Part shown: positions 1 through 50,678 of the stretch, piece after piece
Layout of the letters: each line of letters opens with the position of its first letter
Position numbering within the stretch: the first letter of the stretch is position 1
Assembly (NCBI GenBank): GCA_003560095.1
Contig: PWJI01000010.1
Coordinates: forward strand, 1-50,678
DNA: 50,678 nucleotides
Direction of reading: 5' to 3'
Source: Candidatus Nealsonbacteria bacterium
Lineage (GTDB): Bacteria; Patescibacteriota; Minisyncoccia; Minisyncoccales; PWPS01
Translations under genes and position numbers: made by a program
Notes under the pieces: generated by a model
The model's input: the letters and a program-made list of their open reading frames with translations, nothing else
The model's database searches: none
What the model was told of the DNA's origin: nothing

Positions 1-418
1 CAAACGGCGACTTAAAAACAACTCTGTCATCTTTTATTTTAACCATTTTTTTATTTTCCTTTTGAGTAAAAAAATTATCTTTCTTTGCTATTTTGCCTGT
101 TTTTTGCTCAAAGCCTTGACCCAAGCTAAAAACCTGAAATCCTCCACTATCGGTCATAATAGGATAATTAATATTTAAAAATTTATGCAATCCTCCCATT
201 TTTTTTACTGTTTTGTGCTCTCCCTTACAATAAAAATGGAAAGTGTTTACCATAAAAATATCAGCACCTATGTCTTTAATATCTTCAAAAGAAGCACCCT
301 TTAGTGCTCCTCCGGTAGCAACGGGGACAAATCCGGGCGTTTTTATTTCTCCGTGTGGAGTTTTTAAAACACCTGTTCTTGCACTGCCAAATCTTTTTTT
401 AATCTCAAAGTCAAACAT
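1..418 (-). CDS. tgt: queuine tRNA-ribosyltransferase, N-terminal part (3' end runs off the window)
   Basis: Reverse complement from ATG at 418-416 reads MFDFEIKKRFGSARTGVLKTPHGEIKTPGFVPVATGGALKG..NTFHFY..MTDSGGFQVFSL. This is the conserved Tgt N-terminus including the TDSGGFQ motif. The frame is open to position 1; it is absent from the ORF track because there is no in-window stop. Confidence 0.85.
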   Translation of the reverse strand, partial: MFDFEIKKRFGSARTGVLKTPHGEIKTPGFVPVATGGALKGASFEDIKDIGADIFMVNTFHFYCKGEHKTVKKMGGLHKFLNINYPIMTDSGGFQVFSLGQGFEQKTGKIAKKDNFFTQKENKKMVKIKDDRVVFKSPF

Positions 419-435
419 AATTGAATTATGCACTA

Positions 436-481
436 ATTAAAAAACAAATAAAGGGTGCCACTCCTGAGAGCGCACCCTTTA
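436..481 (-). terminator. Rho-independent terminator after the 487..678 gene
   Basis: Inverted repeat AAAGGGTGC (450-458) / GCACCCTTT (472-480). On the minus strand the stem is followed by TTTATTTGTTTTTT. Confidence 0.6.
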
Positions 482-486
482 TTGCT

Positions 487-678
487 TTATCCTTTTACCA
501 GGCTTTCATAAACAACAAGAACAGCTAATATAATTACTAATAAAGATATGGCAAAGAAAACAATTTCTGCCACTTGTGGGTCTTGAGCCATTTCTTTAAG
601 CCAAATCCACACATTAAATGGTACTGCCAATCCTAGTACAAATCCTCCAATTAAAGCCTTTATTCTCCCTGTCTTCAT
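487..678 (-). CDS. small two-helix membrane protein, unknown function
   Basis: 63-aa ORF with two hydrophobic stretches (ALIGGFVLGLAVPFNVWIW and VFFAISLLVIILAVLVVY). A GGAGGA-like SD lies upstream (aaaaaggaggaaaatag on the minus strand) and a terminator downstream. Confidence 0.5.
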   Translation of the reverse strand: MKTGRIKALIGGFVLGLAVPFNVWIWLKEMAQDPQVAEIVFFAISLLVIILAVLVVYESLVKG

Positions 679-767
679 TATCTATTTTCCTCCTTTTTTT
701 GTAGAATAAAGCAATATTTCTATTATAAAATAAAATATTGCTATTGTCAATAATTTTGCTTTCTTTT

Positions 768-2648
768 TTAATCAAGAAAAACAAAATCGAGTTGCCTTAG
801 CTCAATACTCCCCCCTACAAGCTTAACCTTGACTTTATTTCCAAGTGCATAACGCTTTCTTTTTCTTGTTCCGATAAGCGCATAATTCTCTTCATCTAAT
901 ATATAATAATCATCATCCATATCTCTTACCGAAACCAATCCTTCTGCTTTTGTTTCTATTTCTTGAATAAAAACCCCTGCATTGTTAACTCCCGAAACAA
1001 TAGCATCAAAAACATCTCCCACTCTTTCAAGCATATACTCTACCTGCTTATAAGAAATAGAAGCTCTTTCGGCATCAAGGACATCAAGCTCTGTTAAAGA
1101 TATTTCTTGGGCAATTTTTTCGTAACCACTGGTATTTATTTTTTCTCCCTTAATCTTTTTTTTAACTATTCTGTGCATTGAAAGATCTGCATATCTTCTT
1201 ATCGGTGAAGTAAAGTGCATATAATTTTTTAGAGCCAGTCCAAAGTGTTTTTTATTTTTTGTAGAATAAGCAGCTTTGGCCATCGATTTTAAAACTGTCT
1301 TCTTTACCAAATACTCCTCATCTCTTCCTTTTATTCTTCTCATTAATTCATTTAGTTCGCTGGAAGATATCTCTTTTTCTTTCATATTGATATTAAGTCC
1401 AAAATTAGAAAGAAAAGAAAGTAAATCATCTATAATTTTTTTATCAGGATTTTCATGAATACGGTAAAGAGTGTTAAATTTTTCCGAAACTTTTTCATTT
1501 GCCAAAACCATAAACTCTTCAATCAAATTATGAGTAAAGAGATGTTCTTTTCTATAAACAGAAACAGGTCTTCCGTCGTGATCGAGCTTAAAGTAAAGCT
1601 CATCATCTTCAATCAAAAGAGCTCCTTTTTCTGTTCTTTTCTTTTTCCTTTTCTTTGCCATCTCTTCAAGCACCAAAAGTTCTTCGATAAACTCCCCTTT
1701 CTTACTATCAAGAACAAGCTGTGCTTCTTTGTAGTTAAATCTTTTTTGTGAACGAATAACCGTTTCCCCAAACCAACTATTTAAAACCTCACCATTTTTT
1801 TTCATCCTAAATACAGCAGAAAAAGCAGCCCTGTCTTCTTTGGGCTTTAAGCTGCAAATATCGTTGGAAAGTACTTCGGGAAGCATAGGAATGGTTCTGT
1901 CAACTAAATAAATAGAAAATGCTCTTTTTCTGGCTTCTTTGTCAAGAATGGACCCTTCGGAAATATAATACGAAACATCAGCAATATGAACCCCAACCTC
2001 ATAAATGTCTTTATCTATTTTTTTAAGAGAAAGAGCATCGTCAAAATCTTTTGCGTCTTCAGGATCTATGGTAAAAGTTGGTATTCCTCTAAAATCTTTT
2101 CTTTTTTGATAATTAACAATTTTTTTCTTTGCTTTTTTGGCATCCTCCTCTACTTTTCGAGGAAAATCAACCGACAAACCTTTTTCTAAAACTATAGAAT
2201 GAAGTTCTGTATCGTTATCGCCCTTTTCCCCAATAATATCAATGATTTTACCCTCCGGATTTTTTTTATTATCTTCCCATTTAGTTATTTCAACAAGAGC
2301 TTTAACCCCTCCCTTTGCATCACTTTTGGGAATGAAAATATCAACATACATCTTAGGGTCATCAGGAACAAGAAAAGCAAAGCTTTTTCCTTTTTTTCTT
2401 TCAATGGTCCCTACAAATCTTTTTTTTGCTCTTTTTATTATATTAACAACCTCTCCCTGTCTTCTCTCTTTCTTTTTTTGAGGAAGCAAAATAATCTCTA
2501 CTTTGTCATTGTGAAGAGCTGTATTTAAAAGAGAAGATTCTATTTTAACATCTTCCTCCAATTCATCTACACTCACATATCCCGATCCAAGAGAATTGAT
2601 ACTTATAATTCCTTTAATTTTTTTTGACATAAATTTATAATTTCTCAA
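768..2648 (-). CDS. rnr: exoribonuclease R / RNase II family (RNB catalytic domain plus C-terminal S1-like domain)
   Basis: 626 aa. It has the RNB signature region FTIDPEDAKDFDDALSL, then HIADVSYY, IYLVDRTIPMLPE, HFGLALKNYMHFTSPIRRYADL, and a C-terminal S1-like VFDAIVSGVNNAGVFIQ. The true start may be the second Met (MSKKIKG, 2630). Confidence 0.9.
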   Translation of the reverse strand: MRNYKFMSKKIKGIISINSLGSGYVSVDELEEDVKIESSLLNTALHNDKVEIILLPQKKKERRQGEVVNIIKRAKKRFVGTIERKKGKSFAFLVPDDPKMYVDIFIPKSDAKGGVKALVEITKWEDNKKNPEGKIIDIIGEKGDNDTELHSIVLEKGLSVDFPRKVEEDAKKAKKKIVNYQKRKDFRGIPTFTIDPEDAKDFDDALSLKKIDKDIYEVGVHIADVSYYISEGSILDKEARKRAFSIYLVDRTIPMLPEVLSNDICSLKPKEDRAAFSAVFRMKKNGEVLNSWFGETVIRSQKRFNYKEAQLVLDSKKGEFIEELLVLEEMAKKRKKKRTEKGALLIEDDELYFKLDHDGRPVSVYRKEHLFTHNLIEEFMVLANEKVSEKFNTLYRIHENPDKKIIDDLLSFLSNFGLNINMKEKEISSSELNELMRRIKGRDEEYLVKKTVLKSMAKAAYSTKNKKHFGLALKNYMHFTSPIRRYADLSMHRIVKKKIKGEKINTSGYEKIAQEISLTELDVLDAERASISYKQVEYMLERVGDVFDAIVSGVNNAGVFIQEIETKAEGLVSVRDMDDDYYILDEENYALIGTRKRKRYALGNKVKVKLVGGSIELRQLDFVFLD

Positions 2649-2687
2649 TATTTTTTAAGTATAAACAATCTTTTTTTCTCAAGCAAA

Positions 2688-2762
2688 CAAAAAAAGGGAT
2701 AATTCCCTTTTTTACAAGTTAACCCTAAAACAGAAACCCCCCTAAAAAAGAGGGGGCCTCTT
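2688..2762 (-). terminator. two tandem hairpins downstream of the cold-shock gene
   Basis: Hairpin 1 is CCCCCT (2738-2743) / AGGGGG (2751-2756). Hairpin 2 is AAAAAGGGA (2691-2699) / TCCCTTTTT (2705-2713), with A/T runs on both sides. Confidence 0.55.
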
Positions 2763-2764
2763 TT

Positions 2765-2959
2765 TTAGGCGCGAGAAACGTTTGCTGCTTTTGGTCCTTT
2801 GTTAGAAGAAGCAACTTCGAAACTCACTTTATCTCCTACCTTAAGATCATCGAATCTTACATCGACAAGGTCATTAGAGTGAAAAAAGAGATCATCTTCT
2901 CCTTCTCTCTCAATAAAACCAAAACCTCTTTCGGTAAGTGTTTTAATTGTACCTTCCAT
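2765..2959 (-). CDS. csp: cold-shock protein (CspA family, single CSD)
   Basis: 64 aa, MEGTIKTLTERGFGFIEREGEDDLFFHSNDL... It carries the RNP1-like GFGFI and RNP2-like LFFH motifs typical of CspA. Confidence 0.9.
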   Translation of the reverse strand: MEGTIKTLTERGFGFIEREGEDDLFFHSNDLVDVRFDDLKVGDKVSFEVASSNKGPKAANVSRA

Positions 2960-3079
2960 TTAAAGTAAATTTTGCTTATTTAATAATTCCCATAAAAGGG
3001 AAAAGTGACAGAAACCCGACCCCATTTCTCCACGTTACGCCCTTAAGAGTACATTATTTTAATTACTTTGTCAATTTAT

Positions 3080-3727
3080 CTATAATCCTGCAAGCAAAGA
3101 AGAGGCTATTCCTGTTAAAAAAATTGCATCAAGTAACCCTGCCCCTCCAATAGAAACAACTCCACTGCCTTTTCTCATTGCCCAAGGAAGATAAAGAAGG
3201 TCTGCCCCAATCAAAACCCCAAAAACACCCGCTGAAAAAGCTACTTGAGGCGCACTTTCAGGAGAAAGCAAAACAGCAAAAAACGCAGAAAATAAAATAG
3301 GTAAAGTCATAGACACAAATACTCCTTTTGTCTTAACAAACTGAGCTCCCAAAAAAGAAAAAAAAGAAACAATAACAGTTGTGGCAAGTAGAGCCTCAAA
3401 AGGAGCATTATAAGCAAAATATCCGGCAATTAATATTGGAATAACAGCTCCTCCGATATTTACAGAAACTCCCTGAAACCTCCAAGCATTTCTTTTAAAT
3501 ATTCCAAAAAAATAAGCCTCTCTTACTTTTACAAGGCTACGCTTCCCTAAGGGTATATTAATAAAGGATCCTATAATAATTAAAAAAAGAAGAGGAAGTA
3601 TTTCTTTAAGAGAAAGTTCTAAAAAACTAAGCCCCGCCCCTGTCAAGTAAAAAAACAAACCTCCCACAATAAAAGGAGAGATTAATACTAAAATTATTAT
3701 AAAAATTATAAGATAAAAAACTGCCAT
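3080..3727 (-). CDS. polytopic integral membrane protein (possibly DUF1614-like)
   Basis: 215 aa with about 6 hydrophobic helices and an NIGGAVIPI motif. The family call is from memory only and is weak. Confidence 0.4.
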   Translation of the reverse strand: MAVFYLIIFIIILVLISPFIVGGLFFYLTGAGLSFLELSLKEILPLLFLIIIGSFINIPLGKRSLVKVREAYFFGIFKRNAWRFQGVSVNIGGAVIPILIAGYFAYNAPFEALLATTVIVSFFSFLGAQFVKTKGVFVSMTLPILFSAFFAVLLSPESAPQVAFSAGVFGVLIGADLLYLPWAMRKGSGVVSIGGAGLLDAIFLTGIASSLLAGL

Positions 3728-3728
3728 T

Positions 3729-4328
3729 TTATTCCCAAGTCACAACAAACCGATGAACTTCACTATCATCTTTTAATGCACAACTTTCTTCACGACATCT
3801 TCCCTTTTTTCCCGTTACAAAGAAAATTAATTGCTCAAAAAAACCTTCCAAATGCAAGCAATAATCGGGATGACCTTTAAAATTATGTATTTCAGTTACT
3901 ATTTTTTTGTTTTCTTCATCTATTTGCGCAACCTTAAAGCTTCCCGCGTTTTTATGATATCTTTCCCAAGCCTCTTGAGAATTATTGCAAATAGTTTTTA
4001 TAGAAATAAGAAACCTGCTCGCAAATTTTATAATAAAGGAGGCTTTAGCCGAATCTCTGCCCATTTCTCTCATTTCCTCATCGCTTAAATTAAAAAATTT
4101 TCTCGATAGAACAAGAAAAGTTAAATAAGAAGAGATAGGAACTTCCTTTGTTTTTTTATAGTCAAAAACATTTATATTGTTTCTTTCCAGTTCTTTTTTT
4201 AGTTCTTCTAATTTTTCTTTTCCAAATTTTCTCTCAATAAATTCCATATCATCAAAAAAACCACGCACAGAATATTTCCCGGTTTCTTTGTTTATACTGT
4301 CTTTATCTTTTTCCGTTAAACTTAACAT
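3729..4328 (-). CDS. cytoplasmic protein with a C-terminal V4R-like (4-vinyl-reductase type) small-molecule-binding domain
   Basis: The C-terminus HPDYCLHLEGFFEQLIFFVTGKKGRCREESCALKDDSEVHRFVVTWE matches the V4R pattern C-x3-G-x12-20-C-x-E-x2-C-x-5-10-F. I place the start at ATG 4328 (MLSLTEKD...). The ORF-track start at 4370 is a TTG inside a promoter-like element. Confidence 0.45.
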   Translation of the reverse strand: MLSLTEKDKDSINKETGKYSVRGFFDDMEFIERKFGKEKLEELKKELERNNINVFDYKKTKEVPISSYLTFLVLSRKFFNLSDEEMREMGRDSAKASFIIKFASRFLISIKTICNNSQEAWERYHKNAGSFKVAQIDEENKKIVTEIHNFKGHPDYCLHLEGFFEQLIFFVTGKKGRCREESCALKDDSEVHRFVVTWE

Positions 4329-4360
4329 AAATAATTCTTTAATGTTGTAGCAATGTCTAT

Positions 4361-4369
4361 ATTGTAGCA
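4361..4369 (-). promoter_or_regulatory. extended -10 element TGCTACAAT (minus strand) upstream of the V4R-like gene
   Basis: Plus-strand ATTGTAGCA is the reverse complement of TGCTACAAT. A second near copy (TGCTACAAC) lies at 4344-4352. Confidence 0.35.
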
Positions 4370-4411
4370 ATAAATAAGAAAAAGAAAAGTTTTTATTATT
4401 TTTTTAAGCTA

Positions 4412-4420
4412 TGCTACAAT
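4412..4420 (+). promoter_or_regulatory. extended -10 element TGCTACAAT, 6 nt before the ATG of the antiporter gene (leaderless-type arrangement)
   Basis: TG-C-TACAAT at 4412-4420 and ATG at 4427. There is no SD in the 6-nt gap. Confidence 0.4.
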
Positions 4421-4426
4421 TGAAAA

Positions 4427-5716
4427 ATGGAAATTGCAACAGCTATTATTTCCGTAGGTATTCTTGTTTTTCTTGCACACTTCTTTGCATGGCTTTTTGG
4501 TTTCGTAAGAATACCCGATGTTTTAATGCTCATGTGTGTGGGTATCTTTATTGGCCCAGTAACTGGAATTGTTGCTCCCGACTTTTTAGGTGATGCAGGA
4601 GATATAATTATCATGCTTATATTGGTAATGATTCTTTTTGAGGGATCTGTAAGATTAAAAATTGAATCTCTTCAAAACTCCATACTTAGAACATTCGGAC
4701 TGGCATTTACTAGTTTTTTTCTTTCAATGATTGCGATAGGTTTTGTATTGTGGCAACTTGCAAACCTTCCTGCAATTCCCTCTTTTTTGATAGGTGCTAT
4801 TGTAGGAAGCAACTCAACCGCTATTGTTATTCCACTTATACAAAAAATGAAAATCAAAGAGGATTCAAGAGCAACCCTGGTGCTAGAGTCCGGGCTAAGC
4901 GATGTACTAAGCATAATTTTCACCCTTGCACTTATCTCCTCTCTCGAGATAGGCTCTTTTCACTTAAATTCCGTAGCCGAAGATATTTTTATGATCTTTT
5001 TAATATCGGCGATTATTGGAGGAATTTTTGCTCTTTTGTGGTCGCTTTTTTTAAACAAAATACACAACATTAAAGACTCTGCATTTACAACTCCTGCTTT
5101 TGTTTTTATTGTTTTTGGAGTAACCGATCTTCTTGGGTATGGAGGTTTTATCGCTGTTATTGTTTTTGGGATTGTTTTAGGCAACATCCCTATGCTTATT
5201 TCATCCCTTAAAGAAAAGCATAAATATCTTTACACCTTTCTTCATCCTCAGCCATTATCTACCAGAGAGCTCTCTTTTTTTCGGGAAATAGTTTTTTTGG
5301 TAAAAATATTTTTCTTTATTTTTATAGGAATATCTTTAAACTTTCAAGACACATCTGTTATGTTTCTTGGATTATCTCTCGCAATGCTTCTTTTCTTAAT
5401 TAGAATTCCTGCAATACTATCAACCATCTCAAACACTACGCCAAAATTTGACGCTTCCATTATGGCAGTAACCGCTCCAAGAGGATTAGCACCTGCAGTA
5501 TTGGCTCTTATTCCAATACAAAGAGGACTTGAAGGAGGACAATTAATACAAGACATTACTTATTCAGTAATTTTCTTCTCTATTCTTTTCGCTTCACTTC
5601 TCATATTCCTCCTCTATAATACAAAAATAAGAAACATTTACGAGTTTCTTTTGCCAAAATTCGCATCTAACCCAAAAGAAGGAAGTCGCGAATATCCCAA
5701 AAAAGAGGAAAAATAA
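4427..5716 (+). CDS. cation/proton antiporter, CPA1 (NhaP-type Na+/H+ exchanger) family
   Basis: 429 aa with about 11-12 TM helices. The N-terminal pattern LAHFFAWLFGFVRIPDVLMLMCVGIFIGP and the ESGLSDVL motif are typical of Na_H_Exchanger family proteins. Confidence 0.8.
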   Translation: MEIATAIISVGILVFLAHFFAWLFGFVRIPDVLMLMCVGIFIGPVTGIVAPDFLGDAGDIIIMLILVMILFEGSVRLKIESLQNSILRTFGLAFTSFFLSMIAIGFVLWQLANLPAIPSFLIGAIVGSNSTAIVIPLIQKMKIKEDSRATLVLESGLSDVLSIIFTLALISSLEIGSFHLNSVAEDIFMIFLISAIIGGIFALLWSLFLNKIHNIKDSAFTTPAFVFIVFGVTDLLGYGGFIAVIVFGIVLGNIPMLISSLKEKHKYLYTFLHPQPLSTRELSFFREIVFLVKIFFFIFIGISLNFQDTSVMFLGLSLAMLLFLIRIPAILSTISNTTPKFDASIMAVTAPRGLAPAVLALIPIQRGLEGGQLIQDITYSVIFFSILFASLLIFLLYNTKIRNIYEFLLPKFASNPKEGSREYPKKEEK

Positions 5717-6214
5717 TTATATCTCACAACCAACCTCTCTTGCCAAAATATTAATGTCTCTGCTTCCTTCGTAGAGACTACCGTCTATTTGAATTTCGGG
5801 AACAAACCCGGTAACTTTTTCTTCATTGCACCGATCAACATCCTCCATGCACTCAACATAAAGATCGCCCATTTTTTCATACCCTCCAAAGCTAGCTGCA
5901 AGACTTGCGCAGGCAGGGCAAGTTTCCGAACCATAAACAACAACATCATTTTTTTCCAAGCAATCAATAATCTCTGACAAATCTTCGTCATCTTCTATTG
6001 GTTTCTTGTCTAATTCTGTCTCCTCCATAGATTCCTTTCTTTCTTGACTAGACTCCTCTTGTCTTTCTGTCCCTATAACATCATTGCTTTCTTCTTGATG
6101 ATTGTAGTCACCCGAAAAAATAACAAGATAAAGAGAACCTGTAATTAAAAACGCTCCAATTAAAATTGATAGTACTGTTTTATTTCCTTTGTTTGAATAA
6201 TCTATTTTTTTCAT
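5717..6214 (-). CDS. membrane-anchored extracytoplasmic thioredoxin-like protein (CPAC active site)
   Basis: After a TM anchor and an acidic linker comes VVVYGSETCPACASLAASFGGYEKMGDLYVECMEDVDRCNEEKVTGFVPEIQIDG. This resembles the Trx-like domain fused to bacterial VKOR (YGA-x-WCPHC..ELFG..YVEC....C....I.GYPTW). The start is taken at the MKKIDYSN ATG at 6214; the ORF track extends to 6274. Confidence 0.65.
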   Translation of the reverse strand: MKKIDYSNKGNKTVLSILIGAFLITGSLYLVIFSGDYNHQEESNDVIGTERQEESSQERKESMEETELDKKPIEDDEDLSEIIDCLEKNDVVVYGSETCPACASLAASFGGYEKMGDLYVECMEDVDRCNEEKVTGFVPEIQIDGSLYEGSRDINILAREVGCEI

Positions 6215-6365
6215 ATAATCTTTTTTAATAAATTTATCAATTAATAAAAACAAAAAACTTACCGGGTTGACCAAAACATGTCACCCTATGTCTTGATTAT
6301 TTCCAATAACTACCTTCAAATGCTTTACAGATTTGCCTAAGTAAAGCAAATGAAAATAAAAAATC

Positions 6366-7139
6366 TTACGCGCCAAAGTCCCTTTTTTCTATCCTACCAT
6401 CGCCCGGAAAAACAATCCATCTACTTGGAGCTCCCTCTTCTAAAGTTTCTGTTATAAAGAAAAATCCTTCTTCTTCTTCACTCCACCCAATCCCCCTAAA
6501 TCCCGGATTAAATTCTTTTTCAGAACTTACTTCTAGCTTTTCTAAAATATCATCTCCGGAAATAGTTACTTCTTTTTCAAAGCTTCTTGCATTATCTATG
6601 CTAAAATACTCTCCTTTTCCACTTCTCGTATTAATTGTATAGGCAAAATAGGATACATCTGATGACCAAACAACATTTCCAATAATTCCTTTATTCTCTT
6701 CTCCGAAAAAAGTAATATCTCTAGTCCCTATATCCAAAACCCAAAAAAGAGAGATATTTTTATCTTCTCTGCTTGTGGAAACTGGGAAAATAATACTCCT
6801 TTGTCCTTTTGGAAACTTGGATACGGTAAGAAAAACACTAAAATCTTCTAAAGAAAGTTCATCTTCTTTTATGACAAAAGGATTTTCTTTTGTTAATCTA
6901 TTCCACTCTTTCAAGGAATCATTTCTAAAATCTTCTATAGAATAAGAAAATAAAACTTCGTCGTTTTCTCTTACAAAAATAGTGTCTTTCTCTTCAGATA
7001 CATTTACTGTTACTTCTTTTCTAGCTAAGTTTACATAATCAATTTGAGAATAAAAAAAATAAGCCACCGCCACCACAATTAAGGAAACAGCGACAATTAG
7101 TCCTGTTACAAAAATTACATTTTTAAGACTTTGTTTCAT
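6366..7139 (-). CDS. N-terminally anchored exported protein, unknown function
   Basis: 257 aa with one N-terminal TM (IFVTGLIVAVSLIVVAVAYFF). The rest is beta-rich with a PD40-like WSSDVSYFAY motif. No confident family. Confidence 0.4.
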   Translation of the reverse strand: MKQSLKNVIFVTGLIVAVSLIVVAVAYFFYSQIDYVNLARKEVTVNVSEEKDTIFVRENDEVLFSYSIEDFRNDSLKEWNRLTKENPFVIKEDELSLEDFSVFLTVSKFPKGQRSIIFPVSTSREDKNISLFWVLDIGTRDITFFGEENKGIIGNVVWSSDVSYFAYTINTRSGKGEYFSIDNARSFEKEVTISGDDILEKLEVSSEKEFNPGFRGIGWSEEEEGFFFITETLEEGAPSRWIVFPGDGRIEKRDFGA

Positions 7140-7257
7140 ATGTTTTTCTCATTTTAAATTGTTAAGATCAGCTTATAGTATAGTAACAAAAAAAAGATAA
7201 TATAACAAGCAAATACTTTTAAAATAATCTTTATGTATTATAATATGCAAAAAGGAG

Positions 7258-7689
7258 GTGATTAAGGTGGTTATTTGCTTTGATTGCGATGGTACTATCA
7301 CAAAAAACGGAGGATGGGGTCTTTCTGAAGTTAATGTTCCTTGGTGGATTTTAAAAATAGTTTTCTCAATTTATAATCCAAAAATAAATGAAGAAGTGCT
7401 TGAATTAATGGCTTACTACAAAAAAAGAAAGAAAAAGGTTCTCGTGATTACCTGTAGGCCAAAAGAGCTAAGTTTACTAACATGGAAATACCTAGAAAAA
7501 GAAACAAAAAAAAATCTTGAAATAAAAGAAGTTCCGGTTGATAAAATTATTTTTTTAGGCCCCGGCCCAAATTCTTCCCAAAAAAAAATCGCAACAGCTC
7601 TTAAAGAAAACGTAGAAATATTTTACGACAACAGTGAAAAAACAATAGAAAGAGCTAAAAAAAGCGGAATAACATCTTTTTTGGTTTAA
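7258..7689 (+). CDS. small HAD-superfamily phosphatase-like protein
   Basis: Motif I is FDCDGTIT, a motif II-like LVITCR follows, and there is a C-terminal YDNS. SD AAAGGAGG lies at 7251-7258, so GTG 7267 (8-nt spacing) is a likelier start than GTG 7258. Confidence 0.5.
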   Translation: MIKVVICFDCDGTITKNGGWGLSEVNVPWWILKIVFSIYNPKINEEVLELMAYYKKRKKKVLVITCRPKELSLLTWKYLEKETKKNLEIKEVPVDKIIFLGPGPNSSQKKIATALKENVEIFYDNSEKTIERAKKSGITSFLV

Positions 7690-7717
7690 GGCAGAGAGTT
7701 AATCTTCTCTGCTTTTT

Positions 7718-9025
7718 TTAATAATCTCTCACACATCTCACAGAAGCTGTTCCTCTTGCATCTCTACAATTGCGCCTAATCCCCGTTTCATTATAATTAA
7801 TTTCTCTTGTTGCATAAGCCGCTCTGGCAATACCACACTGAGCATCTCCATGTGCCGAAGTTGATGACCAAAAAAAACCATCCTCCCCCATTCCGCGAAA
7901 TGTACCCAAACTATGACCCAGCTGATAGCCCGAAGGAAGAGCATCAAACCCTAAATCACCAAATAAATTATTTTCTTTTAAATCTCCTTCTTTCCAAAAA
8001 TCATAATTTCCAGAAAGCTTACTTCCCTCGTCGCTTCCTCGAAAACCATAATCTTTAGCATATCTTTCATTTAATCCTATTTCAGTTTCTAAAACTACCC
8101 AATCTTCATCGGTAGGAATTCTCCACCCTAAAGGGCATATTCCTTGCACTCCTTCTCCTTCTTGACCACAAAAAGCACTTCTAATGTCATAAAGTCCACC
8201 GTAACGATTACAATTACCTATGCTATCTTGATAACAATAACGTTTAACTTGGCAATCAATGTCGGTTTCTCCTTCCTCGATATTCAAATTTTCCTGTATC
8301 CAGCATTGATCAGCAATTCTTAAAGTATTATATTCTTCTTTTCCATATTTAATTAGGTCTCCACACTCCCACGCACTGTCTGTTATTACGCTAACCTCTT
8401 TGCTGTAATCACTTTCCTCATCATTTGCAATTTGAGTAATTGCATAAAAATATCTTTTTCCGGGAACAACATCCCTATCAGAATAATTTTCATTAACAGA
8501 TCTGCCTATTTCTTCATATATTCCTCCTTCGTAATCAGTTCTATAAATAACGTACTTCTCTTTCCCGACAGAATAATCCCAAAACAAATCTACTCTAGGC
8601 TCAAGGTTCTTATGAAAGCTTACTCTTTCCCCTCTAAGCCCCTCTGGTGGCTTTGGGGCAGTAATAGCACTTGCAACCGAACTAAAAGAACTTTCTGTAA
8701 TATTAATTGTTTGAGTAACTCTATAATAATACTCAGTAGAAGGATCAAGCCCTTTATCCAAGTATTCCTCTTTGGTAGAAAACCCTACACTTCTCCCGAA
8801 AGGTCCGTCAGGATTTTCAGATCGATAAATATTAAATTGCACCGCCCTTTCATCACCATCCCAAGTAAGCTTTATCTCACTGTCAGACCTTGTCTCCGCA
8901 GAAAGATGGGTCGGAACATTTTCTTCTCTAACCGATAAAATAACAATGAGTAAGATAATAAAAATTATAGGTAAAGACCAAAAAAAAGCTTTCTTTTTAT
9001 TAATTTTAGATAATTTTTCTTGCAT
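7718..9025 (-). CDS. type II membrane protein: two FN3-like domains plus a C-terminal Fib_succ_major (TIGR02145-type) domain
   Basis: It has an N-terminal TM. The FN3-like segments are IKLTWDG..FNIYRS..STEYYYRVTQ and VDLFWDY..YVIYRT..KRYFYAITQ (about 8381-8908). The C-terminus (7721-8371) has IADQCWIQENLN, YGGLYD, CPLGWRIPTDEDW, GFDALPSGY, FFWSSTS and SVRCVRDY. Confidence 0.75.
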   Translation of the reverse strand: MQEKLSKINKKKAFFWSLPIIFIILLIVILSVREENVPTHLSAETRSDSEIKLTWDGDERAVQFNIYRSENPDGPFGRSVGFSTKEEYLDKGLDPSTEYYYRVTQTINITESSFSSVASAITAPKPPEGLRGERVSFHKNLEPRVDLFWDYSVGKEKYVIYRTDYEGGIYEEIGRSVNENYSDRDVVPGKRYFYAITQIANDEESDYSKEVSVITDSAWECGDLIKYGKEEYNTLRIADQCWIQENLNIEEGETDIDCQVKRYCYQDSIGNCNRYGGLYDIRSAFCGQEGEGVQGICPLGWRIPTDEDWVVLETEIGLNERYAKDYGFRGSDEGSKLSGNYDFWKEGDLKENNLFGDLGFDALPSGYQLGHSLGTFRGMGEDGFFWSSTSAHGDAQCGIARAAYATREINYNETGIRRNCRDARGTASVRCVRDY

Positions 9026-9038
9026 TTTCTTAAAAATA

Positions 9039-10352
9039 TTAATTATCAGAAGATTCTTCTTCTTTTTCGCTGGTTAGTTTTTTTATTTTTTCTTTAGCTT
9101 TTTTCAATTCTTTCTTTAATTCAATCATTTTAAGTTCTCTGCCAACCATCATTTTACTCATTTTTTCGTATTCTTTTATCTTCTTCTCCATTTCCTCTGT
9201 TCTTTTTTTAACTTCAGCCTCTAGTTTTTCATTTATTTCGCTTAGCTCTTTTGTTCTTGCTTTTACTTTGACTTCCAAAATATCTTTTTCTTCCTCTTTC
9301 TTCTTGCTTATCTTGCCTAAATCATCAACCATTTTATTAAAATTCTCTGCCAATTCCCCAAACTCATCTTTTGATTTTATTTGCGCATAAGAATTAAAAT
9401 CACCTTTTGCAACTCTTTTTGCGGCAATGGAAATGTCTTTTAGGGGTTTCATTACTCTTCTTGAAATGAAAAAAGAAACCAAGATAATGGGCAAAAAGAA
9501 AGCAATTGACAAAAGGAGATAATAGGTTGCCATCTCACTTAAAAGCCAAACTGCACCCTCCCGTGAACGTGCAGTTATTAAATGCCAATTTAGCTCATAA
9601 TCTTCATTCCCAAAATTCATATTTCGAAAATTAGCATTCATTATGCTCCCCTCAAAATGAAACTCTGTACTTCCTTCGCTTCTTTGCAGATTTTGGTGTA
9701 GCGGATAAGCATCCGTTATTTTTTCGAAAATATAATCTCTATCAGAAGAAAATATAATAATCCCATAAGGATTTAAAATAAACACTACTCCTTTTGCTGC
9801 TATTGCCGTATCAATTATTCTAAATAGCCCCCCCATATCAACTTGAACAACAATATAAGAAACATACCTATCTTCTTTAATTTCATGGGGAATAAAAACT
9901 GTTATCGCAGAATCTCTTGACTCAGAAATAATATGAGCCTCTGAAACAATTGTTTGCTCCTCACTCTTTGCCTTTAAAAACCATGGATTTTTAGCCCAAT
10001 CTTCTCTTTCTCCGGTAGAAAAAACTGTTTCTCCGGCCTCATTAACAACAGATATTTTTCTAAAAAAAGATTGATTTTTGGATATTTCTTTTAATGCTTC
10101 TTTTTTTTCTTGAGTAGAATAATTCTTATCTCTTAGTTTATGATTATCAGTAATAAGTTCAGCACTTTTAACTGCATTACTTATAAAAATATCTGCTTTT
10201 ACAGAAATCAAGTCTCCGGTCTCTTTTGCTCTTTCATAATTCGTATTTTGAATATATGAATTAAAAAAATAAAAAAGAAAACCCCCTCCAATAAAGAGAG
10301 GCAAAGACCCTATTAAGATCAAAATAATTATTAGATTAGTCCTAAATTTCAT
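9039..10352 (-). CDS. Cache-like sensor plus HAMP domain transducer ending in a coiled coil, with no recognisable output domain
   Basis: TM1 spans aa 7-29, an extracytoplasmic region of about 240 aa follows, and TM2 spans aa 273-295. The HAMP domain is PLKDISIAAKRVAKGDFNSYAQIKSKDEFGELAENFNKMVDDL (about 9315-9467). The coiled coil runs LEVKVKARTKEL..KEYEKMSKMMVGRELKMIELKKEL to the stop. Confidence 0.7.
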   Translation of the reverse strand: MKFRTNLIIILILIGSLPLFIGGGFLFYFFNSYIQNTNYERAKETGDLISVKADIFISNAVKSAELITDNHKLRDKNYSTQEKKEALKEISKNQSFFRKISVVNEAGETVFSTGEREDWAKNPWFLKAKSEEQTIVSEAHIISESRDSAITVFIPHEIKEDRYVSYIVVQVDMGGLFRIIDTAIAAKGVVFILNPYGIIIFSSDRDYIFEKITDAYPLHQNLQRSEGSTEFHFEGSIMNANFRNMNFGNEDYELNWHLITARSREGAVWLLSEMATYYLLLSIAFFLPIILVSFFISRRVMKPLKDISIAAKRVAKGDFNSYAQIKSKDEFGELAENFNKMVDDLGKISKKKEEEKDILEVKVKARTKELSEINEKLEAEVKKRTEEMEKKIKEYEKMSKMMVGRELKMIELKKELKKAKEKIKKLTSEKEEESSDN

Positions 10353-10403
10353 TTTATTATTTTTTTATCATTATAGCACACAATAATTAAGAAACCGTAA
10401 ATT

Positions 10404-11075
10404 TTAATCAAGGGAATTTTCGTTTTTTTCTTTCTTTTCTCGTAACTCTTTTAGCTCTTTCTTCATTTCCATCATTCTTAGTTCTCTGCCAACCATGAGT
10501 TTACTCATTTTTTCGTATTCTTTTATTTTCTTATTTAATTCTTTCGTTCTCTCTTGAACCTCATTCTCTAACTTTTCATTCATCTCTTCTATTTCTTTGG
10601 TTCTAGCGCTAACCTGAACCTCTAAGACTTGCTTTTGCTCTTCTAGTGAAATTTGCTCCTTTAATTTTTCCACCATTTTATTAAATCGTTTTGTAAGCTC
10701 TCCTATTTCGTCATTATCATAAATTTTAACCCTCACATCAAAATTACCTTTGGTTACTTTTTTTGTACCACTATCAAGCCTTCTTATTGGCTTGGAAATA
10801 TTTCTAGCCAATAATATAGATCCAAACAAAGAAAGAATAATAACTATAAATAGCGTTAAAAGTGACTGCGTTCCAATATCAGTCATAAGGGGTAAAAATT
10901 CTTTTCCTGCCTCCACAACATTCTTATTTTTATGATTTTCAAAAAAATTTACTAAAGATTGTTGGTATGAAAAATTAATAAGAAAGCCTGCTACAATTAC
11001 AGGAAAGACAGTAAATAAAAAAGAAGATAAAACAAGCTTTCCAAAAACACTTTTTAGCATAGATCTTTTTTTCAT
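10404..11075 (-). CDS. short HAMP-domain transducer, paralogue of the C-terminal half of 9039..10352
   Basis: Two TM helices flank a loop of about 35 aa. The HAMP domain is KPIRRLDSGTKKVTKGNFDVRVKIYDNDEIGELTKRFNKMVEKL. The tail is the same as the neighbour's: LEVQVSARTKEI..KEYEKMSKLMVGRELRMMEMKKEL. Confidence 0.7.
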   Translation of the reverse strand: MKKRSMLKSVFGKLVLSSFLFTVFPVIVAGFLINFSYQQSLVNFFENHKNKNVVEAGKEFLPLMTDIGTQSLLTLFIVIILSLFGSILLARNISKPIRRLDSGTKKVTKGNFDVRVKIYDNDEIGELTKRFNKMVEKLKEQISLEEQKQVLEVQVSARTKEIEEMNEKLENEVQERTKELNKKIKEYEKMSKLMVGRELRMMEMKKELKELREKKEKNENSLD

Positions 11076-11105
11076 TTTATTTTCTTTAAATTTCTTTATA
11101 TATGT

Positions 11106-11819
11106 TTATTCATCCTCTTCAGGCTCCTCTGTTACAAAATAATATATTATCATTGCAGAAACCATGATGCCTATTCTTACAAGGAGAAGAGTTACTCCTT
11201 TTGCTAAAGCAAGTCCATCAAAGACAGCAACCATTGCATAAGTTAAAAATCCTACATTTATTGCCAAAAATTGCTTGTAATAAAAATTACCTTTTTTCCT
11301 CCATCCATTAAACTTTCTTACAAGATCAGCTAATATACAAATAATTGCAGGTATAAATATTCCGTAAACAAAAACTGCATGAGTAAGCATATTTGCATCA
11401 TATTTTGTACCCCATCGATTCACTTCTGCAAGGTCAAATCCATAAATAAACAAACTAGTTACCACGGCAAAAGAAACAAGAGTAAAAATTCCCGAAAACA
11501 AACTTTCCTTATTTTTCTTTTTATAAAAAAATAAATTGCCATAAAAATAAAAAAGAGGAAGAATATGTAAATACGTAAGTGGCCCAACAAACCACTTCCA
11601 AGAGAGCATATCAAGCTCAGGAAAACCCAACCAAAAAAATAAATTTCTTAGTCCTACGGAAAGCCAAAGCAAGCCAAAAAATAACAAAAAATAATCAAGA
11701 TTTTTGTTCCATAAAACCTTTTTTTTGCTTCTTAGTGAATTTATTTTCCAAAAAACAAAAACTCCACTTCCTCCGGCAAAAAAACAAACAACAACATTAT
11801 ATAAAACTCCTATATCCAT
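11106..11819 (-). CDS. seven-helix integral membrane protein, unknown function
   Basis: 237 aa. I count 7 hydrophobic segments and an acidic C-terminal tail (TEEPEEDE). It lies immediately upstream of the two HAMP genes on the same strand. Confidence 0.45.
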   Translation of the reverse strand: MDIGVLYNVVVCFFAGGSGVFVFWKINSLRSKKKVLWNKNLDYFLLFFGLLWLSVGLRNLFFWLGFPELDMLSWKWFVGPLTYLHILPLFYFYGNLFFYKKKNKESLFSGIFTLVSFAVVTSLFIYGFDLAEVNRWGTKYDANMLTHAVFVYGIFIPAIICILADLVRKFNGWRKKGNFYYKQFLAINVGFLTYAMVAVFDGLALAKGVTLLLVRIGIMVSAMIIYYFVTEEPEEDE

Positions 11820-11847
11820 AATTATTAATTCTTATAAAAACAAAAAA

Positions 11848-12513
11848 TTATTCTTTTATTATTTTCTTTATAAAATCAGCTTCTTCTTTTGTCCTTGATA
11901 TAGAATAATACAATCTCGGCACTCTGGAAAGTCTAACCCTTTCTTCGTTTTCTTGTATTACATGAACAAGGCTTCCTTTTTCTTCGTTTTCCGGAGATGT
12001 TATTACAACCCCCTTTTTTAAATAATCTTCTACTTGCTTAACCTCCCTAATGTTGGAAGAAGAGATATGCTCAAATTCCTCTATAATCTCAGTAGAAGAA
12101 AGATCAGTAAAAAACATGAACTTATTCATATCTTCTTTCAAGAGAATAAACTCCTCATAAAAAAGAAAAACATACCCCGGACCAATAATCAATGAAGGAA
12201 AATACTTCTCTCCTTTTAAAACACCTCTTCCTGAAATAGAAAAATCGGCCAAACCATCTTGCATTGCTTGAAAGTTTTCCTTTGTAGAGTTTGTTTTTTT
12301 TACAGAAAAACCTTCTTTTTTTAAATCGTCAAGAATATAGTAAAAAGTTGGGCAAGCCGCTACGGTTATATTACTAAAATCTTCATTATCAATGCCTTTA
12401 AGTTCGCCTATGGGATAATTTTTAAAAAGACGAGATAAGGGAAAGGTAAAAAGAATTACTATTCCTATTAAAATTACTAAAATGCTTTTTTTTTGGTTAT
12501 TGATTTTTTTCAT
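11848..12513 (-). CDS. N-terminally anchored exported protein, possibly periplasmic-binding-protein-like
   Basis: 221 aa with a TM anchor. The segment ITVAACPTFYYILDDLKKEGF..ENFQAMQDGLADFSISGRG is reminiscent of type 2 PBPs (PhnD/SsuA-like). This assignment is weak. Confidence 0.3.
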   Translation of the reverse strand: MKKINNQKKSILVILIGIVILFTFPLSRLFKNYPIGELKGIDNEDFSNITVAACPTFYYILDDLKKEGFSVKKTNSTKENFQAMQDGLADFSISGRGVLKGEKYFPSLIIGPGYVFLFYEEFILLKEDMNKFMFFTDLSSTEIIEEFEHISSSNIREVKQVEDYLKKGVVITSPENEEKGSLVHVIQENEERVRLSRVPRLYYSISRTKEEADFIKKIIKE

Positions 12514-12521
12514 TTCAAGGA

Positions 12522-12902
12522 TTAAAAATCACATTCAGTTTTTTGAGCAAACTCTTCTGGAGAAAGATACCCTTCGTAAAAAAGATTTCCTTTAAGCTGT
12601 GTTTCGGGAACAACTCCTGTTAGTTTTTCCTCTCTGCATCGATGGTTCTCTTCTTGACAATCTACATAAATAGGATTTATCTTTTCGCGCCCCCCAAAAC
12701 TCTCTACAAGAGCATTACAGGCAGCGCAAAAAGGCTCCCCGTAAATAACAATTCCTTCTTCTTTCAGACACTCTACAAACTCTTTAAAAGCCATTGTGCC
12801 ATCATTTTCGCCCTCTTCTGTCTTGCTTATTTCTCTAAAGTAAAAAAAACCAAAAATAGAAAGAAAAGCAGCAATAATAAGTAAAATATCTCTTTCTTTC
12901 AT
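12522..12902 (-). CDS. membrane-anchored extracytoplasmic thioredoxin-like protein (CAAC active site)
   Basis: IVIYGEPFCAACNALVESFGGREKINPIYVDCQEENHRCREEKLTGVVPETQLKG aligns residue for residue with the 5717..6214 product. Confidence 0.65.
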   Translation of the reverse strand: MKERDILLIIAAFLSIFGFFYFREISKTEEGENDGTMAFKEFVECLKEEGIVIYGEPFCAACNALVESFGGREKINPIYVDCQEENHRCREEKLTGVVPETQLKGNLFYEGYLSPEEFAQKTECDF

Positions 12903-12914
12903 TTTCCTATTTTT

Positions 12915-13604
12915 TTAGTAAAAAATCATTTCATCAGTAACTTCCATGTGAGAGGGTATTTCAAAAACCTCGTCAGATATATCATTTATTTCTATTTCTG
13001 AAACTTCAATAACTCTTTCTCCCCCAAAAGCTTCTTCTTTTATTTTAATAGGTAGGCCTTTTTCTTCCCAAATCCACATTTTTATCATCTCTTCCATTTC
13101 ATCTTCATATTCAATAACAAAACATCTTTTTTCTTCTATGCTTTCAATGGCAACAAAATCTAAATCATAGTCGTTTAAGGAATGAATTTTTCTTGATACA
13201 TCATAATAATATAGCCTATCTTTTGATTCACCAGGCAGTATGGTAGCTTTGCGTGAACCAGCATTATAGGTATAAACATCCCCTTCTTTGTCAATTAAAT
13301 TAATTGTTTTTAGTCCCCCAATATCCATTTCTATCTTTAATTTATCTCCCTTTTTCCAAAAATCAACAACGATAATGCCCTCAGGAGAAGACTCTTTTAA
13401 TTGATAATATAAAGAATCTATTTCCTTGCCTTTTTTTATAACATTTTCAAACTCCTTAATGTCTTCCTCTTTGAACTCCTTTTCAGAAAGCTCCTCTTTT
13501 TCACCAGGCAAAGTTTTCTCTTCTTCATCTCTTAGGAAAAAAATTAGACCTATGCCCAAAAAAACAATTATTGCTATAAAAATAATAATATTTTTATTTT
13601 TCAT
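12915..13604 (-). CDS. N-terminally anchored LolA-fold-like (lipoprotein-sorting-protein-like / DUF4367-like) protein
   Basis: The pattern is YYQL..FWKKGDKLKIEMD...CFVIEYED..KMWIWEEKGLPIKIKEE...DEVFEIP. It is shared with 29224..29850 and 35047..35814. The fold assignment is from a remembered family pattern. Confidence 0.45.
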   Translation of the reverse strand: MKNKNIIIFIAIIVFLGIGLIFFLRDEEEKTLPGEKEELSEKEFKEEDIKEFENVIKKGKEIDSLYYQLKESSPEGIIVVDFWKKGDKLKIEMDIGGLKTINLIDKEGDVYTYNAGSRKATILPGESKDRLYYYDVSRKIHSLNDYDLDFVAIESIEEKRCFVIEYEDEMEEMIKMWIWEEKGLPIKIKEEAFGGERVIEVSEIEINDISDEVFEIPSHMEVTDEMIFY

Positions 13605-13647
13605 ATTTTTATTTTATTTCTATTTTTTGTAAATAAGTATCTTTAAG

Positions 13648-14958
13648 TTAATTTCTGCCAATAAATTCTTTTCCTATATAAGGCCTTAATACTTCAGGAA
13701 CTTTAATAGATCCGTCTTTTTGCTGATAGCTTTCCATAATAGCAATTAATATTCTTGGCGATGCTATCGCGGTATTATTGAGTGCAAAAGCATATTTTTT
13801 TTCTCCTTCGTTGCTTAAATATTTTATATTCAATCTCCTCGTTTGCCAGCTTGTCAAATTAGAGTCTGAGTGAGTTTCTCCATAAGAATTTCTTGATGGC
13901 ATCCACGTTTCAATATCATACATCTTATATTTTCCCGCACCCATATCCGCAGTACAAATTTTAATAACTCTATACGGAAGATTCAATTCCCGCAAAATTT
14001 CTTCTGAAATGTTTCTCATTTCTTCTAAGTAACCATTGGATTCTTCTATGCTGTCTTTGCATATTACAACTTGTTCCACTTTCATAAATTCATGAATTCG
14101 ATAAAGCCCTTTGACATCTTTCCCGTAACTACCTACTTCTGATCGATAGCATTGAGAAATACCACAAACTTTCTCGGGTAAATCTTTTTCCTTTATAACC
14201 TTATCTGCATAATAAGCCAAGAGAGAGGGCTCTGAGGTTCCCACTAAATATTTAGGGGTTTTTATCTCTTCTCCGCTATCTAATTTTCCAGGATTTCCAA
14301 TCTGATACACTTCATCTTTATCAAAAGGAAAGTGCCCGCTTCCCGTCAAAGCGAACCCATTAACCAAAGTTGGTGGCAAGAGAGGAGAAAATCCTTTCTG
14401 TATAAGTTTTTTAAGTGAGTACCAAAGAATTCCAAAATGAAGAAGAACTGCTTCGTTTTTTAAATAATAACCCCTAAACCCGGAAACCTTTGCTCCTGCC
14501 TTTAAATCAATAAGATTTAAACTTTCTCCAAGCTCTATATGGCTTTTTGCTTGAAAATCAAATACCGGAACATTTCCCCATTTTTTTTCCTCAACATTGT
14601 CGTCTTCGCTTTTTCCTACCGGAGTATCGGGAGAGGGAACATTGGGGACAAAAAGCATCATTTTCTGAAACTCGTTGTCAATTTTTCTAAAATCTTCTTC
14701 TTTTATTTTTATATCTTCTTTTATTTTTTTCCCTTTTTCTATAAGTTCTTTTCTTTTTTGGGTATCCTTTTTCTCTATTTTCTTTATCTCTTCAACATTT
14801 TTATTTCTATAATTACGAAAATCCTCTATTTCTTTTAAGAGCTTTTTTCTTTTAAAATTTAATTCCAAGAGCCTGTCTATATCAACGTCAATTTGCTTTA
14901 CTTTTACTGCCTCTTTTACTTTTTCTTTGTTTTTTTCAATAAACTTAATATCTAGCAT
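13648..14958 (-). CDS. serS: seryl-tRNA synthetase
   Basis: 436 aa. The N-terminal coiled-coil arm is MLDIKFIEKNKEKVKEAV.. Class II motifs follow: GFRGYYLKNE, YRSEVGSYGKDVKGLYRIHEF and NNTAIASPRILIAIMESYQ. Confidence 0.95.
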   Translation of the reverse strand: MLDIKFIEKNKEKVKEAVKVKQIDVDIDRLLELNFKRKKLLKEIEDFRNYRNKNVEEIKKIEKKDTQKRKELIEKGKKIKEDIKIKEEDFRKIDNEFQKMMLFVPNVPSPDTPVGKSEDDNVEEKKWGNVPVFDFQAKSHIELGESLNLIDLKAGAKVSGFRGYYLKNEAVLLHFGILWYSLKKLIQKGFSPLLPPTLVNGFALTGSGHFPFDKDEVYQIGNPGKLDSGEEIKTPKYLVGTSEPSLLAYYADKVIKEKDLPEKVCGISQCYRSEVGSYGKDVKGLYRIHEFMKVEQVVICKDSIEESNGYLEEMRNISEEILRELNLPYRVIKICTADMGAGKYKMYDIETWMPSRNSYGETHSDSNLTSWQTRRLNIKYLSNEGEKKYAFALNNTAIASPRILIAIMESYQQKDGSIKVPEVLRPYIGKEFIGRN

Positions 14959-15067
14959 AATAACACTCCATTTATTTTTAATTCTTTTTTACATTATAGA
15001 CATTATTAGCAAAAAAGAAAGTTTAATTTTCCAAAAAAGAGATTTTCATAAATCTCTTTAAGATTTA

Positions 15068-15490
15068 TCATTGCAAGCAACGAACTTTTTCTTCTATTAT
15101 GTGGCACTCATAGAACTCTTCTTCTTTTTTAAGAAAATAAACTCCATCTGAAGATTTGACGATATCATTCTCTCTTACTTGCCTATATTCATTATACCCT
15201 TGAAAAAAAATAAAATCTTCTTTTTTTTCTTCGTTTTCTTCTAAAAAAGCAATAAAACAATCTCTTGCATCTTTGTTTGTTTTAATTTTTTCAGGACAAC
15301 TATACAAAACAACTTCTTCTTTTTGACCAATATCACTCGTCACTCTTACGGTCCTATGGGTAACAACTTCTCCTAAATCACCCTTTATAAAATTAGTAAA
15401 AGACGAGACAACAAGGACCGCAACAAGTGCAAATAAAAAAATTATTAAAATTCCCAGTACGCTATTTGTTTTATTATCCATAAATTTCAA
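15068..15490 (-). CDS. N-terminally anchored exported protein with 4 Cys, unknown function
   Basis: 140 aa with TM anchor VLGILIIFLFALVAVLVV. It ends with a TGA stop. Confidence 0.4.
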   Translation of the reverse strand: MKFMDNKTNSVLGILIIFLFALVAVLVVSSFTNFIKGDLGEVVTHRTVRVTSDIGQKEEVVLYSCPEKIKTNKDARDCFIAFLEENEEKKEDFIFFQGYNEYRQVRENDIVKSSDGVYFLKKEEEFYECHIIEEKVRCLQ

Positions 15491-15538
15491 GAATAAAAAC
15501 TTTTATTAATTTTGGTTATGCTTTTATGTCTTAAGAGA

Positions 15539-15964
15539 TTAAAAACTACACGAAGAAAAATTTTCTATCTCTTTTATTGTGAGTACTCCTCTTACTTTCT
15601 CTCCTTTTTTGGGGAAATTCCATGTAGGAAAATTTTTTATTTTTTTAGCTTGACACTGAAAAGAAAGCTCTTCTTTTTCTGATTCAATACAATTAAAGTA
15701 AAGAAAATCTGCTTCATTTCCAAGGATATTTTTTTGCAGCTTAGTGGAGTCATCTTTATCGGATCCATAAAATTTTACCCCCTCCTCTTTTAGACAAAGA
15801 TAAAAATATTTTAGATCTTCTTTTCGATTTACGTTTTCTCTTTGATAAAGCGCTGCAAAAGAAAAATCACCAAAACCTTCTTCTGTTTGGGTATCTAATA
15901 AAATTAATAAAGAAACACTCACCAAAAAAAATATAAATATTTTCAAAATAATTTTTTTTCTCAT
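15539..15964 (-). CDS. thioredoxin-like paralogue lacking the CxxC active site
   Basis: VKFYGSDKDDSTKLQKNILGNEADFLYFNCIESEKEELSFQCQAKKIKNFPTW aligns with the two Trx-like proteins, but CxxC is replaced by DDST. The flanking structural Cys (LCLKE.., NC..C, ..SCSF) are retained. It overlaps the upstream gene by 4 nt. Confidence 0.5.
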   Translation of the reverse strand: MRKKIILKIFIFFLVSVSLLILLDTQTEEGFGDFSFAALYQRENVNRKEDLKYFYLCLKEEGVKFYGSDKDDSTKLQKNILGNEADFLYFNCIESEKEELSFQCQAKKIKNFPTWNFPKKGEKVRGVLTIKEIENFSSCSF

Positions 15965-17403
15965 TGCTCGGAAGAAAATATCTTTTCAAATTGATCCATT
16001 TTGTTGTAAACTTGAATAGTTTTTAGATTATACAACTCTTTTACATCTTGGTAAACCCCATATTCGGTTCCTCTTGCCGCTTTATATCCAGCACTTTCTA
16101 CTCTATCTAAAACTTCATAATTTAAAGCACCGTAAGGGTAAGCAAAAAAATCAATACTTACATCCAGTTTTCTTTGGAAAAAGTCCCTACTTCCAACTAT
16201 TTCAATTAAGAGACCTTCTTTACCTTCTTTGCTTAAATTGGGGTGATTCATGCTATGAGAACCTATTTCCATTCCATGCTCTATTAGCTCATTAACGTTA
16301 TTCCAATCCATGAACATTCCTCCTCCAATATAATTTCCAACCAAAAAAAACGTTGCTACAAAATCATATTCCTTAAGTACCGGAAAAGCATTTTCGTATT
16401 GATTCTTCCACCCGTCATCAAAGCTAATAATCAAATAATTTTCCGGAATCTCTTTGCCGTTATTTAAAAGATCTATAAATTTCTCAAAAGTAATCGGATT
16501 GTAGTTATTTTCATAAAGATATTTCATTTGCTCTTTAAACATAGAGGGGGTTACTGTTAAGTCTTTCCACTCCTTGCTGGCATCTTCAGGAAGATCTTCT
16601 ATGTGATGATACATTAAAATAGGCATTCTCAAGAAAGAAGACTCGTTCGTTTTTTTTCTTAAAGTAAAATAATTCTCACTTCTTTTTTTAATTAAATCAT
16701 CATTCCATATATACTCTATTTTTATTTTTACTTCTTTTTTTTCTGGAAGCACTTCTTTCGGAAACCACAAAAAATTCTCTAAAGAGCAATCTACATTTTT
16801 TTTAATTTCTTCTTTTTTATTTTCTTCACTTATAATATAAAAATCAATAGTTTCCTGTTTCATTTGAGAGGGGCAAGTCCATTTTATCTCATAACCTTCT
16901 CCGATAAAAACATTTTCTTTCACAGAAGAAGAAAAAAATATTTCAGGATAACTACTGCTTCCCGTAACCTCTTTCTCTTTTGCCACTTCTTCCTTCAAAG
17001 AGCTTTCTTCAAAAAACATTTTCAGCTCTCTTTTAATACTATCTTCCTTTCTGGCAACTTCTAAATTCTTTTCGTGCTCTTTATGGCTTAAAAAAACAAT
17101 AACACCTCCCCCCAAAAAAAAGACAATTAAAAAGCCTGTCAAAAATAAAATAATTTTATCAAGCCTTTCTTTTTTAAATTGATTATTTTCTCTTAGGGGG
17201 TTCGCTTTTTCTTCTTTTTGAATTATATTTCCACTTATTATTTTATCGAGAATTTCTTTGGAAGAAGTATTCCCCTGTTCTTTTCTAAGAAGAGCATCTC
17301 TATTTATTTCACTTTGTTTTATAATTTCTTGCAAAATAATATCATCAGAAAATCCCGCCTTTCTTGCTCTTTCTATAAATTCTATGATATTTTTTTCTTG
17401 CAT
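15961..17403 (-). CDS. type II membrane protein with a C-terminal polysaccharide deacetylase (NodB/CE4) domain and the shared N-terminal cytoplasmic module
   Basis: CE4 motifs are MPILMYHHI, ISFDDGW and GSHSMNHPNL. The TM lies around aa 84-106. The N-terminus is IIEFIERARKAGFSDDIILQEII..SSKEILDKII. Confidence 0.8.
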   Translation of the reverse strand: MQEKNIIEFIERARKAGFSDDIILQEIIKQSEINRDALLRKEQGNTSSKEILDKIISGNIIQKEEKANPLRENNQFKKERLDKIILFLTGFLIVFFLGGGVIVFLSHKEHEKNLEVARKEDSIKRELKMFFEESSLKEEVAKEKEVTGSSSYPEIFFSSSVKENVFIGEGYEIKWTCPSQMKQETIDFYIISEENKKEEIKKNVDCSLENFLWFPKEVLPEKKEVKIKIEYIWNDDLIKKRSENYFTLRKKTNESSFLRMPILMYHHIEDLPEDASKEWKDLTVTPSMFKEQMKYLYENNYNPITFEKFIDLLNNGKEIPENYLIISFDDGWKNQYENAFPVLKEYDFVATFFLVGNYIGGGMFMDWNNVNELIEHGMEIGSHSMNHPNLSKEGKEGLLIEIVGSRDFFQRKLDVSIDFFAYPYGALNYEVLDRVESAGYKAARGTEYGVYQDVKELYNLKTIQVYNKMDQFEKIFSSEQ

Positions 17404-17420
17404 ATTATAAAAATATTAAT

Positions 17421-19046
17421 TTACCCTCCAAACAGATTTTTCATCATTTCATCCCACCTATTATCAATAGAGGCTCCTATATTTATAAGATCATTACACC
17501 TTTCTTTAAAAATTTTAACATTTTCTTTTGCCCGAAAATTTTCATTAACACCTTTAATCGCCAAATCAAATTCTTCCAGCGCATTTTTACATTTTTTTTC
17601 ATGCATAAAGTAAAGCCCTCTTTTAAAATGATTATAATAATCTCCCTTACTTTCCTGAGAAAAAATGTCACTCATTTCTTTAAATAGATTAATTGGAATG
17701 GCACGAGAAAACGAATCTCCCGTCATCCCTTCCATCTCGGGTGTTCCTACTGAAAGTATTGCAATGACCTCTCCGGCTTCATTGATAATAGGGCTTCCAC
17801 TAGATCCCGGAGAAGCTTTTGCATCTGTTTCAATATAATCAAACTGCCCCTTTGGCTCTGTTTTTAGGGCAGTAATAACTCCGGAAGTAAAAGAAGGTCT
17901 CAAATAACTTCTTCCAATTCTTATGCTTGGAAAAATGTTTGCCTTTTTGAAATTTCCTCTCATGAAATTATGCCTTGTGTCCATTATTCCGCTAGTCGCA
18001 GGAAATCCAAAATTATAAATAGAGCCCCCTATCCTTGCCGAGCTTGAATCACCCAAATAAGCAGCTGGGAGATTTTCTTCTTCTATCTTTATAAGAGCCA
18101 CATCTTTGTAATTGTAAAACCACTCTAAGTCAAATTCTAAAATTTCAAAAGGAAAACCCTCTTGTGTTAATTCATTTATCCTTTCGCTTTCAGAGGAAGG
18201 ATTAAAAACTATTCCCTTTTCTTGAACATCAAAGCTCATTACGTTTAAAATCCCTTCTATAGAAGCCCTCATCATGTTTGCAGCTTCTTGAAAGTCAGCT
18301 TCTTGAAATACCTCCTCCACTCTTTTCTCAACTCTCTGAGCCTCCTCATGTCTTCCCTCCCAAATAAGGTTAATTTGCTCTTCCATTATCGCAGAAGCAA
18401 AAATTTGAAGTGCCAGAGACTTCTTAATATAATCACTATTTACAACATGAGCATTTGTTAAAATAAGTCCATGAGGATCAACAACAAAACCGGTTCCTTC
18501 CCAATAAATTTCCTCAAGCGGAAGAACACTGGTCTCTCCGGTAAAAGATCTAGTCACGTGAAAATTTTCTAAATTTATATTAAAGGGTTCAATTTCAACA
18601 TTTCCACTAATAGCATAGCCAATTTTAACAACCGAGGGCTCAATAATTCCGGCAACCTCTGATCTACTCAACTGAAAATTGGCAAAATCTCTTTCGGTTA
18701 TTTCTTTTGATAAAGGAGTGCGAAAATAAAAAAATAAAAAAGCAAACACTCCTCCAAAAAATAAAAATGTCCCCAAAAAAACATATTTTAATTTGCTTTT
18801 TAAGGGAGCTTTAATATTTCCCGAAAAAGGTTTTAGAAGAGAATAAGGATTGCTTTCTTCTTTTTTGTCTTGAATTATTTCATCAAGAATCTCTCCTTCT
18901 TTTAGCCCTCTTTTTTCTAAGATATTAAAAAAAGATAGCTTTTTAGGATTTTTGTTTTTTATTATTCTTACTATTTCCTCATCGCTTACGCCTCTTTCCC
19001 TTGCCTTTAAAATTGCCTCAGCAATATTTTTTTTATTTTTACTCAT
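17421..19046 (-). CDS. type II membrane trypsin-like (S1C/HtrA-like) serine protease with the shared N-terminal cytoplasmic module
   Basis: GTGFVVDPHGLILTNAHVV carries the His, KDVALIKI the Asp and GSSGSPIINEAGEVIAILS the Ser. The TM lies around aa 88-108. The N-terminus is IAEAILKARERGVSDEEIVRII..KEGEILDEII. A TPR-like helix pair sits at the C-terminus. Confidence 0.75.
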   Translation of the reverse strand: MSKNKKNIAEAILKARERGVSDEEIVRIIKNKNPKKLSFFNILEKRGLKEGEILDEIIQDKKEESNPYSLLKPFSGNIKAPLKSKLKYVFLGTFLFFGGVFAFLFFYFRTPLSKEITERDFANFQLSRSEVAGIIEPSVVKIGYAISGNVEIEPFNINLENFHVTRSFTGETSVLPLEEIYWEGTGFVVDPHGLILTNAHVVNSDYIKKSLALQIFASAIMEEQINLIWEGRHEEAQRVEKRVEEVFQEADFQEAANMMRASIEGILNVMSFDVQEKGIVFNPSSESERINELTQEGFPFEILEFDLEWFYNYKDVALIKIEEENLPAAYLGDSSSARIGGSIYNFGFPATSGIMDTRHNFMRGNFKKANIFPSIRIGRSYLRPSFTSGVITALKTEPKGQFDYIETDAKASPGSSGSPIINEAGEVIAILSVGTPEMEGMTGDSFSRAIPINLFKEMSDIFSQESKGDYYNHFKRGLYFMHEKKCKNALEEFDLAIKGVNENFRAKENVKIFKERCNDLINIGASIDNRWDEMMKNLFGG

Positions 19047-19052
19047 AGAGCC

Positions 19053-20294
19053 CTAACCCTTAATACATCTAACAGAAAGACCGCTTTCTAAAATAAGCGG
19101 TATCCTTTTTATCTCCGGATAACCGGAATAAAGCATCCTTACGAAAGCAGAAGATTCTTTTTTAGTAGACGTCCAAAAACCTGTTCCAATATCAATTCCA
19201 TTAAATTCTCCGCTGGGCTCTCTTCCCCCGGCAGGCAGAGCAGAAAAGTTACTTATATCACTACCATCCCACTCTTCTGACTTTATTTTTTCACCTTCAT
19301 TTGAACCTCTCCACTTAATTTCGTTTGCTTGTGTTAAGCTCATTCCAAGAGCTCTTTCCATTTCCCTAAACTCTTCATCGGTTGGTAATCTCCATCCCCT
19401 AGGACAAACATCTACGGCATCATTGTAATTATATAGTCGCCCATAAGAATCACAATTTTCTTCTTGATTTTCATAACACCAACTTTCATCCGTTTCATAA
19501 TTCAAATTTTCTGCCATCCAGCAATACCGTCCAATTTGTACAATATCATATCTTAAATTATTTCTATGATCGGTATGCGTACTAAGTCCTTCACAAGGAT
19601 TACCATTTGCAAAAGGCAATTCTTCCTCACCTTCCTCTTCTTCTTGAGTGTCTTCTTCGTCTTCTGTGCTCTCTTGTGGTATATCATGACACATTCCGTC
19701 ATACCAATAAAAACCATTTTCTAAGCACTCTTCTTCATTTTCAATGTTTTCAAGAGAAATATCGTTGTCTTGCTGATCCTCTTCCTCTCCTTCTTCCTCT
19801 TGTTGCGGAGTTTCATAACACATTCCGTTATACCAATAAAAACCATTTTCTAAGCACTCTTCTTCATTTTCAATATTTTCAAGAGAAATATCTTCCTCTT
19901 TCTGTGGATCCTCATGACACATTCCGTCATACCAATAAAACCTTTTTTGTGCACACTCTTCTCGAGTCTCAATAGTGCTTGGATCATCGTCTCTGTCTTC
20001 TCCTACTTCTTCATGACACATTCCGTCATACCAATAAAAGTTTCTTTCTATACACTCTTCCTCGTTTCTAATTTCTTGTGCGTCAATATCCGGCAAAGGG
20101 TCGTAATGACATTTATTCTCATACCAATAAAACCCCTCTTCTTCACAGCGCTCCTTGTTTTTAATATTTTCAGGTATGGCATCTCTTCCATTTTCAAAAG
20201 AAGAATCCTCTCTTCCCGTAAAAAGCATTATAATTATCCCAAAAAAGAGTAGAAAAAAGCCTATACCTATAATTATTATTGTTTTTTTACTCAT
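19053..20294 (-). CDS. anchored surface protein: five C-x3-G-F-Y-W-Y-x3-C repeats plus a C-terminal Fib_succ_major domain
   Basis: The repeats are CEEEGFYWYENKC, CIERNFYWYDGMC, CAQKRFYWYDGMC, CLENGFYWYNGMC and CLENGFYWYDGMC. The C-terminus (19056-19559) has GRYCWMAENLNY, YGRLYNYNDA, CPRGWRLPTDEEF, FSALPAGG, GFWTST and SVRCIKG. Confidence 0.75.
   Translation of the reverse strand: MSKKTIIIIGIGFFLLFFGIIIMLFTGREDSSFENGRDAIPENIKNKERCEEEGFYWYENKCHYDPLPDIDAQEIRNEEECIERNFYWYDGMCHEEVGEDRDDDPSTIETREECAQKRFYWYDGMCHEDPQKEEDISLENIENEEECLENGFYWYNGMCYETPQQEEEGEEEDQQDNDISLENIENEEECLENGFYWYDGMCHDIPQESTEDEEDTQEEEEGEEELPFANGNPCEGLSTHTDHRNNLRYDIVQIGRYCWMAENLNYETDESWCYENQEENCDSYGRLYNYNDAVDVCPRGWRLPTDEEFREMERALGMSLTQANEIKWRGSNEGEKIKSEEWDGSDISNFSALPAGGREPSGEFNGIDIGTGFWTSTKKESSAFVRMLYSGYPEIKRIPLILESGLSVRCIKG
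19685..20147 (-). repeat. in-frame tandem coding repeats (period about 105-130 nt) encoding the Cys-hairpin motif
   Basis: 19685-19764 and 19814-19893 are 80-nt copies differing at 4 positions by my alignment. More diverged copies start near 19912, 20021 and 20105; all contain ATACCAATAAAA (the reverse complement encodes FYWY). Confidence 0.8.
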
Positions 20295-20344
20295 ATATTA
20301 AACTTTTATAATTTCAAAAAAGCGCTTCCCTTACAATATCACAA

Positions 20345-20386
20345 AATAAAAATAATAAAAACAAAAGCCTCGCAAAAAGCGAGGCT
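20345..20386 (-). terminator. Rho-independent terminator after the 20411..21100 gene
   Basis: AGCCTCGC (20366-20373), loop AAAAA, GCGAGGCT (20379-20386). The minus-strand stem is followed by a T-rich run (TTTTGTTTTTATTATTTTTATTTT). Confidence 0.65.
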
Positions 20387-20410
20387 AATACATTCTTAAA
20401 ATAAGCAAAA

Positions 20411-21100
20411 CTACTCAATTATTTCTTCTTCTGATAAAACTTCTAGTGGAAAATCGTCTTCTGTAATTTCAATAAATTCAATTTCTTCGGGAATTTTAAA
20501 TAACTCTTGATTGGGCTCTTTTTCAAAACAACGAAAATCAGGCTCTTTTGTAATTTCTTCAATAAGTCCTTCTTTGCTTCTTGGGGGCACAGGAGCATTT
20601 CCAATTTCAAACTTTATTGACTCCTCTTCGTAAATATTTTCCTCATCCCACATATACACGGTTTCTCCTTTTATAACAAGATAAAATTCTTCATAAGTCA
20701 TCGCCATATTTCCGGAAGAAAAATGTATTTCTATCTCTTCTCCACTAAAATAGTCCCTAAAAGAACATACTGTTGATCCATCCCCTAAAAAAGCATCGCG
20801 AATATTTTCTTTGACATCATCAACTTGAGGTGCTCTTTTTTCTTCAATCTCATAAATCCTGGAAGCTATCTTTTCAATTTCAAAACTAACCTCCTTTAGT
20901 CCCTTCATTACTTCTTCGTATTCTTCTATACTATCTTCTCCATACTCAGCCACAACCTCTTTAAGGCCCGCAACAACATGATCAAGATTTTCTACTCTTT
21001 CTTTCATTTCCTCTACAGAGTAACCAAAAGAAAACAAAGGAACTCCCAAAAAAACAATAAAAACAATAAAATAAAATGCTTTTCTTTTAATTATATTCAT
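20411..21100 (-). CDS. secreted or anchored acidic protein, unknown function
   Basis: 229 aa with an N-terminal hydrophobic signal/anchor (AFYFIVFIVFLGVPLFSFG). A helical N-half is followed by a beta-rich C-half. Confidence 0.4.
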   Translation of the reverse strand: MNIIKRKAFYFIVFIVFLGVPLFSFGYSVEEMKERVENLDHVVAGLKEVVAEYGEDSIEEYEEVMKGLKEVSFEIEKIASRIYEIEEKRAPQVDDVKENIRDAFLGDGSTVCSFRDYFSGEEIEIHFSSGNMAMTYEEFYLVIKGETVYMWDEENIYEEESIKFEIGNAPVPPRSKEGLIEEITKEPDFRCFEKEPNQELFKIPEEIEFIEITEDDFPLEVLSEEEIIE

Positions 21101-21159
21101 ATTTTAAAAATTATTTTATTTTGCCGACCTTTTTAATCTTTACAAAAATATTTCTTCTA

Positions 21160-22572
21160 TTAATGTTTATTTTCTTTAATATATTTTTCTACATTAAATT
21201 TCCCCTTGCTGCCATTGTAGCTCATATACCTTACTTTGCCAAATATCAATCTCTCTCCCCAAGCCCTGTCGTGAACACCCCCAATAGACCAAGCAATGCC
21301 CGTATAACCTCTTGAATCTCTTCCATCAAGCTCATATTTATCATTTAAGTATATTGCCGTTTTTATTGCTTCCTTTGGCGACTTACTCCACTCAAGAATT
21401 TTTTTCGCCCAATACATGCGCATATAACCATGCATTTTTCCTTTTTTTACCATTTCCATTTGTGCTGCATTCCATAATTCATCATGGGTTTCTCCATTTT
21501 CAAATTCTTTTCCTGAATAAAGATATTCTCTTTTATCTTTTTTGTGTTTAGTTAAACTATCTTTCGCCCACCGAGGAAAACCATCAAAAGAATCATAATG
21601 ATCATTATAAAAACAATAATTATCAGAAAGTTCTTTTCTGATTATTAGTTCTTCCAAAAAATCTTTACAGTTTTCTTTTTTCTTTCTTTTTACCAAAAAA
21701 GCAACCCTTTGAGCAGATATTTGCCCAAAATGCAAATAAGGAGAGAGATTTGACTGAGCTTCTTTGTTGGGGTCATTTCTTTCTTTGCTGTAATTTTTAA
21801 TTTTTTTGTTTAAAAAATTACTAAGTATTTTTTTTGCCTCTGTTTCTCCCGGCTTTATCCATTTCACGGGTGTCACGGAAAAATCAACGCTCAATGATTT
21901 GTATGCTTTTTCCCAATCTATTTTTTCATTTTGAAAATTATTCTTTCTCTGTTTCTTTAATTTTGGAAAATCAGTTAAAAATTCCGGAAGCATTTTAGTT
22001 ATTTTAGGCCTAATGGTGTAGGCTGCATACTCTTTTTTTGAAGATGCTTCTCTGCAAGGAACAATATTATGTGCATCAACTTCAAAAAAAGAACATTTTG
22101 CTTTTTTTGCCATTTCCTCTCTCCATTCTCTTTTTATTTTTAGGGGGTCAAAATCAGATACTATAATTCCGGGAGAAAATTTGTTCAAGAAAAAATTCGC
22201 TTTTTCTATTGGGCTTCCTAAAAACAAAAAAAACGGAATATTTAATTCCTTTAATTTGCTCTCAACCTCTTTTAATCCTTTTATCATAAAATCATACTGA
22301 CGAAAACTGGCATCGGCAAAAAAGGGCGAGAGAAAAAAAACAACAGCCAAATCTTTTTTTTCTGATATTGCTAACTGCTGTGCATAAATTAAAGCCCAAT
22401 TATCATCAACTCTTTGGTCCCTGCTCATCCAATAAAAAACAGGTCCTTCCTTAAAATTTTCTTTATTTAAAGAGTGGATTCTTTTTTCATTAACGCTGTT
22501 TGTTTTTTTCTTTTCAGTATCTTGTTTTTTGATTTTTTCTTTATTCGATATTTTCATTAACGTAATGACCAA
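21160..22572 (-). CDS. phr: deoxyribodipyrimidine photolyase, class II
   Basis: PVFYWMSRDQRVDDNWALIYAQ and the C-terminal GIAWSIGGVHDRAWGERLIFGKVRYMSYNG are hallmark class II CPD-photolyase motifs. The 5' end overlaps the upstream gene by 32 nt, so a later Met may be the start. Confidence 0.9.
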   Translation of the reverse strand: MVITLMKISNKEKIKKQDTEKKKTNSVNEKRIHSLNKENFKEGPVFYWMSRDQRVDDNWALIYAQQLAISEKKDLAVVFFLSPFFADASFRQYDFMIKGLKEVESKLKELNIPFFLFLGSPIEKANFFLNKFSPGIIVSDFDPLKIKREWREEMAKKAKCSFFEVDAHNIVPCREASSKKEYAAYTIRPKITKMLPEFLTDFPKLKKQRKNNFQNEKIDWEKAYKSLSVDFSVTPVKWIKPGETEAKKILSNFLNKKIKNYSKERNDPNKEAQSNLSPYLHFGQISAQRVAFLVKRKKKENCKDFLEELIIRKELSDNYCFYNDHYDSFDGFPRWAKDSLTKHKKDKREYLYSGKEFENGETHDELWNAAQMEMVKKGKMHGYMRMYWAKKILEWSKSPKEAIKTAIYLNDKYELDGRDSRGYTGIAWSIGGVHDRAWGERLIFGKVRYMSYNGSKGKFNVEKYIKENKH

Positions 22573-23653
22573 TTATTCCCAAAACCCTTCCCCATGTAAA
22601 AAAACTTTCTTCTTTTTCTTCATCTTCTCCTGCTTTTTTATCTTCTTCTGTTTTCTTCTCTTCTTCTATTTTTTTATCTACGCTTCTTTTTTCAAGATCT
22701 CTAAGATACTCTATAGAGGTTAAATTGGAATTTTTCATTTTTTCCGCATGCTCTTTGCCAACAAAACGCCAATGCCAAGGTTCATATATATATCCGGTTA
22801 TTTCTTTTTTGTCTTTTGGATAGCTCAAAACAAAACCGTATTTATGAGCATTTTTTTTCAACCATTTTTTTTCGGGAGTATTTCCAAAACTTATTGGAAC
22901 CGGACGAAAACTCACCGACTCTCCTGTTAAATCAACAGCTGTTCCTAGCTGATGCTCGGAATGACCAGGTCTGGCAGAAAAATCTTTCGCCTTGTTTCCT
23001 CTAAGCTCAATATAACTACGATGAATAATATCTTGAAGCTCATTTCTTCTAAATCCACTGGTAACCGCCAAAACGATACCCTCTTCTTTTGCATCTTCAA
23101 ACATTTCCTCAAGACTCATCGCAGCTTCTTTGGTAAGACACATATGTCTTATTGTTTTAACCCTATCTGTTATATCAACCAAATCTTTAGGAACATAATC
23201 TTTTGGCAATCCAATGTCTTTTCCTATTGGAGCAAGCTTTTTGCTGGAATATTCACCCGAAGAAGAAGGGCAAAGATTTGAATAATAAACCTCGTTTATT
23301 TTTTTTCTTGTTTTAGAATCTACCATTCCGGTAGGAGTAAGATCATTTTCTTCTTGCCATTTATACACAGCCCTACTTGTTTCTTCTCCATAATAGCCGG
23401 TAATTAAGTTATGTGAAAAATCATTATCTTCAACATTGGCTAAAAAATACTGCAAAAGTCTAACCTCAACACCCACACTTCCCCTATTCATTGCTTTAGT
23501 TAAGCCACCGTTTATTCTCCACTGATTAATTGTACTTATTTCTATCTCAACCAAAGAGGCAAGCAAGTGACGCTCACTTCTTTCTTTTAAAGCAAAAAAA
23601 ACTCCCATAAAAATCATTACTATTATAAATAATTTTAAAAAATTTTTTTTCAT
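22541..23653 (-). CDS. PG_binding_1 domain plus D-Ala-D-Ala carboxypeptidase (VanY / peptidase M15B), with a K/E-rich tail
   Basis: The PG-binding motif is GSVGVEVRLLQYFL..GYYGEETSRAVYKWQEENDLTPTGMVD. The M15B motifs are SGFRRNELQ, PGHSEHQLGTAVDL and YEPWHWRFVG. Confidence 0.8.
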   Translation of the reverse strand: MKKNFLKLFIIVMIFMGVFFALKERSERHLLASLVEIEISTINQWRINGGLTKAMNRGSVGVEVRLLQYFLANVEDNDFSHNLITGYYGEETSRAVYKWQEENDLTPTGMVDSKTRKKINEVYYSNLCPSSSGEYSSKKLAPIGKDIGLPKDYVPKDLVDITDRVKTIRHMCLTKEAAMSLEEMFEDAKEEGIVLAVTSGFRRNELQDIIHRSYIELRGNKAKDFSARPGHSEHQLGTAVDLTGESVSFRPVPISFGNTPEKKWLKKNAHKYGFVLSYPKDKKEITGYIYEPWHWRFVGKEHAEKMKNSNLTSIEYLRDLEKRSVDKKIEEEKKTEEDKKAGEDEEKEESFFTWGRVLGIIGHYVNENIE

Positions 23654-23750
23654 CTCTTTAAAGAATTAGCTTCCCTTATATTACTATAATTTTTATAAAA
23701 CAAAAAGAATTTACACTACATTAATTCCTGAAAATGCTTTTTATTTCATT

Positions 23751-23785
23751 TTGACTTTGAAAATAAATAATAAATGTATTATAAT
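23751..23785 (+). promoter_or_regulatory. possible promoter of hup (TTGACT ... TATAAT, non-canonical spacing)
   Basis: TTGACT lies at 23751-23756. TGTATTATAAT at 23775-23785 contains TATAAT at 23780-23785. The 23-nt spacing is too long for a canonical sigma-70 promoter, so only the -10 part is credible. Confidence 0.3.
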
Positions 23786-23833
23786 ACCTCCAAAGGTCGA
23801 TTTCTAACGTAATAAATTATTTTATATATTATT

Positions 23834-24106
23834 ATGAGTAAACAAGATCTTGTTGAAGCATTGGTTAAGAAAACTAAAGTTTCTAAAAACCAAGCCAACG
23901 AAATGTTAAATAGTGTCTTGGAAGAAATCACCAAGTCCATGAAAAAAGGTAAAGATGTAACTCTTACCGGATTTGGAACTTTCTCTGTTGTTAAGAGAAA
24001 GGCAAGACAAGGTGTTAATCCTAAGACAGGAGAAAAAATTAAAATTGCTGCCACAAAAGCTCCTAAGTTTAAGGCAGGCAAAAAATTAAAAGAAGCGGTA
24101 AAATAG
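23834..24106 (+). CDS. hup: DNA-binding protein HU
   Basis: 90 aa, MSKQDLVEALVKKTKVSKNQANEMLNSVLEEI..LTGFGTFSVVKRKARQGVNPKTGEKIKIAATKAPKFKAGKKLKEAV. This is the canonical HU/IHF fold sequence. Confidence 0.95.
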   Translation: MSKQDLVEALVKKTKVSKNQANEMLNSVLEEITKSMKKGKDVTLTGFGTFSVVKRKARQGVNPKTGEKIKIAATKAPKFKAGKKLKEAVK

Positions 24107-24126
24107 TTCCGCTTTTTGTAATTTAA

Positions 24127-24160
24127 AACCCCCTCCTTAAAAAGGAGGGGGTTTGTTTTT
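24127..24160. terminator. bidirectional Rho-independent terminator between hup and the nif3-like gene
   Basis: CCCCCTCCTT (24129-24138) / AAGGAGGGGG (24142-24151), flanked by an A-run upstream and TTTGTTTTT downstream. Confidence 0.75.
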
Positions 24161-24167
24161 GCAATAA

Positions 24168-24917
24168 TTAAAGTCCGGTAGGAGCGTCAATAAAAACCGT
24201 TTCTATATTAAACTCTTTCCTTAAAACCTCACTTACCGCCTTAACTCCTACTGTTTCACTAGCATAGTGACCGGCAAAAATAACATTTATTTTTGCATCT
24301 TTTACTACTTCCGTTATGTCAGATGGATCTCCCGTAATAAAAAGATCAACCTCTTTTTCAATTGCCCCAAAAACACCATGAGGAGCTCCTCCGCTAATTA
24401 CTCCTATTTTTTTAACTTTTCTTTTCCCATAATCTAATAAAATGCATTTTGTACTAAACTTTTCTTCTATTCTTTGCTTGATTTCCTCTATTGATGTTTC
24501 TCTGCATTCACCAATCCACCCAATATTTTTTTCTTTATTTTCCATTGGTTTTTTTGGTTGGGCTTTTAAAAATTTTAATATTTGCGCATTGTTTCCAACA
24601 GTAAGATGTCTATCCAATGGAAGATGGCAAGCATATAAAGATATCTTATTTTCCAATAAAAATTTTACTCTATCTTTTTTCCATCCTTTTAGAGAGGGGT
24701 TGGCTTTCTTCCAAAAAAGACCGTGATGCACAATAATCATATCGGCATTTTCTTTTTTTGCCGCCTTAAAAACATCCATTCCCGCAGTCACGCTAAAAGC
24801 AATCCTACTTACTTCTTTTTCTCCCTCAACCTGCAACCCGTTCCATGAATCATCATCAATTTCCTCTATTTCTAAATATTCATTTAAATAATCAACTATT
24901 TTATTTAATTTTGGCAT
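24168..24917 (-). CDS. Nif3-like dinuclear metal-centre protein (YbgI / GTP cyclohydrolase 1 type 2 family)
   Basis: 249 aa. Motifs are DSWNGLQVEG, MIIVHHGLFW, LYACHLPLD and IFAGHYASE. Confidence 0.85.
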   Translation of the reverse strand: MPKLNKIVDYLNEYLEIEEIDDDSWNGLQVEGEKEVSRIAFSVTAGMDVFKAAKKENADMIIVHHGLFWKKANPSLKGWKKDRVKFLLENKISLYACHLPLDRHLTVGNNAQILKFLKAQPKKPMENKEKNIGWIGECRETSIEEIKQRIEEKFSTKCILLDYGKRKVKKIGVISGGAPHGVFGAIEKEVDLFITGDPSDITEVVKDAKINVIFAGHYASETVGVKAVSEVLRKEFNIETVFIDAPTGL

Positions 24918-24958
24918 ACTATTGTTATAAATTTTTTCACTATTATAATTGATTTTCG

Positions 24959-27079
24959 TTAAGGCCTTAAAACACAGCGAACATGATAATATTCAAAATC
25001 TTTATCTCCGTAAAGACTTTCCCCTGAAAAAAAGTTTAACTTTCTTGCTTGCATAAAAGAACTTTCGGTAGAAGACCAATAAAAATTAGGAGTTGCGTTA
25101 TAGTCCCAGTAAGGAGCACAAGGTTCTCCCTGAAATTTACTCTCGCTTTTTAGACAATTTTCATAAAATTTTTCCAGTGTTCCTATGGCAGGCAAATACC
25201 AGTCATCTCTACCGGCATAGCTTAGCTCATTACAAGCATATGCTGCCATATTTTTTTCGGGGCAACTGGCATCTATTATTGCTTGATTGTTTTCTTTTTC
25301 TTTTTCATAATGATTGGCTCCGACATAATCTTCTTTGCATCCCCATTGATACTGAGAAGCAGGAAATTCATCAGCTGGAAGACTAAGTGTAGGAGTCCAT
25401 AAATTAAGATCAAAATCGCAATAAACTGTCTCTCCTTCAATTTCTATGCTTACATCCTTATGCTCTTTGCGCGTACAAAATTTACTTAAATCTCCAAGAA
25501 TAATTTTTGTACATATATTATTAATGCACTCGTGTCCGCTTGGACAATCTCCATAGTTGTGTCTTAAAATACAATTCCTGCTCTCTTTTGAGTGGCCAAC
25601 ACAATCGCTTCCTCCATATTCCGGCTTGGGATTATTACACTCTCTTGTTCTTGTTTTTTGTCCATACGCAGGAGCTTCCCCACACATTGCTCCACCGTCG
25701 TGCTCGATTACACAATCACTCCAATCACTCCACTCTCCCCAACCTCCATCCACCGGGACCATTTCTCCATAGCATTCATTTTCATGCCACTCATAGCCCA
25801 TCTCCTCACATTCTAATTTTGAAGTAAGAACATCGGGAGAGGGAAAATCAGAAAAACAAGCTCCATTATACCAATAAAATTTATTTTCTTCGCATTCTTT
25901 TTTAGATAAAATATTTTCAGGAGAAATTTCTTTCATTCTTTCTTCTTTTGGCATTTCATAACATCCTCCTTCGTACCAATAAAGACCCTCCCTTTCACAT
26001 ATATCTTGGATAGTGAGTCTTTCTATTCTTTGAGCAGTATCTATTGAAAACCAAGTAAAAAACCCAATGATAAAAATAATAGAAAAGAAAGAGAATATTA
26101 TTATTGAAAAAGCAACTTTTTGATTAATTTCTTTTCCAAGTATTTCAATTACTGATTTTTTTCTTTTTTGTTCTTCCAAGAAATAATGTTTTTCGTCTTG
26201 ACCAACTGCTTTATCTTCTTCAAAAAAATCTTCTTTTCCTTCTTTTGGCTCTTTCTCTTCTTCTTTTTCTGAAGGTTTTTCTTCAATAATCCTCTCCTCT
26301 AAGCGTTCTTTTTTCTTATCATCTTCTTTTTGCTTAAGTCCCATTTTTCTAATTCTTTCTTTTATATCTAATCTTTCCAATTCTTTTTCTCTTCTTTTAT
26401 CTTCTAACTCCCATCTTTTCTTTATGATTCTTATTCTTTTTTTAATATCTTTTTCTTGCTTTGCCTTTAGCTCAATCTCATCCTTTTCTTTTTTGATTGA
26501 TTCTATTTCACCACTAATTGAGAGTAGTCTTTTGCTTAGTTTTGTTCTATCTTCTTTTGTTTTTGCCTCTTTGTGTTCTTCTTTTTCTGTCAAAAAACTT
26601 TCTGCCTCTTTTTTTTCTTCCTCTTTCGCTTTCTTTCTTATTTTTTCTATTAATTCTCTTTCATTTTCCTCTTCCTTTGTATTCTTTTTTTTCTCATCCC
26701 TTTTAGTTGATTTATTTAAAATCATATCAACCTTTCCCCCTATTTCATCAAGATTAAATTTAGCCACTATAAAATAGTTTTCCGCTCCATATTTTTTAAT
26801 CTTTTCTATGTCTTCTTTGCTTCCCACATTGGAAGCAGCAATTACCGGAATGTCAGAAATATCCTTTCTTTCTTTTATCTTTTTTAAAAAATCAAAATTA
26901 TTTTTTTTGAACCCCTCCGTGCTCGCCAAAATAAGGGCGGGATAAATTTCTTTTATTTTTAAAAACGCCTCTTCTTCTGTTTTTAAAAGAAAAGCACCAT
27001 AGCCCATCTCTTTGAGCTTGTTTTTTAAAAGCTCTCCTACTTCTTTATTATTTTCAACAATAATTACTTTTTTAGCCAT
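24959..27079 (-). CDS. type II membrane protein: degenerate receiver domain, K/E-rich coiled coil, TM, three Cys-hairpin repeats, a TSP1 repeat, a small Cys knot and a DUF1566-type domain
   Basis: 706 aa. The TM is [23 protein letters not shown] (aa 322-344, 26048-26116) with basic residues on the N-side. See the sub-features. The C-terminus has [23 protein letters not shown] and [10 protein letters not shown] (DUF1566 / Lcl C-terminal-like pattern). Confidence 0.7.
25571..25747 (-). other. thrombospondin type-1 repeat (TSR) coding segment
   Basis: [59 protein letters not shown]. Codon positions were verified on the DNA (W447 = 25739-25741, C503 = 25571-25573). Confidence 0.75.
26720..27079 (-). 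other. receiver (CheY-like) fold domain lacking the acidic phospho-acceptor pocket
   Basis: Aligned by eye to CheY, KVIIVENN replaces the DD pair and ALILAST puts Ser at the D57 position. PVIAASN retains the T87-equivalent Ser and YFIVAKF retains the K109-equivalent Lys. Confidence 0.6.
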
Positions 27080-27116
27080 ATAAAAATACTTGGCTTTTGT
27101 AAAAATAAAACAAAAT

Positions 27117-27926
27117 TTAGCTCAATACACTTTTCTCCATTTCTTCTTTTATTTTCTCCTCTATTTTTTCTACTTCTTTTATAATTTGAACTATTTTATT
27201 TCTTATTTCCTCTTTTTCGTAAACTATCGGTAGAAGATCAATTGCTGTTTGCCTTATCTCTTGAGCTCTCTTTTTTTGACTAATGATTTTTTTATTTTCT
27301 TCCCTTATCCTTAAAAATCTTTCTATCTTTATTTCCAGTTCTTCTTTTTGTAATTCAAGATTATCTTTTACTTCTTCCAATTGGAAATAAATTTCATTTA
27401 ATTTATTTCTAATGTCACTTTCCTTTACCTCTCTTAATAAAAGCTGAACAATAGAAAGAAGATCTTGACTTCTTTTTTTTGCTTCATTTATTCTGCTCAT
27501 TTGCAATTCTTTTCGAGACAAAAATCTTTCATCCATAAAATCTACTTCTTTCTCAAAAACAGCCATTATTTCTGTATCTTTTTCTAGTAAAAAAGAATGC
27601 TCTTTCTCTCGACTAACAATTACTCCCTCCTTTTCCCATCTAGAAAAATAAAAACCTTTTTGTGGTGATGCTTTTACTATAGCCTCCTCCTTCTTTCCAT
27701 ATTTTATTTCGCTTTGCACCTCTCCTCTCTCCCTATCTTTTACCTTAACGGTAAGAGTATAGGTGGGTTCTCTAAGAGTAAATCTTACTTTAGCGTTATC
27801 AAAATCTAATCGAGTATCTTCTTTTAAAAAAGAGTTCTCGGCAGAAACGCCTACAAAACCAAAAAGCAATATTACTTTTATAATAAAAATAGGAATATAG
27901 TATGAAATCTTCCTTTTGTTAATCAT
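27117..27926 (-). CDS. secreted protein: divergent InlB B-repeat-like domain plus a coiled coil of about 145 aa (mini-paralogue of the C-terminus of 39018..41906)
   Basis: Signal/anchor is [90 protein letters not shown] aligns with aa 744-812 of the 962-aa protein. A helical K/E-rich tail with an LLPIV motif follows. Confidence 0.5.
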
Positions 27927-27989
27927 TGGAAATAATAATATTCGATTATAATAATACTATAGCATTTTTTTAAAAAAAATAAGAAAGAT

Positions 27990-29189
27990 TTAATTTTTTT
28001 TATCACTATCATTTACGGAAATATTTTCTTGAGACACTTTTCTTCCAATAAAGTAAGCGGCAAAAATGCTGGATATAGGCACAGCCAATATTAGGGACGT
28101 ACTTCCTATAATTGCTCTTGCAATCTCTTCGGCAATCGGCTCACTATTTATTGAAACCCACAGCGGCATATATTCAGTAGAATAAAGAATTATAAAAAGC
28201 GGAAGAGAAGCTCCTGCATAAACAAGAACCAAAGTATTGACAAGAGAGGCAATATGCTCCCTGCCAACGTTCAAACTTCTTACATAAAGCTCTTTGGGGT
28301 TTAATTTTTTGTTGGCTTTTTTTAATTCCCAAGCAACCGCTGTTTGCGTTGAGGTAACATCTGAAAGAACTCCCAGTACTCCAACAACCATTCCGGCAAG
28401 AAGGAGTCCTCTTAAGCTAATATAAGAATACTCTCCCAACTGAAAAGATACTACAAACTCTCCACCTCTTCCAAATAAGCTTGCTATTTCAACAAAAAAA
28501 TAAGAAACAAAAATAGAAATAAACAGTGTGGTTACTGTACTTAGCCACACTATAGGAGTTCTGTTATTAATTCCATGAGCTAAAAACAAAGAAACACTCG
28601 CTATTAAGATAGCCCCCAATAAGGTTACCTGGAGAGGATTGCTTCCCGATATTATATTGGGAATCATATAATAAATTAAAACAAGCATACTAAATCCTAA
28701 GCCCAAAACAGAACCTACTCCTCTTGCCCTTCCAAAATAAAATATTACACCCAAGAAAAGAACAAAAATAATCAAAAGTCCATTTATTCTGTCATAATCG
28801 GCTATATAAAAAACCTCTTCTCCTGTGCTATGTATTATATGGGAATTTAAAACAACCTTATCTCCTTTGTTAAACCTATAAGATTGATCTGGATCGAGTA
28901 TACTACGATGATTAACAAAAACTTCTTCACCTTTTCTATCTTCGTTACTTATCTCTACTCTTATTTTTTGCTCTATATAACCACTCTCCAATGTATCTTT
29001 ACTCTCTTTAATTATTTCTTTTATTTCTCCCCTATAATAATTAGCTCCAATTTCTCCAATATCTAAAAATTGTCCTGCCTCAGCGCGTAAATCTCTTTCT
29101 TTTTCATCGGGAACATTGGTTGTCACCCATAAAAAAATAATAAATAAAAAAATTAGAATAATTGCTATGCTCGTTCTTTTTTTTGTCAT
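27990..29189 (-). CDS. YibE/F-family-like polytopic membrane protein
   Basis: 399 aa. An N-terminal TM is followed by an extracytoplasmic domain of about 110 aa and about 7 TM helices (GRARGVGSVLGLGFSMLVLIYYMIPNII..). The architecture is typical of YibE/F. The call is from memory of the family. Confidence 0.5.
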   Translation of the reverse strand: MTKKRTSIAIILIFLFIIFLWVTTNVPDEKERDLRAEAGQFLDIGEIGANYYRGEIKEIIKESKDTLESGYIEQKIRVEISNEDRKGEEVFVNHRSILDPDQSYRFNKGDKVVLNSHIIHSTGEEVFYIADYDRINGLLIIFVLFLGVIFYFGRARGVGSVLGLGFSMLVLIYYMIPNIISGSNPLQVTLLGAILIASVSLFLAHGINNRTPIVWLSTVTTLFISIFVSYFFVEIASLFGRGGEFVVSFQLGEYSYISLRGLLLAGMVVGVLGVLSDVTSTQTAVAWELKKANKKLNPKELYVRSLNVGREHIASLVNTLVLVYAGASLPLFIILYSTEYMPLWVSINSEPIAEEIARAIIGSTSLILAVPISSIFAAYFIGRKVSQENISVNDSDKKN

Positions 29190-29223
29190 CTTATTTTTGA
29201 TTTTAAAAATAAAAATCTATTAA

Positions 29224-29850
29224 TTAACTACCCTCAGGTAACTCAAAAACATCTTTGTCACCATTAAAGTCAAAGTTTTCTGCTTCTATTATCATTCCTT
29301 TCTCCTTAATCTTGATAGGAAAGCCATGCTCTTTTGACAGCCATACTTTCTTTTTTTCTTGATTAAAGTCGCTTTCAATTACAAAACAATCTTTTTCATT
29401 TATACTTTCACTTCCAAGAAAAAAATATTCTTCTCGCAGTAAAATGGCAAGATGATTTTTTAAAGACCCCCTTAAAACTTCTTTTATTTCATTTTTTGTA
29501 ATTTCCGTAAAAATATTTTCTTTTGGAAGATGAAGTTGTTCTATTTCTTTTCTACTATCAACAAACAAAACCACCTCTTTTCCGGAAACAACCTTTTTCA
29601 TCTTCATTTTTTCTTTTTTTTGCCAAAAAGATCCTTGGACCTCTCTCTCGGGGTAAATTATTGCCAAATCATATTTCACATAATCAATTTCTTTTGCTTC
29701 TAGCATAAGATCTCTTACCTTATCCTCCATATAAATGTCTTCTTTTTTTTGACTATGCTCCTTTTCTTTGTTGTTTTCTTCTCTCGGAAAAAACCATACA
29801 AAAAAGCTAACTAAAAAAACTATACTCAAAACTGTAAAAAAATCTTTCAT
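29224..29850 (-). CDS. N-terminally anchored LolA-fold-like protein (paralogue set)
   Basis: YVKYDL..FWQKKEKMKMK...CFVIESDFNQEKKKVWLSKEHGFPIKIKEKG...KDVFELPEGS follows the same pattern as 12915..13604 and 35047..35814. Confidence 0.4.
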   Translation of the reverse strand: MKDFFTVLSIVFLVSFFVWFFPREENNKEKEHSQKKEDIYMEDKVRDLMLEAKEIDYVKYDLAIIYPEREVQGSFWQKKEKMKMKKVVSGKEVVLFVDSRKEIEQLHLPKENIFTEITKNEIKEVLRGSLKNHLAILLREEYFFLGSESINEKDCFVIESDFNQEKKKVWLSKEHGFPIKIKEKGMIIEAENFDFNGDKDVFELPEGS

Positions 29851-29937
29851 AGTTTTGCTTTAATAACTTTAAATAAAGATTGTTTTTTTCTAAGAGAATA
29901 TTTCAAGATCAAAGTAATAGATAATAATATTTAAAAA

Positions 29938-30609
29938 TTAAAAAAGTAGCTTTCCTATTCTAAGTACCGAAAAACACTCACAATAATTGCCTTCTCCGGT
30001 CATTACTCCTCTGTAATTATTCAAAGACCTTATTGCTTGATCATATTTTATTTCTTTAAGTTGAGATTCGTGACACTTAAGTGCTTCTTCTTTCTTGTCA
30101 ATAAATTCTGTAATATCTTCAACATAGGAAACTCTTGAAAGAGGAGTCCAAACTTCATAGCATAAAACCGTTTCTGTTTTCCAAGGGTTTTCTCCACACT
30201 CCTTAAAACAAGGCCCCTCTGCTCTCCTTATTGCTTCTTTTACTATTTTGTTTGTTTTTACATGATCAATGTGCTCATCTTTTTCATGAGGAATATAAAT
30301 TATATTGGGTCTTTCTCTTCTTATGATGCTTGTAACTCTTTCTAGATTTTTCTTGCTATAAAAAAGGTAGCCATCGTCATTTCTTAAAAACTCTACCTTC
30401 GTTACCCCCATAACCTCAAGAGCATTCTTAACCTCTTTTTCTCTTATTTTTAAAAGATCCTCTTTAGACTTATCCAAACTACCCGCATCTCCGGAAGTCA
30501 TATAAACAAATAAAACATCACCGCCCTCCTTTACTCTTTTTAAAATACTTCCTCCACAACCAAGCAAACCATCGTCAGGGTGTGGAGCAAAAACTATTAC
30601 TTTAAACAT
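29938..30609 (-). CDS. PIG-L / LmbE-family N-acetylglucosaminyl deacetylase
   Basis: VFAPHPDDGLLGCGGS, DGYL and HEKDEHIDHVKT are the PIG-L zinc-binding motifs. Confidence 0.85.
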   Translation of the reverse strand: MFKVIVFAPHPDDGLLGCGGSILKRVKEGGDVLFVYMTSGDAGSLDKSKEDLLKIREKEVKNALEVMGVTKVEFLRNDDGYLFYSKKNLERVTSIIRRERPNIIYIPHEKDEHIDHVKTNKIVKEAIRRAEGPCFKECGENPWKTETVLCYEVWTPLSRVSYVEDITEFIDKKEEALKCHESQLKEIKYDQAIRSLNNYRGVMTGEGNYCECFSVLRIGKLLF

Positions 30610-30682
30610 AAAAAATTAACTTAATTGGCTTAATATATCAAAAAATACTCTCGTCGTCTAATATTTTTATTAATCAACATAA

Positions 30683-31366
30683 TTAACAATTATTTATCAT
30701 TTTAAATTTTTCCCTAGCCTCAAAAAAGTCTTTAAAAACAAAATCTGCACCCGCTTCTTTCAAATCTTTTTCTTTGTATTTTCCGCTTGCCATTCCAATT
30801 ACACTTATGCCATTTTCTTTCCCTGCAAAAATATCTTCCGGAGTATCTCCTATATGAAAAATGTCTTTTTTATTTTTGCCCTCACTTTCCTCTTTTGCTC
30901 TTTCTATTGCTCTTTTTATTATATTAGTTCTTTTTATTTCATCACTGCCAAATGCTCCAAACTTAAAATAATGATCTATGTCCTTTTTTTTAAGTTTTTC
31001 TTGGGCAATTTCTTCCAAATTTCCGGTTGCTATTCCCAGTAAAAAATTCCTTTCTCTTAAATATTTTAAAAAACTCTCTGTTCCGGGTAAAAGAAAAATA
31101 TCTTCTTTTTTAATATCAATTAAAAAATATTTTATCATTTCCTCGAGGCACTCCTTTATTCTTAAATCAATTATTTCTTTCCTTATGCTCTTCTTTTTTA
31201 ATATTTCAATAATTATTTGCTTATCTGTCATCCCGTGGGGGTTAACTTCATAAATATCTCCCTTCACTCCGTAAACCTTTTTAAGTGCTTTAGAAAAAGA
31301 CACAAAATGAGCATTCGAAGATTTAATCAAAGTTCCGTCAATATCAAATAAAATAATTTTTGCCAT
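30683..31366 (-). CDS. HAD-superfamily hydrolase (phosphoglycolate phosphatase / beta-phosphoglucomutase-like subfamily IA)
   Basis: ILFDIDGTL is motif I, LGIATGN motif II and HIGDTPEDI motif IV. Confidence 0.8.
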   Translation of the reverse strand: MAKIILFDIDGTLIKSSNAHFVSFSKALKKVYGVKGDIYEVNPHGMTDKQIIIEILKKKSIRKEIIDLRIKECLEEMIKYFLIDIKKEDIFLLPGTESFLKYLRERNFLLGIATGNLEEIAQEKLKKKDIDHYFKFGAFGSDEIKRTNIIKRAIERAKEESEGKNKKDIFHIGDTPEDIFAGKENGISVIGMASGKYKEKDLKEAGADFVFKDFFEAREKFKMINNC

Positions 31367-31484
31367 CCTTGTTAGGTTTATTGCTCAAAAAAATAAAAAA
31401 ATTGAACTACTTGCTTTATTTCTGCTATAGTTTCATTATACTTAAAAAAAGAACTCTTTTAAAGCTTTAATCGTAAATAAGTAT

Positions 31485-31493
31485 TGTTATAAT
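31485..31493 (+). promoter_or_regulatory. extended -10 element TGTTATAAT, 12 nt upstream of the antiporter ATG
   Basis: TG (31485-31486), T, then TATAAT (31488-31493); the ATG is at 31506. There is no SD in between. Confidence 0.4.
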
Positions 31494-31505
31494 TATAGTG
31501 CAAAA

Positions 31506-32699
31506 ATGACAGAAATATTTCCATTCTTTATCGTTCTTCTTGCCGGACTGGTTTTTTCCGGAATATTTAAAAGATTCAATGTTCCGTGGACAGTTGCTCT
31601 AATTATCGGAGGAATAATAATTGGTCCTTTTGGTTTTGAAATTATTAGTCCCGACACAACTCTAGAATTTTTAAAATATTTGGGGCTTGTTTTTTTAATG
31701 TTTATGGCAGGAATTGAAACTCGCCTCTCCGGTTTTCGTCAAGTATGGAAAGAGTCCACTTTTATAGGAACAGTAACCGGTCTTTTTCCTTTTTTGGCGG
31801 GAGCTGGTATTGGATTTTTGCTTGGCTACGATATACAGGTAATCATTCTTCTGGGAATTATCTTTACATCTTCATCTATTGCAATAGCTGTTCCTACTTT
31901 AGAATCAAAGGGCCTTTTGCATTCTAAATTAGGAAAAACCATTGTTTCTGCTATTGTGATTCAAGATATTGCCAGTCTCATAATTCTCGCTTTATTTTTG
32001 CAATATATCATACCCGGAACACTTCCTTTTCCGGTATTTATCACTCTTTTCTTTTTTGTTCTTTTTATACTCGCAGCAATAAAATGGGGAATTCCCCGCT
32101 TGCAGTGGATTTTTGACAACCAAAAAAAATTTTTAAACCCTTTTGAGAGAGATATAAGAATAGCTTTCGTTGTATTAATGGGAACAGTGATTATTTTTGA
32201 ATTTTTGGGTCTTCATGCAATTATCGGTGCTTTTCTCGCAGGGCTTATTTTATCGGAAGTTATTAAAGAAAAGTCTTTAAAAGAAAAAATACATGTAATG
32301 GCCTACGGTCTATTCATTCCCGTATTTTTTATTATGGTTGGCATAGACACCAATATAAAAATATTTCTGGAAACTCAAAATATATTACTTCTGGTTTTTG
32401 GAGTAATTCTAGCATCAATTCTTTCAAAGTTTATAAGCGGATGGATTTCTGCCAGAATGGCTGGCTTTTCTTTTAACCAATCAAGTTTAGTGGGTGGTGC
32501 CTGCGTTCCCCAATTATCAACTACTCTTGCCGTTATTGCCGTAGGACAACAACACAATCTCATACCGGAAGAATTAGTGGCAACCCTTATTATTTTAAGC
32601 ATTATAACAGTATTTATCAGCCCCCTGGTGGTAGGAAAAACTGCGCAAAAAGTAAAAGATGAATATTTTGTAACAAGCACGGAAGATAATAAAAAGTAG
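31506..32699 (+). CDS. cation/proton antiporter, CPA2 (Kef/NapA-type) family
   Basis: 397 aa with about 12 TM helices. It has an N-terminal FKRFNVPWTVALIIGGIIIGPFGF and an FLMFMAGIET motif. Confidence 0.8.
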   Translation: MTEIFPFFIVLLAGLVFSGIFKRFNVPWTVALIIGGIIIGPFGFEIISPDTTLEFLKYLGLVFLMFMAGIETRLSGFRQVWKESTFIGTVTGLFPFLAGAGIGFLLGYDIQVIILLGIIFTSSSIAIAVPTLESKGLLHSKLGKTIVSAIVIQDIASLIILALFLQYIIPGTLPFPVFITLFFFVLFILAAIKWGIPRLQWIFDNQKKFLNPFERDIRIAFVVLMGTVIIFEFLGLHAIIGAFLAGLILSEVIKEKSLKEKIHVMAYGLFIPVFFIMVGIDTNIKIFLETQNILLLVFGVILASILSKFISGWISARMAGFSFNQSSLVGGACVPQLSTTLAVIAVGQQHNLIPEELVATLIILSIITVFISPLVVGKTAQKVKDEYFVTSTEDNKK

Positions 32700-32824
32700 T
32701 TACATTTGACAACATACTCTTCTTTTGCTATTCTCTACCCCAATGATACAAACTAATCTTCAACTCAAGAAGGAAAAGAGCCGCTTCAAGAGAAGAGGTT
32801 AGTTTTTTATTTTATTTTTTCAAA

Positions 32825-32856
32825 AAGCCTCTTCTCTAAAAGAAGGGGCTTTTTTA
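32825..32856 (+). terminator. Rho-independent terminator
   Basis: AAGCCTCTTC (32825-32834) / GAAGGGGCTT (32842-32851), with one G-U pair, followed by TTTT. Confidence 0.5.
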
Positions 32857-32894
32857 GTTCTTTTATTTATTAATTTTTAAGGGAGGTAAAAGTT

Positions 32895-33408
32895 TTGAAA
32901 ATTTTGAATGCATCACTTCTTGATAAAGAGGAAATTACAAAAATTTCTCCTCTTTTCGCAGAATGGATAAGCGAAGAAAGCTCGGGGACGCTCGCCAACA
33001 TGCTCTCTCAAAGCCCAAAAGAATTAACAGAGCAAATGAAAAAAGGTTTAACCGTTGTTGCAATAAACGACATTGATTACTTGGGTCACGCCACAGTCTG
33101 GACGTACAAATCAAAAGACTGGGCAGAGGTGGGTAGCTTTATTGTCCATCCGCTATACAGAAAAAAAGGGTATTGGTAAAAAAGTAATAAGTGAAATAGT
33201 TAAAGAATTTTCAAAAAGGTATCGGTTAATAACCACTGTAAAAACGGTAGCCGCAAAAAAAGCATTTGTTGACAATAACTTTCAAGAAAAGTCTTTCGGC
33301 TCAATTAATCAAAGACTTATTGAAGAATGCTGCCCTTGCTACAACCCCCCTACAAGATGTCCAAAAAGAGACATCAATTGCCGTCTTCTAGTTTACGACG
33401 GAACATAA
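32895..33408 (+). pseudogene. GNAT-family N-acetyltransferase interrupted by a +1 frame change inside an A7 run
   Basis: Frame A (TTG 32895, SD GGGAGG at 32881-32886) ends ..FIVHPLYRKKGYW* at 33179. Frame B continues ..KKGIGKKVISEIVKEF.. to 33408. Removing one A from A7 (33161-33167) gives VHPLYRKKGIGKKVISEIV, the GNAT motif A (R-x-x-G-x-G). Confidence 0.65.
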
Positions 33409-33410
33409 AA

Positions 33411-33442
33411 AGGGGAAGCATCGCCTTCCCCTCTTTTTTTTT
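33411..33442 (+). terminator. Rho-independent terminator after the GNAT gene
   Basis: AGGGGAAG (33411-33418), loop CATCGC, CTTCCCCT (33425-33432), then CTTTTTTTTT. Confidence 0.7.
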
Positions 33443-33455
33443 ATTTAACAAAAAT

Positions 33456-34511
33456 ATGATAAATCAAAAAAGACTAATCAATAACTTTCTTGAGATGGTA
33501 AAAATTGATAGCGTTACAGGGGAAGAAAGAGAGATGAGTGATTTCGCCTTAAGCTATTTATTAAAAATGGGGCTAAGTGCAGAAAAAGACTCTTTGGGAA
33601 ATATTATTGCAAAAAATAACGGAAAAGGAGATCCTCTTTTCTTTAGTGCACATCTTGACACTGTCTCTCCCGGAAAGGGAATAATTCCGGTCATAGAAAA
33701 AAACACTATTAAAAGTAAAGGAAATACCATATTGGGAGGTGATAATAAGGCTCCTTTATCTGCAATACTCGAAGCCCTTTTTTCAACAAAAACAAAAAGA
33801 AAAATAGAAATTGCTTTTACTGTTTCTGAAGAAAGTGAAAATATAGGTGCATTGAAGTTGGATTATTCAAAAATTGAATCTAAAAAAGGTTTTTGCTTTG
33901 ATTGTGGAGAAAAAATAGGAACAATCATCTTAAAGTCCCCTTTTTATGACAGTTTTATTATAGATATTAAAGGAAAGTCTTCCCATGCCGCATTTCCCGA
34001 AAAAGGAATAAACGCCATTAAATACTCCTCTGATTTTATTAAAAAAATAAAGATAGGAAAAATCAATAACTCAACCGTTTTAAATATAGGAAAAATAAAA
34101 GGCGGAAGTTCTGTAAATACGGTTCCGGAAAAAATACTCATGGAGGGAGAAATAAGAAGCTTTAGCAAAAAAAATATAGAAAACACAGAAAAGCAACTCA
34201 ATGCTATTTCTTTAGATAACAAAAAAATTAAAAAAAATGTAAAAATAAAAAGAGAAAATGCCGGATATATTTTTAAGAAAAATAACAGAGATGTTCAGTC
34301 TATATGCAAAATTATGTCTAAAATAAAAATCGACCCGCTCTATAAATCTTCTTGGGCTTGCTCAGATGCCAATATATTTAATGAAAAAGGAATAAAAGTT
34401 CTTAACTTGGGAGATGGGGTAGAAAATATTCATACCACAAGCGAAAAGATAAAAATAAAAAATTTGATTTTGCTTACAAAATTAATAAAAAAAATAATAA
34501 AAGATTTTTAG
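33456..34511 (+). CDS. M20-family metallopeptidase (PepT / tripeptidase-like)
   Basis: From ATG 33456 the protein reads MINQKRLINNFLEMVKIDSVTGEE.., with AHLDTVSPG, LGGDNKAP and VSEESEN motifs. The ORF-track start at 33327 would read through the GNAT 3' end and its terminator. Confidence 0.8.
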   Translation: MINQKRLINNFLEMVKIDSVTGEEREMSDFALSYLLKMGLSAEKDSLGNIIAKNNGKGDPLFFSAHLDTVSPGKGIIPVIEKNTIKSKGNTILGGDNKAPLSAILEALFSTKTKRKIEIAFTVSEESENIGALKLDYSKIESKKGFCFDCGEKIGTIILKSPFYDSFIIDIKGKSSHAAFPEKGINAIKYSSDFIKKIKIGKINNSTVLNIGKIKGGSSVNTVPEKILMEGEIRSFSKKNIENTEKQLNAISLDNKKIKKNVKIKRENAGYIFKKNNRDVQSICKIMSKIKIDPLYKSSWACSDANIFNEKGIKVLNLGDGVENIHTTSEKIKIKNLILLTKLIKKIIKDF

Positions 34512-34591
34512 CATAAACTCTCTTCTCTCTCTAGAAATGCTAATAAAAAATATTACTTGCAAAAGAAATATAAGTTAAAATATTTTTCTTT

Positions 34592-34623
34592 TTAAAACAA
34601 AAAGAAGGACTTTCGTCCTTCTT
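34592..34623 (-). terminator. Rho-independent terminator after the MraZ-like gene
   Basis: AAGAAGGAC (34602-34610), loop TTTC, GTCCTTCTT (34615-34623). The minus-strand stem is followed by TTTTGTTTTAAAAAG. Confidence 0.6.
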
Positions 34624-34626
34624 AAA

Positions 34627-34932
34627 TTAAAGTACCTGCTTAACTTCTATATATTCTTTACGGCCAACTAATTTTATTTTACTCGAATAGAATGAAACTT
34701 TTTTTCTTATCTCTTTTGGTATCATGACTCTTCCTTGAGAGTCAACCTTTTCGTCATACGCACAAGAGCATTCCTTTTTTGTAAAATCTTTCGTCGACGG
34801 ATATATTCTTACCGACAAATCCTCTGCAAGATAAAAATAAACAAAATCCCCTACCTTTTCTTTGAAAGTTTTAGGCAGTGAAAATCTCCATTTTCCATCC
34901 AATAAACGAACAAACTCCCCGCAAAAGATCAT
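34627..34932 (-). CDS. mraZ: compact MraZ-like (double SpoVT/AbrB-type) transcriptional regulator
   Basis: It has two halves with the MraZ pattern: GEFVRLLDGKWRFSLPKTFKEKVG and DEKVDSQGRVMIPKEIRKKV..KLVGRKEYIEV. At 101 aa it is shorter than canonical MraZ (about 150 aa). Confidence 0.55.
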   Translation of the reverse strand: MIFCGEFVRLLDGKWRFSLPKTFKEKVGDFVYFYLAEDLSVRIYPSTKDFTKKECSCAYDEKVDSQGRVMIPKEIRKKVSFYSSKIKLVGRKEYIEVKQVL

Positions 34933-35046
34933 TTCGGTTCCCTCCTTTCTTTTAGTAATCTTATTTTAACATAAAAAACAAAAAATACCAATTATCTTTC
35001 CATAATTAATTAACAAAACTTTCTCTAATATTAGTAGACCTCTATA

Positions 35047-35814
35047 CTAAAACTCGGGAATCATGCTATCGATATCTATGTCATCAAAATCATCCGGAAC
35101 ATGGTCCATAATGTCATCCGGAATGTCATTCATAATATCATCCGTAGAAGTAGGAACCTCCACAACAGGAGTACCTTCGGGAAGCTCAAATTTATCATCC
35201 GAAAATTCATCAAAAACTACATTTTTTATTTCTGTTACAGTTTCGTTAATTTCAAACTTAACGGGCAAACCATGCTCTTCCCATATCCACATCTTTCCGG
35301 TAGATTCTTCGTTTTGAGCATATTCAACTACAATACACTCCATTCCGTTTACTGTTTCTCTTCCTATCACCACAGGATTTCTTTCAGGAAGTTCTTCAGC
35401 CTGATATTTGGCAGAACTTTCCTTTACTTCCTCTACATCACTAAAATCAACTTTTGTAGCCACATCTCGATCAGGAAAATAAGTATGAACTGTTCTTTCT
35501 TCGTTATCCATAATTACTACCGTCTCCTCTCCCATGACATTGCCTTCCATTCTTATTTTGTCACCTTTTTGCCACATTTTTCCTTCCAGTTTTTGAGAGG
35601 GAGAATCCATTTCCACATCATAACTTACATAACTTACTTCTTTTGCACGCTCAATTATTCCCATAAACTCTTCGTGTTCCATTTCTCCTTTTACAAAAGA
35701 TTCTTCAATATCGTTGATATCTGGATCAACTACTTCTTTATCTTCTCTTGTAAGAATAAAAGCCCCTCCTCCGACTAAAACTACAAGAGCTAAAATAATA
35801 ATAACACCTTTCAT
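35047..35814 (-). CDS. N-terminally anchored LolA-fold-like protein with an acidic C-terminal tail
   Basis: YVSYDVEMDSPSQKLEGKMWQKGDKIRMEG...CIVVEYAQNEESTGKMWIWEEHGLPVKFE...DDKFELPEGT belongs to the paralogue set with 12915..13604 and 29224..29850. Confidence 0.45.
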   Translation of the reverse strand: MKGVIIILALVVLVGGGAFILTREDKEVVDPDINDIEESFVKGEMEHEEFMGIIERAKEVSYVSYDVEMDSPSQKLEGKMWQKGDKIRMEGNVMGEETVVIMDNEERTVHTYFPDRDVATKVDFSDVEEVKESSAKYQAEELPERNPVVIGRETVNGMECIVVEYAQNEESTGKMWIWEEHGLPVKFEINETVTEIKNVVFDEFSDDKFELPEGTPVVEVPTSTDDIMNDIPDDIMDHVPDDFDDIDIDSMIPEF

Positions 35815-35926
35815 AATTTTAAATTTTTAGATTTATAATACGACCTTATTTTTACAATAACAAAAATATTTAAAATAGCAACAACTCCTTTTTTCTTTAT
35901 ACTTTGTTTTGATGCTTTTTGTTAAT

Positions 35927-36937
35927 TTAAAACAAACCAATTATCTTACCGGTAAAAATAACATAAAGAGCAAGAAAAAATATGCCCTCCCAGTTGTGAA
36001 TTCTTCTTGATATTCCTGATATAACAAAAAGAAACGTAACAAGCACCATAAAAGGAAAGCCAATTGTTAGCGTTTGCTCGTCAATATAGATATCACGAAA
36101 AATTCCGGGAAGTCCAATAACAACAAAAGAATTAAAAACATTTGATCCAAAAACATTGCCCAGAGCAACCTCAGCTCTTCCTTTCATTGCTGCTTTAGCA
36201 GAAACAACAAGCTCGGGAAGAGACGTTCCAATAGCAACGGCAAGAATAGAAATTATCCCAACCCCTACTCCCAAAAACTCCGAAATTCCTACAACAGAAG
36301 AAACAAGATATCTTGCAGAGAAAGCAAGAACCACTCCACTAATAATTAATAACCCCCAATCTTTTACGCTTGCTTTTGGTCTTGCTTTTACCTCTTTTTC
36401 TTTTTTAATATTTGACAAAGTATTGCTACTTTCTTCTTTTTTATCTGATTTTTCATAAGCACTAATCGTATCGTCTTGATGAAATAAAGTATAAAGCAAG
36501 TAAAAACCGTAAGCTACGAGAAGAATAATTGACTCTACTCTGCTTATCATTGCAACACTTTCCTTGCCCCACGAAAAAATAACTCCGATTAAAATCACTG
36601 TAGTAATAGAAAGCAATGGAAGATCTATGTCGATAAGATTTTTTGTTATTGCTAACTTTCCACCCAAGACAGCAGAAAAACCAACAACAAGCAAAATATT
36701 GGCAACATTGGAGCCAATTGCATTAGCAGGAATCATCTCTGTTACATCCATAAAAGCAGCTGTCATTGCCGTAAAAAGCTCAGGGAAAGAAGTTCCAAAA
36801 GCAACTATGGTAACTCCAACAATAAAAGGAGAAAGACCAAGAGCTAATCCTATTTTTTCTGCACTTTTTAAAAAAAAGTCCGCACCTAAGATTAGAAGCG
36901 TAATTGAAAAAATAAAAATCAAAACATCTAATATCAT
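35927..36937 (-). CDS. Ca2+/cation antiporter (CaCA family, YrbG-like)
   Basis: Both alpha-repeats are present: GVTIVAFGTSFPELFTA and AVAIGTSLPELVVSA, plus GNVFGSNVFN. A hydrophilic central loop separates them. Confidence 0.85.
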   Translation of the reverse strand: MILDVLIFIFSITLLILGADFFLKSAEKIGLALGLSPFIVGVTIVAFGTSFPELFTAMTAAFMDVTEMIPANAIGSNVANILLVVGFSAVLGGKLAITKNLIDIDLPLLSITTVILIGVIFSWGKESVAMISRVESIILLVAYGFYLLYTLFHQDDTISAYEKSDKKEESSNTLSNIKKEKEVKARPKASVKDWGLLIISGVVLAFSARYLVSSVVGISEFLGVGVGIISILAVAIGTSLPELVVSAKAAMKGRAEVALGNVFGSNVFNSFVVIGLPGIFRDIYIDEQTLTIGFPFMVLVTFLFVISGISRRIHNWEGIFFLALYVIFTGKIIGLF

Positions 36938-37027
36938 ATATCTAATCGCTAATAACTTTATTTAAAATTTATTATTTTTGATTTTCTATAATTTTTATTT
37001 ATCTATTAAATAAAATATAACTAACTA

Positions 37028-38995
37028 CTATCTTAAAACACAACGAACATAATGAAAAGGAAAATTCTTTTCTTCAGAAGAGATATCCCCTGAGTAGAAA
37101 TTAAGCCTTTGTGCAGAAAAAGAATCAGACTCGGTAGAAGACCAATAATAGCCATTAATCGCATTATCATCCCACGAAGGCTTGCAAGGACCACTAGTCC
37201 CACCCCCTTGATTAATTAAACAATCTCTATAAAGATCATTTACTCTATTTATAGACGGCAAGGCCCAGTTTTGCTTTCCTCCATAACTTAGATTAGCACA
37301 TACAACTGCGGCACTAATTTCATCAGCACAATCACTATTTTTTATTAATTGTGTGTTGTTTCCATCATACATCTCAGAAGAAGCACCTACCTCTTCGCCA
37401 TAACAGCCCCATTCATATGCAGTAGAGCTTTCTGTTGTTGCAGGCAGTCGCAAAGTGGGTGTCCAGATATTAAGTTCCAAGTCACAATAAACCAAATCTC
37501 CCCCTATAAAAGAGCTTGTACTTTTATGCTCTTCTATTGTGCAAAATTCAGCAGGCTCTTCTGGGGGCGCGAAAGTAACTTCGGTGCAAATATTATTAAT
37601 ACACTCATACCCATCCCAGCAACCACCAAAATACCTGTCAACAAAACAAGTTTCAGTTTCTTCTGAAGAGCCTTCACATTCTTTTCCTCCATACTCCGGC
37701 TTAGGATTATTACATTCTCTGCTTCTAGATCTTTTTCCCTCCATTCTAATGCTTCCACAATCAAATGACCTTTCATCTACAACCTTGCACTCGCTCCAAG
37801 CACTCCAATTACTCCATCCACCATCTATCTTAATGGGTTCTTTTTGACACACATCTTCCTGCCAATAATATCCTGCTTCTATGCACCTTTCTTTAGAATC
37901 AATTTCTTCTAAAAAATCATCTTCCTCGTTTTCCTCTTCTTCCTTCTTCTTTTCTTCCTTTTCTTCCTTTTCTTCCTCAATGTATTGCTCTATTTCCTGA
38001 GAATCATCTTCTTGTTCTTTGAAAAAAATTTCCTCATAAGGATTTACTTCTGTCACATATGCTGCATCTTCTTCTTGAGAGTATTGAAAATTAAAATCAT
38101 TAAAAATAAAGAAATAAAGAAAAACTACTCCTACTCCAAAAATTCCTCCCATCAAAAGAAAAATTATTTTACTTTTTACAGTCAATTCCTCTCTTTTTTC
38201 ATCGTCATAAGAATTGTCTTTTGAAAAATCATTACCTCCTTTATTATTAGAAGAAATATCGGGGACTAATTCTTCTTTTTCTTCTTCTTTAGGAGAAGTG
38301 TTTTTTTCTTGAAGAGGTGGAGTAGTTTTCTCTTGTTCTATCTCCTCTTTACTGCTTTCGTAAGGCTTTTTTTTGAAAGATTTTATATCTTTCTTGTTTA
38401 CAGCAGAAAAAGATTGTTTAAAATTCAAAATTTTAAGAAGCTCTTCTTGTTTTTTGTCCTTAGGAGGTGGGGTGATTTTCTCTTGCTCTATCTCCTCTTT
38501 GCTACTTTCATAAGAATTATCTTCCAAAGAATCAGTGTCTTCTTTTTTGGAGGGAATATCGGAAGCTAATTCTTCTTTTTCTTCTTCTTTTTTTTCTTGA
38601 GCAGAAAGATTTTCTTCTGGATGACCTTTTTCCTGAAAAGATGAAGTGGCTTTCTCTTGCTCTATCTCCTCTTTGCTACTTTCATAATATTTATCTTCTA
38701 AAGAATCTGTAACTTTTTTGTCAGAAAGGGTGTCAAGGGCCAGTTCTTTATTCTTTTCTTCAGTAGAAAAATTTTCTTCTGGATAATCTTTTTCTTCTTT
38801 TTTTTCTTTTTTGTTTTGCCTAATTATTTCTCCTATAATTTGTTCCGGACTAAACCCCATCTCCTGAGCACGCTTAAAAGAACTTTCTCTTTCCGGCAAA
38901 TTTTCCCTAATTTCTTTCAAAAGAAGTTCGTCACTCTTGCCCTCCTCCTTTGCCTGTAAAATAAAATTTAATATATCTACTTTATTATTGCTCAT
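37028..38995 (-). CDS. type II membrane protein: shared N-terminal module, repeat-rich acidic cytoplasmic region, TM, Cys hairpin, TSP1 repeat, Cys knot and a DUF1566-type domain
   Basis: The start is taken at ATG 38995 (MSNNKVDIL..); the ORF track extends to 39037 and would overlap the upstream gene. The TM is [22 protein letters not shown] (38102-38170). The C-terminus has [24 protein letters not shown] and FHYVRCVLR. Confidence 0.7.
37646..37825 (-). other. thrombospondin type-1 repeat (TSR) coding segment, second copy
   Basis: [61 protein letters not shown]408 was verified at 37814-37816. Confidence 0.75.
38256..38700 (-). repeat. imperfect in-frame coding repeats ([12 protein letters not shown] x3, EEEKEEL-x-DI-x-S x2)
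   Basis: ATATCGG..CTAATTCTTCTTTTTCTTCTTCTTT occurs at 38256-38290 and 38556-38590. TTTCTCTTG(T/C)TCTATCTCCTCTTT occurs near 38327, 38477 and 38651. Confidence 0.75.
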
Positions 38996-39017
38996 AAAGA
39001 TTAAAGAATCTAAGAAG

Positions 39018-41906
39018 CTACAAAGATAAATTATCAAAAAATACTAGCTCTTGATCTATCCTTCTCTCCACCTTTTTTATGCTTTCTAAGACTTCCATTA
39101 AGCTACTCCTAATAACCTCATCGTGATCTATTATTGGAAGAATTCTTCCAATGGTATTTTTTAAATTTACTACTCTTTCTTTTTTAGAAAGTAAGCGCTC
39201 TTTTTCTTTTTTAAACCTTGAAAGTTGTTCTAATTTTTGCTCCTTTTTTTCTTTTATCCTTTGCTCTATGTTTTTTATTCTATTTTTAACATCTCCCATT
39301 TCTTCCTTTAAGAAAAATAATTCTTCAATATTCTGTTCTTCTATCTGTATTAAAAGATTATCAATCAATCCAAGCATATTATTTACCCTTTCCTCTTGTT
39401 TTGTTAATTCTTCCATCCTTTCTTGTGTTCTTTTAAGCTCAATACCTTCTCCTAAATCTCCGGAAAGCCTGAATACACCTACTATCTCCCGATTTTTTTC
39501 TACAACAAATGTATACTCTCGTGTTCCGCTTAGCATAAGTCCCTCTTCCTCCCATCCGTAAAAATAATATCCGCTTTCAGGTATTGCTTTTATAGTAACT
39601 TCCTCGCCCTTTCTGTAAGTACCTGCATTTTTCACTTCTCCTCCTTTGTTATTTGCAACAATTAATTTAATATCGTACCTGGTTGCTCCTCCTCCGCCTC
39701 CACCCCCACTGCTTCTTTGCTTTATTTCTTCCCACTTAGCATAAACAGTAATATTTTCAATAATAATGGTTGATGAAGTAAAAGTATCTCCTTCTCCATT
39801 TTCCTGAGTATTCCACTCAACAAAATTATATCCATCTCTTGATGCTGAAAGAAGAGAGCCCACCTCTTTTTCGGGATTTATTATTTTTGTTTGACTTGAT
39901 GGACTTCCTTCGTTTCCATCAAAGTTTACAGCATATTGCCACGAAAAAAACGGATACTTCTCGCCATCTATTATATTCCATTTAAAATTAATGTTTGTTT
40001 CTCCCGGATTAACATCCATTATATCCCAAGAACTTTCCAGTCCTTGTGTATCAGTATTGTTATAAGTTGATATCTCTTTCATTTCATTTGTTTCTTTACC
40101 GGTCCCTCCTCCCATGCTTATTTCTGTTTGACTAGATTGAATATCCCAAAAAGAATTTACTACATTGACAGAAAGATTTTCTGGATATCCCACAAAACCA
40201 CCTACATCACTTTCTCCGGTCACCTCACTTTTTGAGTATGATTTTGAAATATCTCCGGGAGAATTGGTATTGCCATTTTTTCCAACAAGACCACCGACTC
40301 TATTTTCTCCCTCAACTAATCCCCTAGAATGGCTATTTTCAATATCACCTCCTCTATTTAAACCAACAAGACCACCTATGCTTTCTAAACCCTTAACCGT
40401 AGCATCTGCATAAGAAGTTTTTACCAAATTTCTATTATCTCCAACAAGACCACCGACTCTATTTTCTCCCTCAGACGCTCCTTCAAAATAACTTTTTTCT
40501 ATTATTCCTCCATTATACCCAACAAGACCACCTACTCTGTTTGCCTCTCCTCCATCAACACTTCCTATTGCAAAAGAAAGATTTATTGTTCCTTCATTTG
40601 CTCCAATAAGACCACCTATCTCTCCCCCAGAGTCACTTATAACATTTCCTTTAAAAGAAGAGCTTTCAATTATTCCGTTAGCCACTCCCGCAAAACCCCC
40701 GCAAGAAGTAGAAACATCAAGTTCACAATAAACATATCCTTCTATTATATGAACATTATTAATTTCTCCTAAACCTAAATAACCAACAATCGATCCAACT
40801 CCAGCCCAGTCACCTGTTCCCGTAATATTGCTATCTTCAATATTAATGTTTTCTAAAGTGGCTTCTGATCCCAAATATCCAAATAAGCCTATATGATTAA
40901 AGCTATGGTTTGCCGCATTTCTGCTAATATATAAATTAGAAATAGTATATCCTTGCCCATCCAAGGAACCATCAAAAGAATTCCCCTCCTCTCCTATGGG
41001 TTTGAATCCTCTTCCATCATTCCAATTCTCCGTATCTAGGCAATCAATATCATTTACCAAAACATAGTCTTTTATTAAATTATCTTCCATTTCTTGCAAT
41101 TCTTGACAACTAGAAATATGTCTTATCCATTGAGCATAAACGTCAACATCTTCAGTAATAATAGACTCTGAGGTAAGCTCATCTCCTGTTCCGTCTTGCT
41201 GCTTATTCCATTCAATAAAAGTATGTCCATCTCTTGACACTGATGGAAGTGGCCCCATTTCTTGCCCATGCTCTACTCCGGCCATAGCCACTTTTTGGAA
41301 TTCACCTCCTTCGCTGGTATAAAAATTTACAGTGTATACATTTATCTCCCATTGAGCATAAACGGTAACGTCTTCTATGACATTAGTTTCTGTTGTAAAA
41401 GCGCTTCCTTCTCCGTTTTCCTGAGTATTCCATTCAAGGAAGGTGTGTCCTTCTCTTGTTACTGTGGGTAGTGGATCTATTGTGCTTCCGTACTCTACTG
41501 TTTCTGTTTGTGTTGCTGGAGTTCCTTCGTTGGCGTTGAAGGTTACAGTATATTCATTTATTTCCCACTGTGCATAAACGACAATATCTTCGGTAATAAT
41601 GGTTGATGAAGTAAAAACATCTCCCTCTCCGTTTTGCTGCGTATTCCATTCAATAAAAGTATGTCCATCTCTTAACACTGATGGAAGATCTCCCACCGAG
41701 CTACCTTCCTCTACTTCTTTTGTTTGAGTTGAAGGAGATCCTCCGTTTCCATCAAAATTTACCGTATACTTTTGCTCATGAGGAGTAATATTATTGTATG
41801 TTGATTGACCATCACCCTCACTGTGAAAATAATTCGCATCAACAAAAGCTCCTGCTCCTAAAAAAAAGATAAATATGTAGAATATTGCTATATATTTTTT
41901 CACCAT
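39018..41906 (-). CDS. large secreted protein: three Listeria-Bacteroides (Flg_new) repeats, a GLUG-motif repeat region, a fourth Flg_new repeat, a Gly7 linker, a divergent InlB B-repeat and a C-terminal coiled coil
   Basis: 962 aa with a signal peptide. Flg_new units read [28 protein letters not shown] (41127-41771; fourth at 39732-39938). GLUG-type repeats read [12 protein letters not shown]-x-S (about 39942-41114). The B-repeat lies at 39468-39680 and the coiled coil at 39021-39449. There is no LPXTG or C-terminal TM. Confidence 0.75.
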
Positions 41907-41946
41907 TATTAAATTTTTATAATTACCTTTCTATCTTTTTCAAATT

Positions 41947-42570
41947 TTAAACTTCAAAAAATCCCGAATTATCATATTTTCTTCCTTCATCGTGAGTCTT
42001 CATGCGCTCTGCATCTTCCGGATAATTCTCGATTAAGAATTCATAAAACTCTTCTATTTTTTCCTGCCCTGTTATCATTTTTTGATAATCAAGTTCTCTT
42101 TCACGATCAAGAGTAATCGATGTAAAATACTCTGTAACATTATCTAATTCTTCTATTAATCTTAGGTCATCTTCTGAGGGGATATCTGGAGAAAAACGCC
42201 CCCTCCCAAAAGTTCTGGTAGTAGCTTCCATAAAAGGGGTTAACCTTAGCTCAACAAAATCTTCCACCTTTTTTTCTTCTTCACTTTTTTCTCCATTTTC
42301 CTTTTCTGCGGAGTCTTCTTCATTTTCTTTTTTTTCACCTTCTTCTATGTCATTTTCACCGAAATCTATGTCATTATCCTCCACCTCTTCTTCTATCTTC
42401 TCTTCATCTTTTTCTTTGGATTTGTCAATTTCTTGATAGATATCTTCTCCCTCTTTAGGGTCATCCATTTTTTTAACTTCTTGACTATAGAAAAAGACAA
42501 TTATTCCAACTATTAATGCAACAAAAAAAACTACTAATATACCTAGCTTTGTTGATATCTTTTTTTTCAT
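41947..42570 (-). CDS. N-terminally anchored, highly acidic protein, unknown function
   Basis: 207 aa. It has a TM anchor, a D/E/K low-complexity region of about 90 aa and a helical C-terminal domain of about 95 aa. Confidence 0.4.
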   Translation of the reverse strand: MKKKISTKLGILVVFFVALIVGIIVFFYSQEVKKMDDPKEGEDIYQEIDKSKEKDEEKIEEEVEDNDIDFGENDIEEGEKKENEEDSAEKENGEKSEEEKKVEDFVELRLTPFMEATTRTFGRGRFSPDIPSEDDLRLIEELDNVTEYFTSITLDRERELDYQKMITGQEKIEEFYEFLIENYPEDAERMKTHDEGRKYDNSGFFEV

Positions 42571-42664
42571 AATTTTTAGTTAATTTACATTGTTTATTTA
42601 TACCACAAAAGAAAAAACCTACCAATATAAAAAAAGAATAATTGTATTACTGGTGCCCTCATAT

Positions 42665-42703
42665 TGTCAAAATAAAAACCACCCCAATTAAATATTAGGG
42701 TGG
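42665..42703 (-). terminator. Rho-independent terminator after the 42723..43250 gene
   Basis: CCACCC (42679-42684) / GGGTGG (42698-42703). The minus-strand stem is followed by TTTTTATTTTGACA. Confidence 0.5.
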
Positions 42704-42722
42704 CAAGTATTTTTTATTAATT

Positions 42723-43250
42723 TTATTCAACCAATTGACACTCTCCCTCTATGCACTTTGGCTCTGCAAAGCACGTCCAGTGATTGGATATCACTGTCAT
42801 GCATATGGTTTCTTCGGGATCACAATCATCTAACATCTTCTTTTCCCAATAATCCAAATACTTTTTATTTATAGCAATGGCGGTTCCGCCATGATTACAA
42901 TCGCAACAACCATCCGCAACGGAAATGCAATCACTGTCTGTATTACAATAATAAGGCATCTCTTTATTGGCAACTTCAATGTCTTTTTTTTCTTTACTCG
43001 TTGCTTCTTGTTTTTGAGAATCAAGACCATTTTCTTGACCCATTTCATCTGATTCAAGCACATCTCCTTCTTCCTTCTCCTCTTCTTTCTTTTCACTGTC
43101 TAGCGCCTCTTCCTTTTTGTCGTTAATATCTTCTTCAAACAAGCCCTGCTCTTTTTCTTCTTGGGCTATAAGTAAAACACTTGCTCCCGCTACTCCGGCA
43201 ACAAATAATATTATTAAAGCTCCTGTTATTGTGGGTATTTTCTTTTTCAT
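42723..43250 (-). CDS. anchored protein with a 10-Cys C-terminal domain, unknown family
   Basis: Anchor is ITGALIILFVAGVAGASVLLIAQEEKE, followed by an acidic linker. Then comes YYCNTDSDCISVADGCCDCNHGG...DDCDPEETICMTVISNHWTCFAEPKCIEGECQLVE. Confidence 0.45.
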   Translation of the reverse strand: MKKKIPTITGALIILFVAGVAGASVLLIAQEEKEQGLFEEDINDKKEEALDSEKKEEEKEEGDVLESDEMGQENGLDSQKQEATSKEKKDIEVANKEMPYYCNTDSDCISVADGCCDCNHGGTAIAINKKYLDYWEKKMLDDCDPEETICMTVISNHWTCFAEPKCIEGECQLVE

Positions 43251-43253
43251 AAA

Positions 43254-45554
43254 TTATTTTATTAATTGAGACGGAATAAAGCAACGAACATTAAGTCTGT
43301 CATCTCTTTCGGTGGCTCCAACACTACTGGGATTAAAACCAACATACCAAGAAAACTCATTATCATAAATAGAAGATGTCCAATAATAAGAACCCATATT
43401 ATTATCCCAATTAAGAAAACAAGACGAGCAATCTTCGCAGGATCCCATTCCGTCTTGAGAAGACCAGCTACAAACAGAAGTTCCAAAAATATTTCTTAAT
43501 TGGTACCAGGTTGGCAACATCCATTGGCTTTGCCCTGCATAAGCTCCTCCAGGAGCTCTTCCTAAATCCCTACAATGATTAATAGCATCACCAAAATTAT
43601 GTAAATTTCTTGCGGTAGGCGACCAAAGATTGCCTTCATTATCACAATATACGGTATCTCCATTAATTGCTCCAACCGAGTTGTAATCAGATACAGAAGA
43701 GCAAAAATCTTCAACAGGTAAAGGCGCTGGCTCTGGAGGTTTTTCTCTTGTCTTACACTTCACGCTATCAAGTTTTTCAGATGCTGGAAAAGATCCATCT
43801 CTTAAATAAAATTCGTATTCTGTTCCGGGTGATAGTCCTCTTACAGTATAAGATCCTTCTTGGTGTCCTGTAAAGATACCTGTAATTCTTTCTGAAAATT
43901 TAAAAATCCATTTCCTTGAATTACCCTCCGTTTGATAAGCTAAAGTAATCTCATTTTCAGTAGTTTCAGCGCAAGAAATCGATCCTTGTATAATTTCTTC
44001 TGGTGGTGTTGGTTTTGGAGGTTCTTCTGCCTCCTCTTCCCATTCAAAATAAAGATCGGCTCTTCTCATATCCCATGTACTAGCATTCTCAAACCCTTCC
44101 TTTCCTGAGCCGAAAAATACAGGGATCATCTCTTCATTTACAACATGTCCTCTTTCATCTCCCAATATTCCAGGATTATGATTAACTAAGTCTTTATTTC
44201 CAGGCTCAGGCCATCCTTCTGGTGGCCTCATTCTGCCTATAATATTAAAGTCTCTATCAAGAAGACGAAACATGATGCTACCTTGGCCAGTATCAGCTAC
44301 AAGGATAAACTTATCACGTTCTGGCAAGTATTTTACATCTACCGATGAAAAAATATCGTCACTACCTTCTTTTTCTGAAGAAACGGACTCTCCATCATTT
44401 AAAGGAGTAAATGTTATTCCTCCATCAGTGGACTCAGAAACATAAGTTCCCCACGGAAAACCATCCTCTGGAGATATGGCATACGAGTAAAAATGAATAA
44501 ACCTGTTCTCCATAAAAATAACCGAAGACTGGCCAATGCCATAATGCATTTGTTGATGCTCCTTTGGAAGAGAAATAACCGGGTTTCTGTTATTAGCATG
44601 ATTCCAGTTAATTCCATCTTTTGAAGTAGCTAAAAATATTTGATTGTCTCCATGTGAGTAGCCTTCATCTTCCCAAAACCTTGGGTGCTCTGATGTAAAG
44701 AAAAGGTAATAATAGTTATTGCTTGCCTTAACAACGGAAGGATCACAAGCCCAATGACCTTGCTCTCCACCATAAATAGCCTGAAGAACAATCTTTGGGT
44801 CACTCCAATTCATTCCGTCCGAAGATTCTGCATAAAAAATTGAATCTCCATCTCCCTCATCTTTTGCACACCACCACATACGATAAAGTCCATCATCTAG
44901 CATAATCGATGGAGCGTAGTTATAACTTTCGTCATCTGTAATAACATAACCTCTGTCAATTATTTTTCCGAAAGGATCGTCTTTCTCTTTATCGGTTTTC
45001 ATGTCTTTGCTCTCTATTCTTTTTTTTATCTCTTTAATAGTGACATTAACTTCTTCTATCATTTCCAGCATCTTTGAACTTATTCTTACCTCGCTTCCTT
45101 TTAAAATGCTATTTAGTTTCATTCTTGTATAACTTCCCACAAAACCATTAGGAGAATCCATTCCTACAGGATCAAGAACTTCACTTTCATATTTTTCTTG
45201 AAATCTTTTTACAGCATCTTTGGTTGCAGGTCCAAAGTAATCGGTTTCGTTTCCGGACGAGCCATGTCCGCTCTGGGCTACTCTTGTTTGAGGGTCTTTG
45301 TTTAATACTTTTTGTAGTTCTCTTACGTCACTATCTCTCATTCCTAAGTAGAGGTTCTTTTGAAAAGTAAATTCTGCAGGTATTTCTGCAGAAAAAGACA
45401 TTTTGGTAACTCTTGTTAAGTTGCTAACCGTCTTTTCTATTTGCCTTAGTCTTTTCTCCAAATCCTCAGCTTCTCCATAAGCAGATAAAACTGAAAAAGT
45501 AAAGAGAAAAATAATGATTGATAAAACAAAAACAATTTTTTTTAAAATACTCAT
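43254..45554 (-). CDS. secreted PG_binding_1 domain, five-bladed beta-propeller glycosidase-like domain (GH43/32/68 superfamily-like), FN3 and DUF1566-type domain
   Basis: It has a signal peptide. The PG-binding part (45102-45359) reads [28 protein letters not shown]. The propeller part (about 44040-44972) has YAPSIMLDDGLYRMWW, YAESSDGMNWS, CDPSVVKASNNYYYLFF and LATSKDGINW. FN3 lies at about 43752-43991. The C-terminus (43275-43706) has QWMLPTWYQLRNIF, YYWTSS and LNVRCF. Confidence 0.65.
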   Translation of the reverse strand: MSILKKIVFVLSIIIFLFTFSVLSAYGEAEDLEKRLRQIEKTVSNLTRVTKMSFSAEIPAEFTFQKNLYLGMRDSDVRELQKVLNKDPQTRVAQSGHGSSGNETDYFGPATKDAVKRFQEKYESEVLDPVGMDSPNGFVGSYTRMKLNSILKGSEVRISSKMLEMIEEVNVTIKEIKKRIESKDMKTDKEKDDPFGKIIDRGYVITDDESYNYAPSIMLDDGLYRMWWCAKDEGDGDSIFYAESSDGMNWSDPKIVLQAIYGGEQGHWACDPSVVKASNNYYYLFFTSEHPRFWEDEGYSHGDNQIFLATSKDGINWNHANNRNPVISLPKEHQQMHYGIGQSSVIFMENRFIHFYSYAISPEDGFPWGTYVSESTDGGITFTPLNDGESVSSEKEGSDDIFSSVDVKYLPERDKFILVADTGQGSIMFRLLDRDFNIIGRMRPPEGWPEPGNKDLVNHNPGILGDERGHVVNEEMIPVFFGSGKEGFENASTWDMRRADLYFEWEEEAEEPPKPTPPEEIIQGSISCAETTENEITLAYQTEGNSRKWIFKFSERITGIFTGHQEGSYTVRGLSPGTEYEFYLRDGSFPASEKLDSVKCKTREKPPEPAPLPVEDFCSSVSDYNSVGAINGDTVYCDNEGNLWSPTARNLHNFGDAINHCRDLGRAPGGAYAGQSQWMLPTWYQLRNIFGTSVCSWSSQDGMGSCEDCSSCFLNWDNNMGSYYWTSSIYDNEFSWYVGFNPSSVGATERDDRLNVRCFIPSQLIK

Positions 45555-45691
45555 GTTTAATTTGATAAGTTATTTTGTATTACTTGATTATACTAAAAAA
45601 TATTGAAAAAACAATTTTCAAGTTAATATTTTTCTTGCCTCGTTTATCTATGAATCTTTCTTTGCCTTGAATAAATTCACCTCCTTCTTTA

Positions 45692-46285
45692 CTACAAACT
45701 CCTAAGAAAAAATAATTTTCTTAACCCATTTATAAAGTCTTCTGCTTCTTTAGTGGCTATACTCAAGTCCTCATCCTCCGGAAAAACATTTATGTTCAAA
45801 GAGGCTTGAACTGGGATAACTTCGTTAATTTCTATATTACTGCCTATTTCCTCAAAGAGAGAAGTATCTATTTTTACAGTTCCTGAAAATTCAAATTCCT
45901 CATTAATTTGAATTTCGGTATCAATAGGAACATCTACAACCACCCTCCCTATAGCAGGAACATCAATTGGAATAGATAAATCTTCTTTTATTCTTACATT
46001 TTTATTTATAGGAACAGTTGTATCATAGGAAACTTCACTGGGGATAATTTTTTCAGCATCAAATAAATCCTCCAATGAAACAGAAAGATTAACTGGAACA
46101 TCTTCTTCTATCTCTACGCCAACCTCTATCCCTTGACTGCTTAATTCTTCTATTTTGAGATTAGTTTCTCTTGTAAAATCATCTACCCTCGCTCTGATTG
46201 AAAGATATCCAAAAATAACAAATAGAGACAAAAAAATAACTAATAATTGCACTCCTTTTTCCAAAATATAAGTTTTCTTTTCCAT
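45692..46285 (-). CDS. N-terminally anchored exported protein, unknown function
   Basis: 197 aa with TM anchor LLVIFLSLFVIFGYLSI. It is acidic and beta-rich, with recurring VP(I/V)(N/D) motifs. Confidence 0.4.
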   Translation of the reverse strand: MEKKTYILEKGVQLLVIFLSLFVIFGYLSIRARVDDFTRETNLKIEELSSQGIEVGVEIEEDVPVNLSVSLEDLFDAEKIIPSEVSYDTTVPINKNVRIKEDLSIPIDVPAIGRVVVDVPIDTEIQINEEFEFSGTVKIDTSLFEEIGSNIEINEVIPVQASLNINVFPEDEDLSIATKEAEDFINGLRKLFFLRSL

Positions 46286-46390
46286 AAATATATTTATCTT
46301 TCCGCTTTTTTAATATTAAAAAAATTTAAGTAATTGATTGAGCAATAATCTTTTATTTTTTTCGCTCTTTTCTTCTTTTACTAAAATAAT

Positions 46391-47179
46391 TTAATTTTTA
46401 TTCTCTTTTTTAAGTGAAATCAAAAGTTGTGCTATTAAAAGGAAGACAATACAAGAAAGGGTTGTAAAAATTACAATTGGATAATTCCCTGCAAAGCCAG
46501 ACAAGGAGGTGTGTTTAAGCCATATTCCAAAATAAGTCCAAACAAAAACAATTCCATAAAGAATATTTTTATCTTTAAACATTCGAAAAACGCCAATAAA
46601 TGCTCCTATTACAAGAATTATTGTTGTCCATATTTCTTCTCTTATTCCAAATCCATCCCATTTAATGCTTACAAGAAAAGCTGTTATATTGGCAATTGTT
46701 GCTACCATAATCCATCCAAGATAAATGCTAAAGGGAAGAAGAATAAAAAATTTATCTTTCCTCTCTGGAAGATTTTCTTCTTTTAAGATGTTGGCAATTT
46801 TAATTAATGAAAAAAGAAGAACCAGCATTAAAACAACAGAAAAACCTGCTAAAGTATGGTGCCACGCAAAAATCCAAAAAATATTGGCAATTGAACTAAT
46901 AATAAAATAAGGATTTATCTTCTGAAAAAGTTTTTCTCTCCTTTCTTCTACCTTTTTTTGGAAAAAGCCTAGCTGATAAAAAACATAACCAAAAAGAAGA
47001 AGATAAATCACACCCCAAATAGAAAATATTATTCCTGCCGGAGTAAAAAGATTGGGATAGAGCTCAGAAATTTCTCCCGTACTCAAATTGTTTATAGGAA
47101 GAGCATTGGCTAAAAAGTTAACTACCACCACGAAAAAATAGAAAATAAAAGCAACCCAATTGGTAAAATTTTTTTTCAT
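46391..47179 (-). CDS. polytopic membrane protein, TspO/MBR-related (long form)
   Basis: 262 aa with about 7-8 TM helices. The N-terminal ANALPINNLSTGEISELYPNLFTPAGIIFSIWGVIYLLL resembles the TspO-like motif F-x-P-A-G-x-x-F-x-I-W-x-x-I-Y. The call is from memory and is moderate to weak. Confidence 0.4.
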   Translation of the reverse strand: MKKNFTNWVAFIFYFFVVVVNFLANALPINNLSTGEISELYPNLFTPAGIIFSIWGVIYLLLFGYVFYQLGFFQKKVEERREKLFQKINPYFIISSIANIFWIFAWHHTLAGFSVVLMLVLLFSLIKIANILKEENLPERKDKFFILLPFSIYLGWIMVATIANITAFLVSIKWDGFGIREEIWTTIILVIGAFIGVFRMFKDKNILYGIVFVWTYFGIWLKHTSLSGFAGNYPIVIFTTLSCIVFLLIAQLLISLKKENKN

Positions 47180-47357
47180 AATTTAATTTATTAAGAAAAT
47201 TATTTGTTATGAAATAATTTTTCTATAATTCTATACAAAAATAAATAACTCTCTTTTAAGGACAAATGTCGCTCTCTATATAATACCAAGGATAAAAACA
47301 ATTAAATGTGCTACATTCACCTGTGAATATATTTTCTGCATAAAAAACTTCGCAACA

Positions 47358-48020
47358 CTAATCCCCCTCTCCTCCATGAACAAATTCCATTTTCTCATTA
47401 TTAAGATATATTATAGCGTCATCAATCCAGTCATATTGCAGAGCGGCAAAAATCAAAACCGCTTCAGTTCTTGGAGGTTCGCATGTTCCAATAGTCGCAT
47501 ATTCTCCACTAAGATAAATTCTTGCTTTATTTCCGTCTAAAACAACTTCATTAAACTCTAATGGCTCAACAATAATGGTCTTTTTTTCAGTTTCAATAGA
47601 TCTTTCTTTAATGTGATAAGAGAGAGGATTACTATAGTCTGTTCCTTCAACTATTTCATCTCCTTTGAAAAGCTCTAAGTATATTGCCTCAAGTGGCTTA
47701 TTTGTCGGCTCTATTTCTTTTTCTATGTAATATACTTTGTCACCGCAGCCAATAAAATCTCCTTTTTCCCTTGCTTCTTCCATAGCCTGAGTATCATCAT
47801 AATCAACATCCTCTGCAGGCTCCCCAATAACGGGAACCATTATGGTATCAACAAAAATATCTTCTTTATCTTCTTTTTCTGATTCAACGTCTTTTTCCAC
47901 TGTATCTTCTTTCTTCACCTCCCTTTCTTCTTGAGCTAAAAACAAAACACTAGCTCCCGCCACTCCGGCAACAGATAAAATTATTAAAATTGCTAATAAA
48001 GTTGATATTTGTTTATTCAT
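47358..48020 (-). CDS. anchored exported protein with a GerMN-like C-terminal domain
   Basis: Its anchor ILIILSVAGVAGASVLFLAQEERE is nearly the same as that of 42723..43250. The C-terminal KPLEAIYLELFKG..NPL..VVLDGNKARIYLSGEY..AVLIFAALQYDWIDDAIIYLN resembles the GerMN pattern. Confidence 0.4.
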   Translation of the reverse strand: MNKQISTLLAILIILSVAGVAGASVLFLAQEEREVKKEDTVEKDVESEKEDKEDIFVDTIMVPVIGEPAEDVDYDDTQAMEEAREKGDFIGCGDKVYYIEKEIEPTNKPLEAIYLELFKGDEIVEGTDYSNPLSYHIKERSIETEKKTIIVEPLEFNEVVLDGNKARIYLSGEYATIGTCEPPRTEAVLIFAALQYDWIDDAIIYLNNEKMEFVHGGEGD

Positions 48021-48113
48021 AGTTATCTTTAGTTATATTTTTAATTTACTTTGCACTATTTAAGTATATCACAAAACAAGCCTCAATGGTGTTTTGCGGC
48101 TATTACAAAAAAA

Positions 48114-48452
48114 TCATATTGATGCCAGAATAATAAAAGCAATTACTGCAAGAATTATCCCAACATAAGCTGCAGGTGATAAAACTTCTTGTAAAAACAA
48201 AAGTCCTAGCAGATTAGCTAATATAATTCCGGAAGCACTAAAGAGAGCAACAGTCCTTCCCAGTTCAATTGTAGTAAAAACATACAGTTGTCCAAATGTT
48301 GCAACCGTTCTTATTAGAATATAAACCAAAAACCAAACACTAAGAAAGGTCGAAAGAGCAAATCCATACTTAGACATATATGTTCTTGCCAGTAAATCTC
48401 CTATTGCAAACAATAACTGAGTTACAATAATTACAATAATTGGCCAATTCAT
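48114..48452 (-). CDS. small 4-TM DMT-superfamily (EamA/SMR-like) membrane protein
   Basis: 112 aa with four helices. The size and pattern resemble ArnE/ArnF-type or SMR-like half transporters. Confidence 0.5.
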   Translation of the reverse strand: MNWPIIVIIVTQLLFAIGDLLARTYMSKYGFALSTFLSVWFLVYILIRTVATFGQLYVFTTIELGRTVALFSASGIILANLLGLLFLQEVLSPAAYVGIILAVIAFIILASI

Positions 48453-48632
48453 AATTTAATAAAATATAGCTAGGTTTTTGTTTTGACTCTTTGTTCTTTT
48501 TTTCTTTTATAGGGAATAACTCCCAAAAACAATAAAAAGAATAAAAGGTTTAGAAAGTATAATTTTTCGTCAATTACTCCAAGAAAACCAAGAAAACCTA
48601 ATGGATTAAATTCTGTCTTTTTTATGAATTAT

Positions 48633-50678
48633 TTAATTGTCTTTTATGCATCGCACTGACATGCCATCGGCTTGAGGATGAGCATAACGATGAATACCAA
48701 CACCATCACGATGAATAAAACGAAACCAAGGAAGACCTCCTGACAAAGAAGATGTCCACCAAAGAGCACCGCTATTAGCAAATTGAAGTTCGTCAAAAGT
48801 AGTACGATAACCTCCGGGAAGAGCTGTAAAATTAGAATAATTATTACCTCCCCAATCTGCGGTTTTCATTCTTGTTCCGGCAGGGTCACACCCCCAATAC
48901 TCTCTATCGGGAAGACAGCTTCCGGTAGCAAGCTCTCTTTCTAGAATATGCCATTCACTATCGCTTGGCACTTTCCATCCTTCCGGGCAAACTCCTTGAG
49001 CTCCTTCTTGTCTTGATCCATCCATGACAGCTCCCCATTGATATAAAACTCCATCGTATCCTCCTCCTTGAGCAGCACAAGCATTGTAGGGTGCTCCTGT
49101 TGTCCATTCATTATTAGTACATCCTGAATCATAACGTAAATCTTCGCCAAACCAGCACTGATTGCCAATTTTCACCGTTTTATATCTTTCACCGTCTCTA
49201 TTGTCAACAAAAGAATCACCACATGTAAAATCTTTTTCTTCATCGGGATCAGGATCCGGGTCAGGTCTTGGGTCAGGTTTTGGATCAAAAGGAACTGTGC
49301 CATCAGCTTCTTTAGCAATATCTTTATAACGCTCAAGATCAGCGTCCGTAATAGGGCGTCGCATCATACGAATAGATTTATAACAAAAATCACAAATTTC
49401 TGTTGGTTGTTGTGCTCCATAAGTCAGATATATCCATTTCTTACCACCCTCTTCTTTAACAAAAGCCTCAGGAACATGATTTGCTTGCACGTCACTATCA
49501 TGCCTAATATATCCAAGTAAAGCCCAATCCTCTCCATTAACAGAAATTGCTTCGACTATTTTTCTTCCCGGCCATCCTTCGCCATATCCCACAGGATCAG
49601 CATAAGCAAAATAAATATCATCTATACGAATTACATTTGGATTGGGATAATTAACAATAAGAGGATTATCTAAGCCTCTCTTAATATTCCAATCATTAAT
49701 GTTATAAAAATCACCATGATTTTCAGCATAAAGCATTGAAATAGTTAAATCATGGATACCGTCAAACCATAATCTGTACACTCCATCTTCATACATAAGC
49801 GAAGGACGAAGATACATTCCCTCAGGGTGAAAATGACAATCTGGGTCTTCTGAGCTTATTGGTTTTTGACCAATATTATCCTCATAAATTAAAATAGGCT
49901 CCTTAGTACGAGTCCAATTAATTCCATCACTTGAATACGCACCCATCACAGAACTAAGGTCCGAATCAGTATCATCGTCATGACAAGCAGGAACACCATC
50001 TATATTGTGCCCGCTAGCACTGTAAGCCATATAATAAGTTCCATCAACTCTAATAACCGAAGGATCTCCAGTGTGCCACTCATCAAAAATATTATCACCA
50101 CCATCAATTACCGGAACCCATTTACTGGGCGTCATTGTCTTATCCCACTGAAAAATACCATTTTGTGTTCCACTATAAACCTCCCAAGGGCCATCTATTT
50201 TTGGTGCTCGAGCTGCAAAAATAGCATCACAGCCATCATATAGAGGATTGCAGATTTCACTAGCCCAACCAAAGAACCAGCCTTTAAACGGATAATCTGT
50301 ATCTTCCGAAGTATGAAGAATATCCAAATTATACATATTTTTAAAATTGTAGAGTAAATCTCCACCAATATGACTCCATAGCTCGGTACGCTCTACATAT
50401 CGTCCCGGTTTAAGGTCATCTGAGAGCTTGAACTTAGAATCAGGATCAGGATCTGGCTCTGGTTCAGGTTCAGGATCTGGCTCTGGTTCAGGTTCAGGTT
50501 TTTGATCTTCAATTATTTTACTGAGCTTTGCTCTCGTTGAGGGCCCTACAAATCCTGTTCCTTGTGTTAGGTTAAAAGGAGAGAGTACTTCTTCTTTGTA
50601 CTTTTCTTGAAATCTTTTTACAGCTTCCTTGGTTAGGTTTCCAAAGTAATCGGTTTCGTTTCCGGGAGAGCCGTATCC
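48633..50678 (-). CDS. secreted PG_binding_1 domain, PE linker, beta-propeller glycosidase-like domain, PD linker and Fib_succ_major domain (5' end beyond the window)
   Basis: The frame stays open upstream of the ORF-track Met (50336) to 50678, reading [52 protein letters not shown]. The propeller has [18 protein letters not shown] and [10 protein letters not shown]. The C-terminus (48636-49229) has [44 protein letters not shown] and SVRCIKDN. Confidence 0.7.
50441..50500 (-). repeat. 24-nt tandem repeat encoding the Pro-Glu/Pro-Asp linker
   Basis: CAGGATCTGGCTCTGGTTCAGGTT at 50447-50470 is repeated exactly at 50471-50494, with partial copies flanking. Confidence 0.8.

Follow-up and report, generated by a model that had tools for sequence, protein, structure and literature searches.

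Three envelope proteins share an N-terminal module

The window, by which we mean the whole analysed stretch of 50,678 nucleotides from a Candidatus Nealsonbacteria bacterium, contains three minus-strand genes whose products begin with a similar segment of about 56 residues (Table 1). Two of them, which adjoin each other, encode a CE4 polysaccharide deacetylase and an S1 (trypsin-like) protease. The third encodes a protein with TSP1 and Lcl_C domains, and its start codon (ATG 38995) was picked by means of the family alignment and an upstream stop codon. The original prediction had described three type II membrane proteins that join a common N-terminal module to unrelated ectodomains. The reading frames and the N-termini that it quoted are present, and Pfam matches confirm the ectodomains. 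It had also placed the membrane helix right behind the module, which is incorrect, as E/K/S-rich linkers intervene. The linker of the TSP1 protein (Table 1) contains a 12-residue repeat that is present three times.

Table 1. Module-bearing genes in the window and the features of their products.
Feature	Positions	Strand	Evidence
Module-TM-CE4 polysaccharide deacetylase gene, 480 aa	15961..17403	-	ORF; PF01522 Polysacc_deac_1, E 1.5e-27
Module copy 1, deacetylase residues 5-59, second unit degenerate	17227..17391	-	Family HMM, 47.8 bits, E 4.6e-13
Deacetylase TM helix, residues 81-99	17107..17163	-	Hydropathy scan; K+R N-flank 5, C-flank 2
CE4 deacetylase ectodomain, residues 320-442	16078..16446	-	Pfam PF01522
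Module-TM-S1 (trypsin-like) protease gene, 541 aa	17421..19046	-	ORF; PF13365 Trypsin_2, E 1.4e-23
Module copy 2, protease residues 7-61	18864..19028	-	Family HMM, 59.0 bits, E 1.4e-16
Protease TM helix, residues 88-106	18729..18785	-	Hydropathy scan; K+R N-flank 4, C-flank 3
Trypsin_2 protease ectodomain, residues 184-430	17757..18497	-	Pfam
Module-long linker-TM-TSP1/Lcl_C gene, 655 aa	37028..38995	-	ORF; TSP_1 E 2e-4, Lcl_C E 8e-8
Module copy 3, TSP1 protein residues 8-62	38810..38974	-	Family HMM, 62.2 bits, E 1.5e-17
TSP1 protein low-complexity cytoplasmic linker, 214 aa, E 21%, K 19%, S 12%	38168..38809	-	
TSP1 protein TM helix, residues 277-295	38111..38167	-	Hydropathy scan; K+R N-flank 4, C-flank 0
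TSP1 protein ectodomain: TSP1 residues 395-450, Lcl_C/DUF1566 residues 561-653	37037..37813	-	Pfam

No fourth copy was detected when an HMM of the three copies was compared with a six-frame translation of the whole window. The module is retained in the protease orthologues P0002-P0005.

The module is a new domain family

In the three N-termini we see diverged versions of a single genuine domain, about 56 residues long, which has no name and is new as a family. In pairwise BLASTP, the first 75 residues are 29-38% identical across stretches of 64-69 residues. Smith-Waterman scores for the three pairs are 64, 71 and 103, compared with 27-29 ± 5-6 for composition-preserving shuffles (z = 6.1, 8.1 and 13.8), and the observed score was reached by 1, 0 and 0 of the 2000 shuffles made for each pair. 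An exhaustive search of 1.84 billion proteins, using a profile of seven sequences (the three window modules plus orthologues), recovered 187 cluster representatives at E ≤ 1e-3, of which 105 match at E ≤ 1e-10. The original prediction had named two outcomes that would count against a shared module, namely a search without further members and an alignment no better than that of shuffled sequence; neither occurred. It had also recognized no named domain, and indeed the module has no match in Pfam, NCBIfam, PHROGs, PDB sequence searches or Foldseek. The family, which comprises at least 187 clusters, could enter Pfam. When scored with a full-length HMM built from 151 database members, the window copies fall well below canonical members (47.8-62.2 versus 80-98 bits).

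The proteome encoded by the window is rich in K, E and I, and the top PDB sequence matches of the module are idealized designed helical repeats. Both observations would be expected if the likeness were a chance or compositional resemblance among K/E/I-rich helical N-termini rather than a true domain. This explanation is refuted by the shuffles, the profile search and position-specific conservation of up to 97%, and it also sits poorly with a confident AlphaFold2 (AF2) model; we consider it extremely improbable. The designed repeats in question (dTor_3x33L 4yy2, DHR4 5cwb and O43 cages; E 0.005-0.1) follow the same grammar as the module (helix, G-x-S/T, N-capped helix), with repeats that are likewise about 28-33 residues long. 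Because these proteins are artificial, the likeness reflects idealized helix capping and not ancestry, and part of the motif reflects a generic helix-capping grammar. Foldseek finds no significant match.

Architecture and conserved features of the module

The module consists of a 28-residue helix-turn-helix-like unit, duplicated in tandem, with the consensus x-S-I-x-x-A-R-x-R-G-A-S-D-x-x-I-L-x-E-I-x-K-Q-N-P, in which a helix, a four-residue G-x-S-D turn and a second helix follow one another. A duplicated unit had been proposed from the three window copies. It holds at the level of the family, where the two halves align in register (hhalign probability 98.2%, E 5.7e-14), but not within the individual window copies, whose internal duplication is not significant (z 0.4, 1.8 and 3.3). 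The 56-position consensus has no Cys or His and no CxxC...CxxC metal site.

The two units are predicted to close on each other to form a compact four-helix domain. For the canonical member P0147, AF2 places helices at residues 3-12, 17-27, 29-40 and 45-57, with pLDDT values of 90-97 over residues 1-57. The protease module, modelled from a seven-sequence alignment (pLDDT 79.8), has corresponding helices at residues 8-17, 22-32, 34-45 and 50-63. In these models the turns between helices comprise 4, 1 and 4 residues. Many polar positions are 77-94% conserved (R10, D16, E22, Q26-N27-P28-x-K30, E50 and Q54-N55), and they argue for a functional surface that would make a specific contact.

Cellular carriers place the module in the cytoplasm

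Nealsonbacteria-like CPR bacteria are the source of the cellular carriers. Behind the module, these proteins have a disordered linker rich in E, K, P and S, then a single membrane helix and a variable C-terminal part that is external. Carrier types include S1 proteases, CE4 deacetylases, Fib_succ_major proteins, TSP1/Lcl_C proteins, a conserved family with an ectodomain of unknown type, tail-anchored proteins and PilM-TM-SH3 fusions. In the latter, the module precedes a cytoplasmic PilM domain (PF11104, 1e-25; TIGR01175, 3.7e-36), which in turn is followed by a membrane helix and SH3 domains. Thirteen of the 62 single-TM members are tail-anchored, with nothing outside.

Judged from sequence, the module is cytoplasmic in its cellular carriers, as had been predicted, because K and R are more common on the N-terminal flank of the membrane helix in 57 of the 62 single-TM members (the positive-inside rule), because of the tail-anchored members and the PilM fusions, and because a related C-terminal tail is present on protease homologues of opposite topology. 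The notion of a tag for type II surface proteins is appropriate for the three window proteins but fails as a statement of specificity, since the module is also carried by tail-anchored proteins, PilM fusions and phage proteins, the last making up about 40% of members. A model of the family would improve annotation of proteins whose cytoplasmic part is presently unlabelled.

The protease homologues of opposite topology have their membrane helix at the C-terminal end, and the tail that follows holds a unit related to the module (hhalign 94.5%, E 7.6e-8). Reciprocally, an HMM of these tails matches N-terminal modules, including module copy 1 of the window deacetylase (E 4e-5). The tail of these Doudnabacteria-type S1 proteases (P0008-P0015) reads Y-I-x-x-A-R-x-x-G-L-x-D-x-x-I-x-x-x-L-x-K-A-G-W...I..A and is likewise unnamed in Pfam. 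Its first helix-turn-helix unit is homologous to that of the module, and it too is cytoplasmic and attached to the same protease family; unlike the module, it is C-terminal and, at about 40 residues, has only one unit, to which a G-W third helix is added.

In other lineages, members of the same protease family have zinc ribbons behind the C-terminal membrane helix (P0053 and P0064, both with Cys motifs; P0053 also matches PF13240 and PF13248). A neighbouring protein in the window has a REC domain in the position of the cytoplasmic tag. The occurrence of zinc ribbons and REC in the same position supports the view that the module may be an exchangeable cytoplasmic tag. Zinc-ribbon tags (zinc_ribbon_2 PF13240, zf-ribbon_3 PF13248 and DZR PF12773) are also small, cytoplasmic and terminal, and are found on single-pass proteins with many unrelated ectodomains. 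The module resembles them in its cytoplasmic, terminal placement by analogy only, as it is all-helical, lacks Cys, His and a metal site, has a narrow lineage range and is found in phage proteins as well.

Kinship with nucleic-acid-binding motifs is not supported

The original prediction had likened the module to helix-extended-helix (SAP, Rho_N or LEM) or SHOCT motifs and had listed tethering to the nucleoid or ribosome among its possible roles. These parts of the prediction find no support. SAP (PF02037), LEM (PF03020), Rho_N (PF07498) and SHOCT (PF09851) were absent from hmmscan results against Pfam even at E ≤ 10 with the window modules, orthologue modules and C-terminal tails as queries. 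No SAP, LEM or Rho chain appeared in PDB profile searches (A1, A3 and A4), and the best Foldseek match in the PDB has an E value of 3.8. In a helix-extended-helix motif, about 5-7 residues in extended form join the two helices, whereas the modelled turns are tight, and such a motif has a basic character that the module lacks: net charge averages +0.2 ± 2.2 (151 modules), and conserved Asp and Glu residues follow the turns. An acidic helix (S-D-D-x-I-L-x-E-I) comes after each turn, and its N-cap Asp is 84% conserved. SHOCT domains are expected at the C-terminus, whereas the first conserved Ile of the module lies at residue 5 or earlier in 125 of 150 members. An (HhH)2 domain should have G-h-G hairpins and five helices, but the module has R-G-A-S-D turns and four helices, and gives no HHH match in Pfam.

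The classical HTH and tri-helical domains (for example MerR and RecX repeats) come closer. Both units of the module carry their A-x3-G-x5-[ILV] turn (A9-G13-I19 and A37-G41-I47, each position 87-97% conserved) between helices of 10-13 residues, Arg or Lys is conserved ahead of the Gly, and there are weak sub-threshold Pfam matches to RecX_HTH2 (E 0.02), MerR-DNA-bind (0.04-0.09), HARE-HTH (0.12) and HTH_68 (0.15). A membrane-tethered HTH- or HeH-like module that binds nucleic acid, and so ties envelope proteins to the nucleoid, mRNA or ribosome, would account for these features. However, no profile match to an HTH domain is significant, the putative recognition helix is acidic, the overall charge is neutral, two units make up a four-helix domain, and no structure in the PDB matches. 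We therefore regard nucleic-acid binding as very unlikely.

Phage proteins carry the same module

Phage carriers are proteins of 500-750 residues whose genes lie in blocks of tail and lysis genes. They form the largest carrier cluster (45 representatives) and several smaller ones. In five loci (L003, L007, L029, L033 and L035), a gene for an SU10_adaptor or tail protein lies upstream of the module gene, and downstream of it are genes that match tail-fibre PHROGs or encode an endolysin, CHAP or M15 peptidase. In L029, the upstream gene encodes a 972-aa protein with an M23 domain; another locus, L020, is an IMG/VR viral contig. Phage and cellular modules are 38-57% identical by BLASTP, with E values down to 5e-16. 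Module identity between the two groups (42-56%) equals that within groups of carriers (47-59%), which also speaks for a conserved functional surface, and the sequences do not separate by carrier. It is unusual that phage tail-region proteins carry the module with no loss of conservation.

The phage carriers share with podophage internal virion or ejection proteins (T7 gp14-16-like) a gene position between adaptor or nozzle and fibre or lysis genes, as well as a hydrophobic segment, seen as a Gly/Ala-rich stretch in P0147, P0155 and P0204. They have no homology to a known protein of this kind, with nothing significant in PHROGs, no tblastn match in INPHARED and a best Foldseek E value of 1.1 against the PDB. 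From gene order, they are perhaps ejected or membrane-inserting virion proteins that use the same handle as the cellular carriers.

The prominence of phage clusters, together with a GC range of phage contigs (32-49%) that is wider than that of CPR loci, could instead mean that the domain is primarily a phage one, for example a handle for incorporation into the virion interior, which CPR cells captured secondarily and whose cellular role is derived or unrelated. Such an origin seems quite unlikely, given that one of the cellular carriers, family 25, is encoded by a core-like gene in synteny (located between PNPase and RsmA in many MAGs), that a distant C-terminal relative occurs in other CPR lineages, and that module sequences are not split by carrier.

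Possible function of the module

CPR bacteria live in attachment to other cells and rely on their envelope proteins. We favour, with a probability of roughly 55%, the interpretation that the module is not an enzyme but a protein-protein handle on the cytoplasmic side of the membrane, that phage proteins use the same handle, and that it is not a SAP/HeH-type nucleic-acid motif. By self-associating or by docking to a common cytoplasmic partner, the module would position or cluster envelope proteins. Carrier genes are clustered in cells, which favours this reading: the protease and deacetylase genes of the window are neighbours, and genes for tail-anchored and family-25 module proteins lie side by side in six loci. 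Cytoplasmic N-terminal docking segments are known from other type II envelope enzymes and bitopic proteins, such as the minidomains of PBPs that are bound by GpsB, the FtsN segment that binds FtsA, and the N-terminus of PilN that binds PilM. The analogy is functional, in that a cytoplasmic N-terminal element of a bitopic protein docks to a cytoplasmic organizer, and one module carrier is itself a PilM fusion. The known docking elements are short linear motifs without sequence relation to the module, which is a folded domain. As a folded handle common to proteases, wall-modifying enzymes, adhesin-like and tail-anchored proteins and a PilM fusion, the module could serve as bait for a cytoplasmic partner.

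A handle of this generic kind alone leaves the near-constant position of the module at residues 2-5 unexplained. The first conserved Ile is found at residues 6-15 in a further 17 members, so that the module is extreme N-terminal in 142 of 150. This placement, its location ahead of a membrane or hydrophobic segment in cellular and phage carriers alike, and the 13 tail-anchored members without an ectodomain would fit a topogenic or targeting element. A fast-folding domain might keep the N-terminus in the cytoplasm or recruit an insertion factor, and would thereby hold type II and tail-anchored proteins, as well as the phage hydrophobic segment, in the N-in orientation. We judge this role unlikely, because the related unit of the opposite-topology proteases lies after the last membrane helix, because in PilM fusions a large cytoplasmic domain already precedes the membrane helix, and because the linker between module and membrane helix can reach 458 residues. 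The conserved polar positions also speak for a specific contact instead.

A more elaborate version of the handle, which we offer as a doubtful speculation, is an envelope-organizing system specific to CPR bacteria. Here the module would tie adhesins, wall-modifying enzymes and the type IV pilus platform to a cytoplasmic scaffold, and phages infecting these bacteria would have taken over a copy of the handle, placed on a virion protein that is ejected and inserts into the membrane, so as to engage that scaffold as well. If the hosts of these phages are CPR bacteria, the sequence of the module is a marker by which uncultured phages can be linked to hosts, and if scaffold docking is true it would mark phage-host pairs. 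Candidates for the scaffold are encoded in a conserved operon with the tail-anchored and family-25 module genes, the former lying directly upstream of the latter in six loci. These candidates are K/E/R-rich coiled-coil proteins of 450-1070 residues and a DksA/TraR-type zinc-finger protein.

The module in three window proteins

Three open reading frames on the minus strand of the window share a common N-terminus, as the original prediction described. Pairwise identity across the first ~65 residues of their products is 29-38%, and Smith-Waterman scores of these N-termini reach 6.1, 8.1 and 13.8 SD over shuffled sequences (2000 shuffles each), which supports the proposal that they are truly related. 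Each protein also has the predicted single transmembrane (TM) helix, but this helix does not follow the module immediately. In the TSP1/Lcl_C protein, a linker of 214 residues rich in E, K and S contains three copies of a 12-residue motif. These copies are irregularly spaced within this cytoplasmic linker and are not reported as an array by Tandem Repeats Finder. The family alignment and the sequence indicate that the ATG at 38995 is the real start of this protein. The mechanical ORF (38995-39037 for the extension, minus strand) begins at a TTG at 39037 and would run into the stop codon, at 39018, of the preceding gene.

Module-bearing genes, related window features and phage-like loci
Feature	Location	Strand	Observations
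Module-TM-CE4 deacetylase gene, 480 aa	window 15961-17403	-	Polysacc_deac_1, E 1.5e-27; TM residues 81-99
Module-TM-S1 protease gene, 541 aa	window 17421-19046	-	Trypsin_2, E 1.4e-23; TM residues 88-106
Module-linker-TM-TSP1/Lcl_C gene, 655 aa from ATG	window 37028-38995	-	TSP_1 and Lcl_C; TM residues 277-295
12-residue linker motif, three copies	window 38327-38686	-	in the TSP1/Lcl_C protein
Receiver-domain protein gene, 706 aa	window 24959-27079	-	PF00072 at residues 5-112, E 3e-5; TM 322-340; C-terminal Lcl_C/DUF1566 at 611-703
Phage-like context of module gene	L003/L004		preceded by SU10_adaptor or tail protein; immediately followed by tail-fibre PHROGs; M23 peptidase farther downstream
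Phage-like context of module gene	L007		Peptidase_S74 fibre, SU10_adaptor, CHAP
Phage-like context of module gene	L020		IMG/VR viral contig
Phage-like context of module gene	L029		endolysin after module gene
Phage protein adjoining module gene upstream, 972 aa	L029 3074-5992		embedded M23 domain at residues ~684-750
Phage-like context of module gene	L033		M15 peptidase after module gene; YopX; many small ORFs
Phage-like context of module gene	L034		short contig, same style
Phage-like context of module gene	L035		SU10_adaptor, Gp80

A large family built on a duplicated unit

An exhaustive HMMER search of 1.84 billion cluster representatives with a profile of seven sequences (A2), the kind of search for further members proposed earlier, recovered 187 proteins at E <= 1e-3, of which 105 reach E <= 1e-10. 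The latter number and the comparison with shuffled sequence, also a proposed check, exclude chance similarity of the three window N-termini. Full-length orthologues of the window protease (P0002-P0005; 35-40% identity) keep the N-terminal module. Word-indexed homologue searches with module profiles yielded nothing for A1 and only four short fragments for A4, a consequence of the short query and of E-values computed for 5.8 billion sequences. No locus was found when profile A5 was run against viral contigs. The window copies are divergent members of the family (48-62 bits versus 80-98 bits for canonical ones), and no fourth copy, whether a whole module or a single unit, is present in the six-frame translation of the window.

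The consensus derived from 151 sequences is NIIESIKKARERGASDDQILQEIIKQNPEKASVFQEAKKRGASATQILDEIIKQN. Its most conserved positions (93-97%) are I6, A9, I19, N27, P28 and G41, and conservation extends to many polar positions. The two halves align in register (hhalign probability 98.2%, E 5.7e-14), and therefore the module is a tandem duplication of a 28-residue unit. The internal duplication proposed in the original prediction is thereby established for the family, but is not significant within individual window copies.

Several members depart from the usual arrangement. One protein of the PilM group (P0146) has two module copies, and in P0182, P0202 and P0218 the module is internal or C-terminal, after or between TM segments, reflecting either mis-called starts or true exceptions. 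At L021 (1249-1452, P0267) the protein that opens with the module is only 64 residues long and closes with a Lys run, whereas at L026 (5989-7905) the same N-terminus runs on to 639 residues. The probable cause of this difference is a poly-A frameshift, arising from assembly error or slippage.

Predicted fold and absence of named relatives

AlphaFold2 predicts four helices with short turns between them, with a pLDDT of 79.8 from the seven-sequence alignment and of 90-97 for residues 1-57 of P0147, a canonical phage-type member modelled from a 45-sequence alignment. Pfam, NCBIfam and PHROGs contain no model that fits the module, be it in the window proteins, their orthologues or canonical members, in agreement with the view that it is not a named domain. 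The suggested likeness to SAP, LEM, Rho_N and SHOCT was not borne out, as none of these is listed at any threshold. Profile searches of the PDB returned designed proteins only (de novo helical repeats). Foldseek searches of the PDB and BFVD with the module model gave nothing better than E 2.6, and a PDB search with the P0147 model no match better than E 1. A literature search yielded no description of the module in the papers searched. Resemblances to the DivIVA-like 'RGY..EVD.FL' motif and to EF-hand pairs were considered and dropped, since the module turns are too short and Pfam gives no match.

In each turn the spacing is A-x3-G-x5-I, as in helix-turn-helix motifs, a feature in favour of nucleic-acid binding. 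However, the helix that follows each turn is acidic, the mean net charge of the module is near neutral (+0.2 +/- 2.2), and no profile match was obtained. Nucleic-acid binding is therefore unlikely, and the nucleoid or ribosome tethering suggested in the original prediction is not supported.

The module lies on the cytoplasmic side of the membrane

In 57 of the 62 members whose module is followed by a single strong TM, this TM has more Lys+Arg on its N-terminal flank than on the other. PilM is a cytoplasmic protein, and in the PilM fusions (7 representatives) the module precedes PilM, which is followed by a TM and then SH3 domains. Distant protease homologues (P0008-P0015, one labelled Doudnabacteria) have the opposite order: the catalytic domain leads, and a C-terminal TM is followed by a tail of the form Y-I-x-x-A-R-x-x-G-L-x-D-x-x-I-x-x-x-L-x-K-A-G-W. 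This tail is related to module unit 1 (hhalign 94.5%, E 7.6e-8), and an HMM built from tails of this type matches the N-terminal modules reciprocally. Because a related unit is cytoplasmic at the C-terminus of proteases with opposite topology, the element is cytoplasmic whichever end anchors the protein. These lines of evidence, together with the tail-anchored members described below, agree with the cytoplasmic location originally assigned to the module.

Cellular carriers and their gene order

Clustering of the non-module parts, combined with Pfam, bears out the claim that the module is attached to unrelated ectodomains: S1 proteases (9 representatives), CE4 deacetylases (3), Fib_succ_major proteins, the TSP1/Lcl_C protein, and family 25 (25 representatives), whose ectodomain of ~230 residues has no relative in Pfam or the PDB. 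Tail-anchored proteins of ~200 residues form a further class, with 13 members extending at most 6 residues beyond the TM. Contigs with cellular members bear two labels: Candidatus Nealsonbacteria, on soda-lake sediment MAGs (PMC6146748), and 'uncultured Saccharibacteria', on third-party assemblies.

A recurrent gene order begins with PNPase and one or two K/E/R-rich proteins (450-1070 residues), continues with an optional tail-anchored module protein, a family-25 module protein and a DksA/TraR zinc-finger protein (~117 residues), and ends with a LysM-M23 peptidase on the opposite strand and an RsmA-like gene. The family-25/DksA operon is absent from the window. In L005 and L008-L014 the zinc-finger gene always follows at 0-6 bases. 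A giant gene (L008 897-3977, with equivalents in L009-L014 and L005) lies immediately upstream of the tail-anchored or family-25 module gene. Its products (959-1072 aa; 700 aa in L005) consist of 50-58% Glu+Lys+Arg, with repeated 'KRRWE..EE.RR..EK.RW' motifs and no Pfam match.

Carriers in phage-like loci

Carriers that lack a strong TM, comprising one cluster of 45 and several small ones, are 500-750 residues long. After the module comes a hydrophobic stretch rich in Gly and Ala and predicted with low confidence, followed by a helical domain that is predicted confidently. Every locus examined for these carriers has a phage-like context (see table), with GC ranging from 32% to 49%. The proteins have no match in PHROGs, Pfam or NCBIfam, or by tblastn against INPHARED. 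Gene order alone suggests that they may be internal virion or ejection proteins. Phage and cellular modules are 42-56% identical, equal to the 47-59% found inside carrier groups. Apart from generic M23 domains, the module is the only feature that phage and CPR loci have in common. The 972-aa protein at L029 would fit a virion-borne wall-degrading protein.

A candidate protein-protein handle

The module is a compact, duplicated, N-terminal, cytoplasmic four-helix domain under strong constraint, its fold being predicted, and it is common to unrelated bitopic envelope proteins, tail-anchored proteins with no other domain, pilus-platform fusions and phage proteins. We infer that it may serve as a protein-protein handle at the inner membrane face, where it would self-associate or dock a partner. 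This reading is the best fit both to the many polar positions that are conserved and to the tail-anchored members, in which there is little besides the module. The strict N-terminal position would also suit a topogenic or targeting role, which is a live alternative; against it stand the C-terminal relative on proteases of opposite topology, the fusions to PilM and the length of the linkers.

As a cytoplasmic tag, the element is of a familiar kind, comparable to zinc-ribbon tags, which are likewise small and carried by single-pass membrane proteins; the family itself is undescribed in the libraries and papers searched. Its unusual points are the sharing between phage and cell and the association with one protease family irrespective of topology.

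Two relatives of the window protease in other lineages, P0053 and P0064, carry CxxC...CxxC zinc ribbons after a C-terminal TM in place of the helical module, and in the neighbouring window protein at 24959-27079 this place is taken by a receiver domain. The window is also rich in predicted surface proteins that lack it (19053-20294, 39018-41906, 43254-45554 and 48633-50336, minus strand), comprising a Flg_new/GLUG protein of 962 aa, two Fib_succ_major proteins and one PG_binding_1/BNR/Lcl_C protein. The 706-aa window protein is a surface-type protein with a phospho-receiver as its cytoplasmic end, an unusual architecture.

What the first reader, a model, noticed from the sequence alone, without database searches (positions are those of the whole stretch)
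25571..25747. Thrombospondin type-1 repeats (TSR) in two bacterial membrane proteins
The 24959..27079 product contains [12 protein letters not shown]-x9-CG-x5[31 protein letters not shown]. Its paralogue (37646..37825) contains [12 protein letters not shown]-x9-CG-x5[31 protein letters not shown]. Both keep the defining TSR elements:
- the WxxWxxW tryptophan ladder;
- the RxRxC arginine layer that stacks on it;
- the C-x2-P-x-P-x2-GG-x2-C-x-G turn;
- Cys in TSR order, with only the first Cys-Cys loop longer than in animal TSRs.

TSRs are signature modules of metazoan and apicomplexan adhesion/matrix proteins and are uncommon in bacteria. Here they are displayed outside the membrane, between a novel Cys hairpin and a lectin-like DUF1566 domain, in what looks like a reduced-genome bacterium. 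That makes them strong candidates for partner- or host-cell attachment modules, arising either by inter-domain transfer or as an ancient bacterial TSR lineage.
Basis: partly seen in the sequence, partly recalled or inferred. Interest (0 to 1): 0.8.

Follow-up and report, generated by a model that had tools for sequence, protein, structure and literature searches.

The report
Thrombospondin-type repeats in a CPR surface protein
Two related membrane proteins of an ultrasmall (Patescibacteria/CPR) bacterium carry a real but divergent thrombospondin type-1 repeat outside the cell, next to a lectin-like domain. They are most likely cell-attachment proteins, and they show that this "animal" adhesion module also occurs in bacteria that live attached to other cells.

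Summary
On the minus strand, 25544-25750 (ORF 24959-27079) and 37619-37825 (ORF 37028-38995) encode true thrombospondin type-1 repeats (TSRs).

- **Sequence evidence:** phmmer against solved TSRs gives E=1.5e-16, and profile-profile comparison gives 99.7% probability.
- **Structure evidence:** a confident AlphaFold model (pLDDT 77-98 over the TSR) matches only TSR crystal structures in its first 34 Foldseek hits.
- **Why annotation misses them:** family-specific loop insertions, including C-x9-C where 752 of about 780 compared TSRs have C-x3-C, hold Pfam TSP_1 at or below threshold.
- **Protein layout:** single-pass, N-in/C-out. The order is cytoplasmic receiver-like or charged region, TM helix, Cys hairpins, TSR, then an acidic Lcl_C/DUF1566 lectin-like head.
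- **Host:** a Patescibacteria (CPR) bacterium.
- **Rarity:** only three protein clusters among billions share this architecture. All three sit directly downstream of a secreted Flg_new/GLUG/Flg_new_2 coiled-coil protein.
- **TSRs in other bacteria:** a narrow pattern scan found 16 bacterial genomes with TSRs, 13 of them Patescibacteria, Bdellovibrionota or Myxococcota. These are fused to pilins, proteases, VWA and Ig-like domains.

The attachment function is inferred, not shown, and the origin (transfer versus ancient lineage) cannot be resolved. I rate this a new variant of a known kind, of moderate interest.

The parts
24959..27079 (-). Gene for protein 1 (706 aa): REC-like domain, charged region, TM helix, 3 Cys hairpins, TSR, Cys extension, Lcl_C-type module
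   Evidence: ORF. The identical protein occurs in three independent assemblies: NCBI GCA_003567755.1 and two Logan runs.
26714..27079 (-). Protein 1 aa 1-122: receiver (REC)-like domain, predicted cytoplasmic. The phospho-acceptor Asp is replaced by Ser.
   Evidence: Pfam Response_reg 24.5 bits, below GA 30.2. phmmer against PDB: DivK 2.6e-7, with CheY and PhoB also matched; 'LILAS' aligns to DivK 'LILMD'. Partial NCBIfam response-regulator hits.
26117..26713 (-). Protein 1 aa 123-321: K/E-rich charged linker (63% K+E+R+D), no Cys
   Evidence: Composition; sequence.
26048..26116 (-). Protein 1 aa 322-344: the single transmembrane helix ([23 protein letters not shown])
   Evidence: Highest Kyte-Doolittle window, 2.7 over 19 aa. 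All 22 Cys lie C-terminal of it.
25772..25999 (-). Three Cys hairpins C-E-x-x-G/K-[LFY]-[YE]-W-[YH]-x3-C, at 25961-25999, 25856-25894 and 25772-25810
   Evidence: Sequences. DNA-level repeat family D1 is shared with gene 19053-20294 and with protein 2.
25544..25750 (-). Protein 1 aa 444-512: thrombospondin type-1 repeat with W447/W450/W453, K-T-R-T-R, six Cys and three loop insertions
   Evidence: E=1.5e-16 to 3r6b; hhalign 99.7%; pLDDT 77-98; Foldseek ranks 1-34 are all TSRs. Pfam TSP_1 is only 15.4 bits.
25511..25543 (-). Protein 1 aa 513-523: extra Cys pair ([11 protein letters not shown]), forming a beta-hairpin extension after the TSR
   Evidence: Conserved in all three family members. 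Strands 99-102 and 105-108 in the model.
24962..25510 (-). Protein 1 aa 524-706: extended Lcl_C/DUF1566 C-type-lectin-like module with 8 Cys and net charge -12
   Evidence: Pfam Lcl_C 36.0 bits, GA 34.9. Foldseek hit to Legionella Lcl-CTD 8q4e: E=9.3e-3, TMt 0.48. Charge. Homologues often carry pilin N-termini.
37028..38995 (-). Gene for protein 2 (655 aa from the ATG; the mechanical ORF extends to a TTG at 39037). Acidic repeat-rich N-terminus, TM helix (38102-38167), one hairpin, TSR, extension, Lcl_C module.
37847..37885 (-). Protein 2 Cys hairpin ([13 protein letters not shown])
37619..37825 (-). Protein 2 aa 391-459: thrombospondin type-1 repeat (W-x2-W-x2-W, R-S-R-S-R, six Cys)
   Evidence: Pfam TSP_1 21.9 bits, GA 21.6..
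37031..37618 (-). Protein 2 aa 460-655: Cys extension plus Lcl_C-type module (net charge -16)
   Evidence: Pfam Lcl_C 33.0 bits.
27117..27926 (-). Partner gene 37 bp upstream of protein 1: signal/anchor, Flg_new_2 (InlB B-repeat), long helical tail
   Evidence: Pfam. Paralogous to the C-terminus of 39018-41906 (31% identity, E=6e-31). A promoter-like site lies upstream of this gene only, and no terminator-like site lies before protein 1 (weak evidence).
39018..41906 (-). Partner gene directly upstream of protein 2: signal peptide, Flg_new x4, GLUG, Flg_new_2, helical tail
   Evidence: Pfam. Orthologue sits directly upstream of P0019 in L020 (36% identity over 617 aa, E=2e-90).

Best explanation
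**Shown.** The two segments encode genuine, divergent thrombospondin type-1 repeats. Each has the Trp ladder on strand A, alternating basic residues on strand B, six Cys in canonical order and the elongated three-strand fold. Both carry family-specific insertions in three loops.

**Inferred from sequence and prediction.** Each protein crosses the membrane once with its N-terminus inside. Inside the cell is a receiver-like domain (protein 1) or an acidic repeat region (protein 2). Outside are the Cys hairpins, the TSR, a small disulfide hairpin and a C-type-lectin-like Lcl_C head.

**Inferred mechanism.** These are surface attachment or recognition proteins of a Patescibacteria episymbiont.
- The hairpins and the disulfide-braced TSR form a rigid stalk, and possibly a secondary binding face.
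- The stalk projects the lectin-like head towards a ligand on a partner cell, probably a glycan or another surface polymer.
- They act together with the co-encoded secreted Flg_new/GLUG/Flg_new_2 protein.
- In the protein 1 / P0019 type, the cytoplasmic receiver-like domain may link the adhesin to two-component signalling.

The TSR was most likely recruited by domain shuffling among bacterial surface proteins, not by a recent transfer from a eukaryote.
For: **TSR identity**
- phmmer E=1.5e-16 to TSP-1 TSR2-3. The best single repeat gives i-E=5e-9, with W aligned to W, R to R and C to C.
- hhalign 99.7% probability.
- AF2 pLDDT 77-98 over the repeat, with a rippled first strand and two long beta-strands.
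- Foldseek ranks 1-34 are all TSR structures. Rmsd is 1.2-2.7 A over 63-65 columns for the complement-complex chain 8b0f_E and for UNC5.

**Topology**
- One strong hydrophobic segment, and all 22 Cys lie after it.
- The N-terminal domain is a REC fold, which is cytoplasmic by nature.

**Lectin-like head**
- Pfam Lcl_C reaches its gathering threshold.
- Foldseek hits the Legionella Lcl C-terminal domain.
- That domain is a C-type-lectin-like adhesin module (PMC11162425).
- The nearest relatives of the C-module (36-41% identity) are fused to type IV pilin N-termini, so the module is displayed on pili elsewhere.

**Host lineage**
- Patescibacteria, whose cultivated members are obligate epibionts (abstracts listed).

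**Functional partner**
- The gene pair is present in 3 of 3 cases, in two genomes.
- TSP_1 and Flg_new_2 are fused in one Patescibacteria protein, L010.

**Bacterial pool of TSRs**
- Found on long bacterial contigs and fused to bacterial domains.

**Native composition**
- GC3 is 0.24-0.25 for both genes and 0.27-0.35 for the TSR segments, in a window of 33% GC.
Against: - There is no experimental evidence and no known ligand, host or expression data.
- Pfam TSP_1 passes its threshold only for protein 2 (21.9 against 21.6). Protein 1 (15.4) and P0019 (18.4) fall below it.
- Residues 110-200 of the model, the first half of the C-module, are low-confidence.
- The C-module has no sequence-level PDB match, and its Foldseek TM-score to Lcl is only 0.48.
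- Both the TSR and the C-module are net acidic. The heparin/GAG-type binding known for animal TSRs and for Legionella Lcl therefore cannot simply be carried over.
- The receiver-like domain of protein 1 lacks the phospho-acceptor Asp, and protein 2 has no such domain at all. Signalling therefore cannot be a general property of the family.
- The helical tail of the partner protein is extracellular, whereas the charged region of the TSR proteins is cytoplasmic. The two cannot pair with each other.
Confidence: 0.6

Rival explanations
1. Recent inter-domain transfer. The TSR was acquired directly from an animal or protist and serves as mimicry, to bind the extracellular matrix or cell surface of a eukaryotic host.
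For: - The repeats are 50-53% identical to TSRs of a ctenophore, amphioxus and oyster.
- TSRs are far more numerous in eukaryotes. Most of the 150 best hits are long multi-TSR proteins, and most of the ten looked up are metazoan.
Against: - TSRs from Patescibacteria score equally well or better: L010 gives 48.9 bits against 46.4 for the best metazoan repeat, and Magasanikbacteria P0105 reaches 53% identity.
- Codon composition is native.
- The insertion-bearing variant is conserved in a second genome at only 46% identity, so it is not recent.
- The O-fucosylation consensus C-x2-(S/T)-C-x2-G is absent.
- The modules flanking the TSR are bacterial.
Confidence: 0.1
2. The TSR is only a rigid spacer. 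It has no ligand of its own and merely holds the Lcl_C head away from the membrane, so all specificity lies in the lectin-like module.
For: - P0133 and many pilin fusions carry the C-module without any TSR.
- The TSR is net acidic (-5, -4 and -2 in the three members), which does not fit the basic heparin-binding face of animal TSRs.
- The hairpin cassettes next to it look like spacers and vary in copy number: 3, 1 and 0.
Against: - The Trp and Arg layer residues and the C-N-N-P-x-P-E turn are invariant among three members that are only about 49% identical. That is more conservation than a spacer needs, although fold stability alone could explain it.
- TSRs in other bacteria sit at the distal ends of pilins and proteases.
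Confidence: 0.2
3. A transmembrane signalling receptor rather than an adhesin. Ligand binding outside changes the state of the cytoplasmic receiver-like domain, or phosphorylation of that domain changes the clustering of the ectodomain (inside-out control).
For: - A REC-like domain is conserved at the N-terminus of protein 1 and of P0019.
- P0019 keeps the Asp at the phospho-acceptor position ('LLVD').
Against: - Protein 1 has Ser at that position.
- Protein 2 lacks the domain entirely.
- No histidine kinase lies next to either gene.
- A 200-aa low-complexity linker is a poor conduit for a conformational signal.
Confidence: 0.12
4. The Lcl_C module is the variable target of a diversity-generating retroelement, as described for many DUF1566 and Fib_succ_major proteins. 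On this reading the protein is a hypervariable binder.
For: DUF1566 and Fib_succ_major domains are frequent carriers of DGR variable regions (PMC11661182). The window encodes six such proteins.
Against: - No reverse transcriptase was found among the ORFs scanned.
- No template/variable repeat pair lies at the 3' ends of the two genes.
Confidence: 0.03
5. A chance motif, or a contaminating or chimeric eukaryotic fragment.
For: Pfam TSP_1 is marginal, and the precomputed annotation lists only PF07603 for these proteins.
Against: - E=1.5e-16 against solved TSRs and 99.7% by hhalign.
- The fold match.
- The gene lies within a 50-kb bacterial contig with HU, NIF3, VanY and SerRS genes.
- The identical protein is found in three assemblies.
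Confidence: 0.01

Closest known systems
Animal TSRs: thrombospondin-1 TSR2/TSR3 (PDB 1LSL, 3R6B), and the properdin TSR that is the fifth match in the chain
   Same: - W-x2-W-x2-W on strand A, alternating Arg on strand B, the C-x-x-P-x-P-x2-GG-x2-C-x-G turn and six Cys in the same order.
- The same predicted fold.
- 42-43% identity in Foldseek alignments.
- That properdin TSR has the same C-x9-C first loop.
   Different: - Insertions in three loops.
- No O-fucosylation consensus.
- An extra Cys pair after C6.
- A single copy rather than a tandem array.
- Net acidic.
- Sits in a bacterial N-in/C-out membrane protein.
TSR-containing proteins of other bacteria, all unnamed 'hypothetical proteins'. 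Examples: Candidatus Magasanikbacteria OGH87344.1 (the P0105 cluster), and loci L004-L019 from Bdellovibrionota, Myxococcota, Patescibacteria and Pseudomonadota.
   Same: - Bacterial, secreted or surface proteins carrying Pfam TSP_1.
- L010 (Patescibacteria) is the best-scoring single TSR for protein 1 (48.9 bits). It is fused to Flg_new_2, the domain of the neighbouring gene here.
   Different: - Those mostly have canonical C-x2/3-C loops and pass Pfam comfortably (27-186 bits).
- Their partner domains differ: trypsin-like protease, type IV pilin, VWA, Big_2, beta-helix.
- None of them has Lcl_C or a cytoplasmic receiver-like domain.
Legionella pneumophila collagen-like adhesin Lcl (C-terminal domain, PDB 8Q4E; Pfam PF07603)
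   Same: - The C-terminal module matches Pfam Lcl_C.
- The model hits 8Q4E.
- Both are surface-displayed heads with a C-type-lectin-like fold, carried on a stalk.
   Different: - Lcl has a collagen-like triple-helical stalk, no disulfides and a strongly basic GAG-binding face (PMC11162425).
- Here the stalk is hairpins plus a TSR.
- The module has 8 Cys, an extra N-terminal extension of about 70 aa and a net charge of -12 to -16.
Apicomplexan TRAP/MIC2-family adhesins
   Same: A microbe's single-pass membrane adhesin that displays a TSR next to a second binding domain in order to attach to another cell. This is the closest analogy for how the protein may work.
   Different: - TRAP is type I, with a signal peptide and a short C-terminal cytoplasmic tail that couples to the gliding motor.
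- TRAP pairs the TSR with a VWA/I domain.
- Here the orientation is reversed, the second domain is lectin-like and no VWA domain is present.
Type IV pilin-DUF1566 fusion proteins found in metagenomes (P0154, P0155, P0156, P0159, P0166)
   Same: Nearest relatives of the C-terminal module: 36-41% identity across 55-61% of the query for P0154, P0155, P0156 and P0159 (34% over 44% for P0166). The shared F-C-T...Y-C-D...W-T-P-T-L extension is seen in several of these close relatives.
   Different: - Anchored through a prepilin N-terminus (PF07963) instead of a TM helix with a cytoplasmic domain.
- No TSR.

Membership tests
Thrombospondin type-1 repeat (Pfam PF00090 / SMART TSP1) | W-x2-W(-x2-W) motif on the first strand | tested here: met
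   [12 protein letters not shown] and [12 protein letters not shown]. The motif is invariant in all three family members.
Thrombospondin type-1 repeat (Pfam PF00090 / SMART TSP1) | Alternating basic residues (R-x-R, often R-x-R-x-R) on the second strand, aligned with those of solved TSRs | tested here: met
   K-T-R-T-R in protein 1 and R-S-R-S-R in protein 2. They align to Q-K-R-S-R of TSP-1 TSR3 and to the consensus.
Thrombospondin type-1 repeat (Pfam PF00090 / SMART TSP1) | Six Cys in canonical order (pairing C1-C5, C2-C6, C3-C4 in the TSP-1 group) | tested here: met
   The order and alignment of all six Cys match TSP-1 TSR3, with C6 following a 4-residue insertion. The actual pairing cannot be tested without coordinates or mass spectrometry.
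Thrombospondin type-1 repeat (Pfam PF00090 / SMART TSP1) | Score at or above the curated Pfam gathering threshold (21.6 bits) | tested here: inconclusive
   Protein 2 scores 21.9 bits (passes). Protein 1 scores 15.4 and P0019 scores 18.4 (both fail). The loop insertions split the match.
Thrombospondin type-1 repeat (Pfam PF00090 / SMART TSP1) | Significant sequence or profile homology to experimentally solved TSRs | tested here: met
   phmmer E=1.5e-16 (3r6b) and 2e-16 (properdin). hhalign 99.7%, E=2.3e-26.
Thrombospondin type-1 repeat (Pfam PF00090 / SMART TSP1) | Elongated three-strand fold | tested here: met
   AF2 pLDDT 77-98 over the repeat. Foldseek ranks 1-34 are all TSRs with probability 1.00 and rmsd 1.2-2.7 A over 63-65 columns.
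Thrombospondin type-1 repeat (Pfam PF00090 / SMART TSP1) | Stacked Trp/Arg (CWR) layers in three dimensions | not testable with these tools
   The tools do not return model coordinates. The layers are inferred only from the residue-by-residue alignment.
Thrombospondin type-1 repeat (Pfam PF00090 / SMART TSP1) | Typical, not defining: POFUT2 O-fucosylation site C-x2-(S/T)-C-x2-G | tested here: not met
   The first loop is [13 protein letters not shown] (protein 1) and [13 protein letters not shown] (protein 2).
Lcl_C / DUF1566 (Pfam PF07603) | Profile match at the gathering threshold (34.9 bits) | tested here: met
   Protein 1 scores 36.0 and P0019 scores 36.1. Protein 2 scores 33.0, just below.
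Lcl_C / DUF1566 (Pfam PF07603) | C-type-lectin-like fold resembling Lcl-CTD | tested here: inconclusive
   Foldseek hit to 8q4e: probability 1.00, E=9.3e-3, TMt 0.48, 97 columns. Half of the module is modelled at low confidence, and there is no sequence-level PDB hit.
Legionella Lcl-type GAG adhesin | Collagen-like repeat stalk | tested here: not met
   No G-x-y repeats are present in either protein (sequences).
Legionella Lcl-type GAG adhesin | Strongly basic glycan-binding surface on the head | tested here: not met
   Net charge of the C-module is -12, -16 and -4 in the three members. This is a sequence-level proxy only.
Response-regulator receiver domain (PF00072) | REC fold homology | tested here: met
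   phmmer against PDB: DivK 2.6e-7, with CheY and PhoB also matched. Partial NCBIfam response-regulator hits for protein 1 and P0019. Pfam itself is below GA (24.5 against 30.2). Protein 2 lacks the domain.
Response-regulator receiver domain (PF00072) | Phospho-acceptor Asp at the end of beta-3 | tested here: not met
   In protein 1, 'LILAS' aligns to DivK 'LILMD', so Ser stands where Asp is expected. P0019 retains 'LLVD'.
Apicomplexan TRAP/MIC2 adhesins | TSR combined with a VWA/I domain in a type I membrane protein that has a short C-terminal cytoplasmic tail | tested here: not met
   No VWA hit. The TM helix precedes the ectodomain, and the long cytoplasmic part is N-terminal.

The most novel reading that the evidence does not exclude
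TSRs may be a recurrent contact module of bacteria that make their living on the surface of other cells, rather than an oddity of one gene.

- **Lineage bias:** 13 of the 16 bacterial TSR loci recovered with one narrow pattern belong to Patescibacteria (episymbionts), Bdellovibrionota or Myxococcota (predators).
- **Placement:** in those loci the repeats sit on pilins, proteases and VWA adhesins.
- **This family:** it would be the version wired to the cell interior. A TSR-lectin ectodomain is joined through one membrane helix to a receiver-type domain, and it works with a co-encoded secreted InlB-repeat/GLUG protein.

If true, bacteria hold a diverse native pool of TSRs. The origin of this hallmark 'animal/apicomplexan' adhesion domain would then need to be reconsidered, including a possible bacterial source.
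Probability: 0.2. Interest if true: 0.75.

Novelty: new variant of a known kind. Interest (0 to 1): 0.5.

Why it matters
- **How CPR bacteria attach is largely unknown.** The abstracts listed say as much for host recognition by Patescibacteria. A rare, conserved two-gene module now offers a concrete, testable candidate. It consists of a membrane-anchored TSR-lectin protein and a secreted InlB-repeat/GLUG partner, and it is duplicated within one genome.
- **Current annotation misses these TSRs.** The precomputed Pfam assignment lists only PF07603 for all three family members. Bacterial TSRs are therefore under-counted.
- **The apparent lineage bias bears on where the domain came from.** Bacterial TSRs seem concentrated in episymbiotic and predatory lineages. 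If a proper census confirms this, it would link an 'animal matrix' domain to bacterial cell-cell contact. I found no paper in the searchable library that discusses bacterial type-1 repeats.

Tried and rejected
1. **Single-sequence word-index search.** The ectodomain search found only one hit, a eukaryote-like multi-TSR protein. The profile search and the exhaustive search were needed to find the family.
2. **First AF2 run.** With a 4-sequence alignment it gave pLDDT 47 and only weak Foldseek E-values. It was replaced by a 78-sequence alignment.
3. **Origin test.** Best per-domain scores against labelled bacterial and eukaryotic TSRs are interleaved, so there is no resolution. GC and GC3 show no foreign signature.
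4. **DGR hypothesis for the lectin-like module.** No reverse transcriptase and no TR/VR repeat pair were found in the window.
5. **Sequence search of the C-module against PDB.** No hit even at E=10.
6. **Literature searches.** Searches for bacterial type-1 repeats, PF00090 in bacteria and the source accessions returned nothing relevant. 'Thrombospondin' in bacterial papers refers to type-3 repeats.
7. **RNA features.** No tRNA and no Rfam hit in the window.
8. **Promoter and terminator scan.** It gives only weak support for co-transcription of 27117-27926 with protein 1.
9. **Searches not run.** The metagenome and viral scans were not used, because the exhaustive protein search had already covered those sources.


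Full report
**1. The observation**

- Window 25571-25747 (minus) translates to [59 protein letters not shown].
- Window 37646-37825 (minus) translates to the quoted paralogous peptide.
- They lie in ORFs 24959-27079 (706 aa) and 37028-39037.
- The second ORF is more likely to begin at the ATG at 38995 (655 aa), which is the form present in the protein database.
- A six-frame scan finds the Trp ladder and the C-x2-P-x-P turn together only at these two places in the 50.7 kb window.
- The two proteins are 44% identical over their last 291 residues and unrelated before that.

**2. Is it a TSR?** Yes.

*Pfam alone is marginal.* TSP_1 scores 21.9 bits for protein 2 (threshold 21.6), 15.4 for protein 1 and 18.4 for the third family member. 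This explains why the precomputed annotation of all three lists only PF07603.

*More direct tests are decisive.*
- phmmer of the protein 1 segment against all PDB sequences gives thrombospondin-1 TSR2-3 at E=1.5e-16 and properdin at 2e-16. Trp aligns with Trp, Arg with Arg and all six Cys align.
- A profile of the three family repeats against a profile of 20 canonical TSRs gives 99.7% probability, E=2.3e-26.

*Structure prediction agrees.*
- An AlphaFold2 model built from a 78-sequence alignment has pLDDT 77-98 across the repeat. It shows an irregular first strand and two long antiparallel strands.
- Its first 34 Foldseek hits in the PDB are all TSR structures. Rmsd is 1.2-2.7 A over 63-65 columns for the complement-complex chain 8b0f_E and for UNC5 TSRs.
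- I could not read model coordinates, so the Trp-Arg stacking and the disulfide pairing are inferred from alignment, not measured.

**3. What is particular about these repeats**

- Compared with the canonical profile they carry a 6-residue insertion between C1 and C2 and a 4-residue insertion after the C-G. They also have a 4-residue insertion before C6.
- Among about 780 TSRs in the retrieved proteins, 752 have C-x3-C. C-x9-C occurs only in the three family members.
- It is not unknown in animals. One properdin TSR, the fifth match in the chain, has the same C-x9-C spacing and aligns without a gap there.
- The O-fucosylation consensus is absent.
- An extra, invariant Cys pair (…C-I-N-N-I-C) follows C6 and is modelled as a small beta-hairpin.

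**4. Anatomy of the proteins**

*Protein 1, from N- to C-terminus:*
- A receiver-fold domain at aa 1-122. DivK matches at 2.6e-7, with CheY and PhoB also matched, and NCBIfam gives partial response-regulator hits. The phospho-acceptor Asp is replaced by Ser.
- A 200-aa K/E-rich linker.
- One strongly hydrophobic helix at aa 322-344.
- All 22 Cys lie after that helix. They fall in three C-E-x-x-G-Y-x-W-x4-C hairpins, the TSR, the Cys extension and a 183-aa C-terminal module.

*The C-terminal module:*
- It matches Pfam Lcl_C (formerly DUF1566) at 36.0 bits against a threshold of 34.9.
- Its model hits the Legionella Lcl C-terminal domain, 8q4e (E=9.3e-3, TMt 0.48).
- Lcl-CTD is a C-type-lectin-like adhesin head that binds sulphated glycosaminoglycans through a basic face (PMC11162425).
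- Here the module is acidic, with net charge -12 and -16, and so is the TSR (-5 and -4). I therefore do not carry GAG binding over to these proteins.

*Protein 2* has an acidic, repeat-rich N-terminus instead of the receiver-like domain, one hairpin, and otherwise the same ectodomain.

*Topology.* N-in/C-out follows from the cytoplasmic nature of receiver domains, the single helix and the Cys distribution. It is inferred, not shown.

**5. Context**

- The window is bacterial, with 33% GC, and encodes HU, NIF3, VanY, photolyase, SerRS and RNase R.
- Its seryl-tRNA synthetase is closest to named proteins of Candidatus Nealsonbacteria, Uhrbacteria, Parcubacteria and Pacebacteria, at 59-63% identity.
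- The identical protein 1 occurs in NCBI assembly GCA_003567755.1 and in two independent read-set assemblies, so it is not an assembly artefact.
- The window is rich in lectin-like surface proteins: three Fib_succ_major proteins and a third Lcl_C protein.
- The 'novel Cys hairpin' is a shuffled cassette. The same unit occurs five times at DNA level in the Fib_succ_major gene 19053-20294, and it is 77% identical in nucleotides to the second hairpin of protein 1.

**6. How rare is the architecture?**

- An exhaustive HMMER search of the ectodomain against 1.84 billion cluster representatives gave 4401 hits.
- Among the best 150, only three match across TSR plus C-module: the query itself, its paralogue and P0019.
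- P0019 is 516 aa and 46% identical. It has the receiver-like domain, linker, TM helix, the same insertion-bearing TSR, the Cys extension and Lcl_C.
- A profile search of 5.8 billion proteins gave the same three.
- The nearest relatives of the C-module alone (36-41% identity) often carry type IV prepilin N-termini. This fits an adhesive head displayed at a distance from the cell.

**7. A conserved gene pair**

Each of the three genes lies 17-37 bp downstream of a gene for a secreted protein with Flg_new and/or GLUG and Flg_new_2 (InlB B-repeat) domains and a long helical tail:
- 27117-27926 before protein 1;
- 39018-41906 before protein 2;
- L020:1-3687 before P0019.

The evidence is as follows.
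- The partners are homologous: E=6e-31 within the window and E=2e-90 between genomes.
- A different Patescibacteria protein, L010, fuses TSP_1 with Flg_new_2 in one chain.
- The consensus scan shows a promoter-like site only upstream of 27926 and no terminator-like site before protein 1 (weak evidence).

I take this as good evidence for a functional pair. A physical complex remains only a hypothesis.

**8. TSRs elsewhere in bacteria**

*What the scan found.* The one genome-collection scan used just two peptide patterns, one of them [VI]-D-G-G-W-[GS]-[EN]-W. It still returned 16 confirmed loci on bacterial contigs up to 722 kb long:
- 7 Patescibacteria;
- 4 Bdellovibrionota;
- 2 Myxococcota;
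- 2 Pseudomonadota;
- 1 unclassified.

*Pfam confirmation.* TSP_1 is above threshold in 8 of the 10 proteins tested. The repeats are fused to a trypsin-like protease, VWA, Big_2 or Flg_new_2. A ninth protein (L005), which carries a type IV pilin N-terminus, has two TSR-like repeats that stayed below the Pfam cut-off.

*A database example.* A Candidatus Magasanikbacteria protein cluster in NCBI has five TSRs next to a beta-helix domain and is named only 'hypothetical protein'.

*What follows.*
- Bacterial TSRs are real and not very rare. They are unnamed in the records I looked up, and I found no paper in the searchable literature that discusses them.
- The bias towards lineages that attach to other cells is striking.
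- It rests on one narrow pattern and 16 loci, so I present it as a lead, not a result.

**9. Origin**

- The family repeats are 50-53% identical both to metazoan TSRs (ctenophore, amphioxus, oyster) and to CPR TSRs.
- Best per-domain scores against labelled sets are interleaved, with the Patescibacteria locus L010 on top for protein 1.
- Codon composition is native.
- The insertion-bearing form is shared with a second genome at only 46% identity.
- I therefore favour recruitment from a bacterial pool of TSRs over recent transfer from a eukaryote. A 60-residue domain cannot settle this with the tools available here.

**10. Verdict**

- The domain call is solid, at about 0.95.
- The architecture is a new and rare combination, and current annotation misses the TSR in it.
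- The attachment mechanism is the best-supported reading, at about 0.6, but it is inferred. In it, a rigid hairpin/TSR stalk presents an acidic lectin-like head, and the protein works with the co-encoded secreted protein.
- A signalling role for the receiver-like domain is possible for P0019-type members. It cannot be general, because protein 1 lacks the acceptor Asp and protein 2 lacks the domain.
- This is a new variant of a known kind, of moderate interest. The interest would rise if a census confirms that TSRs mark bacteria with contact-dependent lifestyles.

Noticed in passing
window 27117-27926 and 39018-41906 (minus strand); L020:1-3687: Every TSR-Lcl_C gene lies 17-37 bp downstream of a gene for a secreted Flg_new/GLUG/Flg_new_2 protein with a long helical tail. 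The pair is duplicated within this genome and conserved in a second genome.
   Followed up: yes
window 26714-27079 (minus strand); P0019 aa 1-120: A receiver (REC)-like domain is joined through a charged linker and one TM helix to an extracellular adhesin-type ectodomain. This is an unusual output for a receiver domain. Protein 1 has Ser at the phospho-acceptor position, whereas the orthologue P0019 keeps Asp.
   Followed up: partly
window 19688-20185, 25855-25932, 37846-37923: The Cys hairpin with its acidic linker is a DNA-level repeat family. It has five copies in the Fib_succ_major gene 19053-20294 and one detectable copy in each TSR gene (65-95% identity). This suggests cassette shuffling among surface-protein genes.
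   Followed up: partly
window 7718-9025, 19053-20294, 48633-50336, 43254-45554: The window holds an expansion of C-type-lectin-like surface proteins. There are three Fib_succ_major proteins and a third Lcl_C protein that also carries PG_binding_1 and BNR_2. Such domains are known DGR targets, but no reverse transcriptase or TR/VR pair was found in the window.
   Followed up: partly
window 9039-10352 and 10404-11075 (minus strand): Two adjacent paralogous genes (220-nt repeat, 72% identity) encode dCache_1+HAMP and HAMP-only proteins. Neither has a recognisable kinase or MCP output domain.
   Followed up: no
L005:2455-5679 (Bdellovibrionota contig JAWKOD010000002.1): A type IV pilin-like protein (N_methyl, T2SSG) carries two TSR-like repeats with enlarged first loops (C-x7-C). 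These are followed by more than 20 copies of a Cys-rich repeat of about 38 aa (C-x-C-x-L-D...C...Y...C-R-P-A) that has no Pfam match.
   Followed up: no
L004:1774-3417 (Bdellovibrionales contig MEQB01000036.1): A trypsin-like serine protease has a single C-terminal TSR. This echoes the ADAMTS logic (protease plus TSR) in a predatory bacterium.
   Followed up: no
window 38301-38761 (minus-strand gene 37028-38995): The cytoplasmic N-terminus of protein 2 contains three copies of a 50-58-aa acidic repeat (...[12 protein letters not shown]...). At DNA level the 98-nt core is 74% identical between copies.
   Followed up: no
window 43149-43266 / 47919-48036 and 45168-45269 / 50577-50678: Two further dispersed repeats of 100-120 nt (75-79% identity) lie at the 5' ends or upstream regions of neighbouring surface-protein genes. 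They may be shared leader or promoter segments of paralogues.
   Followed up: no
window 35047-35814 (minus strand) and 35101-35778 (plus strand): Two long ORFs overlap almost completely on opposite strands. The minus-strand ORF has no Pfam hit and the plus-strand ORF was not scanned, so which strand codes is unclear.
   Followed up: no

Follow-up and report, generated by a model that had tools for sequence, protein, structure and literature searches.

Bacterial receiver domains that lack the phospho-acceptor aspartate, referred to as ALRs or pseudo-receivers, retain the receiver fold without the Asp and other catalytic residues. Ser is common at the Asp position, and the Y/T switch residues are preserved in many of them. 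The ALRs that have been described are in soluble proteins with mostly DNA-binding or enzymatic outputs, and a transmembrane (TM) segment or an extracellular module appears in neither of two surveys (PMC12632262, PMC4395418). In the 2025 survey, the on/off control of bacterial pseudo-receivers was called "a mystery" (PMC12632262). In FrzS from Myxococcus xanthus (SgmX/type IV pili), an N-terminal Asp-less pseudo-receiver is followed by a long helical/coiled region, and the pseudo-receiver together with the coiled coil is a docking beacon for SgmX (PMC12632262, PMC1974792, PMC9811614). The function of FrzS is independent of phosphorylation and is exerted through protein-protein contacts. FrzS is soluble and cytoplasmic, and has neither a TM segment nor an ectodomain.

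Two types of surface protein are also relevant here. Lcl from Legionella, the founding Lcl_C/DUF1566 protein, is trimeric and secreted, with a collagen stalk and a C-terminal domain (CTD) that has no disulfides. The Lcl-CTD, the sole solved member of its family, has a C-type-lectin-like fold and is a GAG-binding adhesin head; the same paper calls the generic role of DUF1566 unclear (PMC11162425). The TRAP-family adhesins of apicomplexans have an adhesive ectodomain with a thrombospondin type-1 repeat (TSR), one TM segment and a cytoplasmic interaction module, and the cytoplasmic tail is coupled to the gliding motor (PMC3417536).

We found that one gene in the window (the whole stretch of DNA that was analyzed, 50.7 kb) encodes a protein that resembles each of these systems in part. 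The 706-aa product has a receiver head, a 196-aa charged linker, one TM segment (aa 322-346) and an ectodomain of 360 aa that contains 22 Cys. Pseudo-receiver heads are already known; the combination with a TM segment and an ectodomain of this kind turned up in no other protein in our searches. The feature in the earlier note on this DNA (26720-27079) is aa 1-120 of this open reading frame. The gene and its parts, from the head to the C-terminus, are:

24959-27079, minus strand: the whole gene, predicted to encode a 706-aa type II (N-in), single-pass membrane protein (from the ORF list)
26705-27079, minus strand: aa 1-125, Asp-less pseudo-receiver with a CheY-like fold (profiles, alignments, AF2, Foldseek)
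26921-26923, minus strand: codon for Ser53, in place of the phospho-acceptor Asp (alignment column)
26117-26704, minus strand: aa 126-321, charged cytoplasmic linker (196 aa, 63% K/R/D/E)
26042-26116, minus strand: aa 322-346, the only TM segment, a predicted signal anchor (Kyte-Doolittle maximum 2.71)
25760-26041, minus strand: aa 347-440, three Cys-hairpin mini-repeats of the form C-E-x-x-G-x-x-W-x-x-x-x-C
25568-25759, minus strand: aa 441-504, TSR (sequence homology, Foldseek)
25478-25567, minus strand: aa 505-534, small Cys-rich connector, common to this protein and its paralogue
24962-25477, minus strand: aa 535-706, extended Lcl_C/DUF1566 module (Pfam, above the gathering score)

The identical 2121-nt gene was present in this window, in an NCBI MAG contig and in two Logan assemblies from different sequencing runs. 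These four assemblies were identical at the DNA level across the gene, with no polymorphism, and the 706-codon ORF was unbroken in every one. Because there is no variation, there is no selection signal (no dN/dS information) for this gene. The 706-aa protein is a singleton of one uncultured population, present only on contigs with the identical gene sequence, and the host is an uncultured bacterium, probably of the CPR/Patescibacteria type. Literature searches with the accession numbers gave no paper. The source is a metagenome-assembled genome, and a chimeric contig or a frameshift that joined two genes might produce such a protein. However, the identical gene came from different runs and there is a paralogue with the same overall layout (long cytoplasmic region, TM segment, ectodomain), and we find an artefact of assembly or annotation barely credible.

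The head of the protein is a genuine receiver fold, with homology far beyond chance. It matched the NCBIfam PhoB receiver (E=1.9e-10) and, among PDB sequences, DivK (2.7e-7), CheY, Spo0F and PhoB. A search of the library gave 5093 matches at E<=1e-3, and a family HMM that was built without the target scored the head at 88 bits (E=6e-28). The AF2 model has (beta-alpha)5 topology, b1-a1 to b5-a5, with a pLDDT of 84.8, and Foldseek aligned it to DivK with a TM-score of 0.92 and an rmsd of 1.2 A. The earlier note had proposed, by eye, that the first 120 aa or so are a CheY-like receiver, and these matches bear that out; the strands that it named agree with those in the model (b1, 4-8; b3, 49-53; b4, 79-83; b5, 101-104). 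The Pfam profile that it suggested as a check (Response_reg, PF00072) gave 24.5 bits, which is under the gathering score of 30.2. Precomputed annotation of the 706-aa protein lists Lcl_C alone. Thus, standard pipelines overlook the head, and since the Pfam gathering threshold hides heads of this type, similar architectures may be under-counted.

The nearest family of the head is the stand-alone CheY-like receivers of CPR-type bacteria, not FrzS, and the head is descended from those receivers. The FrzS receiver has a TM-score of 0.86 to the head (Foldseek), with an identity of only about 19%. Tandem receivers of the P0155 type, recovered by the exhaustive search, belong to the same receiver subfamily and are tethered to the membrane by a hydrophobic C-terminal tail that follows a linker. 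Unlike the protein described here, they have no ectodomain and have the acceptor Asp in both receivers. Two other relatives that keep the Asp, P0173 and P0164, are encoded next to HisKA/HATPase_c kinases.

We compared the active site of the head to those of its relatives. The residues at the five catalytic positions are E9, N10, S53, S83 and V105, and three of the five are substituted with respect to the nearest family (D10 to N, D53 to S and K105 to V). Ser53 was opposite the phospho-acceptor Asp in every alignment; this column holds Asp in all 28 close relatives and in 266 of the 290 receiver domains of the nearest library matches. An acidic pair reading E-N and a Ser at the phospho-acceptor position, both noted previously, are therefore E9-N10 and Ser53. 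The residues equivalent to T87 and K109 had also been thought to remain. This is so for T87, the position of which is occupied by Ser83, and the switch residues Ser83 and Tyr102 are preserved. It is not so for K109: the Lys column is K in 100% of the 28 close relatives and is Val105 in this protein. There is a Lys nearby (Lys107), two residues past the Val105 column in the family alignment and one residue beyond the expected Lys position in alignments to solved receivers. In these alignments, Lys107 is displaced and is not the K109 equivalent. In addition, the b3-a3 loop is rebuilt. The head had been called phosphorylation-incompetent, and it is more degraded than that earlier description held. 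It fits the definition of an ALR, that is, a receiver without the phospho-acceptor Asp (PMC12632262), and the earlier view that it is unable to join in His-Asp phosphotransfer is supported.

We found no gene for a HisKA/HATPase_c kinase, a second receiver or a recognizable cytoplasmic partner in the 50.7-kb window. There was also no Pkinase or PP2C gene in the window, which bears on the notion that the old active site is modified in another way, for example by phosphorylation of Ser53 by a Hanks-type Ser/Thr kinase. Ser is among the commoner replacements of the phospho-acceptor Asp in ALRs (15%), and Maule et al. mention, explicitly as speculation, that Ser/Thr/Tyr phosphorylation might occur here, although modification of this position has been demonstrated for no ALR (PMC4395418). 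The residues that would stabilize a phosphoryl group, Lys105 and Asp10, are also lost from the head, and we consider modification of Ser53 very unlikely.

Outside the cell, the protein is a disulfide-rich stalk (hairpins, TSR and Cys connector) that ends in the Lcl_C/DUF1566 module. An ectodomain of about 360 aa with Cys hairpins, a TSR and DUF1566 had been described before, and motifs, homology and an Lcl_C score above the cutoff all agree with that description. The Cys pairs of the mini-repeats are 361/373, 396/408 and 424/436. In the model, each mini-repeat forms a short helix and a beta-hairpin, and none had a match in Pfam or in Foldseek. The TSR is genuine: it shares 46-56% identity with single animal repeats, the W-x-x-W-x-x-W ladder, the R-x-R strand and the Cys pattern are in register with them, and its best match was coadhesin (E=1.6e-31). 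The Pfam TSR profile (PF00090) gave 15.4 bits, which is less than the cutoff of 21.6; the TSR of the paralogue scored 21.9 bits, barely above it. With the ectodomain model, Foldseek returned only TSR structures, and these were weak matches (probability 1.0, E about 1e-3).

The Lcl_C profile (PF07603; cutoff 34.9) gave 36.0 bits with the full-length protein and 39.1 bits with the isolated region. The model of the ectodomain is of moderate quality (pLDDT 66.6), and its Lcl_C part is of low confidence and without a structural match in Foldseek. The module is 42-44% identical to those of the paralogue and of P0006, a pilin of a related bacterium from a soda-lake sediment metagenome that has a pilin leader, Flg_new_2 and Lcl_C and is the closest relative of the C-terminal module (42-43% identity). 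In contrast to the protein described here, P0006 is a type IV pilin subunit with no cytoplasmic domain, TSR or receiver. By joining a pilin leader, Flg_new_2 and the same module, P0006 shows the module displayed at the surface and ties it to Flg_new_2. The contig that bears P0006 encodes bacterial-type pilins, and the window encodes HU, VanY/PG_binding and RNase R; an archaeal origin was rejected on these grounds. As in Lcl, the C-terminal Lcl_C module tips an elongated surface protein. Unlike Lcl, this protein is TM-anchored, has Cys in the module, has a TSR before the module and has no collagen repeats. The resemblance to TRAP proteins is by analogy only, as those are eukaryotic. TRAP proteins are also oriented the other way in the membrane, and their cytoplasmic tail is unrelated.

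A second gene for an ectodomain of the same type is located 10 kb from the first, and each has a gene upstream that appears to belong with it:

27117-27926, minus strand: upstream cassette gene, 269 aa, signal-anchored or secreted, with Flg_new_2 (InlB B-repeat) and a C-terminal coiled-coil region
37028-38995, minus strand: the paralogue, with a non-receiver cytoplasmic head, an E/K/S-rich linker, a TM segment, one Cys hairpin, a TSR and Lcl_C
39018-41906, minus strand: the counterpart in the paralogous cassette, likewise upstream; its 962-aa product has Flg_new repeats, GLUG, Flg_new_2 and a coiled-coil tail

Over 215 aa, the 269-aa protein matches the C-terminus of the 962-aa protein with 31% identity (E=6e-31). 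Both ectodomain genes are thus preceded by a homologous Flg_new_2/coiled-coil gene, which indicates that a two-gene surface cassette was duplicated. The head of the paralogue is small, unrelated to the receiver and without a match in Pfam, and its TM segment is at about aa 273-303. Since the paralogue has no receiver head, this head may be dispensable for ectodomain function.

It is possible that a stand-alone receiver was fused, neutrally or recently, to a fast-evolving surface-protein gene, and that the head is now a decaying passenger that serves as mere cytoplasmic mass before the signal anchor. Heads are interchangeable within this ectodomain family, the protein is a singleton, and its head has diverged furthest within its receiver family (88 bits with the family HMM, versus 134-191 for the others). 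Lineage-specific receiver fusions with a narrow distribution are also common (PMC5847659). However, the losses from the head are not random. There are 32 family columns in which one residue accounts for >=85%, and the head deviates in 14 of them; 7 of the 14 (D10, L52, D53, L56, P57, G61 and K105) are on the active-site elements b1-a1, b3-a3 and b5-a5. In contrast, 31 of 35 aliphatic family columns of the hydrophobic core are preserved, the model is confident, and the ORF is intact in every assembly. This pattern suggests that loss was targeted to the active site and that the core was spared, and we view neutral capture as rather unlikely.

The linker had been described as a K/E-rich helix of about 200 aa. 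Its length and high charge were as described, but Pro269, Pro278 and several Gly break it so that it is not one uniform helix. Residues 124-180 are ER/K-like and include hardly any hydrophobic ones. The region from aa 180-250 is heptad-capable and is the only one with heptad-like hydrophobic spacing. The region nearest to the membrane, aa 250-300, is acidic, has few hydrophobic residues and is interrupted by Pro269, Pro278, Gly281 and Gly293.

Hydropathy, the charge flanking the TM segment (+4/-2 on its N-terminal flank, +2/-3 on its C-terminal flank) and the distribution of Cys (0 in aa 1-346 and 22 in aa 347-706) favor an N-in/C-out topology. The earlier note had proposed one TM segment with the N-terminus inside, and aa 322-346 is indeed the single hydrophobic segment. 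The protein lacks an N-terminal signal peptide, every one of the 22 Cys is C-terminal of the sole TM segment, and the TSR and Lcl_C are extracellular families; the opposite topology was rejected on these grounds.

Might the protein be a true transmembrane receptor? Signals could pass outside-in, from a ligand through the TM segment and linker to alpha5 and the binding of a partner, or inside-out, from an input at the head to presentation of the ectodomain. In the AF2 model, receiver alpha5 continues unbroken into the linker helix, and the heptad-capable region could dimerize. The switch residues are preserved, and among ALRs, in which their role is unresolved, the Y/T-coupling residues occupy the expected positions in 66% and 61% of cases (PMC4395418). 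On the other hand, the acidic, Pro/Gly-interrupted region from aa 250-300 argues against rigid, helix-mediated signal transmission, as it would decouple helical motions over a spacer of roughly 200 aa. The protein lacks a HAMP or S-helix-type transmitter, no gene for a downstream effector is present, the head of the paralogue is unrelated, and the architecture was conserved nowhere in our searches. Signalling across the membrane is possible and unsupported, and we think that a receptor of this kind is unlikely.

We searched for the same architecture in several ways. An exhaustive search with the head (1.84 billion representatives) gave tandem REC-REC or stand-alone receivers as the top matches, and none of the 149 nearest receiver relatives had the arrangement receiver, linker, TM segment, ectodomain. 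A search for full-length homologues scored the 8000 candidates with the most words in common and gave nothing beyond the protein itself and two semaphorins; we suspect that the K/E-rich linker crowded out real relatives. When the ectodomain alignment was used for scans, the genome collection yielded one weak Flavobacteriales locus and the metagenomes yielded 12 loci, of which the one close locus was the pilin contig. None of the other Lcl_C loci that were fetched had a receiver. No orthologue of the whole protein was found in any search. Literature searches for membrane-anchored or transmembrane response regulators gave no paper. The architecture had been called non-standard, and as far as these sequence searches reach, it is so.

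Based on these results, we give an even chance to the following reading: the protein is a signal-anchored, surface-binding protein, and its Asp-less pseudo-receiver is a phosphorylation-independent head for interaction or oligomerization, as in FrzS. The ectodomain, judging from its family membership, would bind a glycan or protein ligand on another surface, and the protein encoded by the co-duplicated Flg_new_2/coiled-coil gene upstream would probably act together with it. The head would not be controlled by Asp phosphorylation. It may instead be a constitutive module for protein-protein interaction or oligomerization at the tip of a long charged spacer, and might cluster, position or tether the surface module, or bring in a cytoplasmic partner, with no phosphoryl relay. 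A pseudo-receiver tied through one TM segment to a surface-binding module would extend receiver outputs to cell-surface biology. In a probable CPR organism, the protein could bear on the attachment of cells to partners.

A more elaborate version of this notion is that the bacterium is an episymbiotic CPR organism and the protein its adhesion receptor, similar to integrins or TRAP. The TSR/lectin ectodomain and the Flg_new_2 partner would engage a glycan or protein on the host surface, and the pseudo-receiver would recruit pili, division or uptake systems, independently of phosphorylation. We consider this a long shot. If true, receiver folds would gain a new class of output, and this would be the first bidirectional adhesion signalling built from two-component parts.

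The gene had also been put forward as the anchor of an undescribed signalling/adhesion system. That claim is not supported: the protein is a singleton, we found no kinase, second receiver or recognizable cytoplasmic partner in the window, the paralogue has an unrelated head, and the linker is broken by Pro and Gly from aa 250-300. The protein is real and unusual, and its value is as a lead for a survey of architectures, not as a defined system.

Tandem DNA repeats in the linkers were trivial, low-complexity ones only. In a scan for promoters and terminators, the sole informative feature was a terminator beyond the downstream NIF3 gene.

We found that the gene at 24959-27079 encodes an aspartate-less receiver (ALR) that a signal anchor connects to a putative binding module outside the cell. 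The parts of the protein, all on the minus strand, are as follows.

24959-27079, minus: open reading frame, 706 aa, ATG start
aa 126-321, minus: linker, 63% K/R/D/E, 0 Cys
aa 322-346, minus: transmembrane segment (TM), the sole hydrophobic segment
aa 361-436 (25772-25999), minus: three C-x11-C mini-repeats of the form C-E-x-x-G-x-x-W-x-x-x-x-C, Cys spacing 12
aa 441-504 (25568-25759), minus: thrombospondin type-1 repeat (TSR), 46-56% identity to animal repeats, motif register kept

The span singled out in the earlier note (26720-27079) encodes aa 1-120. An identical 2121-nt gene is present in the NCBI MAG contig PWYT01000050.1 (GCA_003567755.1) and in two Logan assemblies from separate runs (SRR490128 and SRR490129). 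Therefore, the gene is not an assembly chimera, and we regard an assembly or annotation artefact as extremely improbable. Compared position by position, PWYT01000050.1 and the window, identical in this gene, have 7533 mismatches in 16,031 positions, suggesting that at least one indel or rearrangement separates the two assemblies.

The head does have a receiver fold, as the earlier note had claimed. The Pfam check proposed there (PF00072, Response_reg) gave a match to aa 5-112 at E=3.2e-5, yet its 24.5 bits fall under the gathering score of 30.2. Because of this, the precomputed annotation lists only Lcl_C. The NCBIfam PhoB receiver profile matched the head at 1.9e-10, and the best match among solved structures was DivK (2.7e-7), followed by CheY, Spo0F, PhoB and FrzS. 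An exhaustive phmmer search with the head against 1.84 billion representatives returned 5093 matches at E<=1e-3. An HMM built from the 28 closest relatives, with the protein itself left out, scored the head at 88 bits (E=6e-28). The AlphaFold2 model made from the alignment of those relatives was a (beta-alpha)5 fold (mean pLDDT 84.8), and its strands fell exactly where they had been placed by eye. Foldseek matched the model to DivK (TM-score 0.92, rmsd 1.2 Å), with the FrzS pseudo-receiver at rank 16.

The phosphorylation site has been lost. The closest family consists of stand-alone receivers of ~122 aa in which columns E9, D10, D53, P57, G61 and K105 are conserved at 96-100%. At these columns the head has E9, N10, S53, F57, N61 and V105; it keeps Ser83 at the T87 position and the switch residue (Y/F) Tyr102. 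Among the 290 receiver domains of the 149 nearest library matches, the acceptor column is Asp in 266 and the second acidic position is Asp in 249. The Lys of those domains lies within an [IV]-K-A-x-F motif that aligns to Val105. Lys107 of the head is displaced downstream, two residues from the family Lys column and one from the position expected from solved receivers; therefore, the earlier statement that the K109 equivalent remains was wrong. The accompanying description of the site as phosphorylation-incompetent held for Ser53 and Asn10, but the degradation goes further and includes Val105.

The head has lost 14 of the 32 columns that are strongly conserved in the family, and 7 of these losses fall in the three loops or strand ends forming the phosphorylation site. 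Its aliphatic core, in contrast, is retained in 31 of 35 columns. This pattern is that of a folded domain with a dismantled catalytic site rather than of general decay. As PMC12632262 defines the terms, the head counts as a pseudo-receiver and belongs to the ALR subset. About 4% of receivers are ALRs, and Ser replaces the acceptor in ~15% of ALRs (PMC4395418). The head does not qualify as a phosphorylatable response regulator, since tests for the features that define this class came out negative.

Two relatives in which the acceptor Asp is intact lie in canonical two-component gene clusters: one (P0173) is directly behind a HisKA/HATPase_c kinase gene and another (P0164) is part of a kinase-kinase-REC-REC cluster. 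In contrast, we found no histidine kinase, Ser/Thr kinase, PP2C or second receiver in the 50.7-kb window. Regulation of the head through phosphorylation of Ser53 is speculative even within the ALR literature and, with no kinase nearby, seems to us very unlikely. Two adjacent genes on the minus strand (9039-10352 and 10404-11075) encode sensor-type membrane proteins, with dCache_1+HAMP and HAMP alone; neither has a recognised output domain (HisKA, HATPase_c or MCP signalling domain).

In the AlphaFold2 model, helix alpha5 starts at residue 110 and runs unbroken into the linker. The linker is ER/K-like at aa 124-180 (7-18% hydrophobic residues), has hydrophobic spacing compatible with heptads at aa 180-250, and is acidic at aa 250-300, where it is broken by Pro269, Pro278, Gly281 and Gly293. 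The charges flanking the TM are +4/-2 N-terminally and +2/-3 C-terminally, and all 22 Cys are on its C-terminal side. Together with the absence of a signal peptide and the extracellular-type C-terminal families, these properties support a predicted N-in/C-out topology, the orientation originally proposed.

The ectodomain modules belong to the TSR and Lcl_C families. The best database matches to the TSR region were coral coadhesin (E=1.6e-31), properdin and semaphorin-5. A paralogue (37028-38995) has a TSR at about aa 390-451, a genuine second bacterial TSR in the window. TSRs are rare in bacteria, so these two may reflect inter-domain transfer. Each mini-repeat was modelled as a short helix and a beta-hairpin; neither a Pfam family nor a known structure matched them, and the paralogue has one copy (aa 371-383). 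After the TSR there is a small Cys connector and then an extended Lcl_C/DUF1566 module above the Pfam cutoff. The founder Lcl_C domain is the C-type-lectin-like, glycosaminoglycan (GAG)-binding head of a Legionella adhesin, and the authors of that work call the generic role of DUF1566 unclear (PMC11162425).

The gene and its paralogue each belong to a gene pair, with a Flg_new_2 protein bearing a coiled-coil tail encoded directly upstream of the TM-anchored TSR-Lcl_C gene.

27117-27926 and 24959-27079, minus: cassette with the receiver head
39018-41906 and 37028-38995, minus: cassette with the paralogue

The two Flg_new_2 proteins are homologous (31% identity over 215 aa, E=6e-31), and over their last 290 aa the two ectodomains are 44% identical. 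Therefore, a two-gene surface cassette has been duplicated. A pilin from a soda-lake metagenome (P0006; locus L005, 7227-8456) has a type IV pilin leader and, after it in the same polypeptide, Flg_new_2 together with this C-terminal module. This Rosetta-stone hint suggests that the two products of the cassette may cooperate or interact on the surface, outside the cell. A strong GC-rich hairpin at 24126-24154 (13 bp stem, T-runs on both strands), in the gap where the NIF3 and HU genes converge, is likely a bidirectional terminator closing the gene string to which the receiver-headed gene belongs.

The cytoplasmic part of the paralogue is an unrelated small head, with the short motif '..A[KR]..G.S...I..II', and an E/K/S-rich linker. 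In the window, the same motif also opens a polysaccharide deacetylase and a trypsin-like protease, both of them signal-anchored exoproteins.

38806-38995, minus: motif N-terminus
17230-17403, minus: motif N-terminus
18870-19046, minus: motif N-terminus

These three exoproteins, otherwise unrelated, share a cytoplasmic motif of ~25 aa ('h..hh.A[KR]..G.S[DP][DE].I...II') ahead of the signal anchor, usually in two copies and with no Pfam match. Thus, this genome repeatedly places a small cytoplasmic head in front of a signal anchor, and among such heads the receiver is the unusual one. True transmembrane signalling by the 706-aa protein is unlikely: heads are swappable, the membrane-proximal linker is broken by Pro and Gly, and there is no transmitter module or effector.

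The architecture is not recurrent. A full-length search (8000 candidates scored) matched only the protein itself and two semaphorins, and REC-linker-TM-ectodomain was absent from all 149 of the nearest relatives of the receiver. Ectodomain alignment scans gave one weak locus in the genome collection and 12 loci in the metagenome collection; none carried a receiver, and only the pilin contig was close. The architecture is thus non-standard, as the earlier note had said. The nearest likeness is a 411-aa protein of the same receiver subfamily (P0155), in which REC-REC and a ~90-aa linker lead to a C-terminal hydrophobic tail and there is no ectodomain. The conserved Lys is missing from its second receiver as well, at the column where the 706-aa protein has lost it. 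Its tail indicates that membrane-tethered receivers occur in this lineage.

Receiver fusions that are narrowly distributed and specific to a lineage are known, one example being the membrane-anchored output domain of a few methanogens (PMC5847659), and the pseudo-receiver surveys PMC12632262 and PMC4395418 mention no transmembrane architecture. Neutral or recent domain capture would fit the singleton status and strong divergence of the head, but retained and lost positions follow a non-random pattern, and we consider capture rather improbable. The most likely reading, to which we give about an even chance, is that the ectodomain would bind a ligand at the cell surface and the pseudo-receiver, on its long spacer, would interact or oligomerise without phosphorylation, much as in FrzS. 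The FrzS pseudo-receiver has no Asp, binds neither Mg2+ nor a phosphoryl analogue, and is a docking surface for SgmX (PMC1974792, PMC9811614, PMC12632262). The layout resembles that of FrzS, but the protein has a TM, ~19% identity to FrzS and different nearest relatives, and is not of the FrzS family. It is an unconserved singleton without a partner or a direct route to an open question, a curiosity for two-component specialists and a hint for CPR surface biology.

The window has a GC content of ~32%, carries nearly all of its genes on the minus strand, and contains bacterial markers (HU, VanY with PG_binding_1, RNase R, SerRS and NIF3). Among the closest receiver relatives, one carries a name from 'Candidatus Paceibacterota', and the closest ectodomain relative is on metagenome contig SL_3KL_010_SED, a sample code that we take to mean soda-lake sediment. 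These clues suggest that the source is probably a bacterium of the CPR/Patescibacteria type living in soda-lake sediment. By hydropathy, ~2/3 of the predicted window proteins start with a hydrophobic segment. The window is crowded with surface proteins ending in Fib_succ_major or Lcl_C (6 in 50 kb, including the 706-aa protein and its paralogue), one of which joins PG_binding_1, BNR and Lcl_C. Besides the 706-aa protein and its paralogue, they are:

7718-9025: Fib_succ_major/Lcl_C surface protein
19053-20294: Fib_succ_major/Lcl_C surface protein
43254-45554: Fib_succ_major/Lcl_C surface protein
48633-50336: Fib_succ_major/Lcl_C surface protein
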